Below are positions 1 through 64,000 of a stretch of DNA of 64,000 bases, piece by piece; the first letter of the stretch is position 1; every line of letters begins with the position of its first letter. The stretch comes from a virus (Duplodnaviria > Heunggongvirae > Uroviricota > Caudoviricetes). Position numbers and translations under genes: made by a program. The stretch covers positions 866-64,865 of IMG/VR virus record IMGVR_UViG_3300027792_000307. One strand, given 5' to 3'. The notes below the pieces were generated by a model. The model saw nothing but the letters and a program-made list of their open reading frames with translations, had not been told where the DNA came from and did not search any database.

Positions 1-859
1 TGAATAAATGAAAAAAGCAAAAACATTTGACGAAATCGACATCGAATATTATTTAGAATATCTATAATCGATCATTTTTTATTTTTTTCTCTTACGGTGG
101 GACCCGCGTGCTAGACATTCTCACGCGATCGAGGCGAACAAGGCGAGCTAAACATTGTCATGCGTGCTAAACACTGACACGCGTGCTAGAGAGTGTCTAG
201 CGTGCTATGATGTGTCGGGTGGGTCCCACCCTGATAAAGAATAGCATGGCGATCCTTGCCATGCCACCTATTAGCGTGCTAACCTAACACATGCGTGACG
301 ATCTTTGTCATGTCACCTGCTACCCTGACATTTGCTGTCGTGCCATACATTGACATGTCAAGACCTATCGTGCCAACATGTAACCCGTCAGGATTTTGCA
401 CGTCAATGTATGCCATTGCCATGCTATCCCTTGACAAGCGAAGTGTTGCCATGAGATTATTTGACTTGCCAGACCTTCGCACGGTGATCTTTGGTTTATC
501 AGCCTTTTCAGTTCCAATAATATTTTCTGTCATAATATACCATAACGCGTGTTGGTTTATATACTTTGCGTGACAAGCATTAGCATGGATCAGGTTACGG
601 TGGGACCGCCGTGCTAGAGTCTGTCATTCAGGGTCTGGTCCCACCATGACAATGATTATCATGTGGGTCCCACCTGTGCTAATTGTTAGCATGCTACAGA
701 TCCCCATGACACCTGTTAGCACGCCTCCTGTTGGCACTATTATTATATTAAAATGCGTATAAATGGCTTAAAATAAAAATAGTTGTATAAAATGCCCTAT
801 ATATTATAGAATTTAAATAAAATTGCATAGATATACGCATAAAAAAATAAAAGAAAGAA

Positions 860-1096
860 TTAAAGGGAAATGTAGCCTTTTTGCTTTAAATCCCTGAAAT
901 TCTTATCAGCGACCATGTTACTGAGTGCCATGACGCTGTTTCTCTTATCGAGAATATTTATCTGTTGCTCGCGGGACAAGTCATCCCAATTTTTTCCATA
1001 TACCCGTAAGGATATATATTTCATGGTGTCGACTTTCGTCATAATATACTGTATGGCGAGGTAGGTATATATAGTTTGCGTGACACATATTAGCAC
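860..1096 (-). CDS. hypothetical small protein (only plausible minus-strand ORF; lies inside repeat region)
   Basis: 78-aa ORF with non-repetitive, protein-like composition (..KYISLRVYGKNWDDLSREQQINILDKRNSVMALSNMVADKNFRDLKQKG..); no homology recognised. Confidence 0.3.
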   Translation of the reverse strand: MLICVTQTIYTYLAIQYIMTKVDTMKYISLRVYGKNWDDLSREQQINILDKRNSVMALSNMVADKNFRDLKQKGYISL

Positions 1097-1670
1097 GGAT
1101 CGTTGGATATGGTGGGACCGGCGTGCTACTTGTTAGCAGGAGGCGGCCGTGCTAGAGATTGTCACGCGTGGGTCTGATATTGTGTAGCATGGGGGTCCCA
1201 CCCTTGACACATGTTAGCGTGCTACATGTTAACATTGATCAGGCCGAAACCTTTAAATACCCCTCGCTGATACGGGGTTGTTAAGGTAGTTACGTAACAA
1301 ACGGATCCCCGTGAGACTTGTTAGCACGGACCATGATAAGAATTATATTTATCGTGTTACTGATTGGCACGGATTATATATAAAAGGAATTATAAAAGGT
1401 TAAAAATAGAATAATTAGCACGGTTATTTGTTGCATATAATTAATATTTATGATTTACATAATAATAAATCAAAAAAAGATATACAAAAAGATATATGAA
1501 TTTCTGCCGTGCTAATGTTTGCCGTGATATATATAAAAGTGAAAAACCTCTCTCCGAGAACTCTCGAAGAACCGAAAAGTATTTAAACTCACAATGGTTT
1601 ATGGTCTTGTCGGTGTGTAAGACGCAAGACAAGTCTTGCATATCGTGAGTACAACACAGGAGAAAACATT

Positions 1671-2207
1671 ATGTCTATGAGCAAACAAGACAAAAAGGAT
1701 ATTGCTGATATGATTAGTGCTTCATTACAGGCACTCATAACAGCAAAAAAGCCAGAAACTCCAAGTAAAAAGGAGAAACCTAAACAACAGGAGAAAAACG
1801 CCTCCCCACCACATAAAAAGAGCGATATTCCTCAACTTTTAACAGATATGCCTCAAAAGGAGTGCATTGATTTATTCGGTAATCTGTTACAAAGTGAACC
1901 GTACAAAGCGAGTATATCGCCCTTTTACGCAAAATACAATATCGTATTAGATACCGAGAAGTACGAGCGTAAAACCCTCACATACGAGCAAAAACACAAC
2001 ATTATCTTAAAACAACTACAGGGAGCGAGTAAAAAGGAATTTACCCGTCAAAAAGCACGTCATTTAAAATTCCTCCGAGAAAAACTCGCCTCCCCTCCAG
2101 AAACCAACATATTCGGAAAGGTAATGAGCGACAAAAACCTCGAAAACTGGCAAAACGCCCTTACAAAAGAGGTACAACGGTGGGAAAATGAATCCTACAA
2201 AGAGTAA
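1671..2207 (+). CDS. lysine-rich basic hypothetical protein
   Basis: 178-aa ORF preceded by aggag-like SD (acaggagaaaacattATG); K/E-rich, no domain recognised. Confidence 0.55.
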   Translation: MSMSKQDKKDIADMISASLQALITAKKPETPSKKEKPKQQEKNASPPHKKSDIPQLLTDMPQKECIDLFGNLLQSEPYKASISPFYAKYNIVLDTEKYERKTLTYEQKHNIILKQLQGASKKEFTRQKARHLKFLREKLASPPETNIFGKVMSDKNLENWQNALTKEVQRWENESYKE

Positions 2208-4091
2208 AAACGACAAATTCGACGAAAAGGTACGGAATTACCTTAAACAGAAAGAGAAAGAGGGAGTAATTCCCTCTTCCTCTATAAAAGAACGAAGAGA
2301 ATTTCAAAATAGAGTATCAAAGATGGATTTTTCAGAAATCCAAAAACTCTATGATAATGAATAGCACGGGAAAGGTTCTCATGCTAACTACCCTGAAGTA
2401 CGCCCTCGATGGCGTTGGGCGTGATAAAGACTATCACGAATCCCTATGGGAGATGGGCTTGACCCATGTGTCAGTAAGTAGCACGAGAACCCCTGACATG
2501 CTATTCGTTGTCATTATTTTTTTTTTTGCTGGACCATGCTACATGTTAGCACGGATCATGGTAGAGTGGGTGGGACTCCAGTGCCAATTGTTAACATTTC
2601 GCCTGTTTAAGTATATAAACTTTGTGGTGGAAAAATTCCTCGAGAGGTTTCTCCTGTTGAGCCTGTTTTCTACTATATAAAGGTTTCTGTAGTTCTCCTT
2701 TATATACCTTTCGGTTGTTTTGAGGTTTCCTCCGAGAGAGCATTTTTTGGTGGGACCCCCGTGCTAGACCTTATCAGCCATGGCACGAGGCGGCGTGACA
2801 CATGTTAGCACGCTTCAAGGTAAGCGTTGTCATGGGGGTCCCACCTCCGATAGATTTATATACTCATAGCAGATACGGGGCTGTTACGGTAGTAGTTTAA
2901 CAGGAGTAACGGTGGGACTGCCGTGCTAAACAATATCTCGCTTTCCACACGTACATATATATGATGTTGCGAATAATAATATTATATGAATTAGTACGCC
3001 AACAGATAGCACGGGGCAGGGTAGTCCCACCATAAATGCCGTGCCACGCTATAACATGACACTATAAAAGAGTATTATAATGGTTGCTATTATATAGTTA
3101 AAACGGCATTATAATGGTGAAAATTGAAAGGCTCTATATAAATGCCCCTATATAGTAAAGAAAATGCCCCGATTATAATAGAAATTGAGAGTTTTTTTAA
3201 GGAGGGAATTATAATGGCGAGGTAATTGTAGTATATAGTAATACTTGGATGTATAGAATTGTACATTGTGGGATAAAAAATAACGTGTTTATATATATAC
3301 ACCTCAGTATTATAAATGTAATCACCTTATAATACAATATACCGTTCATAAAACAATTTGTTGTTTATTCTCATTATACAATACATAGATATTCTTTATA
3401 CGGTAATTGCCTCGGAAAAGGTTTTATCTATTGTTACATATAATAGCAGTTTATTGCGTGGAATGTAATAGCAACAGGAATAATACCACCCGAAACGTAG
3501 AGCCGTCAATTATTAATGGGCATATATAGAACTATATTCCTTGACCGAAAGGTTTATAAACCCTGTTCGGTTCTACCTATTGACGATGAAACTTTCGTCA
3601 GGAACGTGAGAAAGTATGAAATGCAATAATAACGGCAAGAACAAGCAATATAACGTAACAAACAAGCAACTATTAAAGGAATTAAAAGGCACAGGCAGGT
3701 GTATATATGCAAACTAAAGTACAATGTGATAAAGTATATTGTGGGCATAATATAGGGCAATTTTGCTCATTAAAAAAGATACATATTACAATCGGGGGTT
3801 GTGATATGTATAGGAATTGTAAAGGGTGTGATTAAAAATGAACAGAGCAGATTCTATAATGATAGGGGATAATCTATTATTAATATCCCAACAATTACAA
3901 ACAACCAATCAAGCATTAATAGAGATAATTAAAATAATGAGAGATGATTAAAATGCAATCAATAATAAAGAAAAAGGACTATATAATAGAGGCAGGTGAA
4001 ATAAAAAACAAGTTGTACAATTTAAATGTCGGAGAGCAACTTACAATACAAACACAATATACAACGAGAATATTTGAGAGAGTGATTTAAA

Positions 4092-4370
4092 ATGGCTTTG
4101 GAAGATATAATTATATATAAAGGGCATCAAATTGTATTAATTCGAGAAATATTAATAGATAAATTTGTTAATGGATATGTTTATCTCGAACATTTACAAG
4201 AAATGCCTAAAGAATTAACAGGGGAAACATATAGGAAGGGAAAAATAATTGGGGTTGATACAGCACACTATTATAATCAAAAAATGACTTACGAGCAAAA
4301 AAAGGAGGATGCAATAAGACAAATAAAAACAATTATAGATGAATACGAAGAATTAATAGGAGGTAATTAA
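4092..4370 (+). CDS. hypothetical protein
   Basis: 92-aa ORF with recurrent start context gATTtAAAATG seen at several neighbouring small genes. Confidence 0.5.
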   Translation: MALEDIIIYKGHQIVLIREILIDKFVNGYVYLEHLQEMPKELTGETYRKGKIIGVDTAHYYNQKMTYEQKKEDAIRQIKTIIDEYEELIGGN

Positions 4371-4556
4371 AATGCAAGACCTATTAGATAATTGGAGAAT
4401 GTTTAATACAATCGAGGTATTAGAAAAGGCAGGACAAACAGCAAATATTATGGTATTAGAAAAGGAGTTGATATAATGGGCAAAATAAGAGAGAAAGTTA
4501 GCGATATATGGAGTAAAATAAAAGAACAATATAAAAAGGACATGAGGTAGATAAAA

Positions 4557-5762
4557 ATGGTAGACATAAATAAATATACAAAAGCAGATGGAAACATTGA
4601 TTTCGACCTATTATATGAGGAAGATATGTCGGAGAAAACACAACAAGCAATTATAAAGATAGAGGCACAAAAGGAAATACCAACAGGAGTATTATCAAGT
4701 GCTAAAATGCTTGAAAGAGATATTAAATTAGCCGAGAGAAAAATGCCTTTTGTTGTATATAATGCCGAGCAGAAAGAGAGAATTAAAAAGGCAAAGAAAG
4801 AAAAGGCACGGGTTGAACAGGAATTTACTGAAATGGTATCCGAAAGGAAATCATTAGATGTAGCAGTAAAAGAAGATGATTTAATGGTAAATGAGATTAT
4901 TAATAAGAAAAACAAATCTCTTGAAACATTAAATCAGTCGGAAATTATGAATGTTGCCACAGTAAAGAACAAATATGGAAAGCAACGCAACATTATAATA
5001 GCAAATACCAAAATCGGAAGACATATAACTGAAAATGCTATATGGAATTTCGGTTGTATTGGCGATTATAATGTAGATAGTGTTCCACGTTCAAAGGTAA
5101 CTTGTAAAGGCACAGAGATTACTACTGTAAACACATACAATAAAGAAAATCGGAAGAATAAGCAATTAATTAGTAGAAGATTTTGCTCAAAAGTTGTAAT
5201 GTGTTGGGCAAAAATGGTTGATATGCAATATTCAAGTAAGGATATTGATAAACCAACAGCAATGTCTTTATGGGGTACACCAATAGAGTATCAGGGATTA
5301 GAAGGTGCTTGTTATCAGTACTTTATAAATGGAGAAACTATTGTTAAAATCCTCAAAGATATACTCTATATAATAAGAGGTAGACCTTACTCAAAGACCA
5401 ATTACAGTAACCAATTACAATGGGTTATTGAAAGGAGATTGAAATTAAGAAAAAGGAATCCCGACAAAATTACTAATGATATGAAAAACCGATTATACTA
5501 TACATATCAAAGTAATTCATTGGTATGGGGTTATCCTAAAGTTTCTCCTGAATATGTATTGGGATTAATAAGACACCTTGAAACGGGAGAATTTGGTAGA
5601 TTATTAAAGGAATATGATACACAAATAATGATACCTTTAATTAGTAATTTAAGAAGGTATCCATTAAAATGCACAGCATATCATAAACCTAAAGATAATG
5701 CCGACCATAAAAAACAAGCAGATGATTATGCAATAGACCAATATATATTTGAAAGGGATTAA
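4557..5762 (+). CDS. hypothetical 401-aa protein flanked on both sides by ~1 kb structured non-coding DNA
   Basis: Long uninterrupted ORF, good SD (aggtagataaaaATG); no recognisable motifs. Confidence 0.7.
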   Translation: MVDINKYTKADGNIDFDLLYEEDMSEKTQQAIIKIEAQKEIPTGVLSSAKMLERDIKLAERKMPFVVYNAEQKERIKKAKKEKARVEQEFTEMVSERKSLDVAVKEDDLMVNEIINKKNKSLETLNQSEIMNVATVKNKYGKQRNIIIANTKIGRHITENAIWNFGCIGDYNVDSVPRSKVTCKGTEITTVNTYNKENRKNKQLISRRFCSKVVMCWAKMVDMQYSSKDIDKPTAMSLWGTPIEYQGLEGACYQYFINGETIVKILKDILYIIRGRPYSKTNYSNQLQWVIERRLKLRKRNPDKITNDMKNRLYYTYQSNSLVWGYPKVSPEYVLGLIRHLETGEFGRLLKEYDTQIMIPLISNLRRYPLKCTAYHKPKDNADHKKQADDYAIDQYIFERD

Positions 5763-6811
5763 TAATCTCTTTCTTCTTTTTTTTTTACTTTTAGCCGTGC
5801 TACTTGCTAACACTTCTACTAATTACTTTTATATTTAAATGAGGCGATTCCAGATTCTACGTACAATATAATATATTAATAAGTTAGTACAAATTAGTAC
5901 AGTAGTTAGTACATAATACCATTGGAAAGAGTTATAATAATTGCCTCTATTATAAGAGTAAAAGGCAACTTTTTGGTATAAAATTGCAGTATATTATGCT
6001 GTATTACACCACTATATTCCTGATTTTTCTTCGAGAGACGAAAGGTTTAAGTACTCGATGATTTCGTTCTCGGAGAGATTTCCGAAAGACTTATAAACTT
6101 TTCGGTTGCGAAATCCGTACGGGTTGAGAACAAGTTTTCTGTTTGTTTGTTATTTTTGATATGGTTACTTTAGTATCCATATTATAACTTATACATACAT
6201 ACTTGAGTCGCATTAAAATTACCTTACCCAATCATTCGCACCTTTTAGATATACTTATACCTAAAAGGGGTTGATTATAAAGGCAATTAGGTTATTCCTG
6301 TATTGGACAGGTTTTTAATTAATCTAATGAGGGTTATAATCAATTCGGGAAAATTAGTAGATATTAATCCCATTAGGTTTTGGTAATACCTATTTCAACG
6401 CAAAATCTACACAGTAATACAGTATAACAAGACTTCGGAAAGGATTATAATTACTTTATTGGGTTGTTATCCAACCCTCTAATCCTTTTCTACATAATTT
6501 AAAAATGCTTACCCAATTGTAAAATTGGGTGTTAAATCAACAGAAGGTGAAGGAAAAAAGGGAATAGGGTTGCGTTTATCCTATGGTATAGGTTAGGTTA
6601 CATTACCATTAATGGTTCGATTCCATTAAAAATCCTCGAGATTTTATCCTATTCCTAAATATTATTTAAATTCAGAAGCATAATATGAGCATAAAATCAT
6701 TTTTAGAGCAAAAAGCACAAGATATAGGCAAAATTGAAAGGAAAATTGATATATATAGGCACAAAATAATTGATTGCCAAAAAGAGATAGAAGAATTAAG
6801 GAAGGATTAAA
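5763..6811. other. AT-rich structured non-coding region with repeated GGAAAG(R)-N-TTATAA (BRE/TATA-like) motifs and multiple hairpins
   Basis: ggaaagagttataataa (5927), cgaaaggtttaagtac (6041), ccgaaagacttataaacttttcgg hairpin (6086), ggttgattataaaggc (6270), gggttataatc (6329), ggaaaggattataatt (6434), ggaatagg..cctattcc 8-bp inverted repeat (6561/6645) enclosing a tRNA-like T-arm AATGGTTCGATTCCATT (6610-6626). Confidence 0.6.
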
Positions 6812-7024
6812 ATGAGCAATATAAAAGTAAAAATAGATAATGAAATATACAAGAATACAAGGCAGGTTGCATTAACAAATACAGAAAGGATATTAGACGA
6901 ATTAGCATTATTAATGAGAGAATTAACAGGAAATACATTAGAAATAAATAATGCAAGTAAAGAGAAAGTTGCATTAATAATTCAAGGAATATCTCATACA
7001 ATAGATTATATACAATGTGCATAG
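6812..7024 (+). CDS. hypothetical protein
   Basis: 70-aa ORF, ggaggATTAAAATG start context. Confidence 0.5.
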   Translation: MSNIKVKIDNEIYKNTRQVALTNTERILDELALLMRELTGNTLEINNASKEKVALIIQGISHTIDYIQCA

Positions 7025-7034
7025 AGGTATTAAA

Positions 7035-7217
7035 ATGAAAACAATTAGATACAATAAAATAGAACGGATATTAAGTGCCCATTTGATTGTATATAATGGC
7101 AGGGTACATATGGTAAAGGAAAATGTAGAATTAAAACCACGATTGGTTACATTAATAGATGGAGGATTATCTGAAGATGATTATGCTGAATTAAGGCAAG
7201 AGGCATATATATTGTAA
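7035..7217 (+). CDS. hypothetical protein
   Basis: ORF with gaggtATTAAAATG start context directly after the previous stop. Confidence 0.5.
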   Translation: MKTIRYNKIERILSAHLIVYNGRVHMVKENVELKPRLVTLIDGGLSEDDYAELRQEAYIL

Positions 7218-7356
7218 AGGAGGTAATTATGATAGAAATACAAACCGACAAACCTTTTGTATTACTAACGGAATTATCCGACAAACCAAAATTGGCGATG
7301 ATAGAAGAAACCAAAGATACAAAGGGTAATTCCAGATTTAAATTGAGGTTTATATA

Positions 7357-7614
7357 ATGACTCGTTTAAATGATAAAATTAATAAAGACATTAAATTGGT
7401 TAAAAATTACTTTAAAAATAGATATAAAAATGACTATATAAATAAACAATACACCATATGCGTATTATTATGGGCAGATAAAGATTATTGTATAAGATTA
7501 AGGCACGGAAATGCAATTAAAGATATAGAATATCATAATTCTGAAAAAACTTTAATAGAATACAATACTAAACATCATATAGATAGTATAACTAAATTGA
7601 GGAACAGAAAATGA
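7357..7614 (+). CDS. hypothetical protein
   Basis: 85-aa ORF; ATGA overlap with next gene. Confidence 0.5.
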   Translation: MTRLNDKINKDIKLVKNYFKNRYKNDYINKQYTICVLLWADKDYCIRLRHGNAIKDIEYHNSEKTLIEYNTKHHIDSITKLRNRK

Positions 7615-7841
7615 AATTAAGAAAGGCAGATTATTGTTTAATGAAAGGAACGTATTTACGCATTAAATCAGCAAGTTTGGATGATATAATTAGAGTTACA
7701 AGCACAAAATCAAGAACGATTAGAGGTAGAGTTTTAAAATCTCTTGTTTCAGAAGATGTTGGTAAACTTTATAGATATATAGTAGAAGAATTAGATATTA
7801 ATGTAATTAAAAAGAAAGATTTGATGTTGGAATTATTATAA
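7611..7841 (+). CDS. hypothetical protein
   Basis: 76-aa ORF starting in ATGA overlap. Confidence 0.5.
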   Translation: MKLRKADYCLMKGTYLRIKSASLDDIIRVTSTKSRTIRGRVLKSLVSEDVGKLYRYIVEELDINVIKKKDLMLELL

Positions 7842-7972
7842 AGGAGAATTAAAATGGAAGAAATAAACGAAGATGATATATTTGTTTTCCACGCAAGAAC
7901 AGGAAATAAAGTAATGCTGATGAAAATTAGTTTCTGTCAAGTATCCAGAGATTTTAAAATGGAGAAAATGTA

Positions 7973-8092
7973 ATGCAAACTTCCTGCCCGATTTGTAAAA
8001 AACCATTAAAGGTGTGGTATTCAGGTTGTGGAGGCAAAAAGTTTATGGGTTGCTCGGATATTAAATGCCAATTTAAAGAGGAAATTGAATAA
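7973..8092 (+). CDS. small zinc-ribbon protein (39 aa)
   Basis: CPICKK..(16)..GC..C spacing; ATG overlaps previous stop (aTGtaATGc). Confidence 0.35.
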   Translation: MQTSCPICKKPLKVWYSGCGGKKFMGCSDIKCQFKEEIE

Positions 8093-8139
8093 AATTTAGG
8101 GTTACTATATGATTAGTAACAGATATGGAGGTATATATT

Positions 8140-8337
8140 ATGGCAACAAAGAAAGAAGAAACCCAAAAACCAAAGGCAGTAGCACACACAATGACCATCG
8201 AAAACATTATGGCGTATCCTTATACAAAGGAAGGAGATGCCGATGGATTCATTCGCAGGAGATTAATTGGTCAAGTTGTGTTTGAAGGCAAAATCCTGCA
8301 GATTAATGGTTTCGCAACACAGCGAAAAGGTCAGTAA
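8140..8337 (+). CDS. hypothetical protein
   Basis: ORF with ggaggtatatattATG SD context. Confidence 0.5.
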   Translation: MATKKEETQKPKAVAHTMTIENIMAYPYTKEGDADGFIRRRLIGQVVFEGKILQINGFATQRKGQ

Positions 8338-8347
8338 TTCGACACAG

Positions 8348-8409
8348 AATCGGGGTGCATTACAACCCCAGATAAAGACCACACGGGCAATTAAAATAGC
8401 ACCCCGATT
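8348..8409 (+). terminator. perfect 11-bp-stem hairpin (AATCGGGGTGC..40 nt..GCACCCCGATT) followed by T-rich run
   Basis: Read directly; immediately 3' of CDS ending 8337 and followed by attattttaattt. Confidence 0.5.
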
Positions 8410-8432
8410 ATTTTAATTTCAAGGAGGAAATT

Positions 8433-8603
8433 ATGAGACTAATATCATTTATACTTGGAATTGTAATGATTTTTTGTTTCTTTTTAAATTGGAATTCAGC
8501 AAGAGTAGTAAGAGGAAACGGAAAATACATTGCAATTATATTAATGCCGACCTGTATCATTTTTGCTATACTTGATTTTATGGCAGCATTTGAATTATTT
8601 TAA
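8433..8603 (+). CDS. small hydrophobic membrane protein
   Basis: aaggaggaaattATG SD; 56 aa, two hydrophobic stretches. Confidence 0.4.
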   Translation: MRLISFILGIVMIFCFFLNWNSARVVRGNGKYIAIILMPTCIIFAILDFMAAFELF

Positions 8604-8934
8604 TTCTTAATACTACGGTAGATGATATAGCAATACCAAAGATGGATACACAAGGGGTATCGGCATATAGGGATAGAAAATATAAGTGTTGCCCTAAAGG
8701 AGTTAGGTGACGGCTTACTCCCCTTATATCATTCTATCTACCCATATCCTATCCTATAACTTTGGTTAAAGCCGATATAGTATTTGGAATTGGAGGATAA
8801 TTATGAACAGGTTTTTAAAGTGGCTATTATATGGCAAAATCCATTGGAAAATGCGACATATAGCATACTTTATAGTAGTTTGCTTGTTTTTGAGTGCATT
8901 TGTAAGCATATTATTAAGATAAGGAGGGAAAATT

Positions 8935-9177
8935 ATGGAACAAATAGAATATAAAGGGCAAAAATATAGAGTAAAATACACACATATAAGACCAATTTTG
9001 AATGGTAAAATACAATCGAGAGGCGGTACGACAGTTGCATTTATAACGGATAGAGAACAAAATGTGATTGCAAGCGGTCAGGCAAATGTATCTTTAAAGG
9101 ACACTTACCAGAAAAAATTGGGAAGGATTATAGCAACTGGCAGATTATTAAAGGCACTTGGATTACCACGAAAATGA
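8935..9177 (+). CDS. hypothetical protein (weak resemblance to phage N4 gp49 / Sf6 gp66-type small proteins); first gene of the contiguous small-gene array
   Basis: 80-aa ORF, aaggagggaaaattATG; ..TTVAFITDREQNVIASGQANVSLKDTYQKKLGRIIATGRL.. Resemblance is from memory only. Confidence 0.5.
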   Translation: MEQIEYKGQKYRVKYTHIRPILNGKIQSRGGTTVAFITDREQNVIASGQANVSLKDTYQKKLGRIIATGRLLKALGLPRK

Positions 9178-9401
9178 AATACGCAAAATTAACTATGAAA
9201 CAACCAAGCGATTCAATAAAAATAAAATGGGTTGAAATAATTAAGGTTTTAAAAGACGATAGATTTCCAACTTGTATAAAAGGAAAATGCCTAATGTGTA
9301 ATGCAGATAAAGAAGATGTTGGAAGAACCTTTTATTATGATAAAAAATATTGGGATGTAATTACTTTAACAAAAGAGCAGGTTTTTATGGAGATGATATG
9401 A
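9174..9401 (+). CDS. small protein with stereotyped LE(V/I)L-junction C-terminus (array member; tail VFMEMI)
   Basis: ATGA overlap at both ends; 3' end gtttttatggagatgatATGA. Confidence 0.55.
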   Translation: MKYAKLTMKQPSDSIKIKWVEIIKVLKDDRFPTCIKGKCLMCNADKEDVGRTFYYDKKYWDVITLTKEQVFMEMI

Positions 9402-9598
9402 ATAAATTTGAGATAAATGATTATATTAGACTCAAATACGCCCAAGATTATATTGGAGTAATAATAGGAATGAGATACGAATGTAATAAGCACTATGTAT
9501 ATAGAGTTGCATTTATTAAGAATTCAAAGGTATCATTTGAAGATGAAATAGACCTTATTAAACTTACCGAGCAAGAATTATTTATGGAGATATTATGA
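9398..9598 (+). CDS. small protein, LEVL-junction array member (tail LFMEIL)
   Basis: Start in ATGA overlap; 3' end ttatttatggagatattATGA. Confidence 0.55.
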   Translation: MNKFEINDYIRLKYAQDYIGVIIGMRYECNKHYVYRVAFIKNSKVSFEDEIDLIKLTEQELFMEIL

Positions 9599-9846
9599 AT
9601 AAATACAAGTATAGTGTAAAGAATTTAAAGGTTGGAGATTGGATAGATTCTACAGATTATTGGAATATGAGATATCTATATAAAGTTTTATTTATAAAAA
9701 AAAAGATATATATGACTTTAAATTGTTATATAATTAGAAACAACTCACCAGAAAATTTAGGAATAACTAAACATCGTATTAATTATTTCGATGAAAATCA
9801 ATTTAAAGTAATAGACGAATCGGAAGCATTTCAATGGTTTATATAA
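9595..9846 (+). CDS. small protein, array member (N-terminal KVGDWI motif; degenerate tail AFQWFI)
   Basis: ATGA-overlap start; N-terminal ..LKVGDWIDS.. shared with other members. Confidence 0.5.
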   Translation: MNKYKYSVKNLKVGDWIDSTDYWNMRYLYKVLFIKKKIYMTLNCYIIRNNSPENLGITKHRINYFDENQFKVIDESEAFQWFI

Positions 9847-9855
9847 GGAAAAATT

Positions 9856-10083
9856 ATGAAAATAGGCAGGATTGTAAGATTAACTTGGAAAGAAGATAAA
9901 CATTATATAGTTATTCTTCAAGTAAAAACAAAGGATACCAGAATGAAACCTGTTACTTATTCTGGAATTGTAATTTCTAATCCAGAAAGGGATACATATA
10001 TTGGCGAAGAATTTTGGTTTAATAGTCGTTATTGGAATATAGAAATATTAAAAAAAGATAAGGCATTTTTGGAGATATTATGA
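9856..10083 (+). CDS. small protein, array member (tail AFLEIL)
   Basis: 3' end gcatttttggagatattATGA overlapping next start. Confidence 0.55.
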   Translation: MKIGRIVRLTWKEDKHYIVILQVKTKDTRMKPVTYSGIVISNPERDTYIGEEFWFNSRYWNIEILKKDKAFLEIL

Positions 10084-10277
10084 AAGAAGCATTATATTTT
10101 GGGAATTTTTGGTTTGAAAATGCCTATTCTAACAGAGGAACATGTAGGATATGCAACGAAAAAATTAAAAAGGACGAAGGATTATTAGTTGCTTGGTTTA
10201 ACAATAGAAGATGTGCAATTCATTCAAGACATTTTAACGAGGAAATTAGGAATGAAATTTTAATACATATGTTGTGA
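10080..10277 (+). CDS. small Cys/His-containing protein, array member (tail ILIHML)
   Basis: ATGA-overlap start; CRIC..(n)..C..H. Confidence 0.5.
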   Translation: MKEALYFGNFWFENAYSNRGTCRICNEKIKKDEGLLVAWFNNRRCAIHSRHFNEEIRNEILIHML

Positions 10278-10425
10278 GGTAATATGCACACACTAATTAC
10301 TAAATTCGATGCAGGATATAGATTTTACAGGGATACAAGATATGGTAATTTTCATTTGATTTGTTACCTATATAAGTATCTATCAGTTATATCTCTTTGG
10401 ATATGGGTTAAATCTGGGGGGAATT

Positions 10426-10695
10426 ATGAAACGAGTTAGTAAATACAAATTAGAGAATGGAAAAATCTATAAAATATGGAATAAAAGGTTGGGCGAATTA
10501 ATAATTTTCAAGATACTTTCTGAAAGTATAAGAGAATTATATGATGGGTGTATTGATGTTAATAAGACACATATTTATATAAGAAAACAAGATAATAAAA
10601 TTTACACGCAAAATGAGGAAATGGATTTAAAGATATTTAAAGATGACACTTTATATGAATTGTCCGAGTTGCAATTATTTGGGGAACTTTTATAG
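10426..10695 (+). CDS. small protein, array member (tail LFGELL)
   Basis: gggggaattATG SD; junction-type C-terminus. Confidence 0.5.
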   Translation: MKRVSKYKLENGKIYKIWNKRLGELIIFKILSESIRELYDGCIDVNKTHIYIRKQDNKIYTQNEEMDLKIFKDDTLYELSELQLFGELL

Positions 10696-10701
10696 GAGAA
10701 A

Positions 10702-11088
10702 TTGGAAATGAACGATATATACATAACAACGAAGGGCGTTAAGAAGCGATTAAAACAGGAAAAAGTTGGGTTTATTTCAAGAACACAAACCTTGTTTTTA
10801 ACGTGGTTATTAGAACCAATAACAGGGGGTTGGCATTTACACTATAAGGGCAACAAATACAATAATTTTTCCTTAATATTCCTCAACTTACGAAATTTAA
10901 ATAGAAAACATAAAATATCTCACTATAATGGAGATAGAGTTACTAATACTATAAACCACGAAATGCTACACCACGTTCTAACAAAATATATAGATAGCAA
11001 TACATCAAGTAAATTAGATAAATTAGTATATAAAGCAATTAAGGATATGAAATTTAGGGAATGGGCATCGGAATATGGATTAATATGA
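10702..11088 (+). CDS. hypothetical 128-aa protein containing an HExxH motif (INHEMLHHV)
   Basis: aggagaaattggaaATG; HEMLH read directly. Metalloprotease assignment speculative. Confidence 0.5.
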   Translation: MEMNDIYITTKGVKKRLKQEKVGFISRTQTLFLTWLLEPITGGWHLHYKGNKYNNFSLIFLNLRNLNRKHKISHYNGDRVTNTINHEMLHHVLTKYIDSNTSSKLDKLVYKAIKDMKFREWASEYGLI

Positions 11089-11345
11089 TAAAACAGATTG
11101 AATTAAAAGAAGGATATTTTTATTACGCAGAGCATAATAAAGATTCTAAGTGGCAGGATTGGAGATTCATAGGGAAAATTACTGGAAAGAAAGTTAAGAA
11201 AGCAAAAACATTTTGGTTTCCTTATTTAATTGTAAGGGGAAAATATGAACACGAAACTGGAGAATTCTCCCACGATTCTGCTCATTTCGAATCAATTAAA
11301 GGAGTTTCAAAAACAATAACTGGATTGAGAGTTTATATGCTTTAG
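11085..11345 (+). CDS. small protein, array member
   Basis: ATGA overlap with upstream stop (ggattaatATGAtaaaac). Confidence 0.5.
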   Translation: MIKQIELKEGYFYYAEHNKDSKWQDWRFIGKITGKKVKKAKTFWFPYLIVRGKYEHETGEFSHDSAHFESIKGVSKTITGLRVYML

Positions 11346-11358
11346 AGGAAATATAAAA

Positions 11359-11520
11359 ATGGAAATAGATATATGGGCGTTATTCATAACATTATTTACG
11401 GTTGCTTTATTGCAGGAATTAATCATAAAACCATTGGTAGAATTTCTAAAGGAATACCTGAAAAAATACTACAAGAAATCTAAACGGCACATTAAGAAAT
11501 TAATTAAGGAGGAATTATGA
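11359..11520 (+). CDS. small hydrophobic membrane protein (53 aa)
   Basis: Hydrophobic N-terminal helix; ends ggaggaattATGA overlapping next start. Confidence 0.4.
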   Translation: MEIDIWALFITLFTVALLQELIIKPLVEFLKEYLKKYYKKSKRHIKKLIKEEL

Positions 11521-11765
11521 GGAAAGTAAAACCACAGGATATAAAGGTTGGACAAATATATTTACAGATTATTGGTTTCACTAAATTGTATAAAAAAAGA
11601 ATTAGTAAAGGAAATGAAGATGAAATATGGGGTAATTATATTAAAACAGATAGACCAAATTGTTATCCAAAAGGAGAACATGGATTTGTAAGGTATGATA
11701 GTGGTGCAGAATTTTATCTATTAAATGAAAAGGAAATTGGGGAATTATTTTTTGAGGAAATATAA
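11517..11765 (+). CDS. small protein, array member (paralog A of a recent tandem duplicate; MRKVKPQDIKVGQIYLQ..)
   Basis: First 18 aa almost identical to next gene; tail LFFEEI. Confidence 0.65.
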   Translation: MRKVKPQDIKVGQIYLQIIGFTKLYKKRISKGNEDEIWGNYIKTDRPNCYPKGEHGFVRYDSGAEFYLLNEKEIGELFFEEI

Positions 11766-12016
11766 TGAGGAAAGTAAAACCACAGGATATAAAGGTTGGG
11801 CAAATATATCTACAGGTTATGGGAGAAACTAAACTATATAAGAAACGAATTAATAAAGGAAAAAAAGATGAAATATGGGGATATTATATTACATCAAACA
11901 AAAACTATTTTTTTCCTAAAGGAGAAGATGGTTTCGTACCCTATAATAGTACCGATGCTAAATTTTATCTATTAAATGAAAAGGAAATCGGAGAATTGTT
12001 TTTGGAGGAATTATAA
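11765..12016 (+). CDS. small protein, array member (paralog B of tandem duplicate)
   Basis: MRKVKPQDIKVGQIYLQ.. and ..FYLLNEKEIGELF.. shared with 11517..11765; tail LFLEEL. Confidence 0.65.
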   Translation: MRKVKPQDIKVGQIYLQVMGETKLYKKRINKGKKDEIWGYYITSNKNYFFPKGEDGFVPYNSTDAKFYLLNEKEIGELFLEEL

Positions 12017-12234
12017 TGTATCGAAAAGATATGGATAAATACAAAGAAAAACTTACAATGATATTAGAAAAAGGAATACAGAAGGAAGGTTTTTCTCACC
12101 AAGAATTACAAGACCTTGAAAATGAATTTGAAAAGATAATCCAAGAGATATATGAGCACGGTTACGAAGATGGCACTAATGAAAGGGAACACGAACAGGA
12201 AAAAGAACCTGTGCCTTGGGAGGATTTAGATTAA
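12016..12234 (+). CDS. acidic hypothetical protein
   Basis: 72-aa ORF starting in ggaggaattATAATG context. Confidence 0.5.
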   Translation: MYRKDMDKYKEKLTMILEKGIQKEGFSHQELQDLENEFEKIIQEIYEHGYEDGTNEREHEQEKEPVPWEDLD

Positions 12235-12235
12235 A

Positions 12236-12526
12236 ATGGGAAAGAAATTTATTCTTGGAGAAAATGAAGATAGAGATAAAAAATTAACTGGAAAGATTAT
12301 ATGGTTTAAGGGAAGAAAAATTGATAGTAAAACTATCTTTAGAACGGGAATAGCAAAAGTTAAGGGAGTAGAAACAGGAATGGATGGTCTTCGTATATAT
12401 ATTGATATGATAACTGAATTATCAAAAGAGCATACAAATGATTTTAGTTCATTTGAATGGGAAATACATAAAGGAGATGAAGTAGAAATATTAACTAAAA
12501 AAGAGGCATTTCTCTATCAATTATAG
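12236..12526 (+). CDS. small protein, array member (tail AFLYQL)
   Basis: 96-aa ORF; junction-type C-terminus (gaggcatttctctatcaattatag). Confidence 0.5.
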   Translation: MGKKFILGENEDRDKKLTGKIIWFKGRKIDSKTIFRTGIAKVKGVETGMDGLRIYIDMITELSKEHTNDFSSFEWEIHKGDEVEILTKKEAFLYQL

Positions 12527-12535
12527 GAGATTAAT

Positions 12536-12802
12536 ATGTTGCCAAAATCAAAATTCAAGGAAGGATATTATTATTACGTAGATTTTGTATCAGCCCATTT
12601 TTTAGAAAAAGTTTGCTTTATTGCTCAAATAGAAAAAATAGACGGAGAATTTATTCACTATAAAATTATAAACTCTTATGAATCTGGTAAAAGAGTTTGG
12701 AAAGAAAATGAATGTGGAGTTATGGAAGTTGGCTCAATGCATTATAAAGGAATTAAGGCAGTAGAAAAAGAAAAGAAGGATTTATTCTTATATATTTTAT
12801 GA
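12536..12802 (+). CDS. small protein, array member (tail LFLYIL)
   Basis: aggagattaatATG SD. Confidence 0.5.
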   Translation: MLPKSKFKEGYYYYVDFVSAHFLEKVCFIAQIEKIDGEFIHYKIINSYESGKRVWKENECGVMEVGSMHYKGIKAVEKEKKDLFLYIL

Positions 12803-12841
12803 GGCGATTTGATTTTTCAGATAAGGTTAGGAGATATATAT

Positions 12842-13078
12842 ATGAAGAAAAAATGTAATTGCGACAAGGTACATATAACCCAGAAACAGATAAAGGAAAT
12901 GCAGGAAAGGGTTGAAAGAATTGAAGAATTGATGAAAAAGGTTACAAAAACCCTTGAAAAGGAAGGTTGGGTACAAAATGAATACTGGGAATTAGATGGC
13001 AACGAAGATAATGTAATATGTGCCTCGTTTATTAATATAGATTTAGACCAATTATCTGTATTTTTTAACAGGGATTAA
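12842..13078 (+). CDS. hypothetical protein (CNCDK.. N-terminus)
   Basis: aggttaggagatatatATG SD; start chosen at internal ATG of track ORF 12809..13078. Confidence 0.5.
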   Translation: MKKKCNCDKVHITQKQIKEMQERVERIEELMKKVTKTLEKEGWVQNEYWELDGNEDNVICASFINIDLDQLSVFFNRD

Positions 13079-13080
13079 AT

Positions 13081-13302
13081 ATGATTAAAATTGGAGATTG
13101 GTATAGATGTCCTACACATTCGTTAATCGAGCAAGAATTTATGAGTAAATATTATTCTCCATTTAAAATCATAGATATAGAGGAAAGTATGTGCACTTGT
13201 AAAGGTCATAATTCGGGTTTTACTTGGCGTTGGAGTAAAAACTATATCAAAGCGTGTTGCAAAAAAATGACAAAAGGACAGGTATTTGAAGGAATGTTGT
13301 AA
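13081..13302 (+). CDS. small Cys-rich protein, array member (tail VFEGML)
   Basis: KIGDWYRC N-terminus; several Cys. Confidence 0.5.
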   Translation: MIKIGDWYRCPTHSLIEQEFMSKYYSPFKIIDIEESMCTCKGHNSGFTWRWSKNYIKACCKKMTKGQVFEGML

Positions 13303-13554
13303 ATGAAACGATTAAAGCAATCAAAAGAGATTAAAAAGGACGACTATATTAAAGCAATAAATAACCGAGGGAAATATATTGTTTTTAACTGCTTGGATAG
13401 TAGATACCCAAACACTGCTCTTATTTTAGATACCGATATAGCAGGGTTAGAAACAATGATAGGAAAGACCGAATATTTAAGTAAATTCGCACTCGAACAC
13501 GAATTTAAGTTATATAGGTTAAATAAGTTCGAAAAATGGCAATATATACTATAA
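13303..13554 (+). CDS. small protein, array member
   Basis: Immediately follows previous stop (gttgtaaATG). Confidence 0.5.
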   Translation: MKRLKQSKEIKKDDYIKAINNRGKYIVFNCLDSRYPNTALILDTDIAGLETMIGKTEYLSKFALEHEFKLYRLNKFEKWQYIL

Positions 13555-13749
13555 AGGAGAGAAAATGGCGGAAAACAAGTTATTGATACAGAACGAAGTG
13601 GTAAGGCAGGCATTTCTTATGGCAAACTATATGTATTTGTATAATAGTGCTAATGATTCGGCACTAACTATATTAATACCAGAAGAAAAGAGAACGGGAG
13701 AAGGAGAATTGGACAGGAAACCAGATTTACCAAAATCTCCTTAAAGATT

Positions 13750-14022
13750 ATGAGATATAAGATATTAAAACCAAATCATTACTACCGATTTACATATAAA
13801 GAAGGTAAGAATTTATGTAAGGCATATTACTTACATTTTTCTCACTATTCGGAACGGACTAAATTTATAAACGTATTTAAGGCATATAAAGTAAACCATA
13901 ATGGAAATATAAATAAATTTGGCACGAGAGAATTATTATTAAAACCCTACAGAAAAAATAGATATGCAAAGGAAATAACAGAAGAAGAATACGAACAGGG
14001 AGTTATGCTTGAGGTATTATGA
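13750..14022 (+). CDS. small protein, array member (tail VMLEVL)
   Basis: ATGA overlap with next gene. Confidence 0.55.
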   Translation: MRYKILKPNHYYRFTYKEGKNLCKAYYLHFSHYSERTKFINVFKAYKVNHNGNINKFGTRELLLKPYRKNRYAKEITEEEYEQGVMLEVL

Positions 14023-14267
14023 CGAACGTGAAGGTTGGTAAATACTATATGTTTACTTATAACTCCCCAAAATATGTAAAATTAATATATTGTAAAATTT
14101 TAGAAAAGACTAAAAGTTCCTTTTATATTAGAGGTTTTAGTATTGACCATGAAGATAGATTTTTTAAACATAATTATAGTTTAATTCCATTAATAAATCG
14201 AGATAGAAACATAAAAGAAATAACAGAAGAAGAATTCGAACGGGCAACCATGTTGGAGATGATATAA
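14019..14267 (+). CDS. small protein, array member (tail TMLEMI; shares EITEEE(F/Y)E internal motif with previous gene)
   Basis: ..KEITEEEYEQGVMLEVL vs ..KEITEEEFERATMLEMI: adjacent paralogs. Confidence 0.6.
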   Translation: MTNVKVGKYYMFTYNSPKYVKLIYCKILEKTKSSFYIRGFSIDHEDRFFKHNYSLIPLINRDRNIKEITEEEFERATMLEMI

Positions 14268-14463
14268 TGAAAACAAAAAAGTTGTTTGAAGATTTGGAAG
14301 TAGATATAACGCAGATGAAATACTGGCTAAAAGGCAAAGGTTGGCTTTAGAATGAAAGAGATTATAGATAAGAAACTTTGCCGATTCTGTGATTTTGGGG
14401 ATAAAAAACACGATGGAAGTTGCATTTTAAAGGGATGTAAATTTGAATCAGAGGTAAAAACCA

Positions 14464-14676
14464 ATGGAATTTGAAATTGGGGATTATGTTAGAATTAAGG
14501 TTCATTATTTAGCAAATCCAGATAATTGGAGAGGAAAAATAGTAAATAGAAAGATGAATTTCGACCAGTTTGGTTTACCATTCTATGTGTATAAAATTAT
14601 GATTAAAGATGGAAGAATTGCACATGAAATGGATTGCGATTTAGAGAAAATTGACTGGTTATTGGAGGAATTATGA
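14464..14676 (+). CDS. small protein, array member (IGDYVRIKV N-terminus; tail WLLEEL)
   Basis: ATGA overlap at 3' end (ttggaggaattATGA). Confidence 0.55.
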   Translation: MEFEIGDYVRIKVHYLANPDNWRGKIVNRKMNFDQFGLPFYVYKIMIKDGRIAHEMDCDLEKIDWLLEEL

Positions 14677-14918
14677 TAGAATTTAAAGTGGGGAGTTTCT
14701 ATAAGTTTATTCCCACAAATATAAAAAAAGGATTCTATATATGCAAAGTGTTGGAAGAAAGGAAAGACCTATATATAGTTGAGGTTATTTACGATAAAGA
14801 TGAGAGTAGTACAAGATTTGAAGTAGGAAAGATACTTAAATTTTCAAAAGATAGAGATAATATAAAACCACGAACTGAATATATCAAAGAGGAAGATGTT
14901 TTTCTGGAGGTATTATGA
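14673..14918 (+). CDS. small protein, array member (KVGSFYKF; tail VFLEVL)
   Basis: 3' end gtttttctggaggtattATGA. Confidence 0.55.
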   Translation: MIEFKVGSFYKFIPTNIKKGFYICKVLEERKDLYIVEVIYDKDESSTRFEVGKILKFSKDRDNIKPRTEYIKEEDVFLEVL

Positions 14919-15538
14919 CGCAATCTGAATACAATGAAGATTATATATGGTTTGATAGTAGTACACGGGGATATAGTTACTTTTCTTATTACTATCTCAC
15001 AAGAGTTCAAAATGGGTTAGCGAAAAAAATAAAATTTAAATACAAAGACAATGTAGATACTATAACTATATATGAAAACAACCATTCTTTTGGTAAAGTT
15101 TTAGAAAAACAACACTTTCAGGAATTCGTTGATTATTGTGTAAAGAAAGGAATAGAAATAAAGGAGATAGAAGAGGATAAAACCAGCAAGAAATTCACCG
15201 TTGAAAAACTATTGGAAAAGATGGGAATACAAAGAATGTCCTGCCAATATGGTTGTTCTCAAACAATTAAATACAATAAAGATAGAGAAATTGTAGCATA
15301 TACCCTCGGTCCATATTCGGGGTTGATTATAGTTAAAAAGTTAAATGAAAAGGAAGGATATTTTGCGAGCAGATTTTATATTACTTACTTAAAGAGAGGA
15401 GATGCAACATTTACAGGGATGGATTTAAATGAAGCGTTGGGAGAATTAAGGAGATTTAAGAAGGAAGGATTTAAGGTTGTATTAAGCAAAAAAACGGAGG
15501 AAAAATTGCAGAGTGCAATATTTATGAAGAATATATAG
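14915..15538 (+). CDS. hypothetical 207-aa protein
   Basis: ATGA-overlap start; no motif recognised. Confidence 0.6.
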   Translation: MTQSEYNEDYIWFDSSTRGYSYFSYYYLTRVQNGLAKKIKFKYKDNVDTITIYENNHSFGKVLEKQHFQEFVDYCVKKGIEIKEIEEDKTSKKFTVEKLLEKMGIQRMSCQYGCSQTIKYNKDREIVAYTLGPYSGLIIVKKLNEKEGYFASRFYITYLKRGDATFTGMDLNEALGELRRFKKEGFKVVLSKKTEEKLQSAIFMKNI

Positions 15539-15546
15539 GAGGAAAA

Positions 15547-15774
15547 ATGAAAGAAATATATATAAGGTGCGATTGTACAACGGAAGTTATGAGGATAGAA
15601 TATGATGAAGAAGAAAAACAATACTATATAAGTATATATGAATATAAAACAAGTAAGTATCCTATAAGGCAAAAATTAAAATGGATTTGGCGTATCTTTA
15701 GATTTGGAACTCCTTATGGAGACCAAATTGTAGTTTCAAAAGAAAAAATGGATAAACTAAAGGAGTTTTTATAA
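15547..15774 (+). CDS. hypothetical protein
   Basis: aggaggaaaaATG SD. Confidence 0.5.
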   Translation: MKEIYIRCDCTTEVMRIEYDEEEKQYYISIYEYKTSKYPIRQKLKWIWRIFRFGTPYGDQIVVSKEKMDKLKEFL

Positions 15775-15792
15775 TAAATTAGGAGATATAAT

Positions 15793-16017
15793 ATGGATTT
15801 AGTAGAGGTTAAAAAGAAAACCAAATGTATGTTCTGTAAGAAAACATTAAATAAGGGTGATATGGCAGATTATTCCTGTGGTAGAGGATATGCTTGTCAA
15901 TCCTGTCAGAAGAATATAGAACAAGATATAGAAAAAGAATTAGGAAAGATTCCAGATACAACCTGTCCTTTATGTAAAGGAACAGGCAAAGTTTCTGGAT
16001 TATATAATATATTTTAA
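15793..16017 (+). CDS. zinc-finger protein (multiple CxxC)
   Basis: CMFCKK..C..C..C..CPLCKGTGK. Confidence 0.5.
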   Translation: MDLVEVKKKTKCMFCKKTLNKGDMADYSCGRGYACQSCQKNIEQDIEKELGKIPDTTCPLCKGTGKVSGLYNIF

Positions 16018-16029
16018 AGGAGGTATATT

Positions 16030-17160
16030 ATGGAAGTATTTGAAGTAAACCACCAAGAACTTAAAGCATTCATTAAGAAATGCTATACAAGCAAATTGCC
16101 ACTACATATGTGGGGCACTATTGGAATTGGAAAATCTGAATCTGCCGATGAGGTTGCTAATGAATTGGCAGGGGAGTTCCAACGAAAATATGTTAAATGG
16201 AACAAACTGACGAAAGAGGAAAAGCACAAACTCGCAGAAAATCCAAAGGATTATTTCTTCTTTATGGATATTCGGTTGTCTCAATTAGACCCGAGTGATT
16301 TAAGAGGATTACCTGCACTGAATGGGCACGATACAGTAGAGTGGAAAATTCCATTCTGGTTACACGTAGCAACCCTGAAAGATGCCAAAGGAATTATCTT
16401 CTTTGATGAGATGAACCTTTCTCCACCGAGTATTCAAGCGAGTGGGTATCAGGTAATTCTTGACCGAGCATTAGGAGAGGTTACATTAGCAGACGGTGTT
16501 GGTGTAATCGCAGCAGGTAACAGGATTACAGATAAAGCAAATGTCTATGATATGGCAAAACCACTACAAAATCGGTTCAACCACGTTACCTTGAAAGTTC
16601 CAAACATCGAGGCATGGACATCTTGGGCAATTACCAAAGGAGTTGATACAAGAATAATTACATTCCTTAATGCACGACCACAACTTTTAATGGGTCGGTT
16701 GGATATGAAATCTGGAGATGTGGCATTTCCAACTCCGAGGACTTGGGGTAAATATTGTAGTGCCTTGATTAACGGAGAGACTGGGTTGGATAATCTTATG
16801 CAATTAGCCAGTGCATCTGTTGGAACAGGGGCAGCGACAGAATTTATCAGTTTCATTAAGTTGCAAAAGCAAATCAACTTACAGGAATTGCTAAAGAAAC
16901 CTGAAACGGCAACCAACATCAAGGAAACCGATATGTTATATTCGTTGGTCGGTTTAGTTTCAGAGTGGTATGATGCACATACCAAAGCCGATGACTTGGA
17001 TAAAGTTCTACAAATATCCAACAACCTACAGCCAGAGTTTGCTATCCTTATGCTTCGTATGTGTAAGGAACGACACCTGCCACAATTCAGACGAGATGTA
17101 AACAAATTGGATTCGTGGAAAATAACGTGGAAAAAGTATGGGAAATACTTTGAAATTTAA
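16030..17160 (+). CDS. MoxR-like AAA+ ATPase (AAA_5 type)
   Basis: Walker A GTIGIGKSE, Walker B IIFFDEMNL, sensor-1 AAGN read directly. Partner VWA protein lies 1.2 kb downstream, as in MoxR-VWA pairs. Confidence 0.75.
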   Translation: MEVFEVNHQELKAFIKKCYTSKLPLHMWGTIGIGKSESADEVANELAGEFQRKYVKWNKLTKEEKHKLAENPKDYFFFMDIRLSQLDPSDLRGLPALNGHDTVEWKIPFWLHVATLKDAKGIIFFDEMNLSPPSIQASGYQVILDRALGEVTLADGVGVIAAGNRITDKANVYDMAKPLQNRFNHVTLKVPNIEAWTSWAITKGVDTRIITFLNARPQLLMGRLDMKSGDVAFPTPRTWGKYCSALINGETGLDNLMQLASASVGTGAATEFISFIKLQKQINLQELLKKPETATNIKETDMLYSLVGLVSEWYDAHTKADDLDKVLQISNNLQPEFAILMLRMCKERHLPQFRRDVNKLDSWKITWKKYGKYFEI

Positions 17161-17398
17161 GATAGGAGACTATGTTCTCCTATCTAATCCCTGTGTTCCA
17201 CGATTTTTTATGACAGTTGGAAGGATTGTTAGTATAACTCCAAGAGGATTTTACGAGGTAAAATTATTAAATGGAAATCCTTACTTAAATAATATCCATT
17301 TACCAAAGGGTATTCATTGGACAAATACTAATGTTTATATGTTAGCAAAAGAAATGACTAAATTGACGGAAGAAGAATACCTAATCGAGGCATTATGA
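17138..17398 (+). CDS. small protein, array member (KIGDYVLL; tail YLIEAL)
   Basis: N-terminal KxKIGDYV motif; ATGA overlap at 3' end. Confidence 0.55.
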   Translation: MGNTLKFKIGDYVLLSNPCVPRFFMTVGRIVSITPRGFYEVKLLNGNPYLNNIHLPKGIHWTNTNVYMLAKEMTKLTEEEYLIEAL

Positions 17399-17607
17399 AA
17401 TCTAAACCAAAGTATAAAGTGGGGGATTATATACTTGTCCTCCGTTCCCAAAATCCTTATTTGATTTGTAAAATTAAAAAATTATATTCTTACATATTAG
17501 ATGAAATCGTTTATGTTGTTGAGTTTCCAAATGGAAATGAAGGATATTTAAGTGAAGAACAAATGAGAAAAATCAGCAAGGAAAGATACTTTTTAGAGGC
17601 ATTATGA
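17395..17607 (+). CDS. small protein, array member (KVGDYILV; tail YFLEAL)
   Basis: ATGA overlaps both ends. Confidence 0.6.
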   Translation: MKSKPKYKVGDYILVLRSQNPYLICKIKKLYSYILDEIVYVVEFPNGNEGYLSEEQMRKISKERYFLEAL

Positions 17608-17813
17608 AATTCAAAGTTGGCGACCACGTTAGAATAATAACAAAAGAATACGGAGATTTGTGGTATAATAAAGTTGGAACAGTAAAGGATATTTATACAA
17701 ATGAACAAGTTTCTATTGATGTAGAACATTTATCAGAAAAATATTTTGGTGCATTTTTTGAAAGAGAATTAAAAAAAATATCAAAGCAGGAATATTTCCT
17801 TGAGGTATTATAA
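17604..17813 (+). CDS. small protein, array member (KVGDHVRI; tail YFLEVL)
   Basis: Close paralog of previous two (..KISKQEYFLEVL vs ..KISKERYFLEAL). Confidence 0.6.
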   Translation: MKFKVGDHVRIITKEYGDLWYNKVGTVKDIYTNEQVSIDVEHLSEKYFGAFFERELKKISKQEYFLEVL

Positions 17814-18094
17814 TGCCGTATGTTATTAGAAATAAGGTAACTGGTTGGTTCTGGTATTCCGATAAATTTCAAAGGGCAAAAACATTTAGAAGTTTAACAG
17901 CAGCAAAATGTGCTTTAACATCTTTTATTGGAGATACCTACTACTTAAGGAATTGTAAGAAGTTAAAAGGAAAACCAGAAAGGGAACAACTCGAAAGATT
18001 TAGAATAAAAAGAGATGAATGGGAAATTATAGAGGTAGAATTAAAAATAGTAGATGAAGAAGTAGCAAAAAGAATATTTTTGGATATGTTATAA
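17813..18094 (+). CDS. hypothetical protein (tail IFLDML)
   Basis: 93-aa ORF; taATG right after previous stop. Confidence 0.5.
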   Translation: MPYVIRNKVTGWFWYSDKFQRAKTFRSLTAAKCALTSFIGDTYYLRNCKKLKGKPEREQLERFRIKRDEWEIIEVELKIVDEEVAKRIFLDML

Positions 18095-18105
18095 AGGAGA
18101 TAAAT

Positions 18106-18390
18106 ATGGTAAAACTACACTTTGAAGATGAAGATGGAAACATAGTAAATGAGGCATATTTTGATGCGTATGCTTTTGGAGATAGATTATTAGAGGGAGT
18201 AATATATAAGGCAACAATAGTAAATAATGAAATAGTTATAACCTATGCAGATAAAACCACGGCAGAATATATGGAACAATTCAATGAGAAAATGTGGTTT
18301 GAAAATGCAAAAGCATATATAGAAGATGAACCAGATTTGATGAGTAAAAATGGAAAGAAGGAGATTTATTTAGTTAAAGAAGAGGAATAG
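18106..18390 (+). CDS. acidic hypothetical protein
   Basis: aggagataaatATG SD. Confidence 0.5.
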   Translation: MVKLHFEDEDGNIVNEAYFDAYAFGDRLLEGVIYKATIVNNEIVITYADKTTAEYMEQFNEKMWFENAKAYIEDEPDLMSKNGKKEIYLVKEEE

Positions 18391-18391
18391 T

Positions 18392-19669
18392 ATGGTAGAA
18401 TTAAGTCCGTTGGATAAGTTAATTAAAGCAAGAATAGACCTATTAAGAGAAAAACCGTTCTTCGCATTTTTGGCAAACCACTTGGAGTTTGTGGAAGTTA
18501 CTGAGAAAGAATGCCCTACAATGGGGGTTGATATAAAGGGAACTATGGTATATAATCCCAACTTTGTAGCAAAACTTTCAAAGGAAGAATGTAAAGGGGT
18601 TCTTTGCCACGAGGTTATGCACTGTGCACTGGAACATATGAAACGGCACAGAGGAAAGAAATTGGATTTATGGAATGTTGCAGGTGATACAGTTATTAAT
18701 ACAATCCTTTCAGCAGATGGATTAACCTTGCCTAAAGATGGAATTATGCCTCACAACGGTGATATAACTCTATTTGGAATTAGGATAACTGAAACCGATA
18801 AGAAATGTGCCGAGGAAGTTTACGATGCTGTATATTCAAAGTTAAGGCAGAAAGATATAAAGGATTTGGAGAAATTCTTAAAGAGCCACGCTGATAGTAA
18901 AAAGGGATTTGATGTTCATATATACCCTGCACCTGGAGATGGAGAAGATGGGGACCAAAAAGGAAATGGAAAACAAGGAGAAGGATTATCTGGAGGATTA
19001 GCAGGGGAATTAAAGACAGATAAAGGAAAGAACTGGGGAAAATTAATGGTTGATGCTTGTACCTTTGCCAGAAACCAAGGTAAACTACCAGCAGGAATGG
19101 AAAGAATCCTCGGGGATTTATTGAAAACTGATTTGGATTGGAGAGGGTTACTCTATAGATATATCACAAACCAAATACCTGTGGATTATTCTTGGGCACA
19201 ACCATCAAAGAAATCCTATTCTGTTGGAACATATCTCCCGTCTGTTACAAAGGAATCCCTTGATTTAGTAATTGCCATAGATACCTCTGGGAGTATTTCC
19301 AAAACAGAGTTAGATGAATTTGCTTCGGAATTATGTGGTATTATTAATTCCTTTGCGAATGTTTCTCTTACGATTATAGATTGCGATTGCGAGATTAATT
19401 CTGTGGTTAAGAAACAACGAGCAACAGTAACCGACATTACAGATTTAAAATTAAGAGGGGGAGGAGGTACTTCACACATCCCAGTATATCGTTGGTTGGA
19501 CGAGAATCTTCCTAATGCCAAATTGGTTATCTGTTTTACGGATGGATATACATCGTTTCCGAAGTCAAGTTCAATCCCAACATTATGGGTAGTCGCAGGA
19601 AGCAGCAGAATGGAGGAAAACAAATTCCCATTCGGAGATGTGGTTTACCTTGATAGGAAAGAAAATTAG
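18392..19669 (+). CDS. putative metallopeptidase domain + von Willebrand factor A domain protein (DUF2201-like partner of MoxR ATPases)
   Basis: HExxH (CHEVMHCALEH) in the N-terminal half and a MIDAS-type motif DTSGSIS in the C-terminal half, read directly. Confidence 0.7.
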   Translation: MVELSPLDKLIKARIDLLREKPFFAFLANHLEFVEVTEKECPTMGVDIKGTMVYNPNFVAKLSKEECKGVLCHEVMHCALEHMKRHRGKKLDLWNVAGDTVINTILSADGLTLPKDGIMPHNGDITLFGIRITETDKKCAEEVYDAVYSKLRQKDIKDLEKFLKSHADSKKGFDVHIYPAPGDGEDGDQKGNGKQGEGLSGGLAGELKTDKGKNWGKLMVDACTFARNQGKLPAGMERILGDLLKTDLDWRGLLYRYITNQIPVDYSWAQPSKKSYSVGTYLPSVTKESLDLVIAIDTSGSISKTELDEFASELCGIINSFANVSLTIIDCDCEINSVVKKQRATVTDITDLKLRGGGGTSHIPVYRWLDENLPNAKLVICFTDGYTSFPKSSSIPTLWVVAGSSRMEENKFPFGDVVYLDRKEN

Positions 19670-19874
19670 GTACTTTAAGATTAGTTATGAAGGTGGAGAT
19701 TATTTTATAGTAAAAGAATTACCAAATCATAAATGGATTATTATATATTCTATTGTGGATGAAATTTTCCATAATCTTCAAGTCCAACATTATTTATACG
19801 ACCCGTTAAATTATGGAGTGAAAAGAGAGGAAATATCTGAAGCCGAAGCACAAATGGAGATTATGTTAGGATGA
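19638..19874 (+). CDS. hypothetical protein
   Basis: 78-aa ORF; start uncertain (overlaps upstream gene by ~30 nt). Confidence 0.4.
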   Translation: MWFTLIGKKIRYFKISYEGGDYFIVKELPNHKWIIIYSIVDEIFHNLQVQHYLYDPLNYGVKREEISEAEAQMEIMLG

Positions 19875-20137
19875 AAAGAACCAAAACAAAATTTAAGGTC
19901 GGAGATATAGTATTAATTTATAGATATAAGGAAGACATGTCTTTTGGATTTGCACATCTTATGGAAGAATGGGTTGGGAAAGTTGGGAGAATAATAGAGG
20001 TTACTTCTAATAAAGGTTATAAAGATGCCTATAAAATAGAAGCTATTAATTGGGAACCAGAAGATAGTAATTGGACTTGGGATGAATCTGTAATAAAAAA
20101 ACTATCAGATAAGGAAGCATTTCTGGAGTTAATATGA
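19871..20137 (+). CDS. small protein, array member (KVGDIVLI; tail AFLELI)
   Basis: ATGA overlaps; 3' end gcatttctggagttaatATGA. Confidence 0.6.
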   Translation: MKRTKTKFKVGDIVLIYRYKEDMSFGFAHLMEEWVGKVGRIIEVTSNKGYKDAYKIEAINWEPEDSNWTWDESVIKKLSDKEAFLELI

Positions 20138-20400
20138 TATTAAAGGTTGGTCATTACTATAAAACTACAAGAGTAAGAAAGGGACATTGGATGAAAGACC
20201 TCTTTATAAAGGTAGTTTCCTTAAATGAACATGGAAGCGAAGCAGAATATCCTCTTCAATATACCTTGGATTCTTTTGGTTATCATAATAGACCAACAAA
20301 AGGACGTACCTGGCATATGAGTGAACGATTTTGCTCTATCTATTTTAAGGAAATCACAAAGGAAGAATATGATACCGAGTGGTTATTGGTGAATCTATGA
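20134..20400 (+). CDS. small protein, array member (KVGHYYKT)
   Basis: ATGA-overlap start. Confidence 0.5.
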   Translation: MILKVGHYYKTTRVRKGHWMKDLFIKVVSLNEHGSEAEYPLQYTLDSFGYHNRPTKGRTWHMSERFCSIYFKEITKEEYDTEWLLVNL

Positions 20401-20663
20401 GATTAAAGGGAAGATATATTTTAACGACCAACGATTTTAAGTTGTTATTTAAATGCAACGAGGTTCTTGAAAGGCACAAAACAAGCGAAGGCATAGATTA
20501 TTATATATCTGCACACATATATAGATATAATAACACATACAGTAATATTGAGGGAACACCCAAAAATCAAAACAGAAAGTTATTTTTATTTACAGATAAA
20601 AATGATAAACCTCTGGACTGGGTTTTTCTTACGAGGAATGAATTCCTTGTGGAGTTATTATGA
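20397..20663 (+). CDS. small protein, array member (tail FLVELL)
   Basis: ATGA overlaps both ends. Confidence 0.5.
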   Translation: MRLKGRYILTTNDFKLLFKCNEVLERHKTSEGIDYYISAHIYRYNNTYSNIEGTPKNQNRKLFLFTDKNDKPLDWVFLTRNEFLVELL

Positions 20664-20935
20664 AATTAGAAAGAAACAAATGGTATTTAATAAGTAGTAA
20701 ATATATAGAAGAAAAAACAGGGAAAAGGATAGTTGCCGCAAAGTTTATTGGAGGAGAATCTATTCTTATGTCTTGGGAGTTATCAATACCAATAGAACAT
20801 CCAGCAAGGCATAACGGAGAAGTTATTGTAAATCGTATACTATATAAAGGAAGAATGGGATATTGTGTTTATATAGAACCAGAACGAGTTATAAGAAAAC
20901 TTACAAAGATGGAAGCATTTTTGGAATCACTATGA
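20660..20935 (+). CDS. small protein, array member (tail AFLESL)
   Basis: 3' end gcatttttggaatcactATGA. Confidence 0.55.
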   Translation: MKLERNKWYLISSKYIEEKTGKRIVAAKFIGGESILMSWELSIPIEHPARHNGEVIVNRILYKGRMGYCVYIEPERVIRKLTKMEAFLESL

Positions 20936-21171
20936 AAAAAGAGAAAATTAAAGTTGGGGATTATGTTAGGATAATAAAACCAGATACCATAATTGAAGGA
21001 GATAACTATTTTACAGCGGGGAAAGATAAAATAGCAAAAGTAGTACTCTTAAGGAAAGGAGATTGTAGATATAAAGTACAATTTTTAGAGAGAGTTTTTG
21101 CAGTGGAGATATACAGCGATAGTGAAGTAAAAAAATTGACCGATGTAGAGATATTTATGGAGATATTGTGA
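20932..21171 (+). CDS. small protein, array member (KVGDYVRI; tail IFMEIL)
   Basis: Canonical N- and C-terminal family motifs. Confidence 0.6.
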   Translation: MKKEKIKVGDYVRIIKPDTIIEGDNYFTAGKDKIAKVVLLRKGDCRYKVQFLERVFAVEIYSDSEVKKLTDVEIFMEIL

Positions 21172-22088
21172 TGGAAATTCAGGAAGAAATAAAGGAATTA
21201 ACCGAGAAGCAGAAGAAACTAATAAATCAATCCGTGGAGATTAATAAGGAAAAGATAGAGAAACTAAACGGGGCATATGGAATATACCCGAAGAATTACG
21301 CAAGATTGGACAAAATTCTACAGAAATATGACGAACTCCTCGGTAGTCAGAATAATTATACAACCAATAAGGAGGAAGTAAATAAGTTATATATGAGACT
21401 TTGCCAAAAGATTTTTAGTGAATCTATTAAATTAAATAGATATTATCGGGTCGACGATAAACTTCATTGGCATACACCAAACAAAAATGATAAAATCGCC
21501 TTTACAAGAAGGGGATTGGCATACAAACCAGAATACCACCATAGATTAAGAACTGTTGATGATATTACTTTTACAATTAAATACTTCAATCAAGACAAAT
21601 CTTTGAGGGATTTGCCTATATCAAAAAGAAAATTGGAAATGTGGCAGAAATTCTATGATATGATATTGCCATTTATTTTCCACGAGCATAAACTTGAGGA
21701 ATCTATTAAATTAGAAGTTCCAATAAAAACGGCGGTAGAACAAGATAGAGTTTATTGCAGAGATGAATATGACCACATAAAATATAGAGATATAAAGGAG
21801 GTAATTATTGATAAAATTGAGATAGATATTAATGAATATAGAAGGCAGATAAATTTTATCAAGCAACACAGCAGTGATTGTATTATTAGAATCAACTTTT
21901 CGAGAGGCGATTATGATGAGACAGATAACAGATACATTAAGCATATCATAAACCAAATGCCCGAGGAGATATTTACAAAACTCGAGAAATTCATAAACGA
22001 CGTACAGACAGCAACGGATAATAATAAAGCAATTCACGAAAAAATGAGGGAAGAATTCGGGCATTTATTACTATCGGAGGAAATATAA
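21171..22088 (+). CDS. hypothetical 305-aa protein
   Basis: Long ORF; no motif recognised. Confidence 0.6.
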   Translation: MEIQEEIKELTEKQKKLINQSVEINKEKIEKLNGAYGIYPKNYARLDKILQKYDELLGSQNNYTTNKEEVNKLYMRLCQKIFSESIKLNRYYRVDDKLHWHTPNKNDKIAFTRRGLAYKPEYHHRLRTVDDITFTIKYFNQDKSLRDLPISKRKLEMWQKFYDMILPFIFHEHKLEESIKLEVPIKTAVEQDRVYCRDEYDHIKYRDIKEVIIDKIEIDINEYRRQINFIKQHSSDCIIRINFSRGDYDETDNRYIKHIINQMPEEIFTKLEKFINDVQTATDNNKAIHEKMREEFGHLLLSEEI

Positions 22089-22387
22089 TGTTCAAATCAA
22101 AAGAAGACCTGATAAAAGAGGCAAAAGATACATATAAAAAACATTATGATAATCTTACATATGCTGATGGTATAAGAAACGCATTCCAATCCATCTCTGA
22201 ACGCATTGAGTTCTATGAAAGATATGAAGGGGATTGGTTCAAATTCAAAACTGAACAAGAGAAACTATATAACAAGTTTGTTTCTGATAGACCAGATATC
22301 TTAAAGGGTATAAACCAACGATTTGAAAGAGAAGCATTAATATTCAATGATTGGCTCTTCCACTTCTGTTTCGATGGGGTGAAGTAA
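22088..22387 (+). CDS. hypothetical protein
   Basis: 99-aa ORF, taATG after previous stop. Confidence 0.5.
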   Translation: MFKSKEDLIKEAKDTYKKHYDNLTYADGIRNAFQSISERIEFYERYEGDWFKFKTEQEKLYNKFVSDRPDILKGINQRFEREALIFNDWLFHFCFDGVK

Positions 22388-22481
22388 ATGGGATTCTTAG
22401 ATTGGATTGGGTTAGGTTGGTTTGTAGTGTTTGTATTGGCTTGTATAGGATTAGTAATCTGTATCTTTTTGGTGATTTAAA

Positions 22482-22739
22482 ATGACTCCAGAACCATTGA
22501 AAGGAAAAAGAGTTTGGTATAGAGATATGATACCTGCATATACAGAGGATGATATCAAATCAGCAGTAGCAGGTCTCATCAAATTCCACGAGGACAGGAT
22601 TGAAGAGCTGATAGAAAGAATTGTTGAATATAGTGATTGGAGTATAAGTGATGAAACTTATTGTGATTTATTAAGGGAAATCAAAAAGGAATATGAATCC
22701 ATCATGGCAATCGAGCATTGGTTGGAGGATGTGATATGA
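22482..22739 (+). CDS. hypothetical protein
   Basis: 85-aa acidic ORF. Confidence 0.5.
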   Translation: MTPEPLKGKRVWYRDMIPAYTEDDIKSAVAGLIKFHEDRIEELIERIVEYSDWSISDETYCDLLREIKKEYESIMAIEHWLEDVI

Positions 22740-23122
22740 AAGAAATCAGAAGGAAATTAGGCACGGTAAATATCGGCAATTACTTTAATAAAATCCTGTG
22801 GGTTGATATTATCCCACTTACCAACGATTTAATTAGGTATAAAATCTATTGTTGCGTATCTGAATTGCCAGACGGATTTGATATATCTCAAGTTCCAAAA
22901 GTATCCAACGGATTTATAGAAAAACGATTTCACTCGTGGTTTATTAATGGAGGGAGGAACTATAAAACCTACCACAAAATATATATGGATATGGATTCTA
23001 TGGAAGAATTGCGGGTAATTGTGGAGGAATTAATAAAGAACCCTATATTAGATATTTTCACGTTCAATATCACAATAGATGTGGAAAAAATACTAAACGA
23101 ACTAAAGATAAGTGTATTATGA
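22736..23122 (+). CDS. hypothetical protein
   Basis: ATGA-overlap start (gtgatATGAaag). Confidence 0.5.
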   Translation: MKEIRRKLGTVNIGNYFNKILWVDIIPLTNDLIRYKIYCCVSELPDGFDISQVPKVSNGFIEKRFHSWFINGGRNYKTYHKIYMDMDSMEELRVIVEELIKNPILDIFTFNITIDVEKILNELKISVL

Positions 23123-23355
23123 AGAGAGGGGATTATTTTATAGTTAATTGCGAGGGTAAAAAACTAATTGGAAGAATAACTTGTTTTAGGAAGGAAATTA
23201 TATATTATATTTGCTTGTACAATGATATTGATGATTTGGCTTATTCTTATGTAGAAGATAGAGCCGGGAGAAAAGACAAATTTACGAAACAAAGCAATAT
23301 GGCAGAAAGATTAAAAATGATAAACGAAGAGGAAGTTTTTTTAGAAATTCTATAA
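23119..23355 (+). CDS. small protein, array member (tail VFLEIL)
   Basis: ATGA-overlap start; last gene before a 125-bp promoter-like gap. Confidence 0.55.
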   Translation: MKRGDYFIVNCEGKKLIGRITCFRKEIIYYICLYNDIDDLAYSYVEDRAGRKDKFTKQSNMAERLKMINEEEVFLEIL

Positions 23356-23480
23356 GGAGAGAGCATTTAGAATGGCATAAAGTAGCCAAAATCACAAAAA
23401 TGAAAAATTATATGCTATATAGGTAATATTTTCAGAAAAAATCGATAGTATTAAGCAAAAATAAAAGGAGTTGAAAAGAA

Positions 23481-24155
23481 ATGGAAAAGAAACAAAAAAC
23501 AATAGTTGCGAGTACTTCCATAGTGGCAGCAGCCATAGTGGTTCTCGCAGCATTGGGAGGGCAGGTGTTTGGCACAGACACAACTGTGAGTGTTATCGTG
23601 CCTACAGGAACATATAGAATTGGAGATACAATTACTGTATCAATTCAATGTTCTCCGACAAGACCAGTAAAAGCATGGGAATTGAATGTAAATTTCAATA
23701 AGAATGTTTTGAATGCCAATGCGGTGTTTGAAGGAAATTTCTTTGTTGGTAAAACAACATTCTTTAATGCGGGAACTATACAGAATTCCAATGGAAAAAT
23801 TATCAACATATATGATTTGATAATTGGACCCGGAAATGTAACAACCCAAGGAAATTTAATTACAATATCTTTTACTGCGGTTGGGTATGGAACTAGTGCC
23901 GTAGAAATATACAATGTTGGACTTACAAATGAGACAATGTATATTCCAATTAGTATAGTTAATTCCACAACAATAGTATATTCTCCATATGATATGAATG
24001 CGGATGGTGTGGTTGATATGCTAGATTTAGTTGATGTTGCTGGGCACTATGGAGAAACTGGAACATCTGGTTGGATTATGCAGGATATAAACAAAGATGG
24101 GAAGATTTCGGTTATGGACTTGGTGTTAATATCTACTCATTGGGGTAGTTATTAA
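23481..24155 (+). CDS. secreted/membrane-anchored cohesin-like domain + type-I dockerin protein
   Basis: N-terminal hydrophobic segment; cohesin-like start TVSVIVPTGTYRIGDTITVSIQC; two textbook dockerin Ca-binding repeats DMNADGVVDMLDLVDV and DINKDGKISVMDLVLI at the C-terminus. Confidence 0.65.
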   Translation: MEKKQKTIVASTSIVAAAIVVLAALGGQVFGTDTTVSVIVPTGTYRIGDTITVSIQCSPTRPVKAWELNVNFNKNVLNANAVFEGNFFVGKTTFFNAGTIQNSNGKIINIYDLIIGPGNVTTQGNLITISFTAVGYGTSAVEIYNVGLTNETMYIPISIVNSTTIVYSPYDMNADGVVDMLDLVDVAGHYGETGTSGWIMQDINKDGKISVMDLVLISTHWGSY

Positions 24156-24652
24156 TGAGGAAGTGGTTGTTGGTCTCTGTAGGAATAGTAGGGATGGTGA
24201 TTATGGTTGTGATGAGTGGCTGTTTTGAGCCACCCACCACCACCAACACAGTATATATTTATCCACAAAGTTCCTATAAAGCAGTTGAGGAGCAATTTAC
24301 CATATCAATTAAGTGTGATTCAATACAGGAAATCAATGGATTTGAAACCTCACTAAAATTTAATAAAACCCATATAAGAGTAATTAGTTGGGAGTGGGAG
24401 GATTTCTTTTCCACAGATTCATTTAAGAGTGTGCCTATTATAGACAATGTAAATGGAATTGTATTTGATATCTACGCAGTTTCTATAGGATTGGATGGAG
24501 CAAAATCAAACAAACCAATAATAACCTTTACTTGTATTCCTATATCAACTGGAACAAGTAAAATTGAACTATATAATACAAACATTGTTAATGCCTCTGG
24601 AATTATTCCGTGTGAATTAATCAATGGAACGTTAATTTCAGCTTATTCGTAG
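24155..24652 (+). CDS. membrane-anchored cohesin-like domain protein (paralog of N-terminal domain of previous gene)
   Basis: TM helix; ..FTISIKCDSIQEINGFETSLKFNKTHIRVISW.. parallels ..ITVSIQCSPTRPVKAWELNVNFNKNVLNANAV.. Confidence 0.55.
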   Translation: MRKWLLVSVGIVGMVIMVVMSGCFEPPTTTNTVYIYPQSSYKAVEEQFTISIKCDSIQEINGFETSLKFNKTHIRVISWEWEDFFSTDSFKSVPIIDNVNGIVFDIYAVSIGLDGAKSNKPIITFTCIPISTGTSKIELYNTNIVNASGIIPCELINGTLISAYS

Positions 24653-24658
24653 GTAATT

Positions 24659-24844
24659 ATGATAGTTGTAAAAGGAATAGATTGGGAAGAATTTAAAGGT
24701 CTATTGGATGAAACATACGAACATTTTATTAAAAAGAAATATGTGGGTTCCACCGCCTTATTAGATAAGGTGTATAATAGATATCAAAAGGGAGAGAGAA
24801 CATTGCAATTATATAAGGAATTCATGGATATAGTGGGGGATTAG
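24659..24844 (+). CDS. hypothetical small protein
   Basis: 61-aa ORF. Confidence 0.4.
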   Translation: MIVVKGIDWEEFKGLLDETYEHFIKKKYVGSTALLDKVYNRYQKGERTLQLYKEFMDIVGD

Positions 24845-24846
24845 AA

Positions 24847-25779
24847 ATGGATAAAGAAAGAGTATGTTTGGATTGTGGTATTTCTATAAAAGAAAGACCT
24901 TATGGAAGTGTACGTTGTAAACCGTGCCAAGTAGAATATACAAGGAAGCGTGTGGCAGAAAGAAGTAGAAAAAGGTACGTTCCTAAAATACTAAAACCTC
25001 TTTTTTGTTTGGATTGTAAAAAACCAATGGAGAGGGGGAAATATAGGGGAAATAAAATAAGATGTGAATCTTGCAGGAAAGAATTTAAGGTGAAATATGC
25101 AAGAGAATACGAAGAAGTAATAGTTCTAAAATCTTGTTTAGAATGCCAGGAATTAATGGTTGTTGAAAGGAAAGAAGGGGAACATCTCGGAAAATATCGG
25201 AATTACTGCCCAACCTGTAGACCAAAGCATTATGGCAGAAGGAAATTTGGGTATGTTCCTAATTTAATGAGGACTTGCCCAGAATGTAAAAAGGAAATGA
25301 CATATTACCATATGAGACCGTACAATGGTGTGTTTTATTGTGTAAAGTGTAAAAAGAAAAAAATTAATAGAGAACGACACGAAAATGCTTTAAAGAAGAG
25401 AGAAGAATACAAAAAAAGAATGGAAGAAGTTGTATTGGAACGTAATAGTAGATATTGTGTGGATTGTAATAAAAAGATAGAAGGAATACCTCCAAGAAAT
25501 TGGAATACAATTAGATGTAAACCTTGCCAAGCAACTTATTCAAAAGCAACAACAGAAAATAGAATAAACAAAAGGATTGGAACAGTTTCTATGATTAGAA
25601 ATCTACATATAGAAAAAGATAAGGACGGTAATCCTGACTGGGCAAAGGAAGCGGAGAAAATCAAAAAATTAAAGCATAAAACATATTATCCTTATAAGGG
25701 GGATTACAAGAATAGAAGAATGGAAGAACATCTTAGAAAGAATACACACACATATAAACCAGAGGGAGAAGATGGGTAA
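24847..25779 (+). CDS. zinc-ribbon repeat protein (at least 7 CxxC..CxxC units)
   Basis: CLDCG..CKPCQ, CLDCKK..CESCR, CLECQ, CPTCR, CPECKK, CVKCKK, CVDCNK..CKPCQ. Confidence 0.6.
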   Translation: MDKERVCLDCGISIKERPYGSVRCKPCQVEYTRKRVAERSRKRYVPKILKPLFCLDCKKPMERGKYRGNKIRCESCRKEFKVKYAREYEEVIVLKSCLECQELMVVERKEGEHLGKYRNYCPTCRPKHYGRRKFGYVPNLMRTCPECKKEMTYYHMRPYNGVFYCVKCKKKKINRERHENALKKREEYKKRMEEVVLERNSRYCVDCNKKIEGIPPRNWNTIRCKPCQATYSKATTENRINKRIGTVSMIRNLHIEKDKDGNPDWAKEAEKIKKLKHKTYYPYKGDYKNRRMEEHLRKNTHTYKPEGEDG

Positions 25780-26011
25780 AATTTGTTCAATATGTGGGGA
25801 GAGAACCATATTTTTTGTTTGGGGGAGTAGCAGAAATATAAAAGGAACTGCCTCTAATTTAATAATTAAACACTGTAGCAGAGAATTAGATACTATGGAT
25901 GTATTTTGCCACAATTGTTGTAAGAAGTATGATATTTTAGAGGAAAGACCACCGATAATAAATAGACCGAGGAAATATAAGACTTGGAGCGATACAAAAT
26001 GGAGAAGTTAA
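25772..26011 (+). CDS. Cys-rich small protein (CSICGERTIFFVW family; paralog at 49068..49250)
   Basis: CSICGERTIFFVWGSSRN vs CSICGIRTIFYVWSTTRN in the 49068 gene. Confidence 0.5.
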   Translation: MGKICSICGERTIFFVWGSSRNIKGTASNLIIKHCSRELDTMDVFCHNCCKKYDILEERPPIINRPRKYKTWSDTKWRS

Positions 26012-26319
26012 AAAGTAATAAAAGAAAACCAAAAGTTGGAGATTGGGTGAGAATAACAAATCCTTGGGGAGATAAATGGAAGGAATCTGGGATTTCTCAA
26101 AAAGATAGAAAAGCAGTTAAGGGGATGGTAGGAAAAATAACAAGAATACAGGAAGGTATGAAAACTGGAGCAGGATTATACCTCGATTATGTTATTAATA
26201 TTATATCAAGTAAGGATGAAATAAGAAAATCAATGCCCGGTTTCTCTGGACAGGTTTGGGATATAAGGGAATTTGAAGTTATACACGATAAACTCGAGAT
26301 ATTTTGTGAGGTATTATAA
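25999..26319 (+). CDS. small protein, array member (KVGDWVRI; tail IFCEVL)
   Basis: N-terminal and junction motifs. Confidence 0.55.
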   Translation: MEKLKSNKRKPKVGDWVRITNPWGDKWKESGISQKDRKAVKGMVGKITRIQEGMKTGAGLYLDYVINIISSKDEIRKSMPGFSGQVWDIREFEVIHDKLEIFCEVL

Positions 26320-26321
26320 AA

Positions 26322-26948
26322 ATGAATACGATAGAATTGTTTTCTGGAACAAAATCCTTTAGTAAGGTAATGAAAAAATATAACCACGATGTATTTACTA
26401 TTGATAATAATCCAGATTTAAATCCAGATTTATGTATAGATATACTACAAATGCCAAAAACTATTAAGAAAGTGGATATATTCTGGGCTTCTCCTCCTTG
26501 CACAGGATTTAGTGTTGCTTCTATAAGTAGACATTGGACTGGAGGATACAGAAAGTATATACCTAAATCTGAAACGGCTAAATTAGGATTACAATTACTT
26601 GACAGAACTATAGAGATTATATCTATAAATAAACCAACAGAATGGTATATAGAAAATCCTCGGGGAGTTATGCGTAAAGTAATAGACGATATATTTAAGA
26701 AATATGGAATTGCAGATTATAGGAGAGTTACAATTACTTATTGCCAATATGGAGATATACGGATGAAACCAACTGATATATGGACAAATAATATGACTTG
26801 GATACCAAAACCTGTATGTAAAAATGGAGATACCTGCCATACCTCTGCACCGAGAGGTTCAAGAACAGGAACTCAAGGATTAAAGAATGCAACTGAAAGA
26901 GGAAAAATCCCAGAGGAATTATTTGTTGAGATACTAAATGGGAGGTAA
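26322..26948 (+). CDS. C5-cytosine DNA methyltransferase-like protein, unusually short (208 aa; motifs I, IV, VI, VIII-like only)
   Basis: LFSGTKS (motif I-like), SPPCTGFS (PC motif IV), ENPRG (ENV motif VI), QYGDIRMKP (VIII-like). No room for a canonical TRD or motifs IX/X. Confidence 0.65.
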   Translation: MNTIELFSGTKSFSKVMKKYNHDVFTIDNNPDLNPDLCIDILQMPKTIKKVDIFWASPPCTGFSVASISRHWTGGYRKYIPKSETAKLGLQLLDRTIEIISINKPTEWYIENPRGVMRKVIDDIFKKYGIADYRRVTITYCQYGDIRMKPTDIWTNNMTWIPKPVCKNGDTCHTSAPRGSRTGTQGLKNATERGKIPEELFVEILNGR

Positions 26949-26949
26949 T

Positions 26950-27240
26950 ATGAAACTAATTCCTGGAAGATATTATATACTAAGGAATATATTTTTGAGT
27001 ACTAGACTTAAAGGTAGAGAATTTATTGTTGGTAAGTATATAGAATCAATTGGAACCAAACCAAGGCATTTATTTAGAATTAGAGAATTAAGTGGTTATC
27101 TACATAATGGAAATGGTCATTGTAAAGAAATATTTTATGATAAAGATGGATGGTATTTTAGTAATGAAGACATAAAAGAAATAATTAACGGAAAAACAGA
27201 AGAAGAAATTAAGATAGGAATTTTTCTATATATGTTATAG
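26950..27240 (+). CDS. small protein, array member (tail IFLYML)
   Basis: ggaggtaatATG SD. Confidence 0.5.
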   Translation: MKLIPGRYYILRNIFLSTRLKGREFIVGKYIESIGTKPRHLFRIRELSGYLHNGNGHCKEIFYDKDGWYFSNEDIKEIINGKTEEEIKIGIFLYML

Positions 27241-27248
27241 GAGAAGAT

Positions 27249-27839
27249 ATGGTATATATGAGCGATGGAAACAGACGGATGAATATTCCAACGTTTTCTT
27301 TACTATCTGAACATACCTGTCCGAATGCAACGGAACTATGTAAAAAATACTGCTATGCAAAGAAGGCAGAGAGAGCATATAAAAATGCCTTTATTAATCG
27401 GATGACTAATACATTTGATAGTTTAAAGGCAACGTTTGTAGATGAAACTAAAAATATAATCTCCCAAAAGAAAAGCAAGTATATTAGAATCCACGAATCA
27501 GGGGATTTCTATTCTCAAGAATACCTCGAGAAGTGGTTTAAAATCTGTAAATCCTCGCCAGATAAGAAATTCCTCGTATATACACAAATGTTTAATTTAG
27601 ATTGGAGCGAAAAGCCCAAGAATATGGTAGTTTATTGGACAATTTGGCCAGATACAGCAACAATTCCAAGGAAAGGATTAAAAGCATATGTTATAGACAA
27701 CGGAGCAGGGAAAATTCCTTTATATAAGAAAAACATAACTGGATTTAGATGCCAGAAAGGTAAGGGAAATACTATGACCTGTAATCAATGTATGTATTGT
27801 TTTAAGGGGAAGGGAAATGTCCTATTCAAAATCCACTAA
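27249..27839 (+). CDS. Cys-containing hypothetical protein (weak resemblance to phage Gp37/Gp68-DUF5131 N-terminus: TCP..C..YCYA)
   Basis: HTCPNATELCKKYCYAKKAERAYKN; assignment speculative. Confidence 0.5.
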   Translation: MVYMSDGNRRMNIPTFSLLSEHTCPNATELCKKYCYAKKAERAYKNAFINRMTNTFDSLKATFVDETKNIISQKKSKYIRIHESGDFYSQEYLEKWFKICKSSPDKKFLVYTQMFNLDWSEKPKNMVVYWTIWPDTATIPRKGLKAYVIDNGAGKIPLYKKNITGFRCQKGKGNTMTCNQCMYCFKGKGNVLFKIH

Positions 27840-28104
27840 ATTTAAGGTTGGGGACTTTATTATTCATACGAAAGATGGTGTAGACAATAATACCTATATA
27901 TGTAAAATAACAAAAGTCTTTAAATCTACTTGTCATCGTGGTAGTTTTCAATATAATGCGGACTTTTTTAGAGAAATATTAATTGAACATGATGAATGGA
28001 TAAAACACTCAACTGGAAAACATAACTTTGAGGAAAAAAGTAACTTCTGTGATTATTGCAAAAAAATAAAAGATAAAGGAGAACTTTTCTTTTGGTTATT
28101 ATAA
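27817..28104 (+). CDS. small protein, array member (KVGDFIIH; tail LFFWLL)
   Basis: N-terminal family motif. Confidence 0.5.
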   Translation: MSYSKSTKFKVGDFIIHTKDGVDNNTYICKITKVFKSTCHRGSFQYNADFFREILIEHDEWIKHSTGKHNFEEKSNFCDYCKKIKDKGELFFWLL

Positions 28105-28115
28105 CGAGGGAAAAA

Positions 28116-28343
28116 ATGGGATATTCAAAATACATTAAGGACGTTAGAGTTAGAACAGGAGAATTCTATATAGCTAAAAAAATATCTAAAGATAGATATA
28201 AAATAATATTTATAAAAGGAAGTTGGGGTTTCCAAAGTCCAGATTCAGATATAGTTGATGAAAAGTGGGTATTTACAGAAAATGATGGCAAATACAAATC
28301 AGAATATATCAGCAAGCAAGAGGCTTTTTTGGAGATGTTATGA
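28116..28343 (+). CDS. small protein, array member (tail AFLEML)
   Basis: 3' end gcttttttggagatgttATGA. Confidence 0.55.
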   Translation: MGYSKYIKDVRVRTGEFYIAKKISKDRYKIIFIKGSWGFQSPDSDIVDEKWVFTENDGKYKSEYISKQEAFLEML

Positions 28344-28585
28344 AAAGAATTAAGAAATTAACCGAATTTAAGGTCGGAGAGAAGTACCTTTTCATAAGTA
28401 AATTAGGTAATAAATCCCTTGGTATTTCCACCGAACTTAAAGATGGATTTGCCATATTTAGAATATATCAATCCACATATAAAGACCTTCCTTCAGGAAC
28501 AGAATGTTGTTTAGATGAATTCTCCTTTAAAGATGGAAAATCTTACTTATTAACTGAAAACGAGTTTCTCGTGGAGTTATTATGA
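28340..28585 (+). CDS. small protein, array member (KVGEKYLF; tail FLVELL)
   Basis: ATGA overlaps both ends. Confidence 0.55.
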   Translation: MKRIKKLTEFKVGEKYLFISKLGNKSLGISTELKDGFAIFRIYQSTYKDLPSGTECCLDEFSFKDGKSYLLTENEFLVELL

Positions 28586-28857
28586 TTAAAGTGGGAGATA
28601 AGGTTAAATTTATCTACTATTATACAGATGCTACAAGGATATATTTTGGTATAATAAGAAAAATTGGAGAGAAAGTAGCTAGTTATCCAAATAATATAAA
28701 CATAGTAGAATTTGAGCAACGTTGTTTTATTAGGAGAAAACTAGATGGAACTATAGATGTAGATAATTATAAAGAGATATCTGGAAAATATTTTGCTTAT
28801 TCAAGTATAGAAAAAATAGATAATTTTGATTCGGAAATTTTCCTGGAGTTATTATGA
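28582..28857 (+). CDS. small protein, array member (KVGDKVKF; tail IFLELL)
   Basis: ATGA overlaps both ends. Confidence 0.55.
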   Translation: MIKVGDKVKFIYYYTDATRIYFGIIRKIGEKVASYPNNINIVEFEQRCFIRRKLDGTIDVDNYKEISGKYFAYSSIEKIDNFDSEIFLELL

Positions 28858-29099
28858 GTGAGGAAGATTCGGCAGTAAAACGATGGTTTAGAGACCACAC
28901 AGATGGAAGGCAGAAGTGTTCAATTTGCGATAGGTGTATTCCGAAGTATATAAAACGGGTTAGTTTTTCCTATACAGGTTCCTATGGAAATAGTGGTTCT
29001 ATAAGAATATGCGAGAAGTGCGTATTGGAATTATCAGAGGAAATTAACCACGCCAACGTAGATAAATGGAGAATGGAGATATTTATGGAGGAATTATGA
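28854..29099 (+). CDS. small Cys-rich protein, array member (tail IFMEEL)
   Basis: CSICDRC..C..C. Confidence 0.5.
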   Translation: MSEEDSAVKRWFRDHTDGRQKCSICDRCIPKYIKRVSFSYTGSYGNSGSIRICEKCVLELSEEINHANVDKWRMEIFMEEL

Positions 29100-29452
29100 C
29101 GACAGGACAATTTGCTATATGTGATTGCTGTAAAAGAATTGTTGCCACAGAAAAATGTGAATTATGTGGGGGAGATATGTGTAACAACCATACTACTTTT
29201 ATAGCATTAAATGTTGGTGACTCTTCAGATTGTGAATTTGGATTTATTTTTCAAAGTAGTTTGGGGGATATGAAGATATGCACTAATTGTAGAGATAGAT
29301 TAAGAAAATTCGGAGAATGTATAAAATCTGCCTTAAATATAGGTAGACATAATGAACAGAGAGCAACAAAAGACCAACGGAAAATAAGGAAGGAGATATG
29401 TAATAAGATATTATCAATAGTTTACGAGGAGGAAAAGGTGTTCGTAATATGA
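29096..29452 (+). CDS. Cys-rich (B-box-like) hypothetical protein
   Basis: CDCCKR..CELCGGDMCNNH..C..C. Confidence 0.5.
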   Translation: MTTGQFAICDCCKRIVATEKCELCGGDMCNNHTTFIALNVGDSSDCEFGFIFQSSLGDMKICTNCRDRLRKFGECIKSALNIGRHNEQRATKDQRKIRKEICNKILSIVYEEEKVFVI

Positions 29453-29661
29453 GAGTAGGAAAATATTATAGAGTTACAAACAAAAGACTTAAAGAGGAAT
29501 TCGTTTTAAAATGTATTGGTAAGAATTTGGTGTATCTTTATTGGAGAAATACTCCAAGAAATGCTAGCCCACATTATCTTGGAGAATGTGAATTTCCTTA
29601 CGAGGAAGGAGATGTGGAGATAGAGCTAAAGAAAACCCAGGTATTTATGGAAGTGATATGA
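29449..29661 (+). CDS. small protein, array member (tail VFMEVI)
   Basis: ATGA overlaps both ends. Confidence 0.55.
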   Translation: MRVGKYYRVTNKRLKEEFVLKCIGKNLVYLYWRNTPRNASPHYLGECEFPYEEGDVEIELKKTQVFMEVI

Positions 29662-29927
29662 TGGATAAAATGATAGGAAAGTTTATAAGAGATAAGGAAA
29701 CCGGAGATATAGGACAAATAATTGAATTAAAGGATTATACATATGGATGGAGATACAAAAAGAAAAGGATATACTATCTGATAAGATGGATTCATTTTGA
29801 AGATAAGTCTTGGCACAAGTCAATTAGAAAAGAGAATTACGCTCAATACACACCAGAAAACATATCTGAACCAAATGGTAGGTTCGAGATATTAACTGGC
29901 AGCGAGGCAATGTTCTATGTCATTTAA
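29658..29927 (+). CDS. small protein, array member (degenerate tail)
   Basis: ATGA-overlap start; followed by 145-bp intergenic region. Confidence 0.5.
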   Translation: MMDKMIGKFIRDKETGDIGQIIELKDYTYGWRYKKKRIYYLIRWIHFEDKSWHKSIRKENYAQYTPENISEPNGRFEILTGSEAMFYVI

Positions 29928-30072
29928 AAAACCCACCCGAAGAAATACAGGAAAAAACCTCGAAATTACGTAAATTTCTACATTTAAGACCAAAAATGAG
30001 GTAAAACCACCGAAAAGTATATAAACCCCACCTTCCTATTAGATATTTTATGAGGAGAAAAAGTAAATTAAT

Positions 30073-30342
30073 ATGAGTAACAATAAACAATCTAATAGAG
30101 TAAAAAAAGATTCAACTCTTACTACAGTTAATTGTTTTTTCTGTGGTAGAAATATAAAATATAAATATGATATTATTAGTCCAGAGGAATTATATAGTCT
30201 TTGGGGTATTATAAAATATGAGTCTGTATGTATGTGTGCAACATGTCAACATTTATATGAGGAACAACAGGAAGAAAAGGAATTAGATAGAATAAGACAA
30301 GAAGATGGATATGATTATTACTGGGAAGTAAGTAATCCTTAA
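30073..30342 (+). CDS. zinc-ribbon hypothetical protein
   Basis: CFFCGR..CMCATCQH. Confidence 0.5.
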   Translation: MSNNKQSNRVKKDSTLTTVNCFFCGRNIKYKYDIISPEELYSLWGIIKYESVCMCATCQHLYEEQQEEKELDRIRQEDGYDYYWEVSNP

Positions 30343-30357
30343 CCCTGTTGGATTTTT

Positions 30358-30888
30358 ATGAAGAATAAAATGAATAAATTAAGGACTTCTGGATATAGAA
30401 GTCAAAATGGATTCGATAATCTATTGGCTGAATTAGACAATTCCAGTTTAAAATTCTTAAGTAGTAAATATAATAGAGATTTAGTATATTATAGAATACA
30501 TCATAATCTTAATGACCAAACATACGCTCAAGAATACAAAGAAATGCAACAAAGAAAGAGTATGGTTGATCAAGAGATTAAAAATAGGAAAAGATATGGA
30601 ACTGCAATTACTGGTTCTTATAATGAAGTTAGGTTTAATTCAGAAACAGGTTGTGTAATAGATTCCGATAATAATGTATTAGAAGAACTTGCTTACAATG
30701 AAACCGAGACCGAGATAATTAATTTACCTTCTGGAACTAAAGGAAAGAAAGAAGATTATCCAGAATGGGAAAATCTATCAGATACATTAGATGACGACCC
30801 AACATTCGAATATACATTAAAAGATGAGGTTGAGTTATCCTGGGAAGATTGGTGTAAAAAGAAGAAATTGGTAAAATCAAATGACTAG
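30358..30888 (+). CDS. hypothetical protein
   Basis: 176-aa ORF. Confidence 0.55.
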   Translation: MKNKMNKLRTSGYRSQNGFDNLLAELDNSSLKFLSSKYNRDLVYYRIHHNLNDQTYAQEYKEMQQRKSMVDQEIKNRKRYGTAITGSYNEVRFNSETGCVIDSDNNVLEELAYNETETEIINLPSGTKGKKEDYPEWENLSDTLDDDPTFEYTLKDEVELSWEDWCKKKKLVKSND

Positions 30889-31456
30889 TGGAGACATAAA
30901 GTTCAGAAAAAAAGGCTCTAAAGAACCTATAACTAAAAGAGCCAAAAGCAATTATCCTTTATATAAACTCGCAAGAGATTTGAAATTAGAAGAAATTACA
31001 ATGCTCATAACAGATAGAAGAAATAAAATAAAGTATGAGCAAGATTATAGTAAAATATTAGAATATAAAGAAGATATCCTTTTATTAGAGGATATGTATA
31101 AGATTAAAAGAGCCGAAGATGTGGCTGTTCTCAACAGATGGAAAGATGAGAATATAGATATATTATATTCTACTGTTCTTGGAGCAAGAGTTGGTTGTAT
31201 GATATCTTATTTAGGATTTACAGGTTCTCTATATAAAGACGAAGGAATTAAATTATCAGAAGGTCTATTTCAAGAGGATATGGAAACAAATATAGATATT
31301 ATCGCAGCCTCAATAGTAATAGAAATATTAGATTATTATAATGCAAAATTTGATGAGAATATATTAATAACTACTTATGATTTAGACAAGGGTTTATTAT
31401 ATAAAATTCATTTCTCTCTTCATAATTGGTGTAAAAAAAATTATTGGAAAAATTAG
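30881..31456 (+). CDS. hypothetical protein
   Basis: 191-aa ORF. Confidence 0.55.
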   Translation: MTSGDIKFRKKGSKEPITKRAKSNYPLYKLARDLKLEEITMLITDRRNKIKYEQDYSKILEYKEDILLLEDMYKIKRAEDVAVLNRWKDENIDILYSTVLGARVGCMISYLGFTGSLYKDEGIKLSEGLFQEDMETNIDIIAASIVIEILDYYNAKFDENILITTYDLDKGLLYKIHFSLHNWCKKNYWKN

Positions 31457-31565
31457 GTGAAACATATGGTAGAAGACAAAGAAAAAGAAAAAATTAGAAG
31501 CAGACATACAGACAAGCCAAAAAAAGCCAAGAGCATTTTAGAATGGATATTCGGAGAGCGATAAA

Positions 31566-32462
31566 ATGTTCGGAGTAATTTTAGGAGTATTCTTTTTAAT
31601 CGTTGCTATTGTAGCAATATTTTTGAAAAGAATGGATAAAAATGACGGTCCGTTACTTCCACAGAAGTTATGGTCAATAATTATCATTGGATCGTTAATT
31701 ATTTGTCCATTATCTATTTTAGGATTTGATTGTATTGTTACGGTGGACGCTGGAACTGTAGGAGTTCAGAATACATTTGGAAGTATCTCTCCAGAAGAGT
31801 TATCTCCTGGAATAGCATTTAAGAATCCATTTACAGATGTAATTCAATATTCAACACAAACACAGCAAGTATTTGAAATATCGTCCGTTCCATCCAAGGA
31901 AGGACTTATAGTTACATTGGATGTATCAATTCTATATAAGATTATGCCAACTAAAGCGGACGAAATAGCACAAAAATTGGGAGTTGAATATTCAGATACA
32001 GTTATAATATCTCAATTAAGATCTGTTGTTAGAGAAATCACAGCAAAATATGAAGCGAAGGCTCTATATACAGTTGGAAGGGAAAACATTACAAACGAGA
32101 TTTTTGATGTTTTAGAACCAGTATTAGCAGAGAGGGGAATTATTCTTGAGAAAGTTCTATTGAGAGATTTGCAGTTACCTTCAACCGTTACAACTTCTAT
32201 TGAAAAGAAATTAGCGGCAGAACAGGAAGCTCTACAAATGCAATTCGTTCTACAAAAGGAAACGCAGGAAGCTGAACGGAAAAGAGTTGAGGCACGAGGA
32301 ATCGCAGATGCACAGGCAATTATCCACGAAAGTTTAACACCGGCTTACTTAACGTGGTATTTCATTAGCCACTTGAAAGACATGGAAGGAACTTATTTTG
32401 TTCCACTCGGTAACAATGGACTGCCATTATTCTTTGATATGCAAGGTTTAATTAAGAATTAA
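31566..32462 (+). CDS. SPFH/band-7 (stomatin/prohibitin-like) membrane protein
   Basis: N-terminal TM helices followed by band-7 core (..VTVDAGTVGVQNTFG..VIQYSTQTQQVFEISSVPSKEGLIVTLDVSILYKI..) and C-terminal coiled-coil with AEQEA/EAERKR. Confidence 0.75.
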   Translation: MFGVILGVFFLIVAIVAIFLKRMDKNDGPLLPQKLWSIIIIGSLIICPLSILGFDCIVTVDAGTVGVQNTFGSISPEELSPGIAFKNPFTDVIQYSTQTQQVFEISSVPSKEGLIVTLDVSILYKIMPTKADEIAQKLGVEYSDTVIISQLRSVVREITAKYEAKALYTVGRENITNEIFDVLEPVLAERGIILEKVLLRDLQLPSTVTTSIEKKLAAEQEALQMQFVLQKETQEAERKRVEARGIADAQAIIHESLTPAYLTWYFISHLKDMEGTYFVPLGNNGLPLFFDMQGLIKN

Positions 32463-32495
32463 TAGTTTAATGTAAGAAAAAAAGGAGAACAAAAA

Positions 32496-33158
32496 ATGAG
32501 CAAAGTATTAACAGAAGATATGTTCGACGAAATTTTATCGTCAGGACCAAAGCAGTATTTCTTCCAAAAGGAAGAAGATGGTGAAGTAACAATTGTATTT
32601 CAATCGGAGATACGAGTTACTGATCCAGGTGAAGAAGATATAGTTGGACGGGTTTGGAATCCGCCAGTTACGGATGCCAATGGAAATCCCATCCTAAATT
32701 TCCGTGGAGAACCAAGATTACCTTGGTCCAAAGTAGAAGCGGAAGCAATTATCAAAGGAGCACCGATGGTTTATTCTTTCGGTGGTAAGGAAACAAACCT
32801 TTGTAAAGCGTGGATTTCAGCTTTCAGAGCCAACGAAATTCCAGCAAAAGAATTGCCAGGAACAAAATGGACCGCAATGAAAACTGGCAAGTGGAATTGG
32901 ACTATTCGGTACATTGGAAGGGAGGAAATTACCTCCACTCCCTCTCCAACCGGTCCAGATATTAGTGGGGTTAAACAAATTTTATCAGATTTAAAAGTAA
33001 AAAATCCAATGGTAACTAAAGGGGTTCAAAAGAGCCAATTAGTTAAAACTGTGGCGTTGTTATCAGGTAAATCCCAAGATGAAGTTGAGGGAATGTGGTC
33101 TAAATTAGTTAGAGAGAAAATTGTAGTGGAAAAGGACGGGAAGGTATCCGTTCTCTAA
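32496..33158 (+). CDS. hypothetical protein
   Basis: 220-aa ORF, aaaaggagaacaaaaaATG SD. Confidence 0.55.
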   Translation: MSKVLTEDMFDEILSSGPKQYFFQKEEDGEVTIVFQSEIRVTDPGEEDIVGRVWNPPVTDANGNPILNFRGEPRLPWSKVEAEAIIKGAPMVYSFGGKETNLCKAWISAFRANEIPAKELPGTKWTAMKTGKWNWTIRYIGREEITSTPSPTGPDISGVKQILSDLKVKNPMVTKGVQKSQLVKTVALLSGKSQDEVEGMWSKLVREKIVVEKDGKVSVL

Positions 33159-33160
33159 TT

Positions 33161-34069
33161 ATGACAACTATCAGAACACATCATGATGCAGACGGAATTA
33201 TCGCTGCATATTTCCTTTCTTTTTCGGTTCCAGACGCTATCATACAAATCTGGGATGGTCAATTCGGAGATACAACGGGTCTTAAACAGGGGGATTTCAT
33301 GACAGACATGAGACCTCTGCAAGATTTGGAAGGTCTTACGGTAATTGACCATCACTCTCCTTATCCAGAAGGGCATAAATATACATTAATTACCTCAGAA
33401 GAACCAGCTAGTTTAATTGCCTGGAAACATTGCAAGGATGTAATTCCTAAATCTCAATGGTGGAAATTAGCAATAGGATTGCTCGGGGATGGACAGCCGG
33501 AACTCATTCCTTACGAAGTGTTTGAACAATGCCCGATGCTATTAACCAAGGTAAAGACTTCTTCATACCAGGATAAATACACTTGGAAATGGAAAACCAG
33601 TTTTTTTATCTTATATAAGTTACTTTCCTCGGGAATTAATGCTCTATTACGAACTCGAGCGTATGAGACAGCTTTGAACTTGGTTAAGAAGGCAGAAACT
33701 CCAATGGATATAATGCACAACAAGGATTGTAAAATTGCCAAGGCAAAAGTAAAAGCGGAGTTCGAAACAATAAATCGAGCCTGTGAGATATTTTCATTTG
33801 ATAATCTAAAGGTTTGTATCTATGACTCCAACTTAAGAATGGCTGGATACATTGCTACGATGATGAATCTCGAAGATGAAGTTACAACTCTGGCAATTAA
33901 TAAGGCAGACGGTAGCGGCTCTTTGAGAGGCGATTTAGCATTATACTGGCGTGATGCCTTGAAGGAATTAGATTACCTCGAGATAGATGGACACCCAGGA
34001 TTTATGGGTGCAAGATTAAAAGACAAACCCGAAAGATTAATTAAAGACTTGTCGGAAAGATTGAAATGA
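33161..34069 (+). CDS. DHH-family phosphoesterase (RecJ/GAN-like)
   Basis: Motif I HHDADGI near N-terminus and motif III VIDHHSP read directly. Confidence 0.65.
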   Translation: MTTIRTHHDADGIIAAYFLSFSVPDAIIQIWDGQFGDTTGLKQGDFMTDMRPLQDLEGLTVIDHHSPYPEGHKYTLITSEEPASLIAWKHCKDVIPKSQWWKLAIGLLGDGQPELIPYEVFEQCPMLLTKVKTSSYQDKYTWKWKTSFFILYKLLSSGINALLRTRAYETALNLVKKAETPMDIMHNKDCKIAKAKVKAEFETINRACEIFSFDNLKVCIYDSNLRMAGYIATMMNLEDEVTTLAINKADGSGSLRGDLALYWRDALKELDYLEIDGHPGFMGARLKDKPERLIKDLSERLK

Positions 34070-34182
34070 ACGAAGAAACAAAACTATATGTTTGTGTTAA
34101 CAACTGTCACTTTAGATGGTGTACAAATGTTCCACCAAAAAATTGTCCTAAATGTGGAGTAAGATTACCAAATGATATCTGA
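34066..34182 (+). CDS. small zinc-ribbon protein (38 aa)
   Basis: ATGA-overlap start; CVNNCH..CPKCG. Confidence 0.35.
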   Translation: MNEETKLYVCVNNCHFRWCTNVPPKNCPKCGVRLPNDI

Positions 34183-34322
34183 AGAGATAAAAAAAGAAGA
34201 ATTGCTCGAAAAAGCGTTACCTTATACAATACTACATCCATCAATGGTTACTATGATATGTATGAGTTATAGCAATCCAGGAATGTTAATATTAAAAGGA
34301 TATTATAATACATGAGAACCTT

Positions 34323-35372
34323 ATGCAAATTCTATCAATTTTTTATGATAATATTGGAATTGGACGTGCTTTAATATTAGGAGATTCTGGAAAAACATAT
34401 AATACAAATGTAGACTTAGAAATGAATAAGGCGTGGTGTTCATGTGATTCTTATGTTTATAACAAAGACAAAGCATGTAAACATATCTCTTACTTGCTTA
34501 TGAATTTGGAGTTTGACAAAATGGTTAATAAAATTGATTCATTAGATAAATTATCCACAGGTTCAGATACAATTGATAAATTACTTGGTGGGGGTATTCC
34601 TTATGGAACTATCACCACGATTTTTGGAGAACCAAAGTGTGGCAAGTCTATGTTAGCATATCAAGTTGGAATCGCTAATATAGATAAAACAAACCTAAAA
34701 ACCCTGTATATAGATACAGAAGGAATTAGGAAGCAGGACTTTTTTTCAATCATAAATAAATTTAACTCAAGGTATAATGTGCCTCCGAAGGAATTAACGG
34801 ATAAATTCCAATATATAACAAGCCTGGCAGATTTAAAGTTAAAATCAATCCAGAAGTTATTTCAGATATTTGGTTTTCTGCCTATGATTGAAATGTCCAA
34901 AGGTGGAAGATATACAGTCCAGTTTGAAACCTGTGCTCCAACGATTAAAGAAGAGGAATGGAAGAATTATAGTATGATTATTATTGATTCTATGACAGCT
35001 CCTCTTAAAATGGCTATCGGTTCAAGCACGGCAAATCTTCCAACGAGAGCACAATTCACTGAACGGTTATTTGGTTTATTGATTGAAATAGCGATGCGAC
35101 ATAATATAGCGGTTATTGTAAACCACCACGCTTCAGTTGACCCGATGAATTTATTTGGTAGGGATTTTGGTAAGGCTTGGGGTGGAGACCCTATTCTATA
35201 CAATTCAAAATATGCCTTATTAATACTGGATGCAGATGCAAAGACCCGTAAGGAAACAAATTGGAACCACGAGGCTAGACGGGTTATGTTGATACGAAGA
35301 CCGGACGAACAAGATACGAACCAGAAATATCCGGTTAGATTAATGAAGGATTATGGGTACACAGACAAGTAA
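34323..35372 (+). CDS. SWIM-type zinc finger fused to RecA/RadA/KaiC-like ATPase
   Basis: N-terminal CSCDSYVYNKDKACKHI (CxC..CxH); Walker A GEPKCGKS; Walker B MIIIDS. Confidence 0.65.
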   Translation: MQILSIFYDNIGIGRALILGDSGKTYNTNVDLEMNKAWCSCDSYVYNKDKACKHISYLLMNLEFDKMVNKIDSLDKLSTGSDTIDKLLGGGIPYGTITTIFGEPKCGKSMLAYQVGIANIDKTNLKTLYIDTEGIRKQDFFSIINKFNSRYNVPPKELTDKFQYITSLADLKLKSIQKLFQIFGFLPMIEMSKGGRYTVQFETCAPTIKEEEWKNYSMIIIDSMTAPLKMAIGSSTANLPTRAQFTERLFGLLIEIAMRHNIAVIVNHHASVDPMNLFGRDFGKAWGGDPILYNSKYALLILDADAKTRKETNWNHEARRVMLIRRPDEQDTNQKYPVRLMKDYGYTDK

Positions 35373-35691
35373 TAGTTATTATCCAAGCAATATTATTATA
35401 AATCCGGCAGTTTGCCAAAGTTTAATGAGTGGTAACTATACTTATACTAATACTTCATCAAATATTAGTTCTGGATTTTTTACGATATCTGGTAATAGTA
35501 GTGCCTACGGAAATTGGGAACCACCTGCAATTCCAGAATCCCAACAAAGAATAGAAATCACATTTAAAGATGGTGGAACTATGGTTATGTCTTTAAAAGA
35601 CTATACTATATTCGTTGCTTTGCACGGAAAATCTCCGTCTGAATGCACGAAGCAAGAATATGAGGAATTAAGTTTTGGAGAGAGAGTATGA
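35353..35691 (+). CDS. hypothetical protein
   Basis: 112-aa ORF overlapping upstream gene end by 20 nt. Confidence 0.45.
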   Translation: MGTQTSNSYYPSNIIINPAVCQSLMSGNYTYTNTSSNISSGFFTISGNSSAYGNWEPPAIPESQQRIEITFKDGGTMVMSLKDYTIFVALHGKSPSECTKQEYEELSFGERV

Positions 35692-35813
35692 GAATAATAA
35701 GAAGTTGTCCAAATTGCCACAGAAAGTTAGATATACAGCATATGGTTTATGCTTGCCCATTTTGTGGTTGTGCAATAATCGATGAAGAAGGATACGGAGG
35801 ATTGGTAATATAG
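35688..35813 (+). CDS. small zinc-ribbon protein (41 aa)
   Basis: ATGA-overlap start; CPNCHRK..CPFCGC. Confidence 0.4.
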   Translation: MRIIRSCPNCHRKLDIQHMVYACPFCGCAIIDEEGYGGLVI

Positions 35814-36082
35814 GAAACATAAAAGACAACAAAATTAAAAAATATGCCCGAGAAATTATAGAGAAGTTTCCAGACAGAGTTTCTCTGGACTTTAACAAGA
35901 ATAAACTGCTTCTAAATGAAATCTGCGATATCCACGGAAAAATCTATAGAAACAGAATTGCTGGTTGTATAGTTTCAGAATTGAAAACCCAAGGAAATAC
36001 CTACGAAAATATTAAACGGGAACTTTATGAGAATAAAAATAAGCGGAAACGAAGGAAAGTGAAGGAAGAAGGAATTATATGA
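35810..36082 (+). CDS. ribosomal protein eS17 (S17e) homologue; no ATG/GTG/TTG start, apparent ATA (or ATT) initiation 9 nt after GGAGG
   Basis: Translation IGNIKDNKIKKYAREIIEKFPDRVSLDFNKNKLLLNEICDIHGKIYRNRIAGCIVSELK.. matches the conserved S17e pattern (MGxIR..ARE.IEK(F/Y)..(S/T).DF..NK....E......K.RNRIAG(Y/C)(I/V)). Missed by the ORF track; stop overlaps next ATG (attatATGA). Confidence 0.6.
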   Translation: MGNIKDNKIKKYAREIIEKFPDRVSLDFNKNKLLLNEICDIHGKIYRNRIAGCIVSELKTQGNTYENIKRELYENKNKRKRRKVKEEGII

Positions 36083-36786
36083 GAGATAAATTAAGTAAAT
36101 TTCGAGGCAAATTATCTTGTCCTCGTTGTAATGCTATGTGCGATTCGGAAGAACTATTAGATAGACACAGAGAATATCTCCACGGAGAATACAAATCTAA
36201 CGACGAAAAATACAAACGATATGAGAAGACAACTAAAAGCAAGCGGAAATTAGCAATCAATATAGGAAAGCACCCGCCAAGGAAGGAATGGATTCTAAAA
36301 ACCCCAACCAAACAGATGTTTATCTGGGATTGTTGGGATGGTTGCTACTATCAATATCATAAAGGAATTGGATTAATAGATGACCTCGATACAGTTGTTG
36401 TGGACGAGAGTTCAGATTACTTCAAAACTTTGATGAAGATAATCAACAAGGAATTGCCTTTGAGCAAGATAGTTCCTCAACCGATGAAAACCAAAGCCCA
36501 CGGATTGCCTTGGATTCCATTACCAGCGAAGATGAAGAAACTGCCAAAGGATTGTATACTTTGTGGAAGTTGCCACCAAATTATTAAAGTTATTGGTCCG
36601 CCTATAACTAATTTAACATTATGCCCCAATTGTGGGAGGAAGTTACCATATGAAGAGCCAAAAAGTAAGAAAAATAGACCCAAACAGGTGCAACAAAAAG
36701 CTCCTGGAATACAGCCAAAACAAGATAGAAAACGGGTGGGTAAAAAGAAACCTACTAAAGTGGAAGCAAGACAGCATCGCAAATAA
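36079..36786 (+). CDS. C2H2-zinc-finger protein with basic C-terminal tail
   Basis: CPRCNAMCDSEELLDRHREYLH (C2H2); C-terminal K/R/Q-rich tail overlaps next ORF. Confidence 0.55.
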   Translation: MRDKLSKFRGKLSCPRCNAMCDSEELLDRHREYLHGEYKSNDEKYKRYEKTTKSKRKLAINIGKHPPRKEWILKTPTKQMFIWDCWDGCYYQYHKGIGLIDDLDTVVVDESSDYFKTLMKIINKELPLSKIVPQPMKTKAHGLPWIPLPAKMKKLPKDCILCGSCHQIIKVIGPPITNLTLCPNCGRKLPYEEPKSKKNRPKQVQQKAPGIQPKQDRKRVGKKKPTKVEARQHRK

Positions 36787-37045
36787 ATCCTTAATAGAAG
36801 GAACCGACCCATTCTACACATACAAGGAATATAAGTATGCTAGAATTGTTGCTGGTTATTTACCGCAGGATATTCCAGAGTGTTGGAGAGTCAAATGCGT
36901 GGTAGAAGCTTACGATGAATTATTTGTAATAGATAAAGAAAAGAAAGAAGCGAAACAGAATGAGAAAGATGGAATAAAAACCATTAAGACAGAAAAGAGA
37001 ACCAAATTTGATTTTGGTAAGATAAAAGAGAAAAATAAGAGGTGA
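36632..37045 (+). CDS. hypothetical protein (overlaps previous gene by ~150 nt in another frame; start uncertain)
   Basis: 137-aa protein-like ORF; no alternative downstream start. Confidence 0.4.
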   Translation: MGGSYHMKSQKVRKIDPNRCNKKLLEYSQNKIENGWVKRNLLKWKQDSIANKSLIEGTDPFYTYKEYKYARIVAGYLPQDIPECWRVKCVVEAYDELFVIDKEKKEAKQNEKDGIKTIKTEKRTKFDFGKIKEKNKR

Positions 37046-37302
37046 TATATATAATTTGTCCAAAATGCAACGAAGGCCAATTTATGGCCAAAGGCAGCCG
37101 AATGTCCAAGCGAACTGGCTACTGGACAAGAACCCGTATCTGCGATAAATGCGGATACAAAACTATAACTATAGAAGTTAGTAGAGACCAATTCGGGCTT
37201 GAAATGGATCTTCTAAATGAGTTCCAAGATGCGATGGAAAGGTATGCATTTAAGAAATCGGAGATGGAAAAGCCTGCGGATGCAGATAAAGATGTGGCAT
37301 AA
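37042..37302 (+). CDS. zinc-ribbon protein (GTG start)
   Basis: CPKCNEGQ..(22)..CDKCGYK. Confidence 0.5.
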   Translation: MIYIICPKCNEGQFMAKGSRMSKRTGYWTRTRICDKCGYKTITIEVSRDQFGLEMDLLNEFQDAMERYAFKKSEMEKPADADKDVA

Positions 37303-37418
37303 AAAATGTATAATATATTAGATAAGTTTAACGAAAAACTATCTAATATAGCATACTTTTTAACAAAAACTCAATTTAAGCCATATTATACTAGGAAAAA
37401 TAGTCTTAAGGAGGGAAC

Positions 37419-37709
37419 ATGGAAATAAAAGAGTTATGTAAGAGGGCACACGAAACAGCAGCTAAAAAAGGATTTTGGAAAGAACCGAGGGCAATTTCTG
37501 AATTACTTATGCTTGTAGTTACTGAATTGGGAGAAGCTTGTGAGGCTGATAGAAAAGGGGACGAGGCTAACTTCCGAGAAGAAATAGCTGATACATTCAT
37601 ACGTTTATTTGATATGGTTGAAGCATTGGATATTGATATCGAGGAAGAAATTCTTAAGAAGATGAAAATTAATGAAGGAAGGCCGATGAAGCATGGGAAA
37701 CGGTACTAA
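37419..37709 (+). CDS. MazG-like nucleoside triphosphate pyrophosphohydrolase
   Basis: ELGEACEA..(n)..EEIADTFIRLFDM..IDIEEEILKKMKINEGR matches MazG EExxE/D motifs; taaggagggaacATG SD. Confidence 0.7.
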   Translation: MEIKELCKRAHETAAKKGFWKEPRAISELLMLVVTELGEACEADRKGDEANFREEIADTFIRLFDMVEALDIDIEEEILKKMKINEGRPMKHGKRY

Positions 37710-37923
37710 ATTTAGGATAAAACAAAGACCTGGGCATTCAAATAGTTCAATTACCTTCTATTGTGTATGTAAAAAAGTTCCATTACTTCCTTTATATATA
37801 GAAGAAGAATCGTTTATTAAATTAAAAGATGCTATAGAAAAGAAAAAAGAGTTGATGGAAAGAAAAGGAAAAATAAAAAGTAAGTGGATAACAGAAGAGG
37901 AACAATTTGCGGAGATATTATGA
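37693..37923 (+). CDS. small protein, array member (tail QFAEIL)
   Basis: 3' end caatttgcggagatattATGA. Confidence 0.5.
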   Translation: MGNGTKFRIKQRPGHSNSSITFYCVCKKVPLLPLYIEEESFIKLKDAIEKKKELMERKGKIKSKWITEEEQFAEIL

Positions 37924-38183
37924 TAGAAGAAGAATATCCAAAATATAAGATAAAAAAAGTATATAGTTCATTATATCCTTCATATAGAATATACATTCTT
38001 CATGAAAAAGAAGTCGGCTTTTTTAATAAGAGAATTGAAAGAGAATATAAGGTGCATTGGGCTAGTCTAGATTTTCCAACTTTAAATGCAGCGATTGAAC
38101 AACTTAAGAGAATAAAGGAAGCTGATGAAAAGAAAGATGGAGAGTGGATTACTCCCGAAGAACTTATGTTGGAGCAACTATGA
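37920..38183 (+). CDS. small protein, array member (tail LMLEQL)
   Basis: ATGA overlaps both ends. Confidence 0.5.
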   Translation: MIEEEYPKYKIKKVYSSLYPSYRIYILHEKEVGFFNKRIEREYKVHWASLDFPTLNAAIEQLKRIKEADEKKDGEWITPEELMLEQL

Positions 38184-38353
38184 AATACACAATAAATTGT
38201 TATGACACCAATTTTGGACTTGATTTAGCAGCTGGGTTATTTAGATATGACGAAGTTCAAGTTAAAGTAGAAGCTGAAAATAATGATGAAGCGATAGAAA
38301 AAGCAAAAAAGATTGTGAAAAGAAAACACTACAGGGTTGTTGCAGTGGAATGA
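38180..38353 (+). CDS. hypothetical small protein
   Basis: ATGA-overlap start. Confidence 0.45.
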   Translation: MKYTINCYDTNFGLDLAAGLFRYDEVQVKVEAENNDEAIEKAKKIVKRKHYRVVAVE

Positions 38354-38384
38354 AGAATGAGAACATTCCGAAGGAAATTCAAAT

Positions 38385-38801
38385 ATGGATGTGGATATGA
38401 TTGAATTTATAACTTTATTGATTTTTGGTTTAATTGGTTATGGATTTGGGGTTGTTATTGGATATATTTTTAGAACTCCAGAGAAAAAGGTGGAAGTTAG
38501 AGAAATTAACCCAAAAGTTAATGAAAAAGAATGGAAAAAGTGTATGAAGGGATGCGGGGCATATTACCAGGACAATGGAAAAATCTGGGATAATGAAACG
38601 GCTGTTATAGCTCAACAAACTTGTTACGATGGGTATGTTGAAAAACCTAAGAGAATAAAACACGGAAAGTGTAAGACAAATCCAAATGACCCAGGTAAAC
38701 CTTATAGTGAATGTAATAAAAATGTTAAAAAGAAAAAGAAGAAAAAGAATGATAGTAGACTCAAGGGAACCAAAACAAATAATTCAAAAACTAAAAGGTA
38801 A
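38385..38801 (+). CDS. membrane-anchored hypothetical protein with lysine-rich tail
   Basis: N-terminal TM helix. Confidence 0.5.
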   Translation: MDVDMIEFITLLIFGLIGYGFGVVIGYIFRTPEKKVEVREINPKVNEKEWKKCMKGCGAYYQDNGKIWDNETAVIAQQTCYDGYVEKPKRIKHGKCKTNPNDPGKPYSECNKNVKKKKKKKNDSRLKGTKTNNSKTKR

Positions 38802-39381
38802 GAAGGACTTACTTGTAGTTGAGGAATTCATTGAATGTGGAGACTACTTGCTCTCCGATGGTTATGCCGTGGAAAGAAAGACAATACAAGATTTTATTGC
38901 TTCTATTTCAGATAAACGATTGTTTACTCAATTAAACTCTCTAATTCAATACGAAAATCCTATACTTGCTATTATTAACGACAACAAATGGGAAGCGTTC
39001 TATTTTTGCCGTAATAGATATATCCATTCAGTATATTTAGGAACATTAACAACTATCCTATTAAGTTACCCAAAGGTTAAAATAATGCAATTCGACACGG
39101 AAAACGAGTTCGTATCGTTCCTTGCTTCACTTGAAAAGAAACTCAATGAAGATGGAAAGCACCACGAAAGACCAAAATTACTATTAAGAAAACCGCAGAG
39201 TTTACAAGATAGAAAAGAGAACTCCTTGACCTGTGCCAAAAGCATTGGTATAAAGACAGCAAAACTCTGCCTCGGAAGTTACAAAACAATTGATGATATA
39301 TGTAGGGCTTCGCCTAAAGAACTCGAGGCTATATTAGGAAAAAAAGCAGCGGAGAATTTATATGAACTCCTCCATAAATAA
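38749..39381 (+). CDS. ERCC4-type (Hef/XPF/Mus81-like) nuclease with C-terminal helix-hairpin-helix
   Basis: MIVDSREP start, GDYLLSDGYAVERKTIQDF (ERK..D catalytic motif), C-terminal IGIKTAKLCLGSYKTIDDICRASPKELEAILG (HhH). Confidence 0.7.
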   Translation: MIVDSREPKQIIQKLKGKKDLLVVEEFIECGDYLLSDGYAVERKTIQDFIASISDKRLFTQLNSLIQYENPILAIINDNKWEAFYFCRNRYIHSVYLGTLTTILLSYPKVKIMQFDTENEFVSFLASLEKKLNEDGKHHERPKLLLRKPQSLQDRKENSLTCAKSIGIKTAKLCLGSYKTIDDICRASPKELEAILGKKAAENLYELLHK

Positions 39382-39610
39382 AATAAAAGTAGGACAGATA
39401 AGAATTAGAGACATAAGTAGGAATAATTCAGAAAGAAAATTTGTATTCAAAATAATAAAAAAAGATAAATTTTCATATCACATTAGGGTAATGAAAAACG
39501 ATTGGTTTGATAATTATAGTTATCAATACGATATAAATATATATGAAGACGATTATTTTGATGATACCCATATAATAACTAAAAAACAAGCATTTATGGA
39601 ATTAATATGA
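39362..39610 (+). CDS. small protein, array member (KVGQIRIR; tail AFMELI)
   Basis: Family motifs both ends. Confidence 0.55.
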   Translation: MNSSINKIKVGQIRIRDISRNNSERKFVFKIIKKDKFSYHIRVMKNDWFDNYSYQYDINIYEDDYFDDTHIITKKQAFMELI

Positions 39611-39780
39611 AAAAATATTATAGATGGATAACAAGAAACGGAACCCTATTATATATTTATAGTATAGATGGACTAAATATAAAGGCAATATATTCTGATA
39701 TGTTCGCTGAATGGCCGCAACCTTGGGATTATTTAGAAGAAGAAATAACTAAAGAAGAAGCATTTATGGAGATGATATGA
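39607..39780 (+). CDS. small protein, array member (57 aa; tail AFMEMI); below the 60-aa track cutoff
   Basis: ATGA overlaps at both ends; 3' end gcatttatggagatgatATGA. Confidence 0.5.
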   Translation: MKKYYRWITRNGTLLYIYSIDGLNIKAIYSDMFAEWPQPWDYLEEEITKEEAFMEMI

Positions 39781-39962
39781 GCTTAAAACAAAATATCTGT
39801 GAAATCCTCGAAGAATCTGGGTTTGAATTAAAAGGAACACCCGGATACAGAGTTCATATCTATACAAAGGATAATGTTGTTGTGATTGTTGAAGAAAAGG
39901 AATACACCAAATCCTGCGAAGGGTCGTGCTGTGAAAATGGAAAAGGATACCAAAGAGAATAA
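39777..39962 (+). CDS. hypothetical small protein
   Basis: ATGA-overlap start. Confidence 0.45.
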   Translation: MSLKQNICEILEESGFELKGTPGYRVHIYTKDNVVVIVEEKEYTKSCEGSCCENGKGYQRE

Positions 39963-40116
39963 TATACTCTGGGTTATACTGGGTTCCATATTCTGTATAT
40001 TCCTATTTATTGTAAATCCATTTGAACTTTTAGTCCTAGCGGCAATGATTATTTTTCTGGTAGGATTGATGAGTTTTGTTATATGTTATTGTAGATATAA
40101 GGAAAGGAAGAAATGA
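39937..40116 (+). CDS. small membrane protein
   Basis: Two hydrophobic helices. Confidence 0.4.
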   Translation: MEKDTKENNILWVILGSIFCIFLFIVNPFELLVLAAMIIFLVGLMSFVICYCRYKERKK

Positions 40117-40427
40117 AAACGAAAGAAGAATTAGAAGACGAGATTAAAAGTATGGCAAGAAAACGGGATGAGCATATTTTAGAGGCAAACAAGATACAAG
40201 AACAAATGATATATAAAGTGGAACAAATATACGAAATGAGCGAAGATATGGTAAAGATAAAATGTATTACCTGCGGTGGAGTCGGTTACTTAAAAGAAGG
40301 GGAGAAGAAAAAACCTTGTAATCTATGTAATATGAAATGCTATAATTGGATGCCAAAATTCAAGGAGGAAAAAGATGGGGAATTACCTAAAAGAAAACGG
40401 CCTATTCGCTCTGATGATCTTGATTAG
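40113..40427 (+). CDS. coiled-coil / zinc-ribbon hypothetical protein
   Basis: CITCGG..C..CNLCNMKC. Confidence 0.5.
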   Translation: MKTKEELEDEIKSMARKRDEHILEANKIQEQMIYKVEQIYEMSEDMVKIKCITCGGVGYLKEGEKKKPCNLCNMKCYNWMPKFKEEKDGELPKRKRPIRSDDLD

Positions 40428-40617
40428 TCTTATTGTCTCCGGGTTATTTTTCTGGGCAATAGACTATTCTATACACAATAATTTGTTAGAAGTTAGAACT
40501 AATACTTTGGGATATATAATTACCTCGCTGATTCTTGGTTTCTTGGTGGTTTGGTTTGCATATATATCAATCGAGTGGTTAATAAAGAGAAAGAAAAAGA
40601 AAATGTGGCCTTGGTGA
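40375..40617 (+). CDS. small membrane protein
   Basis: AGGAGG 5 nt before ATG; two TM helices. Confidence 0.45.
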   Translation: MGNYLKENGLFALMILISLIVSGLFFWAIDYSIHNNLLEVRTNTLGYIITSLILGFLVVWFAYISIEWLIKRKKKKMWPW

Positions 40618-40620
40618 ATT

Positions 40621-41145
40621 ATGAGTTATAGACCTGTATGTGATGTCTGGCTTTTAGCTAGACCAAAAGTGAAATACTATGGAAGTTATCCAAATGGATT
40701 TCTTGAGCGAGCGAGAACATTACTTGGATGTTCAACAGATGACCCCATACTCCACGTATGTGGAGGAATGGCAAAGGCATATCCTAATAAGAAAGCCTAC
40801 GGACCAAATGACAAAACCTTGGATATAGACCCAGCATTACAACCAGATTTCTGCCAGGATGTAAAGAAAGGAATTCCTCACGGAGATTGGAAGGCAATTC
40901 TAATAGATCCACCTTATACATTAGATGATGCTAGGCACTATAACCAATTCAACGGATTTTTACCAGAACCCAACGAATTAGTTCGGAACGCGATTAATTC
41001 AGTGGCAATCGGTAGATGTGTCGGATTATTACATTATATCGTTCCTGCTTGCCCAAAAAATGCCAAAGAGGTCGCATTAGTTGCGGTTTGTATGGGACAC
41101 AATAATAGAATACGGTGTTTTTCCGTATTTAGGAGAACTGAATGA
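40621..41145 (+). CDS. DPPY-motif DNA amino-methyltransferase (N6A/N4C type), short
   Basis: AILIDPPY read directly (motif IV of amino-MTases); VCGGMA possible SAM motif. Confidence 0.5.
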   Translation: MSYRPVCDVWLLARPKVKYYGSYPNGFLERARTLLGCSTDDPILHVCGGMAKAYPNKKAYGPNDKTLDIDPALQPDFCQDVKKGIPHGDWKAILIDPPYTLDDARHYNQFNGFLPEPNELVRNAINSVAIGRCVGLLHYIVPACPKNAKEVALVAVCMGHNNRIRCFSVFRRTE

Positions 41146-41813
41146 AAGAAAGTAAATTCAACCCGATGGGTATGAAAAAGCAAGATTTGGCTGTGCTATT
41201 CACAGAACATTGTAAGCACGGACATTTATACGCTGAACACCCTGCCTGTTACCTGGCAGAACACGAAGACAAACTTAAGATAGGATTTTTGGACATCGAG
41301 ACCTCCAATTTGAAGGCAGATTTTGGAATTATGCTATCTTATTGTATCAAAGAAGCAAACAACAAGAAAATCCTTGGACGAGCAATAAATAAGAAAGAAC
41401 TCGACAATGGAACCCTCGATAAGGATTTAGTTAAGGAATGTATAGCGGATGTAGGAAAATTTAACCTAATAGTTACCTACTATGGCACGAAGTTCGATGT
41501 CCCATTTATTCGCTCGAGGGCATTATATTGGGATATAGAGTTTCCAAAGTTTGGTAGTCATAATCATAAAGACTGCTATTATATGGTCCGTAATAGATTA
41601 TGTATCCATAGAAACAGAATGGAAGATGCGGCGAGATTACTCGGCATAGAAGGAAAGAACCACATAGATGGATATTATTGGATTACAGCATTAACTGGAA
41701 ATCCGAAGGCACTAGCATATATTCTGGACCACAACGAAAGAGATGTAGAAGTTCTCGAGAAAGTATACTATAAAATGAAGGACTTCTCAAGAGATGTTAG
41801 TAAGAGTATCTAA
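41142..41813 (+). CDS. RNase H-like 3'-5' exonuclease (YprB/PolB-exonuclease-like)
   Basis: IGFLDIETSNL (Exo I-like DIET) and YYGTKFDVPFI (YNG..FD.P-type motif). Confidence 0.6.
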   Translation: MKESKFNPMGMKKQDLAVLFTEHCKHGHLYAEHPACYLAEHEDKLKIGFLDIETSNLKADFGIMLSYCIKEANNKKILGRAINKKELDNGTLDKDLVKECIADVGKFNLIVTYYGTKFDVPFIRSRALYWDIEFPKFGSHNHKDCYYMVRNRLCIHRNRMEDAARLLGIEGKNHIDGYYWITALTGNPKALAYILDHNERDVEVLEKVYYKMKDFSRDVSKSI

Positions 41814-41819
41814 TAATAG

Positions 41820-42020
41820 ATGATAATTGAAGAATTCCCATATAATTTTGGAGTTCCTCCACGAGATATGGTTTTTATCTGGTTCCACAAGAAAGACCTG
41901 GAACCGGACTATATCTTAACTATTGATGAATTCAATGGAGTTAAAAAAATCCTTGGTAAAGATTACAAAAAAGTTTCACTTGAAGAATTTAAAATGGCTT
42001 ATATGGCGGAATTAATATGA
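41820..42020 (+). CDS. small protein, array member (tail YMAELI)
   Basis: ATGA overlap 3'. Confidence 0.5.
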   Translation: MIIEEFPYNFGVPPRDMVFIWFHKKDLEPDYILTIDEFNGVKKILGKDYKKVSLEEFKMAYMAELI

Positions 42021-42229
42021 CAGTTTTAAAAAAAGATTTAAAGAATGGAGCATATTATAGATTTGTAAATCATAGTACTAATTATTTTAAGTTTATTAAA
42101 ATGGGAAAGAATAAAGAATATCCTCTTATATTTAGAGAACCGAGTGGAAGACAATTAGAATGGTCTTTATCTGTATTAGAGATGATAACACCTTTAACAG
42201 AATTAGAGTATTTTCTGGAGGTATTATGA
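42017..42229 (+). CDS. small protein, array member (tail YFLEVL)
   Basis: 3' end tattttctggaggtattATGA. Confidence 0.55.
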   Translation: MTVLKKDLKNGAYYRFVNHSTNYFKFIKMGKNKEYPLIFREPSGRQLEWSLSVLEMITPLTELEYFLEVL

Positions 42230-42417
42230 ATTCCATTGTATTATATAACGAAACTGGAGAAACACTAATTACTATCCACGATGAATTAGAAGTAACTTTA
42301 TCCAATGGGATTAAGTTTATAGTAACACAAGAAGATATACAGAAATTTTGCGATGAGGGCATAGAGAAAATACATACAAAGGATTTATATGATTTTGTAT
42401 TAATAAATAGATTATAG
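42226..42417 (+). CDS. hypothetical small protein
   Basis: ATGA-overlap start. Confidence 0.45.
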   Translation: MNSIVLYNETGETLITIHDELEVTLSNGIKFIVTQEDIQKFCDEGIEKIHTKDLYDFVLINRL

Positions 42418-42426
42418 GTTGATATT

Positions 42427-42627
42427 ATGATTTTTAATAGAAGAATAAGATTATCCAAATTAATAACAACAGATACTCAAAGTTGTAAATCTTGGAATCA
42501 CCCCAGAAAGAATATAAATGAAAGAATATTTATTACTTACGATGAAATTAAAGACTTATTAAGTAGAGGAATAGACCGAGTTAGCGTAAAAGAATTAGAA
42601 ATGTATTTATTTGAAATGAGGTTATAA
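42427..42627 (+). CDS. hypothetical small protein (tail LFEMRL)
   Basis: 66-aa ORF. Confidence 0.45.
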   Translation: MIFNRRIRLSKLITTDTQSCKSWNHPRKNINERIFITYDEIKDLLSRGIDRVSVKELEMYLFEMRL

Positions 42628-42629
42628 AT

Positions 42630-42833
42630 ATGGTAAAAGAATTCCGTAGAGAGGGCTACAAATTAAAAGCCTATGAAGAGGAATCCTACCGGATGGACAT
42701 TGAGGACGACGAAAGCAACATATACACCAGCAAATATTCAAGCAACTGGGAGGAATTATATATGCTTGCAAAAACGCTGGTAAAAGAAGGCAAACGCTGC
42801 ATTATTATGGAGATTCGTTATGAGTTCGAATGA
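42630..42833 (+). CDS. hypothetical small protein
   Basis: 67-aa ORF. Confidence 0.45.
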   Translation: MVKEFRREGYKLKAYEEESYRMDIEDDESNIYTSKYSSNWEELYMLAKTLVKEGKRCIIMEIRYEFE

Positions 42834-43125
42834 TATCGGCTGGAACCACATTATCCTTGAAGGATTTTGTTGCAGAGAATATAATTGTAAGAAAGGTAAG
42901 TATGTATATGAATTCTATATAGATGATAAAAAAGAATTAAGAACCAAGAAAGTTAAAAATTCTTGTTACGATCCTAAATATAAAACACCTAGAAAACCCA
43001 AATATTGTAAAGATAGAATAAACCAAGATTGTTATTTTAAGAAATGCCCCCATTTAGGAATAGGGGAAGTCGAAGAAACAGATTACAAAAAGATTATGAA
43101 GAAAATCAATGAGGTGTATAAATGA
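42820..43125 (+). CDS. Cys-rich hypothetical protein
   Basis: 101-aa ORF with 7 Cys. Confidence 0.45.
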   Translation: MSSNDIGWNHIILEGFCCREYNCKKGKYVYEFYIDDKKELRTKKVKNSCYDPKYKTPRKPKYCKDRINQDCYFKKCPHLGIGEVEETDYKKIMKKINEVYK

Positions 43126-43304
43126 ATTTAAGTGATTACGAGAAATTATTTGGGGAGCACGGACATAAATATATGTATTACCCGAAGGAAATAATACAGG
43201 AGAAACTCAGAAAGGAACTTATAGAAGAACTTTCAAGGGAGTTTCCAGAGAATAAAAAAGAAATTAAGAAAACAATAAATATGTATTTTAGGGGTTATGA
43301 CTAA
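43122..43304 (+). CDS. hypothetical small protein
   Basis: ATGA-overlap start. Confidence 0.45.
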   Translation: MNLSDYEKLFGEHGHKYMYYPKEIIQEKLRKELIEELSREFPENKKEIKKTINMYFRGYD

Positions 43305-43542
43305 ATCTATAATGAATGGAAAAAGATTTACAACAATATTAAATAACTCCAATATCCTTGGCTACGAAATAACAGTTGGAGATGCCGACGAAATAACTTA
43401 TTGTAAATTATACTTTAAGAACGAAAAAGAGGAAATTATAATAACCAATAAAGAATTGGATTTATTAGAAAAAAACAATAAGAATTGGAATGAGTTAAAC
43501 CTCGAGGAATTTAAGAGTTTATTATTTTTCATAAGAATATAG
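43297..43542 (+). CDS. hypothetical protein
   Basis: 81-aa ORF. Confidence 0.45.
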   Translation: MTKSIMNGKRFTTILNNSNILGYEITVGDADEITYCKLYFKNEKEEIIITNKELDLLEKNNKNWNELNLEEFKSLLFFIRI

Positions 43543-43551
43543 TGATTATTT

Positions 43552-44445
43552 ATGAGCGACCTGTTAGATATTCCATTTGGAATTAGAAAATTCAGCCACT
43601 GGAGCAACGGAACTGGCAACCAGATACCGGTGAAAACTAGGGAAGAAATCTATGAACTTGTAGGTAGATACCTTGGTGAGGAGAATATAGGTTTATCAAT
43701 CTGCACCTATGTAGATGAAGTTCCATTTGTAATGTTTGTTCCCTTTGATTTCGATTCAAATGGGGATATTAAACTTGCCTGGAAAGATGCAATAAAACTC
43801 TATAATAAGTTCGTGGAGTTAAACTATAATGTTCGCCTGATATATTCAGGGAAAAAGGGATTCCACGTGATGGTTAAAGTTGTTCCTAAACCATATGGTA
43901 GAGAATGCCTCCGAGCATTCCAGAAGTGGTTTGTGAATATGCTGGATTTAAAAACTGCGGATATTCAAATATTCGGTGATACTAAGAGAATTATGCGGAT
44001 GATTTATACTTATAATATAAAGGGGGATTTATGCCGGGAAATAGCATATAATCCAGGTATTCCTATAGATATTGAAGATTTGCTGTTAACTACCTATGTA
44101 GCAAAACCCACTACATATGAAAAGAGGGAGTTCCACGAGTATCCTTGTATCGAGGAATTAATGAAAACTGATCCAGAACCACGGGAATTGATTAGATTAT
44201 CCTACGTGGCATTAAGACTTGCTAAAGGAATGACCGAGGATGATATTATAGATGAAATGAAAACATTTGATATTGTAGACTTCGATGAGGAATTAAGTAG
44301 AAGAAAAATACAATATATAAATGACGGGGAATACGACCCATTAAGTTGTAGAAGTTTAGATGGAATGGGGTTTTGTTTAAAAGAAAAATGTAAATTATAT
44401 TGCGAGAAGAATATTGATGTGGATGGTTATTTAAATGGCAACTAG
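43552..44445 (+). CDS. archaeo-eukaryotic primase (AEP) PriS-like primase/polymerase
   Basis: Motif I FVPFDFDSNGD (DxD), motif II YSGKKGFHVMV (SGxxGFH), motif III FGDTKRIMRMIYTYNIK. Confidence 0.7.
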   Translation: MSDLLDIPFGIRKFSHWSNGTGNQIPVKTREEIYELVGRYLGEENIGLSICTYVDEVPFVMFVPFDFDSNGDIKLAWKDAIKLYNKFVELNYNVRLIYSGKKGFHVMVKVVPKPYGRECLRAFQKWFVNMLDLKTADIQIFGDTKRIMRMIYTYNIKGDLCREIAYNPGIPIDIEDLLLTTYVAKPTTYEKREFHEYPCIEELMKTDPEPRELIRLSYVALRLAKGMTEDDIIDEMKTFDIVDFDEELSRRKIQYINDGEYDPLSCRSLDGMGFCLKEKCKLYCEKNIDVDGYLNGN

Positions 44446-44758
44446 CGAAGCATTAAGAAAATATAGGAACGCTCAAAAGCGGAGATACTATAAAACAACC
44501 CACGGAAAAGCGATAAAGAAATTCAATAACCGCAGGAGAAGGAAGCGGTTGAAATATTTTAATCTATTTGAAAATCCATTCCCACCGGAAGAGTTTGATA
44601 TAGAATATCATCATATAGACACATTGATAACAGTTCCTATACCAAGAAAGATGCATATTGCAGCGAGAGGATATCAACATCACAAAAAATGCAGGAAGAT
44701 TATTATTGATTTATATGGATTTGATGTTTATGAATTATTTAAAGAGGTTAAAAAATGA
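44435..44758 (+). CDS. basic HNH-like nuclease-domain protein
   Basis: EYHHID..(n)..VPIPRKMH; K/R-rich N-terminus. Confidence 0.45.
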   Translation: MATSEALRKYRNAQKRRYYKTTHGKAIKKFNNRRRRKRLKYFNLFENPFPPEEFDIEYHHIDTLITVPIPRKMHIAARGYQHHKKCRKIIIDLYGFDVYELFKEVKK

Positions 44759-45000
44759 AACCACCAGTTCCTTTCAAGTGGAGAGGGGTCCACCATTCTT
44801 ATCTGGGGGCATTCTTCGTGGCATTCGGGGCATTCTTCTTATATATGAATGCCGGCAATGGATTAGATTTCTTGAATTGCTTCTACTGGATGTTCGTAGT
44901 TACCGGGGTATATTTTATAATTGATGACCTCATAGAACATTTAATCACAGAGGACACGCCGTTAAGAACAATATGGAATAAAATGATAGGAGCAAAATAA
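44755..45000 (+). CDS. small membrane protein
   Basis: Two TM helices. Confidence 0.45.
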   Translation: MKPPVPFKWRGVHHSYLGAFFVAFGAFFLYMNAGNGLDFLNCFYWMFVVTGVYFIIDDLIEHLITEDTPLRTIWNKMIGAK

Positions 45001-45126
45001 TGAAAGAAACGAACGAGAAAGAAATTAGAGCCCTAGCAGAATTACATTGGGAATACGTCGAATCTATATGCCATAAAATGTACGTGGACGCGTTTATCCA
45101 CGGATATGGACACGGAAGAGGTAAAA

Positions 45127-45294
45127 ATGGTAACCTGTAGAAATTGCGGCAAGGAAGTTCCTTGGGTAGACGACGATGGTTATTGTCAAGAATGCCTCGA
45201 TTCCGATGACGAGGATGATGAAGAGTGGACTGGAGAGGAGATGGACGACTTCGCCACTTGTATAATCAATAGTCCATTTAATCCAATAAAATGA
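45127..45294 (+). CDS. zinc-ribbon acidic small protein
   Basis: CRNCGK..CQEC; aggtaaaaATG SD. Confidence 0.45.
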   Translation: MVTCRNCGKEVPWVDDDGYCQECLDSDDEDDEEWTGEEMDDFATCIINSPFNPIK

Positions 45295-45303
45295 GGCAAA
45301 ATA

Positions 45304-45564
45304 ATGTGGTATAACTATGTAATATTTATTGCAGGCTGCGGAACAATAGCGTATCTATGCTATAGGCAAGTGAGTTCTATGGTCTATAATACGTTGTTAA
45401 CTAGAAAGATGAGAGGAGAACAAGTTCCTGGTTTTCCAAAGTTAGATGAATTCGAAGACAATATCAAGGAAATGACCAGGGAAATCATAGAAAATTACGA
45501 AGCTATGAAGGAAAAGAAAACCCGAAAGAAGAAAGATAATAAAGATGACCGAATGTTTCAGTGA
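45304..45564 (+). CDS. membrane-anchored hypothetical protein
   Basis: N-terminal TM helix. Confidence 0.45.
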   Translation: MWYNYVIFIAGCGTIAYLCYRQVSSMVYNTLLTRKMRGEQVPGFPKLDEFEDNIKEMTREIIENYEAMKEKKTRKKKDNKDDRMFQ

Positions 45565-45568
45565 AAAT

Positions 45569-45994
45569 ATGATAAAAATAAACCCAACAAATTATACACT
45601 AAATTATCCACTTGCAGGTGGAGGAAACTGTGGATTTAAATTAGAAACATTGGAAGATATAAATCTTGTAACAGGAACGGGTCCAGTAGATATAGATATA
45701 GGAAATATGATATTAAGAGATTGTTATATAACTGGATATATTAAAAATTGTAATATGGTTAGATATGAAATTGTAGGGTCGGACGAAGCTTGTAATATCC
45801 CTGGAAGAATTGAAGTTGTTATAGAAGGAGTATTTATGTCCTGCGATGAGCAAAAAAAGGTTAAATTCAAGGGAGAAAAGAAATATAGAAATATATGGAA
45901 AACTGATTATGAAAAAGCTACAGAAATACTAGGAAAATTATCTAAAGTTACTTATGAAGAATATGAGAGACAGGTGTTTTCGGAGAGAATATGA
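45569..45994 (+). CDS. hypothetical protein
   Basis: Start at first ATG after upstream stop. Confidence 0.5.
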   Translation: MIKINPTNYTLNYPLAGGGNCGFKLETLEDINLVTGTGPVDIDIGNMILRDCYITGYIKNCNMVRYEIVGSDEACNIPGRIEVVIEGVFMSCDEQKKVKFKGEKKYRNIWKTDYEKATEILGKLSKVTYEEYERQVFSERI

Positions 45995-48513
45995 TAGAAC
46001 CTATACCAGATTTATTGAAAATGGATTTCGATGGAGATTCTTTAGTATATGTAAATGATAATGAATTCTACTATGGAGACCAAGTTGATAAGAAACTATT
46101 GGAAGACCTAAAGAACAAAGATATACAGGTTTATGGCGGGTATTATGAATTCTATAAGTATAAGAAATCCCCACTAATCTTTTTACTTTGTAGGGGTAAG
46201 TTATCTGGTAAGATTAAAGTTAAGATAGAGAATTTCCTGCCGTATTGTTATATATCTAAAAATGACGGGGAATATAAAACCTACCTTGGAGAACCCTGTG
46301 AGAAGATTTCATTCCAATCATCGCATCCATCGAGGGTTGCCTTCTTTAGGGATTTAAGGAAGAGGAAAGGTTACCCACTGCCACACGAGGCAGATATCCT
46401 TTTCGTGAGGCGATTCCTTTGTGATGTCTACGATATGTTCAAATCAACAGAACCAATCAAACCAAGGGTAGTTATAGTGGATATAGAGACAAATCACCCA
46501 GTTTCAGAGGATATTATATCTTATTGTATAAATGATATGGAAAATGACTTGGTATATGATTCCAAGTTCAATAGTAACTGCCTGGTAATGGCATTGGATT
46601 TATACCAGAAACTGCAAGAATATGACTGGATGACTGGTTGGAACATAAAGTTTGATAAAGACATATTGAATAAAGAATTGCTTCAAATTAAGGACGTTAC
46701 TGATTACATACTCAAGAACATAGGGATGTTTACTAAAGAAGAAATAATTGCCACCTACTCGATAAACACATTCTATAAGGATAAAATAGCCGAATTACTG
46801 GAATCGCTCTCAAACTATGGATATATAGTAGAATTGGAAGAAAAAAAGCTATATATAGGTGCTCCATTCGATCCTGCCATAGAACATTCCATTTCAGATA
46901 TAGATTTACTTACGGTGTCAAAGAAAATGTATGGACAGGAGATTCGTGGAAACTGGACATTAGGTAATGTCGGTCATAGAATCTGCGGCATAGATAAAGC
47001 CTATATAGGTGGAAAACACATTAGAGACCTTTCCGAGGAGGAACTATTCATATATAATACGCTGGATACAATAATCCCAGAGATTGTGGATAACTTCCTT
47101 GGGGGTTTAGAAGCTCATTTGATGCTAGCATGGTCTTTACATTGTATCATAGAAGAAACACAGATAACTGCGGTAGTGAATGATATTGCATTGATTAGAG
47201 CCTATCACAAAGCTGGACTCGTTCTTCCTTCCAGAGATTATGGAAAAGAGAAGGACGATGATGAACCTAAATATAAGGCAGCAGAACCAGATGCCAAGCC
47301 AGGAGTTTACAAAGGAATTATTGCAACGGATTTATCTCACGCCTATCCATTTGCGGTTATATCTAAAAATATATCCCCTGAAACAAAGGATTTAAATGGG
47401 GATAATATAGTGAAATACAAAGATCGAGAAGGAAACGAGAAAGAGATACATTTCAATAATAACAATAGTGTATTTATAGAAACACTTAAAGATATTATGA
47501 CGGAGAGAGCCAAAGCAAAGAAGATGATGGAATCGCTGGAAAAAGGAACACAGGAATGGCGTAAATATAAGTATATTGACTTTGCCTTGAAGACTCAAGC
47601 GGCAGCATTTTCTCACGGTATCTTTGGATGGACAAATTCAAGGATGGTAGATTATGAAGTTGCGGATGCAATTACTGGTATTGTAAGAAATTTATTAGAT
47701 GAAATTAAGAAATCCTGTGAAGCTATAGGTAGGGAATGGATTTACGTACATACTGATAGTTGCTATGTAAATTCACTAAAAGAGGAAAAAGATAAACTTC
47801 TAACATATTTGAATGAACAAATTAGCAAGTATTGTGAAGGTTATTTGGTTCAACCGAATCTCGACTTTAAGAATTTCTATCCAATCGGTTATATTCATTC
47901 CAAGGCAAGAAATGTTCTTGTTCCAGAGGATGGAGATATCTATAATTCTGAGACTTGGGATATTACAGGAATGGATTTCCTCCGCAGTGAAACCCCAGAA
48001 CCTATTGGAGATATAGAAATAAAACTAATATCTATGGTGTTCGAAGGACATACACGGGAAGAACTTATCAATAGCTTACGAGAAATGGTTCAAAATCTTG
48101 TATCTATTGATTCTACGTTGCTTGGGACAATGAAACCCCTACATAAACCTATAACAGCATATGGTAAAATGAAGAAAGATGGAACCTGGGGCGGTGTGCC
48201 ATTTCACATAAAAGCGTTACAGAAAGCAAACGTGGAATACGGGTTTCAAGTTAATCTAAATGAAAAGTTTATGGTGATACCTATTATATCGGATGAAACA
48301 GAAGGAAAGAGAGTTATTAAGAGAAAGAGGGCATTTATTGCGTATAGCCCAGAAACTGGTTTGCCCAGTTCATATAGAATTGATTTTGAGAACTATTTAA
48401 GAAGTAATCTATGGGGAAAAATCGATTCTCTGTTTAATTGTAAACCAAAGGAGTTGGAAAAAGAAATTATGAATGATGATGTGAAGATGTGTTTATTTTC
48501 AGAGTTGATTTAG
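45991..48513 (+). CDS. family B DNA polymerase (divergent)
   Basis: Exo I VVIVDIET; motif A ATDLSHAYPF; motif C YVHTDSCYV (DTD). Motif B not recognisable in canonical K..NS.YG form. Confidence 0.8.
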   Translation: MIEPIPDLLKMDFDGDSLVYVNDNEFYYGDQVDKKLLEDLKNKDIQVYGGYYEFYKYKKSPLIFLLCRGKLSGKIKVKIENFLPYCYISKNDGEYKTYLGEPCEKISFQSSHPSRVAFFRDLRKRKGYPLPHEADILFVRRFLCDVYDMFKSTEPIKPRVVIVDIETNHPVSEDIISYCINDMENDLVYDSKFNSNCLVMALDLYQKLQEYDWMTGWNIKFDKDILNKELLQIKDVTDYILKNIGMFTKEEIIATYSINTFYKDKIAELLESLSNYGYIVELEEKKLYIGAPFDPAIEHSISDIDLLTVSKKMYGQEIRGNWTLGNVGHRICGIDKAYIGGKHIRDLSEEELFIYNTLDTIIPEIVDNFLGGLEAHLMLAWSLHCIIEETQITAVVNDIALIRAYHKAGLVLPSRDYGKEKDDDEPKYKAAEPDAKPGVYKGIIATDLSHAYPFAVISKNISPETKDLNGDNIVKYKDREGNEKEIHFNNNNSVFIETLKDIMTERAKAKKMMESLEKGTQEWRKYKYIDFALKTQAAAFSHGIFGWTNSRMVDYEVADAITGIVRNLLDEIKKSCEAIGREWIYVHTDSCYVNSLKEEKDKLLTYLNEQISKYCEGYLVQPNLDFKNFYPIGYIHSKARNVLVPEDGDIYNSETWDITGMDFLRSETPEPIGDIEIKLISMVFEGHTREELINSLREMVQNLVSIDSTLLGTMKPLHKPITAYGKMKKDGTWGGVPFHIKALQKANVEYGFQVNLNEKFMVIPIISDETEGKRVIKRKRAFIAYSPETGLPSSYRIDFENYLRSNLWGKIDSLFNCKPKELEKEIMNDDVKMCLFSELI

Positions 48514-48526
48514 GTAGGAGATTTAT

Positions 48527-49057
48527 ATGAATAATCTTAAAGATAGTTCAGAACAGATTAGCACATCGAAAGTATTAACAATCGATGAAGCTATACAAAG
48601 AAAAGGGGTGGTAGGACCAGCAGCAGAAGAATTTAAAAATTTAGTCGTTGGTAAGCAAGATGATTTGTTCAAGGATATAATGTGTATCGTATTCGGCTGG
48701 AAATTGCAACCCGATGGAAGTAAGAAGTTGGTGGCTAAACTGCCGAATGGCAAGATTATATTCCCAGACAGGTCTGAACAAGGTGCCGTGGAACCAGGAG
48801 TTCCATATATTTGTCTTGTTTATGAACGAGAACGAGAGGCATTTGCCAAGGTTTGTAGCGAAGAATACCAACCAAAAATATATGTTCAATCCAATCGGAT
48901 AGTAACAATGGTTTGGAGAGAACCATCCGGAAAAGTTACTAATAAAGTTGCTATAGGTAACTCCTTCGAAGAGAGGATTGCCGTCGCAATTAAAGAAATG
49001 GAAGAATTAAAATTGCCTTCGGTGAAGGTAGTTTATAGGTCGAACCAAAGTGGATAG
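48527..49057 (+). CDS. hypothetical protein
   Basis: 176-aa ORF. Confidence 0.55.
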   Translation: MNNLKDSSEQISTSKVLTIDEAIQRKGVVGPAAEEFKNLVVGKQDDLFKDIMCIVFGWKLQPDGSKKLVAKLPNGKIIFPDRSEQGAVEPGVPYICLVYEREREAFAKVCSEEYQPKIYVQSNRIVTMVWREPSGKVTNKVAIGNSFEERIAVAIKEMEELKLPSVKVVYRSNQSG

Positions 49058-49067
49058 GAGAAAAAAT

Positions 49068-49250
49068 ATGTCGAACAATTGTAGTATTTGTGGAATAAGA
49101 ACAATCTTTTATGTATGGAGCACAACAAGAAACTTTCCCTTGGATACATATTTTGGAAAGATGAAAATAACAAATAAAAGAGAAATGAAACAATTGAGAT
49201 ATAATGGAAGGCCAGTCTGCTTTCACTGTTTAAATGAGTTAAAGAAATAG
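49068..49250 (+). CDS. Cys-rich small protein (CSICGIRTIFYVW; paralog of 25772..26011)
   Basis: Shared N-terminal motif with the 25772 gene. Confidence 0.5.
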   Translation: MSNNCSICGIRTIFYVWSTTRNFPLDTYFGKMKITNKREMKQLRYNGRPVCFHCLNELKK

Positions 49251-49260
49251 GAGTTTTTAA

Positions 49261-50214
49261 ATGAAAATCGGAGTACAATGTGCAAGTATGGGCGACAGAT
49301 GCGGGATCTGGACCTATACAGATAGATTAGTTACCTATCTAAATAAAATAGATGGTATAAAGGCAGTGCCATTTGTGGATAAAATTAGAGAAAAGGTGGA
49401 TTTAATAAGTTTACAATACGAGCCGGGTTTAATGCAACCAGATAAATTACAGTGGTTCCTTCAGAAATATTCTCAACCCATAGTAATAACTGCTCATCAC
49501 ACAGGTTATCTTCCACAATTTTATCCAATGGTTGATGGTTTTATATTCCATTCAAAGAATCAAATAGTTGGGGACCCGTGGAATTATAAAGTTATTTTAC
49601 ACCCTGCATTAGTATATCCAGAAAAAGGAAAAGAAGCGATGCGTAAGAAATACGGCATTCCTTTAGATAAAAAAGTCCTTGGAACAGCTGGATTTATAGC
49701 AGGAACTGGCAAAGAATTACCAGTATTAATTAGGCCCATATTAGAGAAATTAAAAGACGATGAATTCGTTTACTTTATTACCTCTTTCTGGAAGGGTGGA
49801 GATTTCTCGGCATTAAGTCTTCTTAAAGACGCAGTTAAAGAATATGGTAGAGAGAAACAATTTAAAATAGATATAGACTTCGTAAAAGATGAAACAATGA
49901 ATGAGAAAATCCAATGCTGCGATTTATTATTCTCTTGGAATAACTCAAATGGACCCGGTGGAACATCTGGAATTGCTATGGATATTATAGGTGCACGTAG
50001 AAAACTTATAGTTAAATCAGTTCCTCATTATGAGGAAGCAGCAAAGATTCCAGGAGTTGAAAAGGGTAGAAATCCACCAAAAGAATTCGTGGAAGATGTA
50101 TTCAAGGTATTTCGTGAGGGAGATTTAAATAATGTTCCTGATCCAACTCCATATTCTTGGGAAACTTTAACTCCTCAATATGTGTCTTATTTTAAAGAGA
50201 TCATTGGAGAGTAA
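49261..50214 (+). CDS. putative glycosyltransferase (GT-B fold, weak)
   Basis: C-terminal half resembles GT-B nucleotide-sugar binding domain (GTAGFIAGTGKE..(n)..GGTSGIAMDIIGARRKLIV). Assignment tentative. Confidence 0.45.
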   Translation: MKIGVQCASMGDRCGIWTYTDRLVTYLNKIDGIKAVPFVDKIREKVDLISLQYEPGLMQPDKLQWFLQKYSQPIVITAHHTGYLPQFYPMVDGFIFHSKNQIVGDPWNYKVILHPALVYPEKGKEAMRKKYGIPLDKKVLGTAGFIAGTGKELPVLIRPILEKLKDDEFVYFITSFWKGGDFSALSLLKDAVKEYGREKQFKIDIDFVKDETMNEKIQCCDLLFSWNNSNGPGGTSGIAMDIIGARRKLIVKSVPHYEEAAKIPGVEKGRNPPKEFVEDVFKVFREGDLNNVPDPTPYSWETLTPQYVSYFKEIIGE

Positions 50215-50335
50215 TATGTATATATTTAAATGTTTTGAAATGGGATGCAGGAGTTTATATCATAATAAATAATAAATTATTCATAAAAACTTAGCTTCTT
50301 ACAAAATTTAAACTGTAATAACGAGGAAAATTATT

Positions 50336-50872
50336 ATGATATGGATCTCAGCATTAAGTGATGTTGATTTTTGTGAATATAAATTTTATCATAAATATGT
50401 ATTGAAAACCCCAGAAACTGAGACAAACTCAATGAAAAGTGGAACTATTAATCATTATAATCTAAGTAAGAATCCGAATGGAGATAACGAAGTTTGGATT
50501 AAATATAAGGATGTGCGTGGAAAAATAGACCATATAGGTTATAGTGGAAATACATTAAGAGTTGTTGAATATAAGAGTAATAAAAATGGAGAAGTGTATG
50601 AAAGCCAAAAAATACAAGTAGCAGCCTATTGTTATTTATTGAAAAAGGAACTTCCTCTTCTATTTGAAAAATACGAAAAAGTTCAATGCGTAATTAGAAG
50701 GATTGGGGATTTAAAAGTTCTTTATGAAAGTGATTATACTCCTCTAAAAGAGATAGATATAGAAAAAAAGTTAGAAAAAGTCAATTATATATTAACTGGA
50801 GCCGAAATACCAGAAAAGGCTACAAACAAAAATAAATGTGCGAAATGCGGGTATAAGGATGTGTGTTGGTAA
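50336..50872 (+). CDS. Cas4/RecB-like PD-(D/E)xK nuclease with Cys cluster
   Basis: N-terminal Cys (DFCEYKF), core D..VVEYKS..QKIQVAAY, C-terminal CAKCGYKDVC (Cx2Cx5C) typical of Cas4 Fe-S nucleases. Confidence 0.6.
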   Translation: MIWISALSDVDFCEYKFYHKYVLKTPETETNSMKSGTINHYNLSKNPNGDNEVWIKYKDVRGKIDHIGYSGNTLRVVEYKSNKNGEVYESQKIQVAAYCYLLKKELPLLFEKYEKVQCVIRRIGDLKVLYESDYTPLKEIDIEKKLEKVNYILTGAEIPEKATNKNKCAKCGYKDVCW

Positions 50873-50873
50873 T

Positions 50874-52013
50874 ATGCCTAAAAAATTAACAATTGAAGAA
50901 ATGCAGAGAATTGCTGAATCTAGAGGTGGAAAATGTCTTTCTGAAAAATATATTAATAATAGGACTAAATTAAAGTGGCAGTGTGAGAAAGGCCACATTT
51001 GGGAAGCAGCTCCTAGAAGAAGTTGGTGTCCTTATTGTAGTGAGAATAAAAATGAGGATTTTAATATGGAATTTGATGATATGTCTAAACAAATAATTGA
51101 AGGATGTTTATTAGGTGATGGATGTATTGACGGTTATATTAAAAGAAAAAACCGTACATTTAGAATTTGTTGTATTAAAAAAGAATATATAGAATATCTA
51201 AAAACTAATTTTGAAAAAAATGGAATCAAAGTAGGTAAATTAATCACATATAAAATAAAAGATAGAGATTTTGGCGATTATATATCAAAATGTAAAGATC
51301 AATATAGTATAAGTTTATATGTCTATAAAGAAATAAATAAATTCAGGGATATGTGGTATAAAAATAAAAAGAAAATTATTCCCTCGGATTTAAAATTAAC
51401 ATCAATTAATTTATTACATTGGTTTATTGGTGATGGTAGTTTTACATTTAGAAAAAATAAAAAAGGATGTTGGGCTCACATACAACTATCAACAAATTGT
51501 TTTTCTTTATCGGATATAAATAATTTATTAAATAAATTAAAAGTAGATTTAAATCTTAATTTTAATAAATATGAAGTTAATCCAGGACAATACAAATTAT
51601 CTATTAGTAATTACAAAGAAATATGTAAATTTTTTGATATTATAAAAGATTGCCCAAAAGAATTTGTAAATGATTATGGATATAAATGGCCTACAGAAGA
51701 TATATTTAATTATTTAAGAGAGGCACAACTTCCCAAAAAACAACTTATATTTTATATATGCGATATTTGTAAAGAGATGATATCTGTAAGAAGTGAAACA
51801 GATTTAAAGCGTCATGAGAAAGGAATTTGTCAGAAATGTAACTGTAATATTATGAGAGAAAAAACTATAGATAAACAAAAAGAAAAAAATATAGAAAGAG
51901 ATTCTTTATATTATAGTCTGTATGAATTTGGATATAGTAATAAAGAAATAAAAAATATATTAGATATTAAAAATGATTCTTATGAAGGTTGGAAATATTA
52001 TAGAGGATTATAA
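50874..52013 (+). CDS. LAGLIDADG homing endonuclease with N-terminal zinc-ribbon-like domain
   Basis: LLGDGCIDGY and HWFIGDGSF (two LAGLIDADG motifs); N-terminal C..(n)..CPYC. Confidence 0.65.
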   Translation: MPKKLTIEEMQRIAESRGGKCLSEKYINNRTKLKWQCEKGHIWEAAPRRSWCPYCSENKNEDFNMEFDDMSKQIIEGCLLGDGCIDGYIKRKNRTFRICCIKKEYIEYLKTNFEKNGIKVGKLITYKIKDRDFGDYISKCKDQYSISLYVYKEINKFRDMWYKNKKKIIPSDLKLTSINLLHWFIGDGSFTFRKNKKGCWAHIQLSTNCFSLSDINNLLNKLKVDLNLNFNKYEVNPGQYKLSISNYKEICKFFDIIKDCPKEFVNDYGYKWPTEDIFNYLREAQLPKKQLIFYICDICKEMISVRSETDLKRHEKGICQKCNCNIMREKTIDKQKEKNIERDSLYYSLYEFGYSNKEIKNILDIKNDSYEGWKYYRGL

Positions 52014-52014
52014 T

Positions 52015-52587
52015 ATGAAGTGGAGAAATAGATATTTCTTTGAATGCGAACAATGTGGGAAAATAGTCCAAGAAAGATTGGATAATATAAGAGAAAGAAA
52101 ATATCTACATTGTAGAGATTGTAAATATAAAAAATTACACAAAGATTATATTAATGGAGACTTTAAAATCTGGAATAAAGGAAACCATAAGTGTCTAAAT
52201 TCTGGCAGAACACACTTTAAAAGAGGACAACATATATCTCAAAAAACAGAATTTAAACGAGGAAAACTACATTTACAATGGAAACAAAATAGGAATGAAT
52301 TAAGAACTCCATTAAGAGAATTAATAAGAGGATGTGCTAATTATATAGAATGGAGAGAAAAAATATATAAAAGAGATAAATATACTTGCCAAATTTGTCA
52401 TGAAATGGGAGGCAAATTAGTTTCTCATCATATTAATACATTTGATAAAATATTGAGAAAGTATAATATTAAAGATTTAGAAGATGCATTAATATGTAAA
52501 GATTTATGGGATATTAATAATGGAATTACTTTATGTAATTATTGTCATAAGTATGTTCATAATGCAAATGTATTAAATCAAAATTAA
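52015..52587 (+). CDS. HNH homing-type endonuclease
   Basis: CQICHEMGGKLVSHHINTFD..(n)..NGITLCNYCHKYVHN. Confidence 0.65.
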   Translation: MKWRNRYFFECEQCGKIVQERLDNIRERKYLHCRDCKYKKLHKDYINGDFKIWNKGNHKCLNSGRTHFKRGQHISQKTEFKRGKLHLQWKQNRNELRTPLRELIRGCANYIEWREKIYKRDKYTCQICHEMGGKLVSHHINTFDKILRKYNIKDLEDALICKDLWDINNGITLCNYCHKYVHNANVLNQN

Positions 52588-52594
52588 GGATAAA

Positions 52595-53890
52595 ATGGTA
52601 AAAGAGAAAATATTAATTTGTGGAGATAGTCTTCAAGGACCTACAGGATTTGCCAATGATTTGGCCGGTATTGCGTGGTCTTTAGCAGAGAAATTTGATG
52701 TTCATTGTCTTGGTCTTCAATCATTCCAAGATGAAAAAGTAAAAGTTAATATGCACGGAATAGACCGAGTTATTCATCAACACGCAAATCAACCTAGAGG
52801 TCGTGACCGCTGGGACTTTGGTCAAAGAAGTCTACCACGGATATTGGATAATTTGGAACCAGAAATTCTTCTGACAGTGAATGATATCCAAATGGTTCAA
52901 CATATTCCCGGTATTATGTGTCCAAATACAATTAACTTAAATGCGGTAGATTTACCCTCAAAGGAGTATGTATCAGAAGAGGCATTAATTAATCAACTTA
53001 AGGGACAAATGCAGAAGTTTAAAGAAAAATTCCCAAGAACAACAAAGTGGATTCAATATGCCCCACAAGATGGAGATCCTCCAATGCCGCAGTGGGAACA
53101 TATTTATAGAATGGCTGATAACGTGGTAGCTATGAGTAAATATGGCCAGTGGGTATTTAAGCAGTGGTTTGGGATGAATGTTCCTTGGATTTATCACGGT
53201 GTAGATACAAATATATTTAAAGACCTTAATAACAAACCAAAAGAATTGGAAGACAAATTTATAGTTGGTAATCTTAATAGGAACCAACCACGAAAACAAC
53301 CAATTCGGACTATGATGGCATTTGCAAAATTTGCAAAGGATAAAAAGGATGTAGCATTACATATGCAGATGGATTGGAACGATGAATTCGGGTGGCCTAT
53401 AGAATACTTTGTGCAACAATATGGACTAGGTAATAAAATGATTCAACCAGCCCCTGTAGGAATTGGAAGAAAACAAGTAGCTAATATCTATAATATGTGG
53501 GATTTAAATCTAAATGCAACAGGTGGAGAAGGATTTGGTCTTACACATATAGAAGGATTTGCTTGCGGGGTTCCATCTTTAGGTTGTGACTATACAACAA
53601 GTAGAGAACTTATTATGGAAGGAGAACCTTCTCCAAGAGGATCCTTATTAAAAGTATTGGATTTACACTGGCAGATGATGGATGTAGCAGCAGTTCGTAG
53701 ATCTTTAGTGGATATTGATGATATGGCAAATGTAATGAATAAATACTATTATAATAGACAATTGGTACAAGAGCATGGTAAGAACGCCCAAGAATGGACT
53801 AAACAGAACGTTGCATGGGAAGTTGTAGGTAAACAGTGGATTAAATTTGTTGAAGATGTATTATCAGGTGATGATAAAGATGCAAAGTAG
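52595..53890 (+). CDS. GT4-family glycosyltransferase
   Basis: GGEGFGLTHIEGFACGVPS (E-x7-E motif of retaining GT-B GT4 enzymes). Confidence 0.7.
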   Translation: MVKEKILICGDSLQGPTGFANDLAGIAWSLAEKFDVHCLGLQSFQDEKVKVNMHGIDRVIHQHANQPRGRDRWDFGQRSLPRILDNLEPEILLTVNDIQMVQHIPGIMCPNTINLNAVDLPSKEYVSEEALINQLKGQMQKFKEKFPRTTKWIQYAPQDGDPPMPQWEHIYRMADNVVAMSKYGQWVFKQWFGMNVPWIYHGVDTNIFKDLNNKPKELEDKFIVGNLNRNQPRKQPIRTMMAFAKFAKDKKDVALHMQMDWNDEFGWPIEYFVQQYGLGNKMIQPAPVGIGRKQVANIYNMWDLNLNATGGEGFGLTHIEGFACGVPSLGCDYTTSRELIMEGEPSPRGSLLKVLDLHWQMMDVAAVRRSLVDIDDMANVMNKYYYNRQLVQEHGKNAQEWTKQNVAWEVVGKQWIKFVEDVLSGDDKDAK

Positions 53891-54044
53891 ATTTGCAGAA
53901 ATAACTTGCCCGGTTTGTTGCATAGACTTTAAGATAAAGTTGGAATCAGATGAGTATGTTCCTGACATGGCATACTTATTTTGTCCAATATGTGGTGGAA
54001 TAGATTGCAAAGCAAGATGGATAGATCATGACAATGGTAAGTGA
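53880..54044 (+). CDS. small zinc-ribbon protein
   Basis: CPVCC..(n)..CPICGG..C. Confidence 0.4.
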   Translation: MQSRFAEITCPVCCIDFKIKLESDEYVPDMAYLFCPICGGIDCKARWIDHDNGK

Positions 54045-54255
54045 TATATTAGAAAATGCGATTGCATTTATTTTCATTATATTAATGTTTATATTTTTTT
54101 TCGTGATGCTATAGAGATGATAAGATGGAATTAAGTAAGTGTTGCAGAGCGAAATTAATTAAAACAGGATATACAGATTGCAATTATTGTAGCAAATGTG
54201 GATTGATGTATTTTAAGATAAAAAAGAGATTAAAACCAGAAGAAGAAATTGATGA

Positions 54256-54723
54256 ATGGGAATAGACGTGGTATGTATGAATTTAATAAAAGCATTTGAT
54301 AGAAGCCAGGTATCAGGACTAGAACCAAGACCGAACAGTGTATTGATAATAATAACATCTCCAAACTCTGAATTTCCAGAATTGAGTAAAAAATGGATGG
54401 AAGTTCTACAAATTAAATTCGATGACGTGGAGAACGGATTTGGTCTAAAGGATAAAAAATACACCGCTATGACAGAATACGATGCAGAAACAATTCTGGA
54501 CTTTGTAATAAGAAATATAGACAAAGATATATTCATAAGTTGCGATGCCGGAATGAGTAGAAGTCCCGGAGTTCTTGTTGCTTTAGAACAGATATTCAAT
54601 AGTAAAGATGTAACCGATGACTATCCTTACCACAATAGATATGTTAAGAATAAGATTCGGGATGTTTGGTTTAGAAGGGTTTGGAGAAAAACTTACTCTG
54701 AACCTAAAGTATTTAATATATAG
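54256..54723 (+). CDS. CX5R protein-tyrosine/dual-specificity phosphatase-like protein
   Basis: ISCDAGMSRSPGV = (H)CxAGxSRS P-loop signature. Start uncertain (54256 or 54277). Confidence 0.6.
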   Translation: MGIDVVCMNLIKAFDRSQVSGLEPRPNSVLIIITSPNSEFPELSKKWMEVLQIKFDDVENGFGLKDKKYTAMTEYDAETILDFVIRNIDKDIFISCDAGMSRSPGVLVALEQIFNSKDVTDDYPYHNRYVKNKIRDVWFRRVWRKTYSEPKVFNI

Positions 54724-54731
54724 GAGAAACT

Positions 54732-55079
54732 ATGTGGTTTAAAAAGAAATACACTGTAAAAGCGTATAAATACATAGATAAATTTTATGTAAAGATATAC
54801 CATAAAAATGCCCAATACGGATATATGTCTGTTTATATAAATGGAATTACATTAGAAACATTACAAAAATGGTATTTGAGCGAAGTGGAATCAAATATAG
54901 AAATACAAGATTTATCTATAGATAAACTAATTTTATCAAAGAGCGGTTTATATGCATTATCTTCAGAACAGCAGAAGGAATGGTATAAATCGGATGAATA
55001 TGATACAGAAGAACAAGCTGAACAAGCTTCCAAAACTTTAGGAAGCGAATGGCATGATGTTAAAGTTAGGAGAAATTAA
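54732..55079 (+). CDS. hypothetical protein
   Basis: aggagaaactATG SD. Confidence 0.5.
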   Translation: MWFKKKYTVKAYKYIDKFYVKIYHKNAQYGYMSVYINGITLETLQKWYLSEVESNIEIQDLSIDKLILSKSGLYALSSEQQKEWYKSDEYDTEEQAEQASKTLGSEWHDVKVRRN

Positions 55080-55248
55080 TTATGATAATAAATCAAAATA
55101 CGTTGGCAAAAACCATAACATTAGCAGAAGGTAAAAAGAATATTTTAAAAATTGGAGATGTAAAAGAAGTTATCAAGTTAACTTTGATTGAACTTGCGAA
55201 GTTTGAGGATGAGGAAGTTCTAAAGTTAATTAAGAAATATAAATAAAA

Positions 55249-56142
55249 ATGTTGCTAATTTGTTGGGACTCGCTACGTTTGGACGCGGTAGAACCTCTCA
55301 AAGGAATTTTGGGTGAAGAGAGTTGGACAAGCATTCCTTCCATAGATGGATTTACTGGGCCAATCTTGCCTGCTATAGTAACAGGTAAATCCCCAGAGGA
55401 ATTAGGAATTCAGCGAGATGACTCCGCATTTTATTCAGGAATTGACCCAAGTAAAATAAATGATACTATATTTGATCATTTCGATAGTTATATTACTATA
55501 TCTAGGCTAATTGGACCAGAAACCCAATGTTGCCCACTTCCACCTAGCAGAAGGCAGCAAAATGTATTTATGCCTCCTATAAAATGGAACGCTGTCTCGA
55601 ATTGGGATGTTGACATATGGCGTTATGTGGCAAGAAAATGGTCTCTAGCGACAAATGATTGGTGGGATATGATATTCGCTTGGTCATTTATAACCCACGG
55701 TAACTTTTCTATTTACGATTCGATGGGAGCAGTGGAATCACCAGAGATTAAAGATGGTTCTATGGTAATGCGTAGATTAGCAGAGAATGACCCACAAAAA
55801 CTACGAGATTTATATATGAAGGGAGTATATTATGCAGCAGAAACACTCAGAGGTCTTAATGAAATTTGTGGAGGTCGTGAACTCATCATTTGTTTTGCGG
55901 ACCATAATGAAGCTCTGGGAGAGGAAGTTAATGGCCAAAAATATACGGGTCACTTTCACGGAATGGAAACAATCCCAGGATTAGAGAAAGTTCCGGTTTG
56001 GATTAATAGACCCAACGTAGAATTTCCAAAGGATTTTTCACAATTAAAACTAAAAGATTGGATAGTAGAAATGTATGATAAATACGAAAGAAATAATCCA
56101 GAGGTAATGGAATGGAAGATGAAGAAATTGTATCATTCTTAA
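55249..56142 (+). CDS. alkaline-phosphatase-superfamily enzyme (NPP/phosphodiesterase-like N-terminus)
   Basis: MLLICWDSLRLDAV resembles metal-binding N-terminal motif (hhhhxxDGxRxD) of nucleotide pyrophosphatase/phosphodiesterase-type AP-superfamily enzymes; later HN..G/H-rich patches. Confidence 0.45.
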   Translation: MLLICWDSLRLDAVEPLKGILGEESWTSIPSIDGFTGPILPAIVTGKSPEELGIQRDDSAFYSGIDPSKINDTIFDHFDSYITISRLIGPETQCCPLPPSRRQQNVFMPPIKWNAVSNWDVDIWRYVARKWSLATNDWWDMIFAWSFITHGNFSIYDSMGAVESPEIKDGSMVMRRLAENDPQKLRDLYMKGVYYAAETLRGLNEICGGRELIICFADHNEALGEEVNGQKYTGHFHGMETIPGLEKVPVWINRPNVEFPKDFSQLKLKDWIVEMYDKYERNNPEVMEWKMKKLYHS

Positions 56143-56226
56143 ATGGTTTACAATATCATTTAGATAGGATTCAAGAAGATATTAATCGCTTGAAAGATGT
56201 TTTGATGTCAAAAAAGGAGAAAAAGA

Positions 56227-56760
56227 ATGAGTAAAATTTTAGAAACAGCAGCTATTATTGTGGCTATTGTCGCAATAATGATATCCTGCGTAGCAGTGGG
56301 ATTAAACCGAGAACCAGGACCAAAGGGTAGTATTGGTCAAATTGGTCCAATAGGTCCAACTGGGGCAACTGGGGCAACAGGTCCGCAAGGATTACCAGGA
56401 AAAGATGGAATTAATGCACCGGTAAATAAACTCCCAATTATAAAACTTAATAATATGGGTGGAAATTACGTGGCAATTCTCCCGAGGATTTGTAATTATT
56501 GCAAATATGAGTATACAATTTCAGTAGTTATAGATGATCCAGAAGATGAAACAATGAAAGTTACATTCAATTATGCAAATAGTATTTCTGGACCTTGGAA
56601 TGAGGTTAGTGTATTCTATGGTAAGGATGGAACTTACTCAGCCACCACAGAATTCCAATATGAAACCCCGCAGGGAGTTAAAAAAATCTATTGGTTAGTT
56701 GAAGCATGGGATGGTTCGGATATATCAACGGAAATTTTCCCACAAGAAATTTCCCCTTAG
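56227..56760 (+). CDS. membrane-anchored collagen-like (Gly-X-Y repeat) protein
   Basis: TM helix then GPKGSIGQIGPIGPTGATGATGPQGLPGKDG (10 consecutive G-X-Y triplets). Confidence 0.75.
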   Translation: MSKILETAAIIVAIVAIMISCVAVGLNREPGPKGSIGQIGPIGPTGATGATGPQGLPGKDGINAPVNKLPIIKLNNMGGNYVAILPRICNYCKYEYTISVVIDDPEDETMKVTFNYANSISGPWNEVSVFYGKDGTYSATTEFQYETPQGVKKIYWLVEAWDGSDISTEIFPQEISP

Positions 56761-57084
56761 ATTTATTTAATATGTTATTGATGTAATAAATAGGAAATAA
56801 AAATGGCGAAAAAAACTAAAAAAGATAAGGCTAAGAAAGAAGAACAAAAGCAGAAGAAAAAACAGAAGAAAAAATAAAAAGGGGAATTTTATTCCCCAAC
56901 CTACAAGGTGATATTATGAGGAAAATTAAAATAATAACACAGGATTTAGGAATAAAGGAAACCCACGAAGACTTTGAAAAAAGAGTGATAGAATTTATAA
57001 ATAAAGCAAATGTTTATGATGTAAATTACTCGCTAGCCTATGATGCTGGATTTGATGATTATGTTAATAGCGTCCTGGTGATAT

Positions 57085-57318
57085 ATGATGATTAAAAAAG
57101 ATAAAGAAATAGACTGCTGGTGTGGTTTTAAATCTTACTATCATCACACATCCACAGCAAATAGAAAAGACGGAAAGATAACTGTTTGGTATAAGTGTAG
57201 TGATAAACACATGACACCGGTAGATGTTAATTATAAAGCTGTCACCAAAGAACCAGTTAAAAAGAAGAAGGAGAAGAAGGATGGAAAAGACAAAAAAACC
57301 GAAGTGCCTACACAATAG
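57085..57318 (+). CDS. lysine-rich Cys-containing small protein
   Basis: 77-aa ORF; an overlapping alternative-frame ORF (57224..57418) also exists. Confidence 0.4.
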   Translation: MMIKKDKEIDCWCGFKSYYHHTSTANRKDGKITVWYKCSDKHMTPVDVNYKAVTKEPVKKKKEKKDGKDKKTEVPTQ

Positions 57319-57414
57319 GTCTGTTGATTGCGATATATTTGATGATACGATAAACTGCTGGTATGAGAGTTGGATGTTATGCAGACAAGCTAAATCCAAA
57401 AGAGATAAGAAAAA

Positions 57415-57738
57415 ATGACTTTATTTAGTAAAGAAAAAGAGAAATATTATTTTTGTGAAAACTGCGGGTCTATAAAATCTGAAACAGAAATAAAGAATGA
57501 CAAAGTTGATAGACTGGCCTACGGAAGTAAAATATGTAACTGCGAATATGGTTATTTGAGATATGATAAACTATCGGATTCTTTTTTACCAGTTTATGGA
57601 AAAACATTTATTCCAATGGTAGAAATTCCAAAGGCAATTTACGATGTTCTTCATACTGAAGAAAATGAAATTATCCGTATGAGAATGTATAATAGTTGGA
57701 AGAAACAGATATCAGATGAAAAGGAGCAAGAATGTTAG
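57415..57738 (+). CDS. zinc-ribbon hypothetical protein
   Basis: CENCG..(n)..CNCEYG. Confidence 0.5.
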   Translation: MTLFSKEKEKYYFCENCGSIKSETEIKNDKVDRLAYGSKICNCEYGYLRYDKLSDSFLPVYGKTFIPMVEIPKAIYDVLHTEENEIIRMRMYNSWKKQISDEKEQEC

Positions 57739-58354
57739 GAAAAGTAAAGAATAAAGAGTATTTTAAGAACTATTTAGAAAAACTATCAACAGCGGAATTA
57801 CTTGCCTTAATGCAGGCAATTACAGAGTTTGGATTAGAAATGGCTGGGGCAACAGGTAAGTTCCCCAAAAAGGGATTTGATCAAGACGTTACTTGAATAT
57901 GAGACAACAGTACTATTGTAAAAGATGTGAAGAGTTCTTTCCCTTGAATGAATTCTCTCCAAAGAGATGTCCAAAATGTTTCTGTGGAGCAGAATTTATA
58001 CTCGGACCTTATCCAGTGAGTGAATATTTTTATTAGGAAAAAATGAATAATTTATTCGTTCCGTATATACCAATAATTCCATCGGATGAAACAATTGAAA
58101 CCTCGGGAGAGTTAATTATTGTAGGTATCATAGTTATATTAATAGTATTATTTAGTTTATTAGCATATAAGATATGGAAGGAAGAACATGAAACATAAAG
58201 ACAAAATTGAAGGCGTAATAATAGAAATCGACGATGGAGACAAATCAACCGACGATATTACGGAACTCCACGGAACCCTCGCAGAAGAAGCAGATAATGA
58301 CCTTGTGGAATTTGCCAAGAAGATTCTATTAGATAGGGGATATAAGGTGAGTAA

Positions 58355-58639
58355 ATGAAGAAACTGAAAACATTGAAAGACATAGAAGGTATTATAAATC
58401 CATCAGAATATTCGTGGGAAATAGATGAAATTGGCATAGGAAGTAATGAACTAAGAGAAGTAGCAAAAGAATGGATAAAAGAACTTGGGGAACCAGTTCC
58501 TATTTATGGAATTCCTATTATAACGGCAAAACTTAAGGAACTATCAGATAAGGAATTTGTTGAAGCATATAACTTACATATGAGAACTTCTGCACAAAAT
58601 ATTCTAAAACACTTCTTCAATTTGGAGGAAGAACAATGA
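58355..58639 (+). CDS. hypothetical protein
   Basis: 94-aa ORF. Confidence 0.5.
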   Translation: MKKLKTLKDIEGIINPSEYSWEIDEIGIGSNELREVAKEWIKELGEPVPIYGIPIITAKLKELSDKEFVEAYNLHMRTSAQNILKHFFNLEEEQ

Positions 58640-58935
58640 AAAAATTAAGTATATTAATCATAATACTAATAATCTTATCTTGTATATCCATTTCTGGGTG
58701 TACAGAAGAAGAGGAGAAAATACTGGAAGGAAAATTAACTGGTGTGGATTACAGAAAAGGAGGATGGGCAGAATACGATAAAATTGTTTTGATTATTGAT
58801 TCAATTCCATATAGATTCTATAATGGATTTGAATTTAAATTATTAGCAGAAGGGTTTATAAATAAAACTATTATAATAACTTATACCATTCGGAGTAATG
58901 AATATCCAATAATAAGTAAAATAGAGGAAAAATGA
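58636..58935 (+). CDS. putative lipoprotein
   Basis: Signal peptide + lipobox-like ISGCTEEE. Confidence 0.5.
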   Translation: MKKLSILIIILIILSCISISGCTEEEEKILEGKLTGVDYRKGGWAEYDKIVLIIDSIPYRFYNGFEFKLLAEGFINKTIIITYTIRSNEYPIISKIEEK

Positions 58936-59171
58936 GATTTATACCATTAACTGAAATGAAAGCAAATGAAATAGGAACCATATCTTGCTTGAATTGTGGT
59001 GATACCTGTTGCCAACGCCTTTGTGATATGGGTTTAACCAAGGGAACAGAGATTAAATTGCTTCGAATGGTTCCTTATGGGCCAGTTGAAATAACTGTGA
59101 GAGGAACAAACCTTGTCATAGGAAGAGGAATGGCTAGTAAGGTTTATGTTGAGGTGGAAGAATGTTTATAG
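58932..59171 (+). CDS. FeoA-domain-like small protein
   Basis: ..GTISCLNCGDT..RLCDMGLTKGTEIKLLRMVPYGPVEITVRGTNLVIGRGMASKVYV fits the FeoA SH3-like pattern (rL.dmGl.pG..i.v.r..p.gP..i.v.g..lalgr..A..i.V). Confidence 0.55.
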   Translation: MRFIPLTEMKANEIGTISCLNCGDTCCQRLCDMGLTKGTEIKLLRMVPYGPVEITVRGTNLVIGRGMASKVYVEVEECL

Positions 59172-59362
59172 AAATCGTAATAGCAGCACTGCTTATCATA
59201 ATGGATATTCTCTGTTTCACGTTTCCATACCTATATTCCACAGAATTTGAGAAACTTTATTATAAGATATTAATTCTACTCAGTGGGTATTCTCTATGGA
59301 TAATGGGAAATTTGGTTGCCTTGGAATTAATTGGAGTAATTACATTTGTTCCGTTATGGTAA
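59162..59362 (+). CDS. small membrane protein
   Basis: Two TM helices. Confidence 0.45.
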   Translation: MFIEIVIAALLIIMDILCFTFPYLYSTEFEKLYYKILILLSGYSLWIMGNLVALELIGVITFVPLW

Positions 59363-59374
59363 AGGTGGAAGAAA

Positions 59375-59698
59375 ATGAGTGAAGATAATTGGATTGGAAT
59401 TATCATACCAACAAAAGATGGGAAATATATGATGGCAAGAGCAACAATCGAAGAAGATAAAACTATAGAAACTTTAAACGATGCAGCAATAACTGTATCA
59501 GATTCAGAAGGAAAGAAAGAGGATTTAAAATATCCATTTGTATTATTGGAGGATATCGAAACCCTCAGACAGAAGCTGATCGAAGATATCGCTGATTATG
59601 ATAGTTATCTTTCTGATAAAGGAATTGATGGAGTTTGGGAAGCACCAAAAGCAGATATAATTGAAATCATCAACAAACGATTTGGAGTGGAAAAATGA
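59375..59698 (+). CDS. acidic hypothetical protein
   Basis: 107-aa ORF. Confidence 0.5.
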   Translation: MSEDNWIGIIIPTKDGKYMMARATIEEDKTIETLNDAAITVSDSEGKKEDLKYPFVLLEDIETLRQKLIEDIADYDSYLSDKGIDGVWEAPKADIIEIINKRFGVEK

Positions 59699-59937
59699 TA
59701 CATAAAAAATCAGTAAAAGAAATGTGTGAAGAATTTGATAGAAAAATGGAAAACCTTGAGAATCCTAAAGAACCAGAGATTAAGTCTAAATGTGAATTAT
59801 GTAAAATTACATTGGAAGCACATAGAGAAAGTTCTATGCCAAATAATCCAGTTTTTGGTCAAACCTATCGTTCATATGTAGATTACTATTATTGTCCAAA
59901 TTGCAAATTAATGTATAGTCCAATGGTAGAAGAATGA
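59695..59937 (+). CDS. zinc-ribbon hypothetical protein
   Basis: CELCK..(n)..CPNCK. Confidence 0.5.
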   Translation: MIHKKSVKEMCEEFDRKMENLENPKEPEIKSKCELCKITLEAHRESSMPNNPVFGQTYRSYVDYYYCPNCKLMYSPMVEE

Positions 59938-59971
59938 AAATGTTTAACTATGTTTTAAAGGAGATGAATAA

Positions 59972-60160
59972 ATGAGAAGTTTTGGAAGAGGAAGAGGATT
60001 TGCAGGTCGTGGAAGAATGCCTGGAGGAGATAGACCAGGAAGTGGACCCGGAGGTAGCTGCGTGTGTCCATCATGTGGATATACAATGGCACATTCAAGA
60101 TACTCCCCGTGCAACCAAAGAAAATGCCCAAAATGTGGCACAACATTAACTAGAGAGTGA
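59972..60160 (+). CDS. RG/RGG-rich zinc-ribbon small protein
   Basis: GRGRGFAGRGRMPGG then CVCPSCGY..(n)..CPKCG. Confidence 0.5.
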   Translation: MRSFGRGRGFAGRGRMPGGDRPGSGPGGSCVCPSCGYTMAHSRYSPCNQRKCPKCGTTLTRE

Positions 60161-60305
60161 ACTATGACTGAAGATGTTCATTTATGTGAAACTTGTAAAT
60201 GGTGGGATTATCTAACAGATACCTGCCATTTTCAACCATTTATGACCCAAACCGGGAAATTAAGATTTCCTAAAATAGCAAGTAAAGTACATAAGTGTGG
60301 GAAAT

Positions 60306-60530
60306 ATGAAAATAATCCAAAAAGAAAGTAAATCGACATATTATGATATAGATAAACCTTGTTGTAAACAAATGAAAAAACATCTTAAACATAATGTTAC
60401 AGTTCAAAATGGGCATGCTCAATTCCAGCTAATAATGGATAATCGATATTCTATGGAGACATTAAACTTTAATTACTGTCCTTGGTGTGGGCAGCAGATA
60501 ACAGATGAAATTGAGTGGGCGTTAAAATGA
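60306..60530 (+). CDS. Cys-containing hypothetical protein
   Basis: 75-aa ORF. Confidence 0.45.
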   Translation: MKIIQKESKSTYYDIDKPCCKQMKKHLKHNVTVQNGHAQFQLIMDNRYSMETLNFNYCPWCGQQITDEIEWALK

Positions 60531-60775
60531 AAGTAATTAATAAACTCTTTTGTCCGATTTGCGGTAAAGAAATGGATGCAGATTGTCATGCAGTTGAAGA
60601 TGGTGCAAAATGGATGGGTAATCCACCAGATTGGTCGCTTGATACAAAGAAAGCAAGAGATATAGATAATTGGATTTGTATAGACCATCCAGAACATAAG
60701 CATTGCGTGGTTTTTTGTAGAGAAGACATTAAAGATTGGTTAGAAGAAAAATATAAAGAGGAAAGTGGACTATGA
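60527..60775 (+). CDS. zinc-ribbon hypothetical protein
   Basis: CPICGKEMDADCH..(n)..H..HC. Confidence 0.5.
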   Translation: MKVINKLFCPICGKEMDADCHAVEDGAKWMGNPPDWSLDTKKARDIDNWICIDHPEHKHCVVFCREDIKDWLEEKYKEESGL

Positions 60776-62658
60776 AAGTGATAAAAAAAAGTGGTTTTCG
60801 CCAAGATTATCAGGTGGAAAAGATTAAGATAGCCTTACAGAAAACAGCAAAATCAATTAATGAGGAATTCAAGGAAGCAGATTGGAAAGAATTCAAACCA
60901 AGGGTTCTTGCTAGATTAGAACCTGTTATGGAAAATAGAGAGGAAATCTTCTTCTGGGAGATAGACGATGCAGTTATTGATTCATTACTTCGAAGCAGAT
61001 TCAAGGAGATTGCCAAGGAATATATCCAGTCACGAAGTAGGATTAGAAAGGATAAACTTAATGATTTGGGTCTTTCTCCAGTCGCTATGCAATTATTAAA
61101 GGAACGATATTTAAAGAAAGATGACAAAGAGGAACCCATAGAGACAGCGAAGGAAATGATGTGTAGAATTGCCACTGCAATTTCAAGTGTAGAAAAACAA
61201 CAAAAATTGAAGGAAGAATATTCAGAGAAGTTTACTAATATGCTCTGCAATTTGGAATTCCTCCCAAATAGTCCCTGCATTTTTAATGCTGGAACTGGTA
61301 GAAGAGGAACACTAGCAGCTTGCTTTGGTTATACAATAGAAGATTCTCTGGACTCTATATTTGAAACTCTTAAATTATCTGCTAAAACATTCCAAATGGG
61401 TGGAGGAGTAGGAATTAATATATCTAAATTAAGGGAAGCTGGTTGCAGTATAAAATCTTCCCACGGCACCTCTTCTGGGCCTATAGCATTCTTATATCTA
61501 TTTGATACTATGGTAGAAACAGTTAAATCTGGTGGAGCTCGTAGAGGGGCTATGTTGTCTATGATGCATTATACGCACCCAGATATAGAGAAGTTTATAG
61601 ATTGCAAGAATCAAACAAACCAATTAAATAATATGAATGTAAGCGTTCTTTTAGATGATAAATTTATAAAAGCTGTAGACAAGGACGAGTTAATTGTTCT
61701 AAAATCACCTAAAACTGGAAAAGAGATAAACGCAATTCCTGCAAGGCAGCTATTAGAATCTATAGCAATTCATATCTATAATACAGGTGAACCGGGAGTA
61801 TTGTTTGATGAGAATATAAATAAGGACAATCCAACACCACATCTTGGTCCTTTAGATGTAATTAATCCGTGCGGTGAAAGCCCTATGAGAGGAACTCCTG
61901 GAGAAAGTTGTAATCTTGGTTCTATAAATCTTACAAAATTTGTAAGAGATAAAGATGTAGACTGGGATAGACTCTCCGAAATAACCAAATTAGCAGTGAG
62001 ATTTTTAGATAATATGATAGATGCAAGTGCTTATCCATCGAAGATAGTAGAACAATCAGTTAAAGATACCAGAAAGATAGGATTAGGCATTATGGGATTT
62101 GCTGATTTGTTAATTATGATGGATATAAAATATAGCTCTAAACAGGCAATAGAAATGGCTGGTAAGATTACTTCTTTCATAAGTGATGTAGCAAGTCAAT
62201 ATTCTACAGAATTAGGAAAAGAAAAAGGAACCTATCTCGCTTATAAGGAAGGATATAAGAATAGAAGGAATTCTGTTTGCTGTATTGTTGCACCAACGGG
62301 AACTTTATCTCTATTAGCTGGATGCTCTTCTGGGATAGAACCGAACTTCTCAAAGGAATACACAAGAATTTTGGGCAACGAGATAGTAAAAATTGCTCAT
62401 CCGCTCAAGGATAATTCTTCATTCGAAATGACATATGATGTTCCGGTAGAGCAACATTTAGCAATACAAGCAGAAGTTCAGAAAAATATTGAGGGAGCAA
62501 TTAGTAAGACAATCAACGCACCAGAAAATATAACTGTAAGAGAAATAAAAGAATTGATAATCAAGGCCCATAAATTAGGAATTAAAGGATTTACTTTGTT
62601 CAGGCAGAATTGTAGTAGAGAAGCTCTTATAAAAGGATGTACGGAGTGTCAAATATGA
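60772..62658 (+). CDS. nrdJ: class II (adenosylcobalamin-type) ribonucleotide reductase with N-terminal ATP-cone
   Basis: ATP-cone start VIKKSGFRQDYQVEKIKIAL; NSPCIFNAG; GGGVGINISKLREAGCSIKSSHGTSSGPIAF; NPCGE and CNLGSINL active-site motifs; C-terminal Cys pair GCTECQI. No glycyl-radical motif. Confidence 0.75.
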   Translation: MKVIKKSGFRQDYQVEKIKIALQKTAKSINEEFKEADWKEFKPRVLARLEPVMENREEIFFWEIDDAVIDSLLRSRFKEIAKEYIQSRSRIRKDKLNDLGLSPVAMQLLKERYLKKDDKEEPIETAKEMMCRIATAISSVEKQQKLKEEYSEKFTNMLCNLEFLPNSPCIFNAGTGRRGTLAACFGYTIEDSLDSIFETLKLSAKTFQMGGGVGINISKLREAGCSIKSSHGTSSGPIAFLYLFDTMVETVKSGGARRGAMLSMMHYTHPDIEKFIDCKNQTNQLNNMNVSVLLDDKFIKAVDKDELIVLKSPKTGKEINAIPARQLLESIAIHIYNTGEPGVLFDENINKDNPTPHLGPLDVINPCGESPMRGTPGESCNLGSINLTKFVRDKDVDWDRLSEITKLAVRFLDNMIDASAYPSKIVEQSVKDTRKIGLGIMGFADLLIMMDIKYSSKQAIEMAGKITSFISDVASQYSTELGKEKGTYLAYKEGYKNRRNSVCCIVAPTGTLSLLAGCSSGIEPNFSKEYTRILGNEIVKIAHPLKDNSSFEMTYDVPVEQHLAIQAEVQKNIEGAISKTINAPENITVREIKELIIKAHKLGIKGFTLFRQNCSREALIKGCTECQI

Positions 62659-62897
62659 ATAAGGAAGAAAAGGTGGTTATAGATTGTTTGGACGAAATGT
62701 ATAAAGCGAGCGATCCACCGATTACCTGGAAACGGATATTAAGAGACTATTCCAACACCGATATTCAATTCTGCCAGCTACATAAGATAAAGGAGGAAGA
62801 CTACATTAGAATCAAGGAAAAATATAAGAAGAAGTTATCCAAAGCTTACCACAAGTCTTTAGAGATGGATTTACTTAATTATGCTCCTTCAATATAA
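62655..62897 (+). CDS. hypothetical protein
   Basis: ATGA-overlap start. Confidence 0.5.
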   Translation: MNKEEKVVIDCLDEMYKASDPPITWKRILRDYSNTDIQFCQLHKIKEEDYIRIKEKYKKKLSKAYHKSLEMDLLNYAPSI

Positions 62898-62909
62898 GGA
62901 GAGAACCAT

Positions 62910-62935
62910 TTTACCTAGGCAAATGTGCCTAAAAA
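62910..62935 (+). terminator. hairpin TAGGCA-aatg-TGCCTA followed by A-rich tract
   Basis: Perfect 6-bp inverted repeat read directly after the RNR operon. Confidence 0.35.
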
Positions 62936-63020
62936 TGAAAATGTGCTCAGAAATAGCATATATTAGCTATATTTTCTTTAAAAATAGCAAGATGTACTAA
63001 CAAAAAAAAAAGGTGTATGT

Positions 63021-63272
63021 GTGATTAGAGTTTATAGCATGAAAAACTGCAAATATTGCGAGCAGGCGAAGGAATATCTTAAGGAAAGGGGAATTCCCTA
63101 CGAGGAAATAAACCTTTCAGATAAGAACAACGGAGAGGCAAGGAAATACTATAGAAGCCTTGGAATAAACGTTGCCCCGATAATCACGGAGAATTCCTGG
63201 ATTATATGTGGGTTTGATGAAGAGAAGAAATGTCTATTAGATAAATATATCAAAGGAGTCCATGAAGAATAA
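63021..63272 (+). CDS. glutaredoxin (NrdH/Grx-like redoxin), GTG start
   Basis: IRVYSMKNCKYCEQAKEYL (CxxC active site in glutaredoxin context), AAAGGTG SD. Confidence 0.7.
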   Translation: MIRVYSMKNCKYCEQAKEYLKERGIPYEEINLSDKNNGEARKYYRSLGINVAPIITENSWIICGFDEEKKCLLDKYIKGVHEE

Positions 63273-63453
63273 GAGTAATAAAAAAGCGGAAGAAGACATA
63301 CACATCGTAACTCGTGGGGTTAGAATCAATACTCCTGGGGTTCAGGTGGAACTTCAATCAAATGACCACCGAGAAACATTGAAAGATATTAAAAAAATGG
63401 CAGAAGAACTTATAGATAAGTATAAGGAAAAACAGGATGGTAATTGTAGATGA
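63262..63453 (+). CDS. hypothetical small protein
   Basis: 63-aa ORF. Confidence 0.45.
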   Translation: MKNKSNKKAEEDIHIVTRGVRINTPGVQVELQSNDHRETLKDIKKMAEELIDKYKEKQDGNCR

Positions 63454-63893
63454 AAGCGGAAGATATAGATGAGCTATTTAAACTGATGGAAAAGATGATG
63501 AACGGGCAATATTATAATGGTGGAGCATATATGAAGCAACCTCTATTAGATGATGATTCCGATGAAGATGATTCTATTGATATAACAGAAGATAGTAAAT
63601 ACATATATATAACGGTTGAATTAAGAGGTATTAATAAAGAGGACTTTAATGTTCTCGTTGAACCCTACGCGGTTATATTGGAAGTATTTTCTGAGGGTAA
63701 ATGGTATAGTGACAAATTTAATTTGCCACATAAAGTTAAGAGAAAAGCGAAGATAGAGTTTAATAATTGTATATTAGATGTTATTTTAACAAAGGATAAG
63801 GAGAAAAATGGCAAGGATAAGAAAGGAAAGTCCGGAAAAAGTAGAGGAAGTATTAGAGGCACTAACGGCAAAGAATCCCCGGAAATCGCCTAA
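63450..63893 (+). CDS. Hsp20/alpha-crystallin-like small heat-shock protein
   Basis: ITEDSKYIYITVELRGINKEDFNVLVEPYAVILEV then ILDVIL (IxI-like) motif. 3' end probably shorter than the ORF (overlaps next gene). Confidence 0.6.
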   Translation: MKAEDIDELFKLMEKMMNGQYYNGGAYMKQPLLDDDSDEDDSIDITEDSKYIYITVELRGINKEDFNVLVEPYAVILEVFSEGKWYSDKFNLPHKVKRKAKIEFNNCILDVILTKDKEKNGKDKKGKSGKSRGSIRGTNGKESPEIA

Positions 63894-64000
63894 TGGGTAT
63901 ATTCCTGTAAAATACGATGATATTGAGTTATGGTTTGACCCATCCGATGGAAAGTATTTTGCAACTATTAGATTAGGAACGAAGAAATTGACTTTGGAGG
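63808..64000 (+). CDS. hypothetical protein, 3'-partial at window end
   Basis: AGGAG 6 nt upstream of ATG; MARIRKESPEKVEEVLEALTAK.. open to window end. Confidence 0.45.
   Translation, partial: MARIRKESPEKVEEVLEALTAKNPRKSPNGYIPVKYDDIELWFDPSDGKYFATIRLGTKKLTLE

What the first reader, a model, noticed from the sequence alone, without database searches (positions are those of the whole stretch)
49261..56760. Surface-modification block: two glycosyltransferases, a CX5R phosphatase, an alkaline-phosphatase-superfamily enzyme and a membrane-anchored collagen-like protein
The block holds a GT4 enzyme with the EGFGLTHIEGFACGVPS motif, a second GT-B-like protein, a dual-specificity-type phosphatase (ISCDAGMSRSPG), an AP-superfamily enzyme (LLICWDSLRLD) and a TM-anchored protein with 10 uninterrupted Gly-X-Y triplets. 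Together they suggest production and decoration of a glycosylated, collagen-like surface fibre (virion fibre or host envelope remodelling). A CX5R phosphatase in this context could target a sugar-phosphate or lipid rather than protein.
Basis: partly seen in the sequence, partly recalled or inferred. Interest (0 to 1): 0.55.

Follow-up and report, generated by a model that had tools for sequence, protein, structure and literature searches.

The report
Viral glycosyltransferase pair plus accessory genes

Summary
All five identifications hold up.
- 52595-53890 is a GT4 glycosyltransferase (Pfam above cut-off, EX7E motif).
- 49261-50214 has a GT-B fold (pLDDT 94; MshA/BshA, E 7e-14).
- 54256-54723 has an invariant CX5R loop that matches only dual-specificity phosphatases, weakly.
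- 56227-56760 has an N-terminal hydrophobic anchor, 11 Gly-X-Y triplets and a conserved C-terminal domain matching no known family.

The "block" is not one unit. In 80 related metagenome loci the backbone is PolB, an unknown 176-aa gene, the GT-B gene, GT4, the AP enzyme and RNR.
- The two transferase genes are adjacent in 43 of 44 loci. Here a Cas4-like nuclease and two homing endonucleases split them.
- The AP enzyme is always present (12/12). The phosphatase is rare (2/12).
- The collagen-like gene occurs in about half of the loci, at varying positions.

All four enzymes lack membrane or signal segments. Relatives carry many further sugar-pathway genes nearby. A glycan function is therefore likely, but the link to a collagen fibre is unsupported. 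These are new sequence families of known folds, of moderate interest.

The parts
45991..48513 (+). Family B DNA polymerase, the upstream anchor of the conserved backbone
   Evidence: Pfam DNA_pol_B, E 6e-19. It lies upstream of p176 and the GT-B gene in related loci.
48527..49057 (+). p176, a conserved protein of unknown function that always precedes the GT-B gene
   Evidence: Adjacent to the GT-B gene in 47/47 loci. No meaningful Pfam, NCBIfam, PHROG or PDB match.
49261..50214 (+). GT-B-fold, GT4-like protein (317 aa). A Gly-rich loop with Lys151 is present; the EX7E position reads G233...D241.
   Evidence: AF2 model pLDDT 94.3. Foldseek top hits are MshA, GlgM and BshA, E 7e-14, TM 0.70-0.79. 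No Pfam hit. Family alignment is A3.
50336..50872 (+). Cas4-like PD-(D/E)XK nuclease, part of the insertion that splits the GT pair
   Evidence: Pfam Cas_Cas4 3e-13 and PDDEXK_1 2e-14. PADLOC Cas4 3e-18. Absent from related loci.
50838..52013 (+). LAGLIDADG homing endonuclease. The start is uncertain: the JGI gene call is 384 aa, the ORF list gives 391 aa.
   Evidence: Pfam LAGLIDADG_2 6e-19 and phrog_11023 2.5e-24. The same insertion site is used in L026 and L080.
51973..52587 (+). HNH homing endonuclease
   Evidence: Several PHROG HNH families, down to E 9e-8.
52595..53890 (+). GT4 glycosyltransferase (431 aa). The EX7E motif is at residues 312-320 (nt 53528-53554).
   Evidence: Pfam Glycos_transf_1 at 34.3 bits, above the 26.4 cut-off. 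phrog_2170 3e-23 over the full length. Within 600 bp of the GT-B gene in 43/44 loci.
54256..54723 (+). CX5R cysteine phosphatase. The P-loop C96-S103 is at nt 54541-54564 and FDD 55-57 at nt 54418-54426. The likely true start is M8, at nt 54277.
   Evidence: phrog_5614 3e-17. C96, R102 and S103 are invariant. The family profile hits dual-specificity phosphatases in the PDB almost exclusively, E 1.5e-3. Present in 2/12 loci.
54732..55079 (+). p115, an unknown ORF not found in the relatives examined
   Evidence: No family hit. tblastn finds it only in copies of the same virus.
55249..56142 (+). Soluble alkaline-phosphatase-superfamily enzyme on a sulfatase-type scaffold. The candidate catalytic set is D7, T36 (nt 55354-55356), H150, D218-H219 (nt 55900-55905) and H235.
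56227..56760 (+). Collagen-like membrane protein. The hydrophobic anchor is residues 8-26 (nt 56248-56304), the 11 Gly-X-Y triplets are residues 31-63 (nt 56317-56415), and the conserved C-terminal domain is residues 64-177 (nt 56416-56757).
   Evidence: Pfam Collagen 1.3e-5. Hydropathy. A family of 170-245-aa proteins shares the architecture. The C-terminal domain has no Pfam or PDB match.
60772..62658 (+). Class I/II-type ribonucleotide reductase large subunit, the downstream anchor of the backbone
   Evidence: Pfam Ribonuc_red_lgC 1e-108. It lies downstream of the AP gene in relatives.

Best explanation
The region is a stretch of the collinear backbone of an uncultured large dsDNA virus lineage. 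Related contigs run to 80-145 kb, and the host is probably archaeal.

The fixed gene order is PolB, p176, the GT-B-fold protein, GT4, a variable interval, the soluble AP-superfamily enzyme, a variable interval, then RNR.

Shown:
- The GT-B-fold protein and the GT4 enzyme form an obligately adjacent pair.
- All four enzymes lack membrane or secretion signals.
- The AP enzyme keeps a complete metal and nucleophile set, with Thr in place of the sulfatase formylglycine residue.
- The CX5R phosphatase and the collagen-like membrane protein are accessory genes sitting in the variable intervals.
- A Cas4-like nuclease and two homing endonucleases have been inserted between the two transferase genes in this virus.

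Inferred:
- The two transferases act together in the cytoplasm of the infected cell, either as consecutive steps or as a complex.
- They build a short glycan from nucleotide sugars on a protein acceptor, most likely a virion protein or another virus-encoded surface protein.
- The AP enzyme forms a phospho-threonine intermediate and hydrolyses or transfers a phosphoester on a soluble substrate.
- The phosphatase, where present, trims a phosphate in the same or an unrelated pathway.
- The collagen-like protein is a separate trimeric, membrane-anchored stalk-and-head protein. It may or may not be one of the glycosylated targets.
For: Folds and motifs.

Synteny in 80 loci:
- p176 next to the GT-B gene in 47/47.
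- GT-B and GT4 genes within 600 bp in 43/44, mostly 0-12 bp apart.
- AP gene 2.6-7.7 kb downstream in 12/12.
- Phosphatase in 2/12.
- Collagen-like C-terminal domain in 5/10, at changing positions.

The nuclease insertion is absent from the relatives at this site. LAGLIDADG and HNH genes recur at the same site in L026 and L080.

No hydrophobic segment in any of the four enzymes.

Glycan context in relatives:
- GT2, GT4, MptE-like, GT8, NeuB, CMP-sugar synthetase and radical SAM genes in L005.
- Mannose-P isomerase, NTP-transferase, epimerase/dehydratase, GT4, methyltransferase and sulfotransferase genes in L008.

The closest GT4 homologues in isolated phages (24-29% identity) lie in or beside morphogenesis modules of S-CBS4 and TJE1.

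Archaeal-type genes: Rad51/RadA, ERCC4 with HhH, and a weak primase small subunit match; an eS17 gene in relatives.
Against: - No acceptor has been identified. No capsid, portal or terminase gene lies in the 64-kb window, so the virion type is unknown.
- Here the transferase genes sit in the replication and nucleotide-metabolism part of the genome, not in a morphogenesis module.
- Conserved order in a collinear viral backbone does not prove a functional link between the transferase pair and the AP enzyme.
- The GT-B-fold protein lacks the first Glu of EX7E and could be non-catalytic.
- This window has no sugar-nucleotide synthesis genes.
- The phosphatase assignment rests on a motif and weak profile hits. 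Its fold was not modelled.
Confidence: 0.5

Rival explanations
1. The five genes form one dedicated module. The collagen-like protein is the fibre, the two transferases glycosylate it, and the phosphatase and AP enzyme process a sugar-phosphate or lipid intermediate or add phospho-substituents.
For: In this virus the collagen-like gene lies 85 bp downstream of the AP gene. In L065 it lies just upstream of the AP gene, and in L021 and L042 it lies between GT4 and the AP gene. The repeat contains GPT, GAT, GAT triplets. From my own knowledge, Thr in the Y position is the O-glycosylation site in Bacillus BclA. Virus-encoded collagen together with collagen glycosyltransferases is known in Mimivirus (PMC9546862, PMC12279948).
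Against: In four relatives the gene lies 7-9 kb upstream, directly after the ERCC4 nuclease gene and on the other side of PolB. Half of the complete 20-kb loci have no such gene within 10 kb, whereas all have the transferases and the AP enzyme. One family member has no collagen repeat. Thr-containing triplets are not conserved across the family. No hydroxylase is present. The phosphatase is rare (2/12).
Confidence: 0.15
2. The enzymes remodel the host envelope. They alter host lipid-linked glycans, S-layer or pilus glycoproteins from the cytoplasmic side, so as to block superinfection or change receptor display. The collagen-like protein is inserted into the host membrane.
For: The sets of sugar genes in relatives are variable, which fits an arms-race surface. 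NeuB, a CMP-sugar synthetase and MptE-like proteins are, from my own knowledge, typical of nonulosonic-acid decoration of surface appendage proteins. The collagen-like protein has a signal-anchor-type N terminus.
Against: No lipid-carrier enzyme, flippase or oligosaccharyltransferase was seen in the window or the loci. The AP enzyme lacks the membrane domain that MCR-1, EptA and LtaS use to take phospho-alcohols from lipids.
Confidence: 0.2
3. The genes act on DNA or nucleotides. The transferase pair glycosylates viral DNA bases, and the AP enzyme and phosphatase process nucleotides. This would explain the fixed position between PolB and RNR.
For: Linkage to PolB and p176 upstream is strict, and dCMP deaminase, dUTPase, RNR and glutaredoxin lie downstream. 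All the enzymes are cytoplasmic. From my own knowledge, the DNA glucosyltransferases of T4 also have a GT-B fold.
Against: No ThyA-type hydroxymethylase was found in the window or in 0.87 Mb of related loci. That query sequence was recalled from memory. No TET/JBP or other 2OG oxygenase is present in the window. The best structural matches are GT4 enzymes acting on sugars, lipids and small molecules. The relatives carry classical glycan-pathway genes beside the pair.
Confidence: 0.1

Closest known systems
GT4 retaining glycosyltransferases (MshA, BshA, PimA, GlgM) and the GT4 genes of phages S-CBS4 and TJE1
   Same: The 431-aa protein passes the Pfam Glycos_transf_1 cut-off and has EX7E. The 317-aa protein has the same two-Rossmann GT-B fold, with a Gly-rich loop and Lys at the start of the C-terminal half.
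   Different: The 317-aa family has no detectable sequence similarity to Pfam GT families or to its GT4 neighbour. It reads G...D where GT4 has E...E, and it is about 60 residues shorter than typical GT4 enzymes. Identity to the phage GT4 genes is only 24-29%.
Two-protein GT-B glycosyltransferases such as GtfA/GtfB of the accessory Sec system (analogy from my own knowledge)
   Same: There is an obligately adjacent pair of GT-B-fold genes, one canonical GT4 and one divergent. A weak NCBIfam match links the GT4 to GtfA (E 4.5e-4, far below the cut-off).
   Different: No complex has been shown. No SecA2/SecY2 genes or serine-rich acceptor was seen. The divergent partner keeps a plausible nucleotide-binding loop, so it may be catalytic.
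The PF00884 branch of the alkaline phosphatase superfamily (sulfatases; phosphoethanolamine and phosphoglycerol transferases MCR-1, EptA/C, LtaS)
   Different: It has Thr rather than Cys or Ser, and no Arg at +4, so it is not a formylglycine sulfatase. It has no N-terminal membrane domain and no signal peptide. At 297 aa it is a minimal core. No Pfam, NCBIfam, PHROG or PADLOC model detects it. No homologue exists in 50,697 GenBank phage records.
Dual-specificity (cysteine-based) phosphatases, and the putative DUSP of jumbo phage Psa21 (PHROG 5614)
   Same: It has a C-x5-R-S P-loop reading CDAGxSRS and a conserved FDD about 40 residues upstream. The family profile hits dual-specificity phosphatases in the PDB almost exclusively. 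It is 32% identical to the Psa21 protein.
   Different: The score is far below the Pfam DSPc cut-off (15.3 against 33.5 bits). The fold was not modelled. In Psa21 the gene lies among early genes next to PhuZ, with no glycan context.
Prokaryotic and viral collagen-like proteins (BclA, Scl1/2, phage tail-fibre collagen repeats, Mimivirus collagens)
   Same: It has an uninterrupted Gly-X-Y run followed by a globular C-terminal domain. It matches many PHROG tail-fibre families through the repeat only.
   Different: It is very short (11 triplets) and has an N-terminal signal anchor rather than an LPXTG or fibre-attachment domain. Its C-terminal domain matches no Pfam or PDB family and no GenBank phage record.
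Virus-encoded glycosylation machineries of giant viruses (review PMC9614988)
   Same: A virus lineage carries its own transferases and, in relatives, its own sugar-nucleotide pathways.
   Different: The likely host domain and the genome size differ. No glycan structure or acceptor is known here.

Membership tests
CAZy GT4 / Pfam Glycos_transf_1 (431-aa protein) | Profile match above the curated cut-off | tested here: met
   34.3 bits against a cut-off of 26.4. phrog_2170 'glycosyltransferase' E 3e-23 over the full length.
CAZy GT4 / Pfam Glycos_transf_1 (431-aa protein) | EX7E motif in the C-terminal Rossmann domain | tested here: met
   E312-GFGLTHI-E320.
CAZy GT4 / Pfam Glycos_transf_1 (431-aa protein) | Retaining transfer from an NDP-sugar | not testable with these tools
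   Needs an enzyme assay.
GT-B fold glycosyltransferase (317-aa protein) | Two-Rossmann GT-B fold | tested here: met
   pLDDT 94.3. Foldseek MshA E 7e-14, TM 0.75, and 317 PDB hits at E<=1e-3.
GT-B fold glycosyltransferase (317-aa protein) | Sequence membership in a curated GT family | tested here: not met
   No Pfam, NCBIfam or PHROG hit. hhalign to the neighbouring GT4 gives 1% probability.
GT-B fold glycosyltransferase (317-aa protein) | EX7E catalytic or donor-binding motif | tested here: not met
   The aligned positions read G233 and D241. D241 is invariant. The positional equivalence is my own reading, not a structural superposition.
Alkaline phosphatase superfamily (297-aa protein) | Core alpha/beta fold | tested here: met
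Alkaline phosphatase superfamily (297-aa protein) | Conserved metal ligands and nucleophile | tested here: met
   D7, T36, H150, D218, H219 and H235 are invariant or nearly so. hhalign aligns them to the matching motifs of a PF00884 protein. Model geometry was not inspected.
Formylglycine-dependent sulfatase | C/S-x-P-x-R motif at the nucleophile | tested here: not met
   The sequence is T36-G-P-I-L. Thr is invariant and there is no Arg at +4.
Phosphoethanolamine / phosphoglycerol transferases (MCR-1, EptA, LtaS) | N-terminal multi-helix membrane domain with an extracytoplasmic catalytic domain | tested here: not met
   297 aa in total, with a maximum 19-residue hydropathy of 0.95.
PglZ (BREX) and other defence-associated AP-fold proteins | Match to defence-system profiles | tested here: not met
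   No PADLOC hit.
Cysteine-based dual-specificity phosphatase (155-aa protein) | C-x5-R(S/T) P-loop | tested here: met
   C96, R102 and S103 are invariant in 22 sequences.
Cysteine-based dual-specificity phosphatase (155-aa protein) | Profile match above the curated cut-off | tested here: not met
   DSPc 15.3 bits against 33.5. The PDB profile search gives E 1.5e-3 to DUSP10.
Cysteine-based dual-specificity phosphatase (155-aa protein) | General-acid Asp on an upstream loop; PTP fold | tested here: inconclusive
   F55-D56-D57 are invariant, 39-40 residues before C96.
Collagen triple helix | Uninterrupted Gly-X-Y repeats | tested here: met
   11 triplets. Pfam Collagen scores 25.3 bits, just under the 27.2 cut-off.
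Collagen triple helix | Trimerisation through a flanking domain | not tested
   No multimer prediction was available.

The most novel reading that the evidence does not exclude
The universally conserved PolB, p176, GT-B, GT4 gene string is a replication-coupled modification system. On this reading the transferase pair glycosylates viral DNA or a replisome or genome-bound protein in a widespread, probably archaeal, virus lineage. The soluble Thr-type sulfatase-fold enzyme would supply or trim a phosphorylated intermediate. This would be a new route to genome or nucleoprotein modification.
Probability: 0.1. Interest if true: 0.75.

Novelty: new member of a known kind. Interest (0 to 1): 0.35.

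Why it matters
Three protein families that no curated library recognises now have firmer descriptions.
- The 317-aa protein has a GT-B fold.
- The 297-aa protein is a soluble AP-superfamily enzyme with a Thr nucleophile.
- The collagen-like membrane protein carries a conserved C-terminal domain that matches nothing known.

All three belong to a virus lineage found in many sediment metagenomes.

A transferase pair present in every examined locus of the lineage, together with variable islands of sugar-pathway genes in relatives, suggests that glycan decoration is central to these viruses. That can be tested once a host or particles are available. The result also corrects the picture of a single fibre operon.

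Tried and rejected
- An IMG/VR scan with PolB found no relatives.
- Single-sequence PDB searches of the phosphatase, the AP enzyme and the GT-B protein gave nothing useful.
- The afdb50 fold library was not available.
- p176 had no PHROG or PDB match, as a single sequence or as a 24-sequence profile.
- The C-terminal domain of the collagen-like protein had no Pfam or PDB match. My impression that it resembles a cadherin- or Ig-like domain is from memory and untested.
- PADLOC gave no defence-system match for any enzyme. The PglZ/BREX idea was dropped.
- hhalign between the two transferase families was negative, so they are not recent paralogues.
- The genome-contig scan returned two loci: one contig binned in a Pirellulales MAG and a distant cellular sulfatase-family gene from a Labilithrix MAG. 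Neither says anything about the host.
- Literature searches did not turn up a described lineage with this gene set.
- A ThyA search was negative.
- tblastn of the AP enzyme, the GT-B protein and the collagen C-terminal domain against GenBank phages found no match.


Full report
CONTEXT

The window has a low GC content (about 0.26-0.40, mostly near 0.32), and nearly every sizeable ORF is on the + strand. Many of the ORFs are very small. No tRNA gene was found.

Recognisable genes are mostly for replication and nucleotide metabolism:
- family B DNA polymerase (45991-48513)
- a Rad51/RadA-type recombinase (34323-35372)
- an ERCC4 nuclease with a HhH domain (38686-39381)
- a separate DEDD-type exonuclease (41142-41813)
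- a weak match to the primase small subunit (43552-44445)
- ribonucleotide reductase (60772-62658)
- a MoxR-type ATPase, and a DUF2201 metallopeptidase with a VWA-like domain
- an SPFH protein and a cohesin-dockerin protein

No capsid, portal or terminase gene is visible. No ORF other than PolB and RNR exceeds 431 aa.

Identical genes occur on JGI metagenome contigs from samples 3300009082, 3300027762 and 3300009009. Relatives lie on contigs of 80-145 kb. A ribosomal protein eS17 gene in relatives, together with the RadA and ERCC4 genes and the weak primase match, points to an archaeal host. This is an inference. GenBank phages contain only very distant PolB matches of about 22% identity.

CHECKING THE OBSERVATION

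GT4 enzyme (52595-53890). It passes the Pfam Glycos_transf_1 cut-off and has EX7E at residues 312-320. It matches a phage glycosyltransferase PHROG over its whole length.

Second GT-B-like protein (49261-50214).
- It matches no curated family.
- It belongs to a well-conserved family, 43-93% identical across 115 clusters.
- A model built from 29 sequences is confident (pLDDT 94.3).
- The model matches GT4 structures best: MshA, GlgM and BshA, with E down to 7e-14 and TM 0.70-0.79.
- It keeps a Gly-rich loop ending in an invariant Lys151. Where GT4 has E...E it has G233 and an invariant D241.
- It may therefore be catalytic with altered chemistry, or it may be a partner subunit.

AP-superfamily enzyme (55249-56142).
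- It also has no curated match. Its family is conserved at 43-85% identity across 76 clusters.
- The model is confident (pLDDT 89.6).
- Foldseek matches MCR-1 and EptC phosphoethanolamine transferases, sulfatases, LtaP and NPP.
- A profile-profile comparison with a cellular PF00884 protein from a Labilithrix MAG gives 94.6% probability. It aligns D7, T36, H150, D218-H219 and H235 with the family's metal and nucleophile motifs.
- The nucleophile segment reads T-G-P-I-L...T-G. This copies the spacing of the sulfatase signature, but Thr replaces Cys or Ser and the Arg is missing.
- The enzyme is therefore not a formylglycine sulfatase. It more probably handles phosphoesters through a phospho-threonine intermediate. 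That last step is an inference from how the superfamily works.

CX5R phosphatase (54256-54723).
- C96, R102 and S103 are invariant, and an FDD triplet lies about 40 residues upstream.
- It matches PHROG 5614, of unknown function, at 3e-17.
- As a family profile it hits dual-specificity phosphatases in the PDB almost exclusively, at a modest E of 1.5e-3.
- Homologues start at M8, so the real start is probably nt 54277.
- I could not model its fold.

Collagen-like protein (56227-56760).
- It has a strongly hydrophobic segment at residues 8-26.
- It has 11 uninterrupted Gly-X-Y triplets. This is the only such run in six frames, with about 5e-9 expected by chance.
- A library-wide search found many 170-245-aa proteins with the same layout: anchor, collagen run of variable length, and the same roughly 110-residue C-terminal domain with W...W.VE.WDG.DI.
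- That C-terminal domain matches nothing in Pfam or the PDB.

Three genes lie between the two transferase genes:
- a full-length Cas4-like nuclease
- a LAGLIDADG homing endonuclease
- an HNH endonuclease

There are also small ORFs and an unknown 115-aa ORF between the phosphatase and the AP enzyme.

IS IT ONE MODULE?

I fetched 80 related loci from metagenomes, using the GT-B family as the query, and scored the genes in each.

| Feature | Result |
|---|---|
| p176 immediately before the GT-B gene | 47 of 47 loci |
| GT4 within 600 bp after the GT-B gene | 43 of 44 loci, mostly 0-12 bp |
| AP gene 2.6-7.7 kb downstream (loci with at least 9 kb of flank) | 12 of 12 |
| Phosphatase (same loci) | 2 of 12 |
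| Phosphatase (all loci) | 6 of 80 |
| Collagen-like C-terminal domain (complete 20-kb loci) | 5 of 10 |

- Across all loci, the collagen-like C-terminal domain sits 7-9 kb upstream of the GT-B gene in four. Look-ups of two family members place such a gene directly after the ERCC4 nuclease gene. In three loci it lies between GT4 and the AP gene.
- One member (L021) has no collagen repeat.
- The Cas4-like gene was not found in the related loci.
- LAGLIDADG and HNH genes occur at the same GT-B/GT4 junction in two other relatives (L026 and L080), which marks a recurrent homing site.
- Gene lists from four further relatives show the same backbone, with RNR downstream.

The stable elements are therefore PolB, p176, the GT-B gene, GT4, the AP gene and RNR. 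The phosphatase, the collagen-like protein, p115 and the nucleases occupy variable intervals.

WHAT IT PROBABLY DOES

All four enzymes lack hydrophobic segments, so they work in the cytoplasm.

This window contains no sugar-nucleotide pathway genes. Relatives have inserted many beside the same backbone:
- GT2, a second GT4, MptE-like proteins, GT8, radical SAM/SPASM enzymes, NeuB and a CMP-sugar synthetase in L005.
- Mannose-phosphate isomerase, an NDP-sugar transferase, an epimerase/dehydratase, a GT4, a methyltransferase and a sulfotransferase in L008.

This supports a glycan function for the fixed pair.

The nearest GT4 homologues in isolated phages lie between the portal and head genes (S-CBS4), or next to sugar-nucleotide genes and the terminase (TJE1). 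This is weak support for virion proteins as acceptors.

My best reading, at about 0.5 confidence, is as follows.
- A cytoplasmic two-enzyme glycosylation step acts on a viral or virus-directed protein.
- The AP enzyme is a separate backbone phosphoesterase or phosphotransferase whose substrate is unknown.
- The phosphatase and the collagen-like membrane protein are optional additions.

RIVAL READINGS

Dedicated fibre module. This keeps some support, because in four viruses including this one the collagen-like gene lies in the GT4-to-AP interval, and its repeat has Thr-containing triplets. Lineage-wide linkage is absent, however.

DNA- or nucleotide-directed function. This fits the position between PolB and RNR. 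Against it:
- No ThyA-type hydroxymethylase was found in the window or in 0.87 Mb of related sequence. That query was recalled from memory.
- No 2OG oxygenase is present in the window.
- The structural matches are to sugar, lipid and small-molecule GT4 enzymes.

Defence or anti-defence role. This finds no support in PADLOC. In jumbo phage Psa21 the closest phosphatase homologue sits among early genes beside PhuZ, with no glycan neighbours.

NOVELTY

The folds and chemistries are known kinds. Four things are new:
- three sequence families invisible to curated libraries and absent from 50,697 GenBank phage records
- a soluble minimal sulfatase-scaffold enzyme with a Thr nucleophile
- the strict pairing of a canonical GT4 with a divergent GT-B protein next to PolB
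- a family of very short membrane-anchored collagen-like proteins with a new head domain

I rate this as new members of known kinds, of moderate interest (0.35).

Noticed in passing
window 48527-49057: An unknown 176-aa protein lies between PolB and the GT-B gene in every related locus (47/47). It has no meaningful Pfam, NCBIfam, PHROG or PDB match, even as a 24-sequence profile.
   Followed up: partly
window 50336-52587; L026 1907-2401; L080 1147-2148: A Cas4-like nuclease, a LAGLIDADG endonuclease and an HNH endonuclease are inserted between two genes that are otherwise adjacent. LAGLIDADG and HNH genes occupy the same junction in two other relatives, which suggests a recurrent homing site.
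   Followed up: partly
window 49050-49250 and 25772-26011: Two small zinc-ribbon ORFs share the N-terminal motif CSICGxRTIFxVW. They look like paralogues, and one sits between p176 and the GT-B gene.
   Followed up: no
window 23481-24155: A 224-aa protein carries both a cohesin domain and a dockerin domain. This is unusual for a virus.
   Followed up: no
window 16030-17160 and 18392-19669: A MoxR-type AAA ATPase (phrog_1297, E 1e-77) lies near a DUF2201 metallopeptidase with a VWA-like domain.
   Followed up: no
window 1-4000: GC is higher here (0.37-0.40), there are few ORFs, and there is a 19-bp tandem repeat at 143-207. This could be a genome end or origin region.
   Followed up: no
window 6800-16000: There is a run of about 40 head-to-tail small ORFs (50-95 aa), all on the + strand, with almost no family matches.
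   Followed up: no
L010 (record of P0241) and L012 6361-6648: Relatives encode a ribosomal protein eS17 homologue (PF00833) just after the RadA gene. No such hit was seen in the window at E<=1e-4.
   Followed up: no
L005 1568-4021 and 13471-18833; L008 6328-11938: Relatives carry variable islands of sugar-pathway genes around the same backbone: GT2, GT8, MptE-like, NeuB, CMP-sugar synthetase, radical SAM, NDP-sugar transferase, dehydratase and sulfotransferase.
   Followed up: partly
L008 2717-4906: The ribonucleotide reductase gene of one relative contains an intein.
   Followed up: no
L021 14864-15388: One member of the collagen-like family keeps the hydrophobic N terminus and the C-terminal domain but has no Gly-X-Y repeat.
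   Followed up: no
window 58636-59171: A 99-aa protein has a lipoprotein-like signal ending in ISGC. It is followed by a FeoA-domain protein that is conserved in relatives.
   Followed up: no
window 26322-26948 and 40621-41145: There is a truncated-looking C5 cytosine methylase match and a second DNA methyltransferase (phrog_3816, E 2.5e-29). DNA methylation is the only DNA modification function seen in the window.
   Followed up: no
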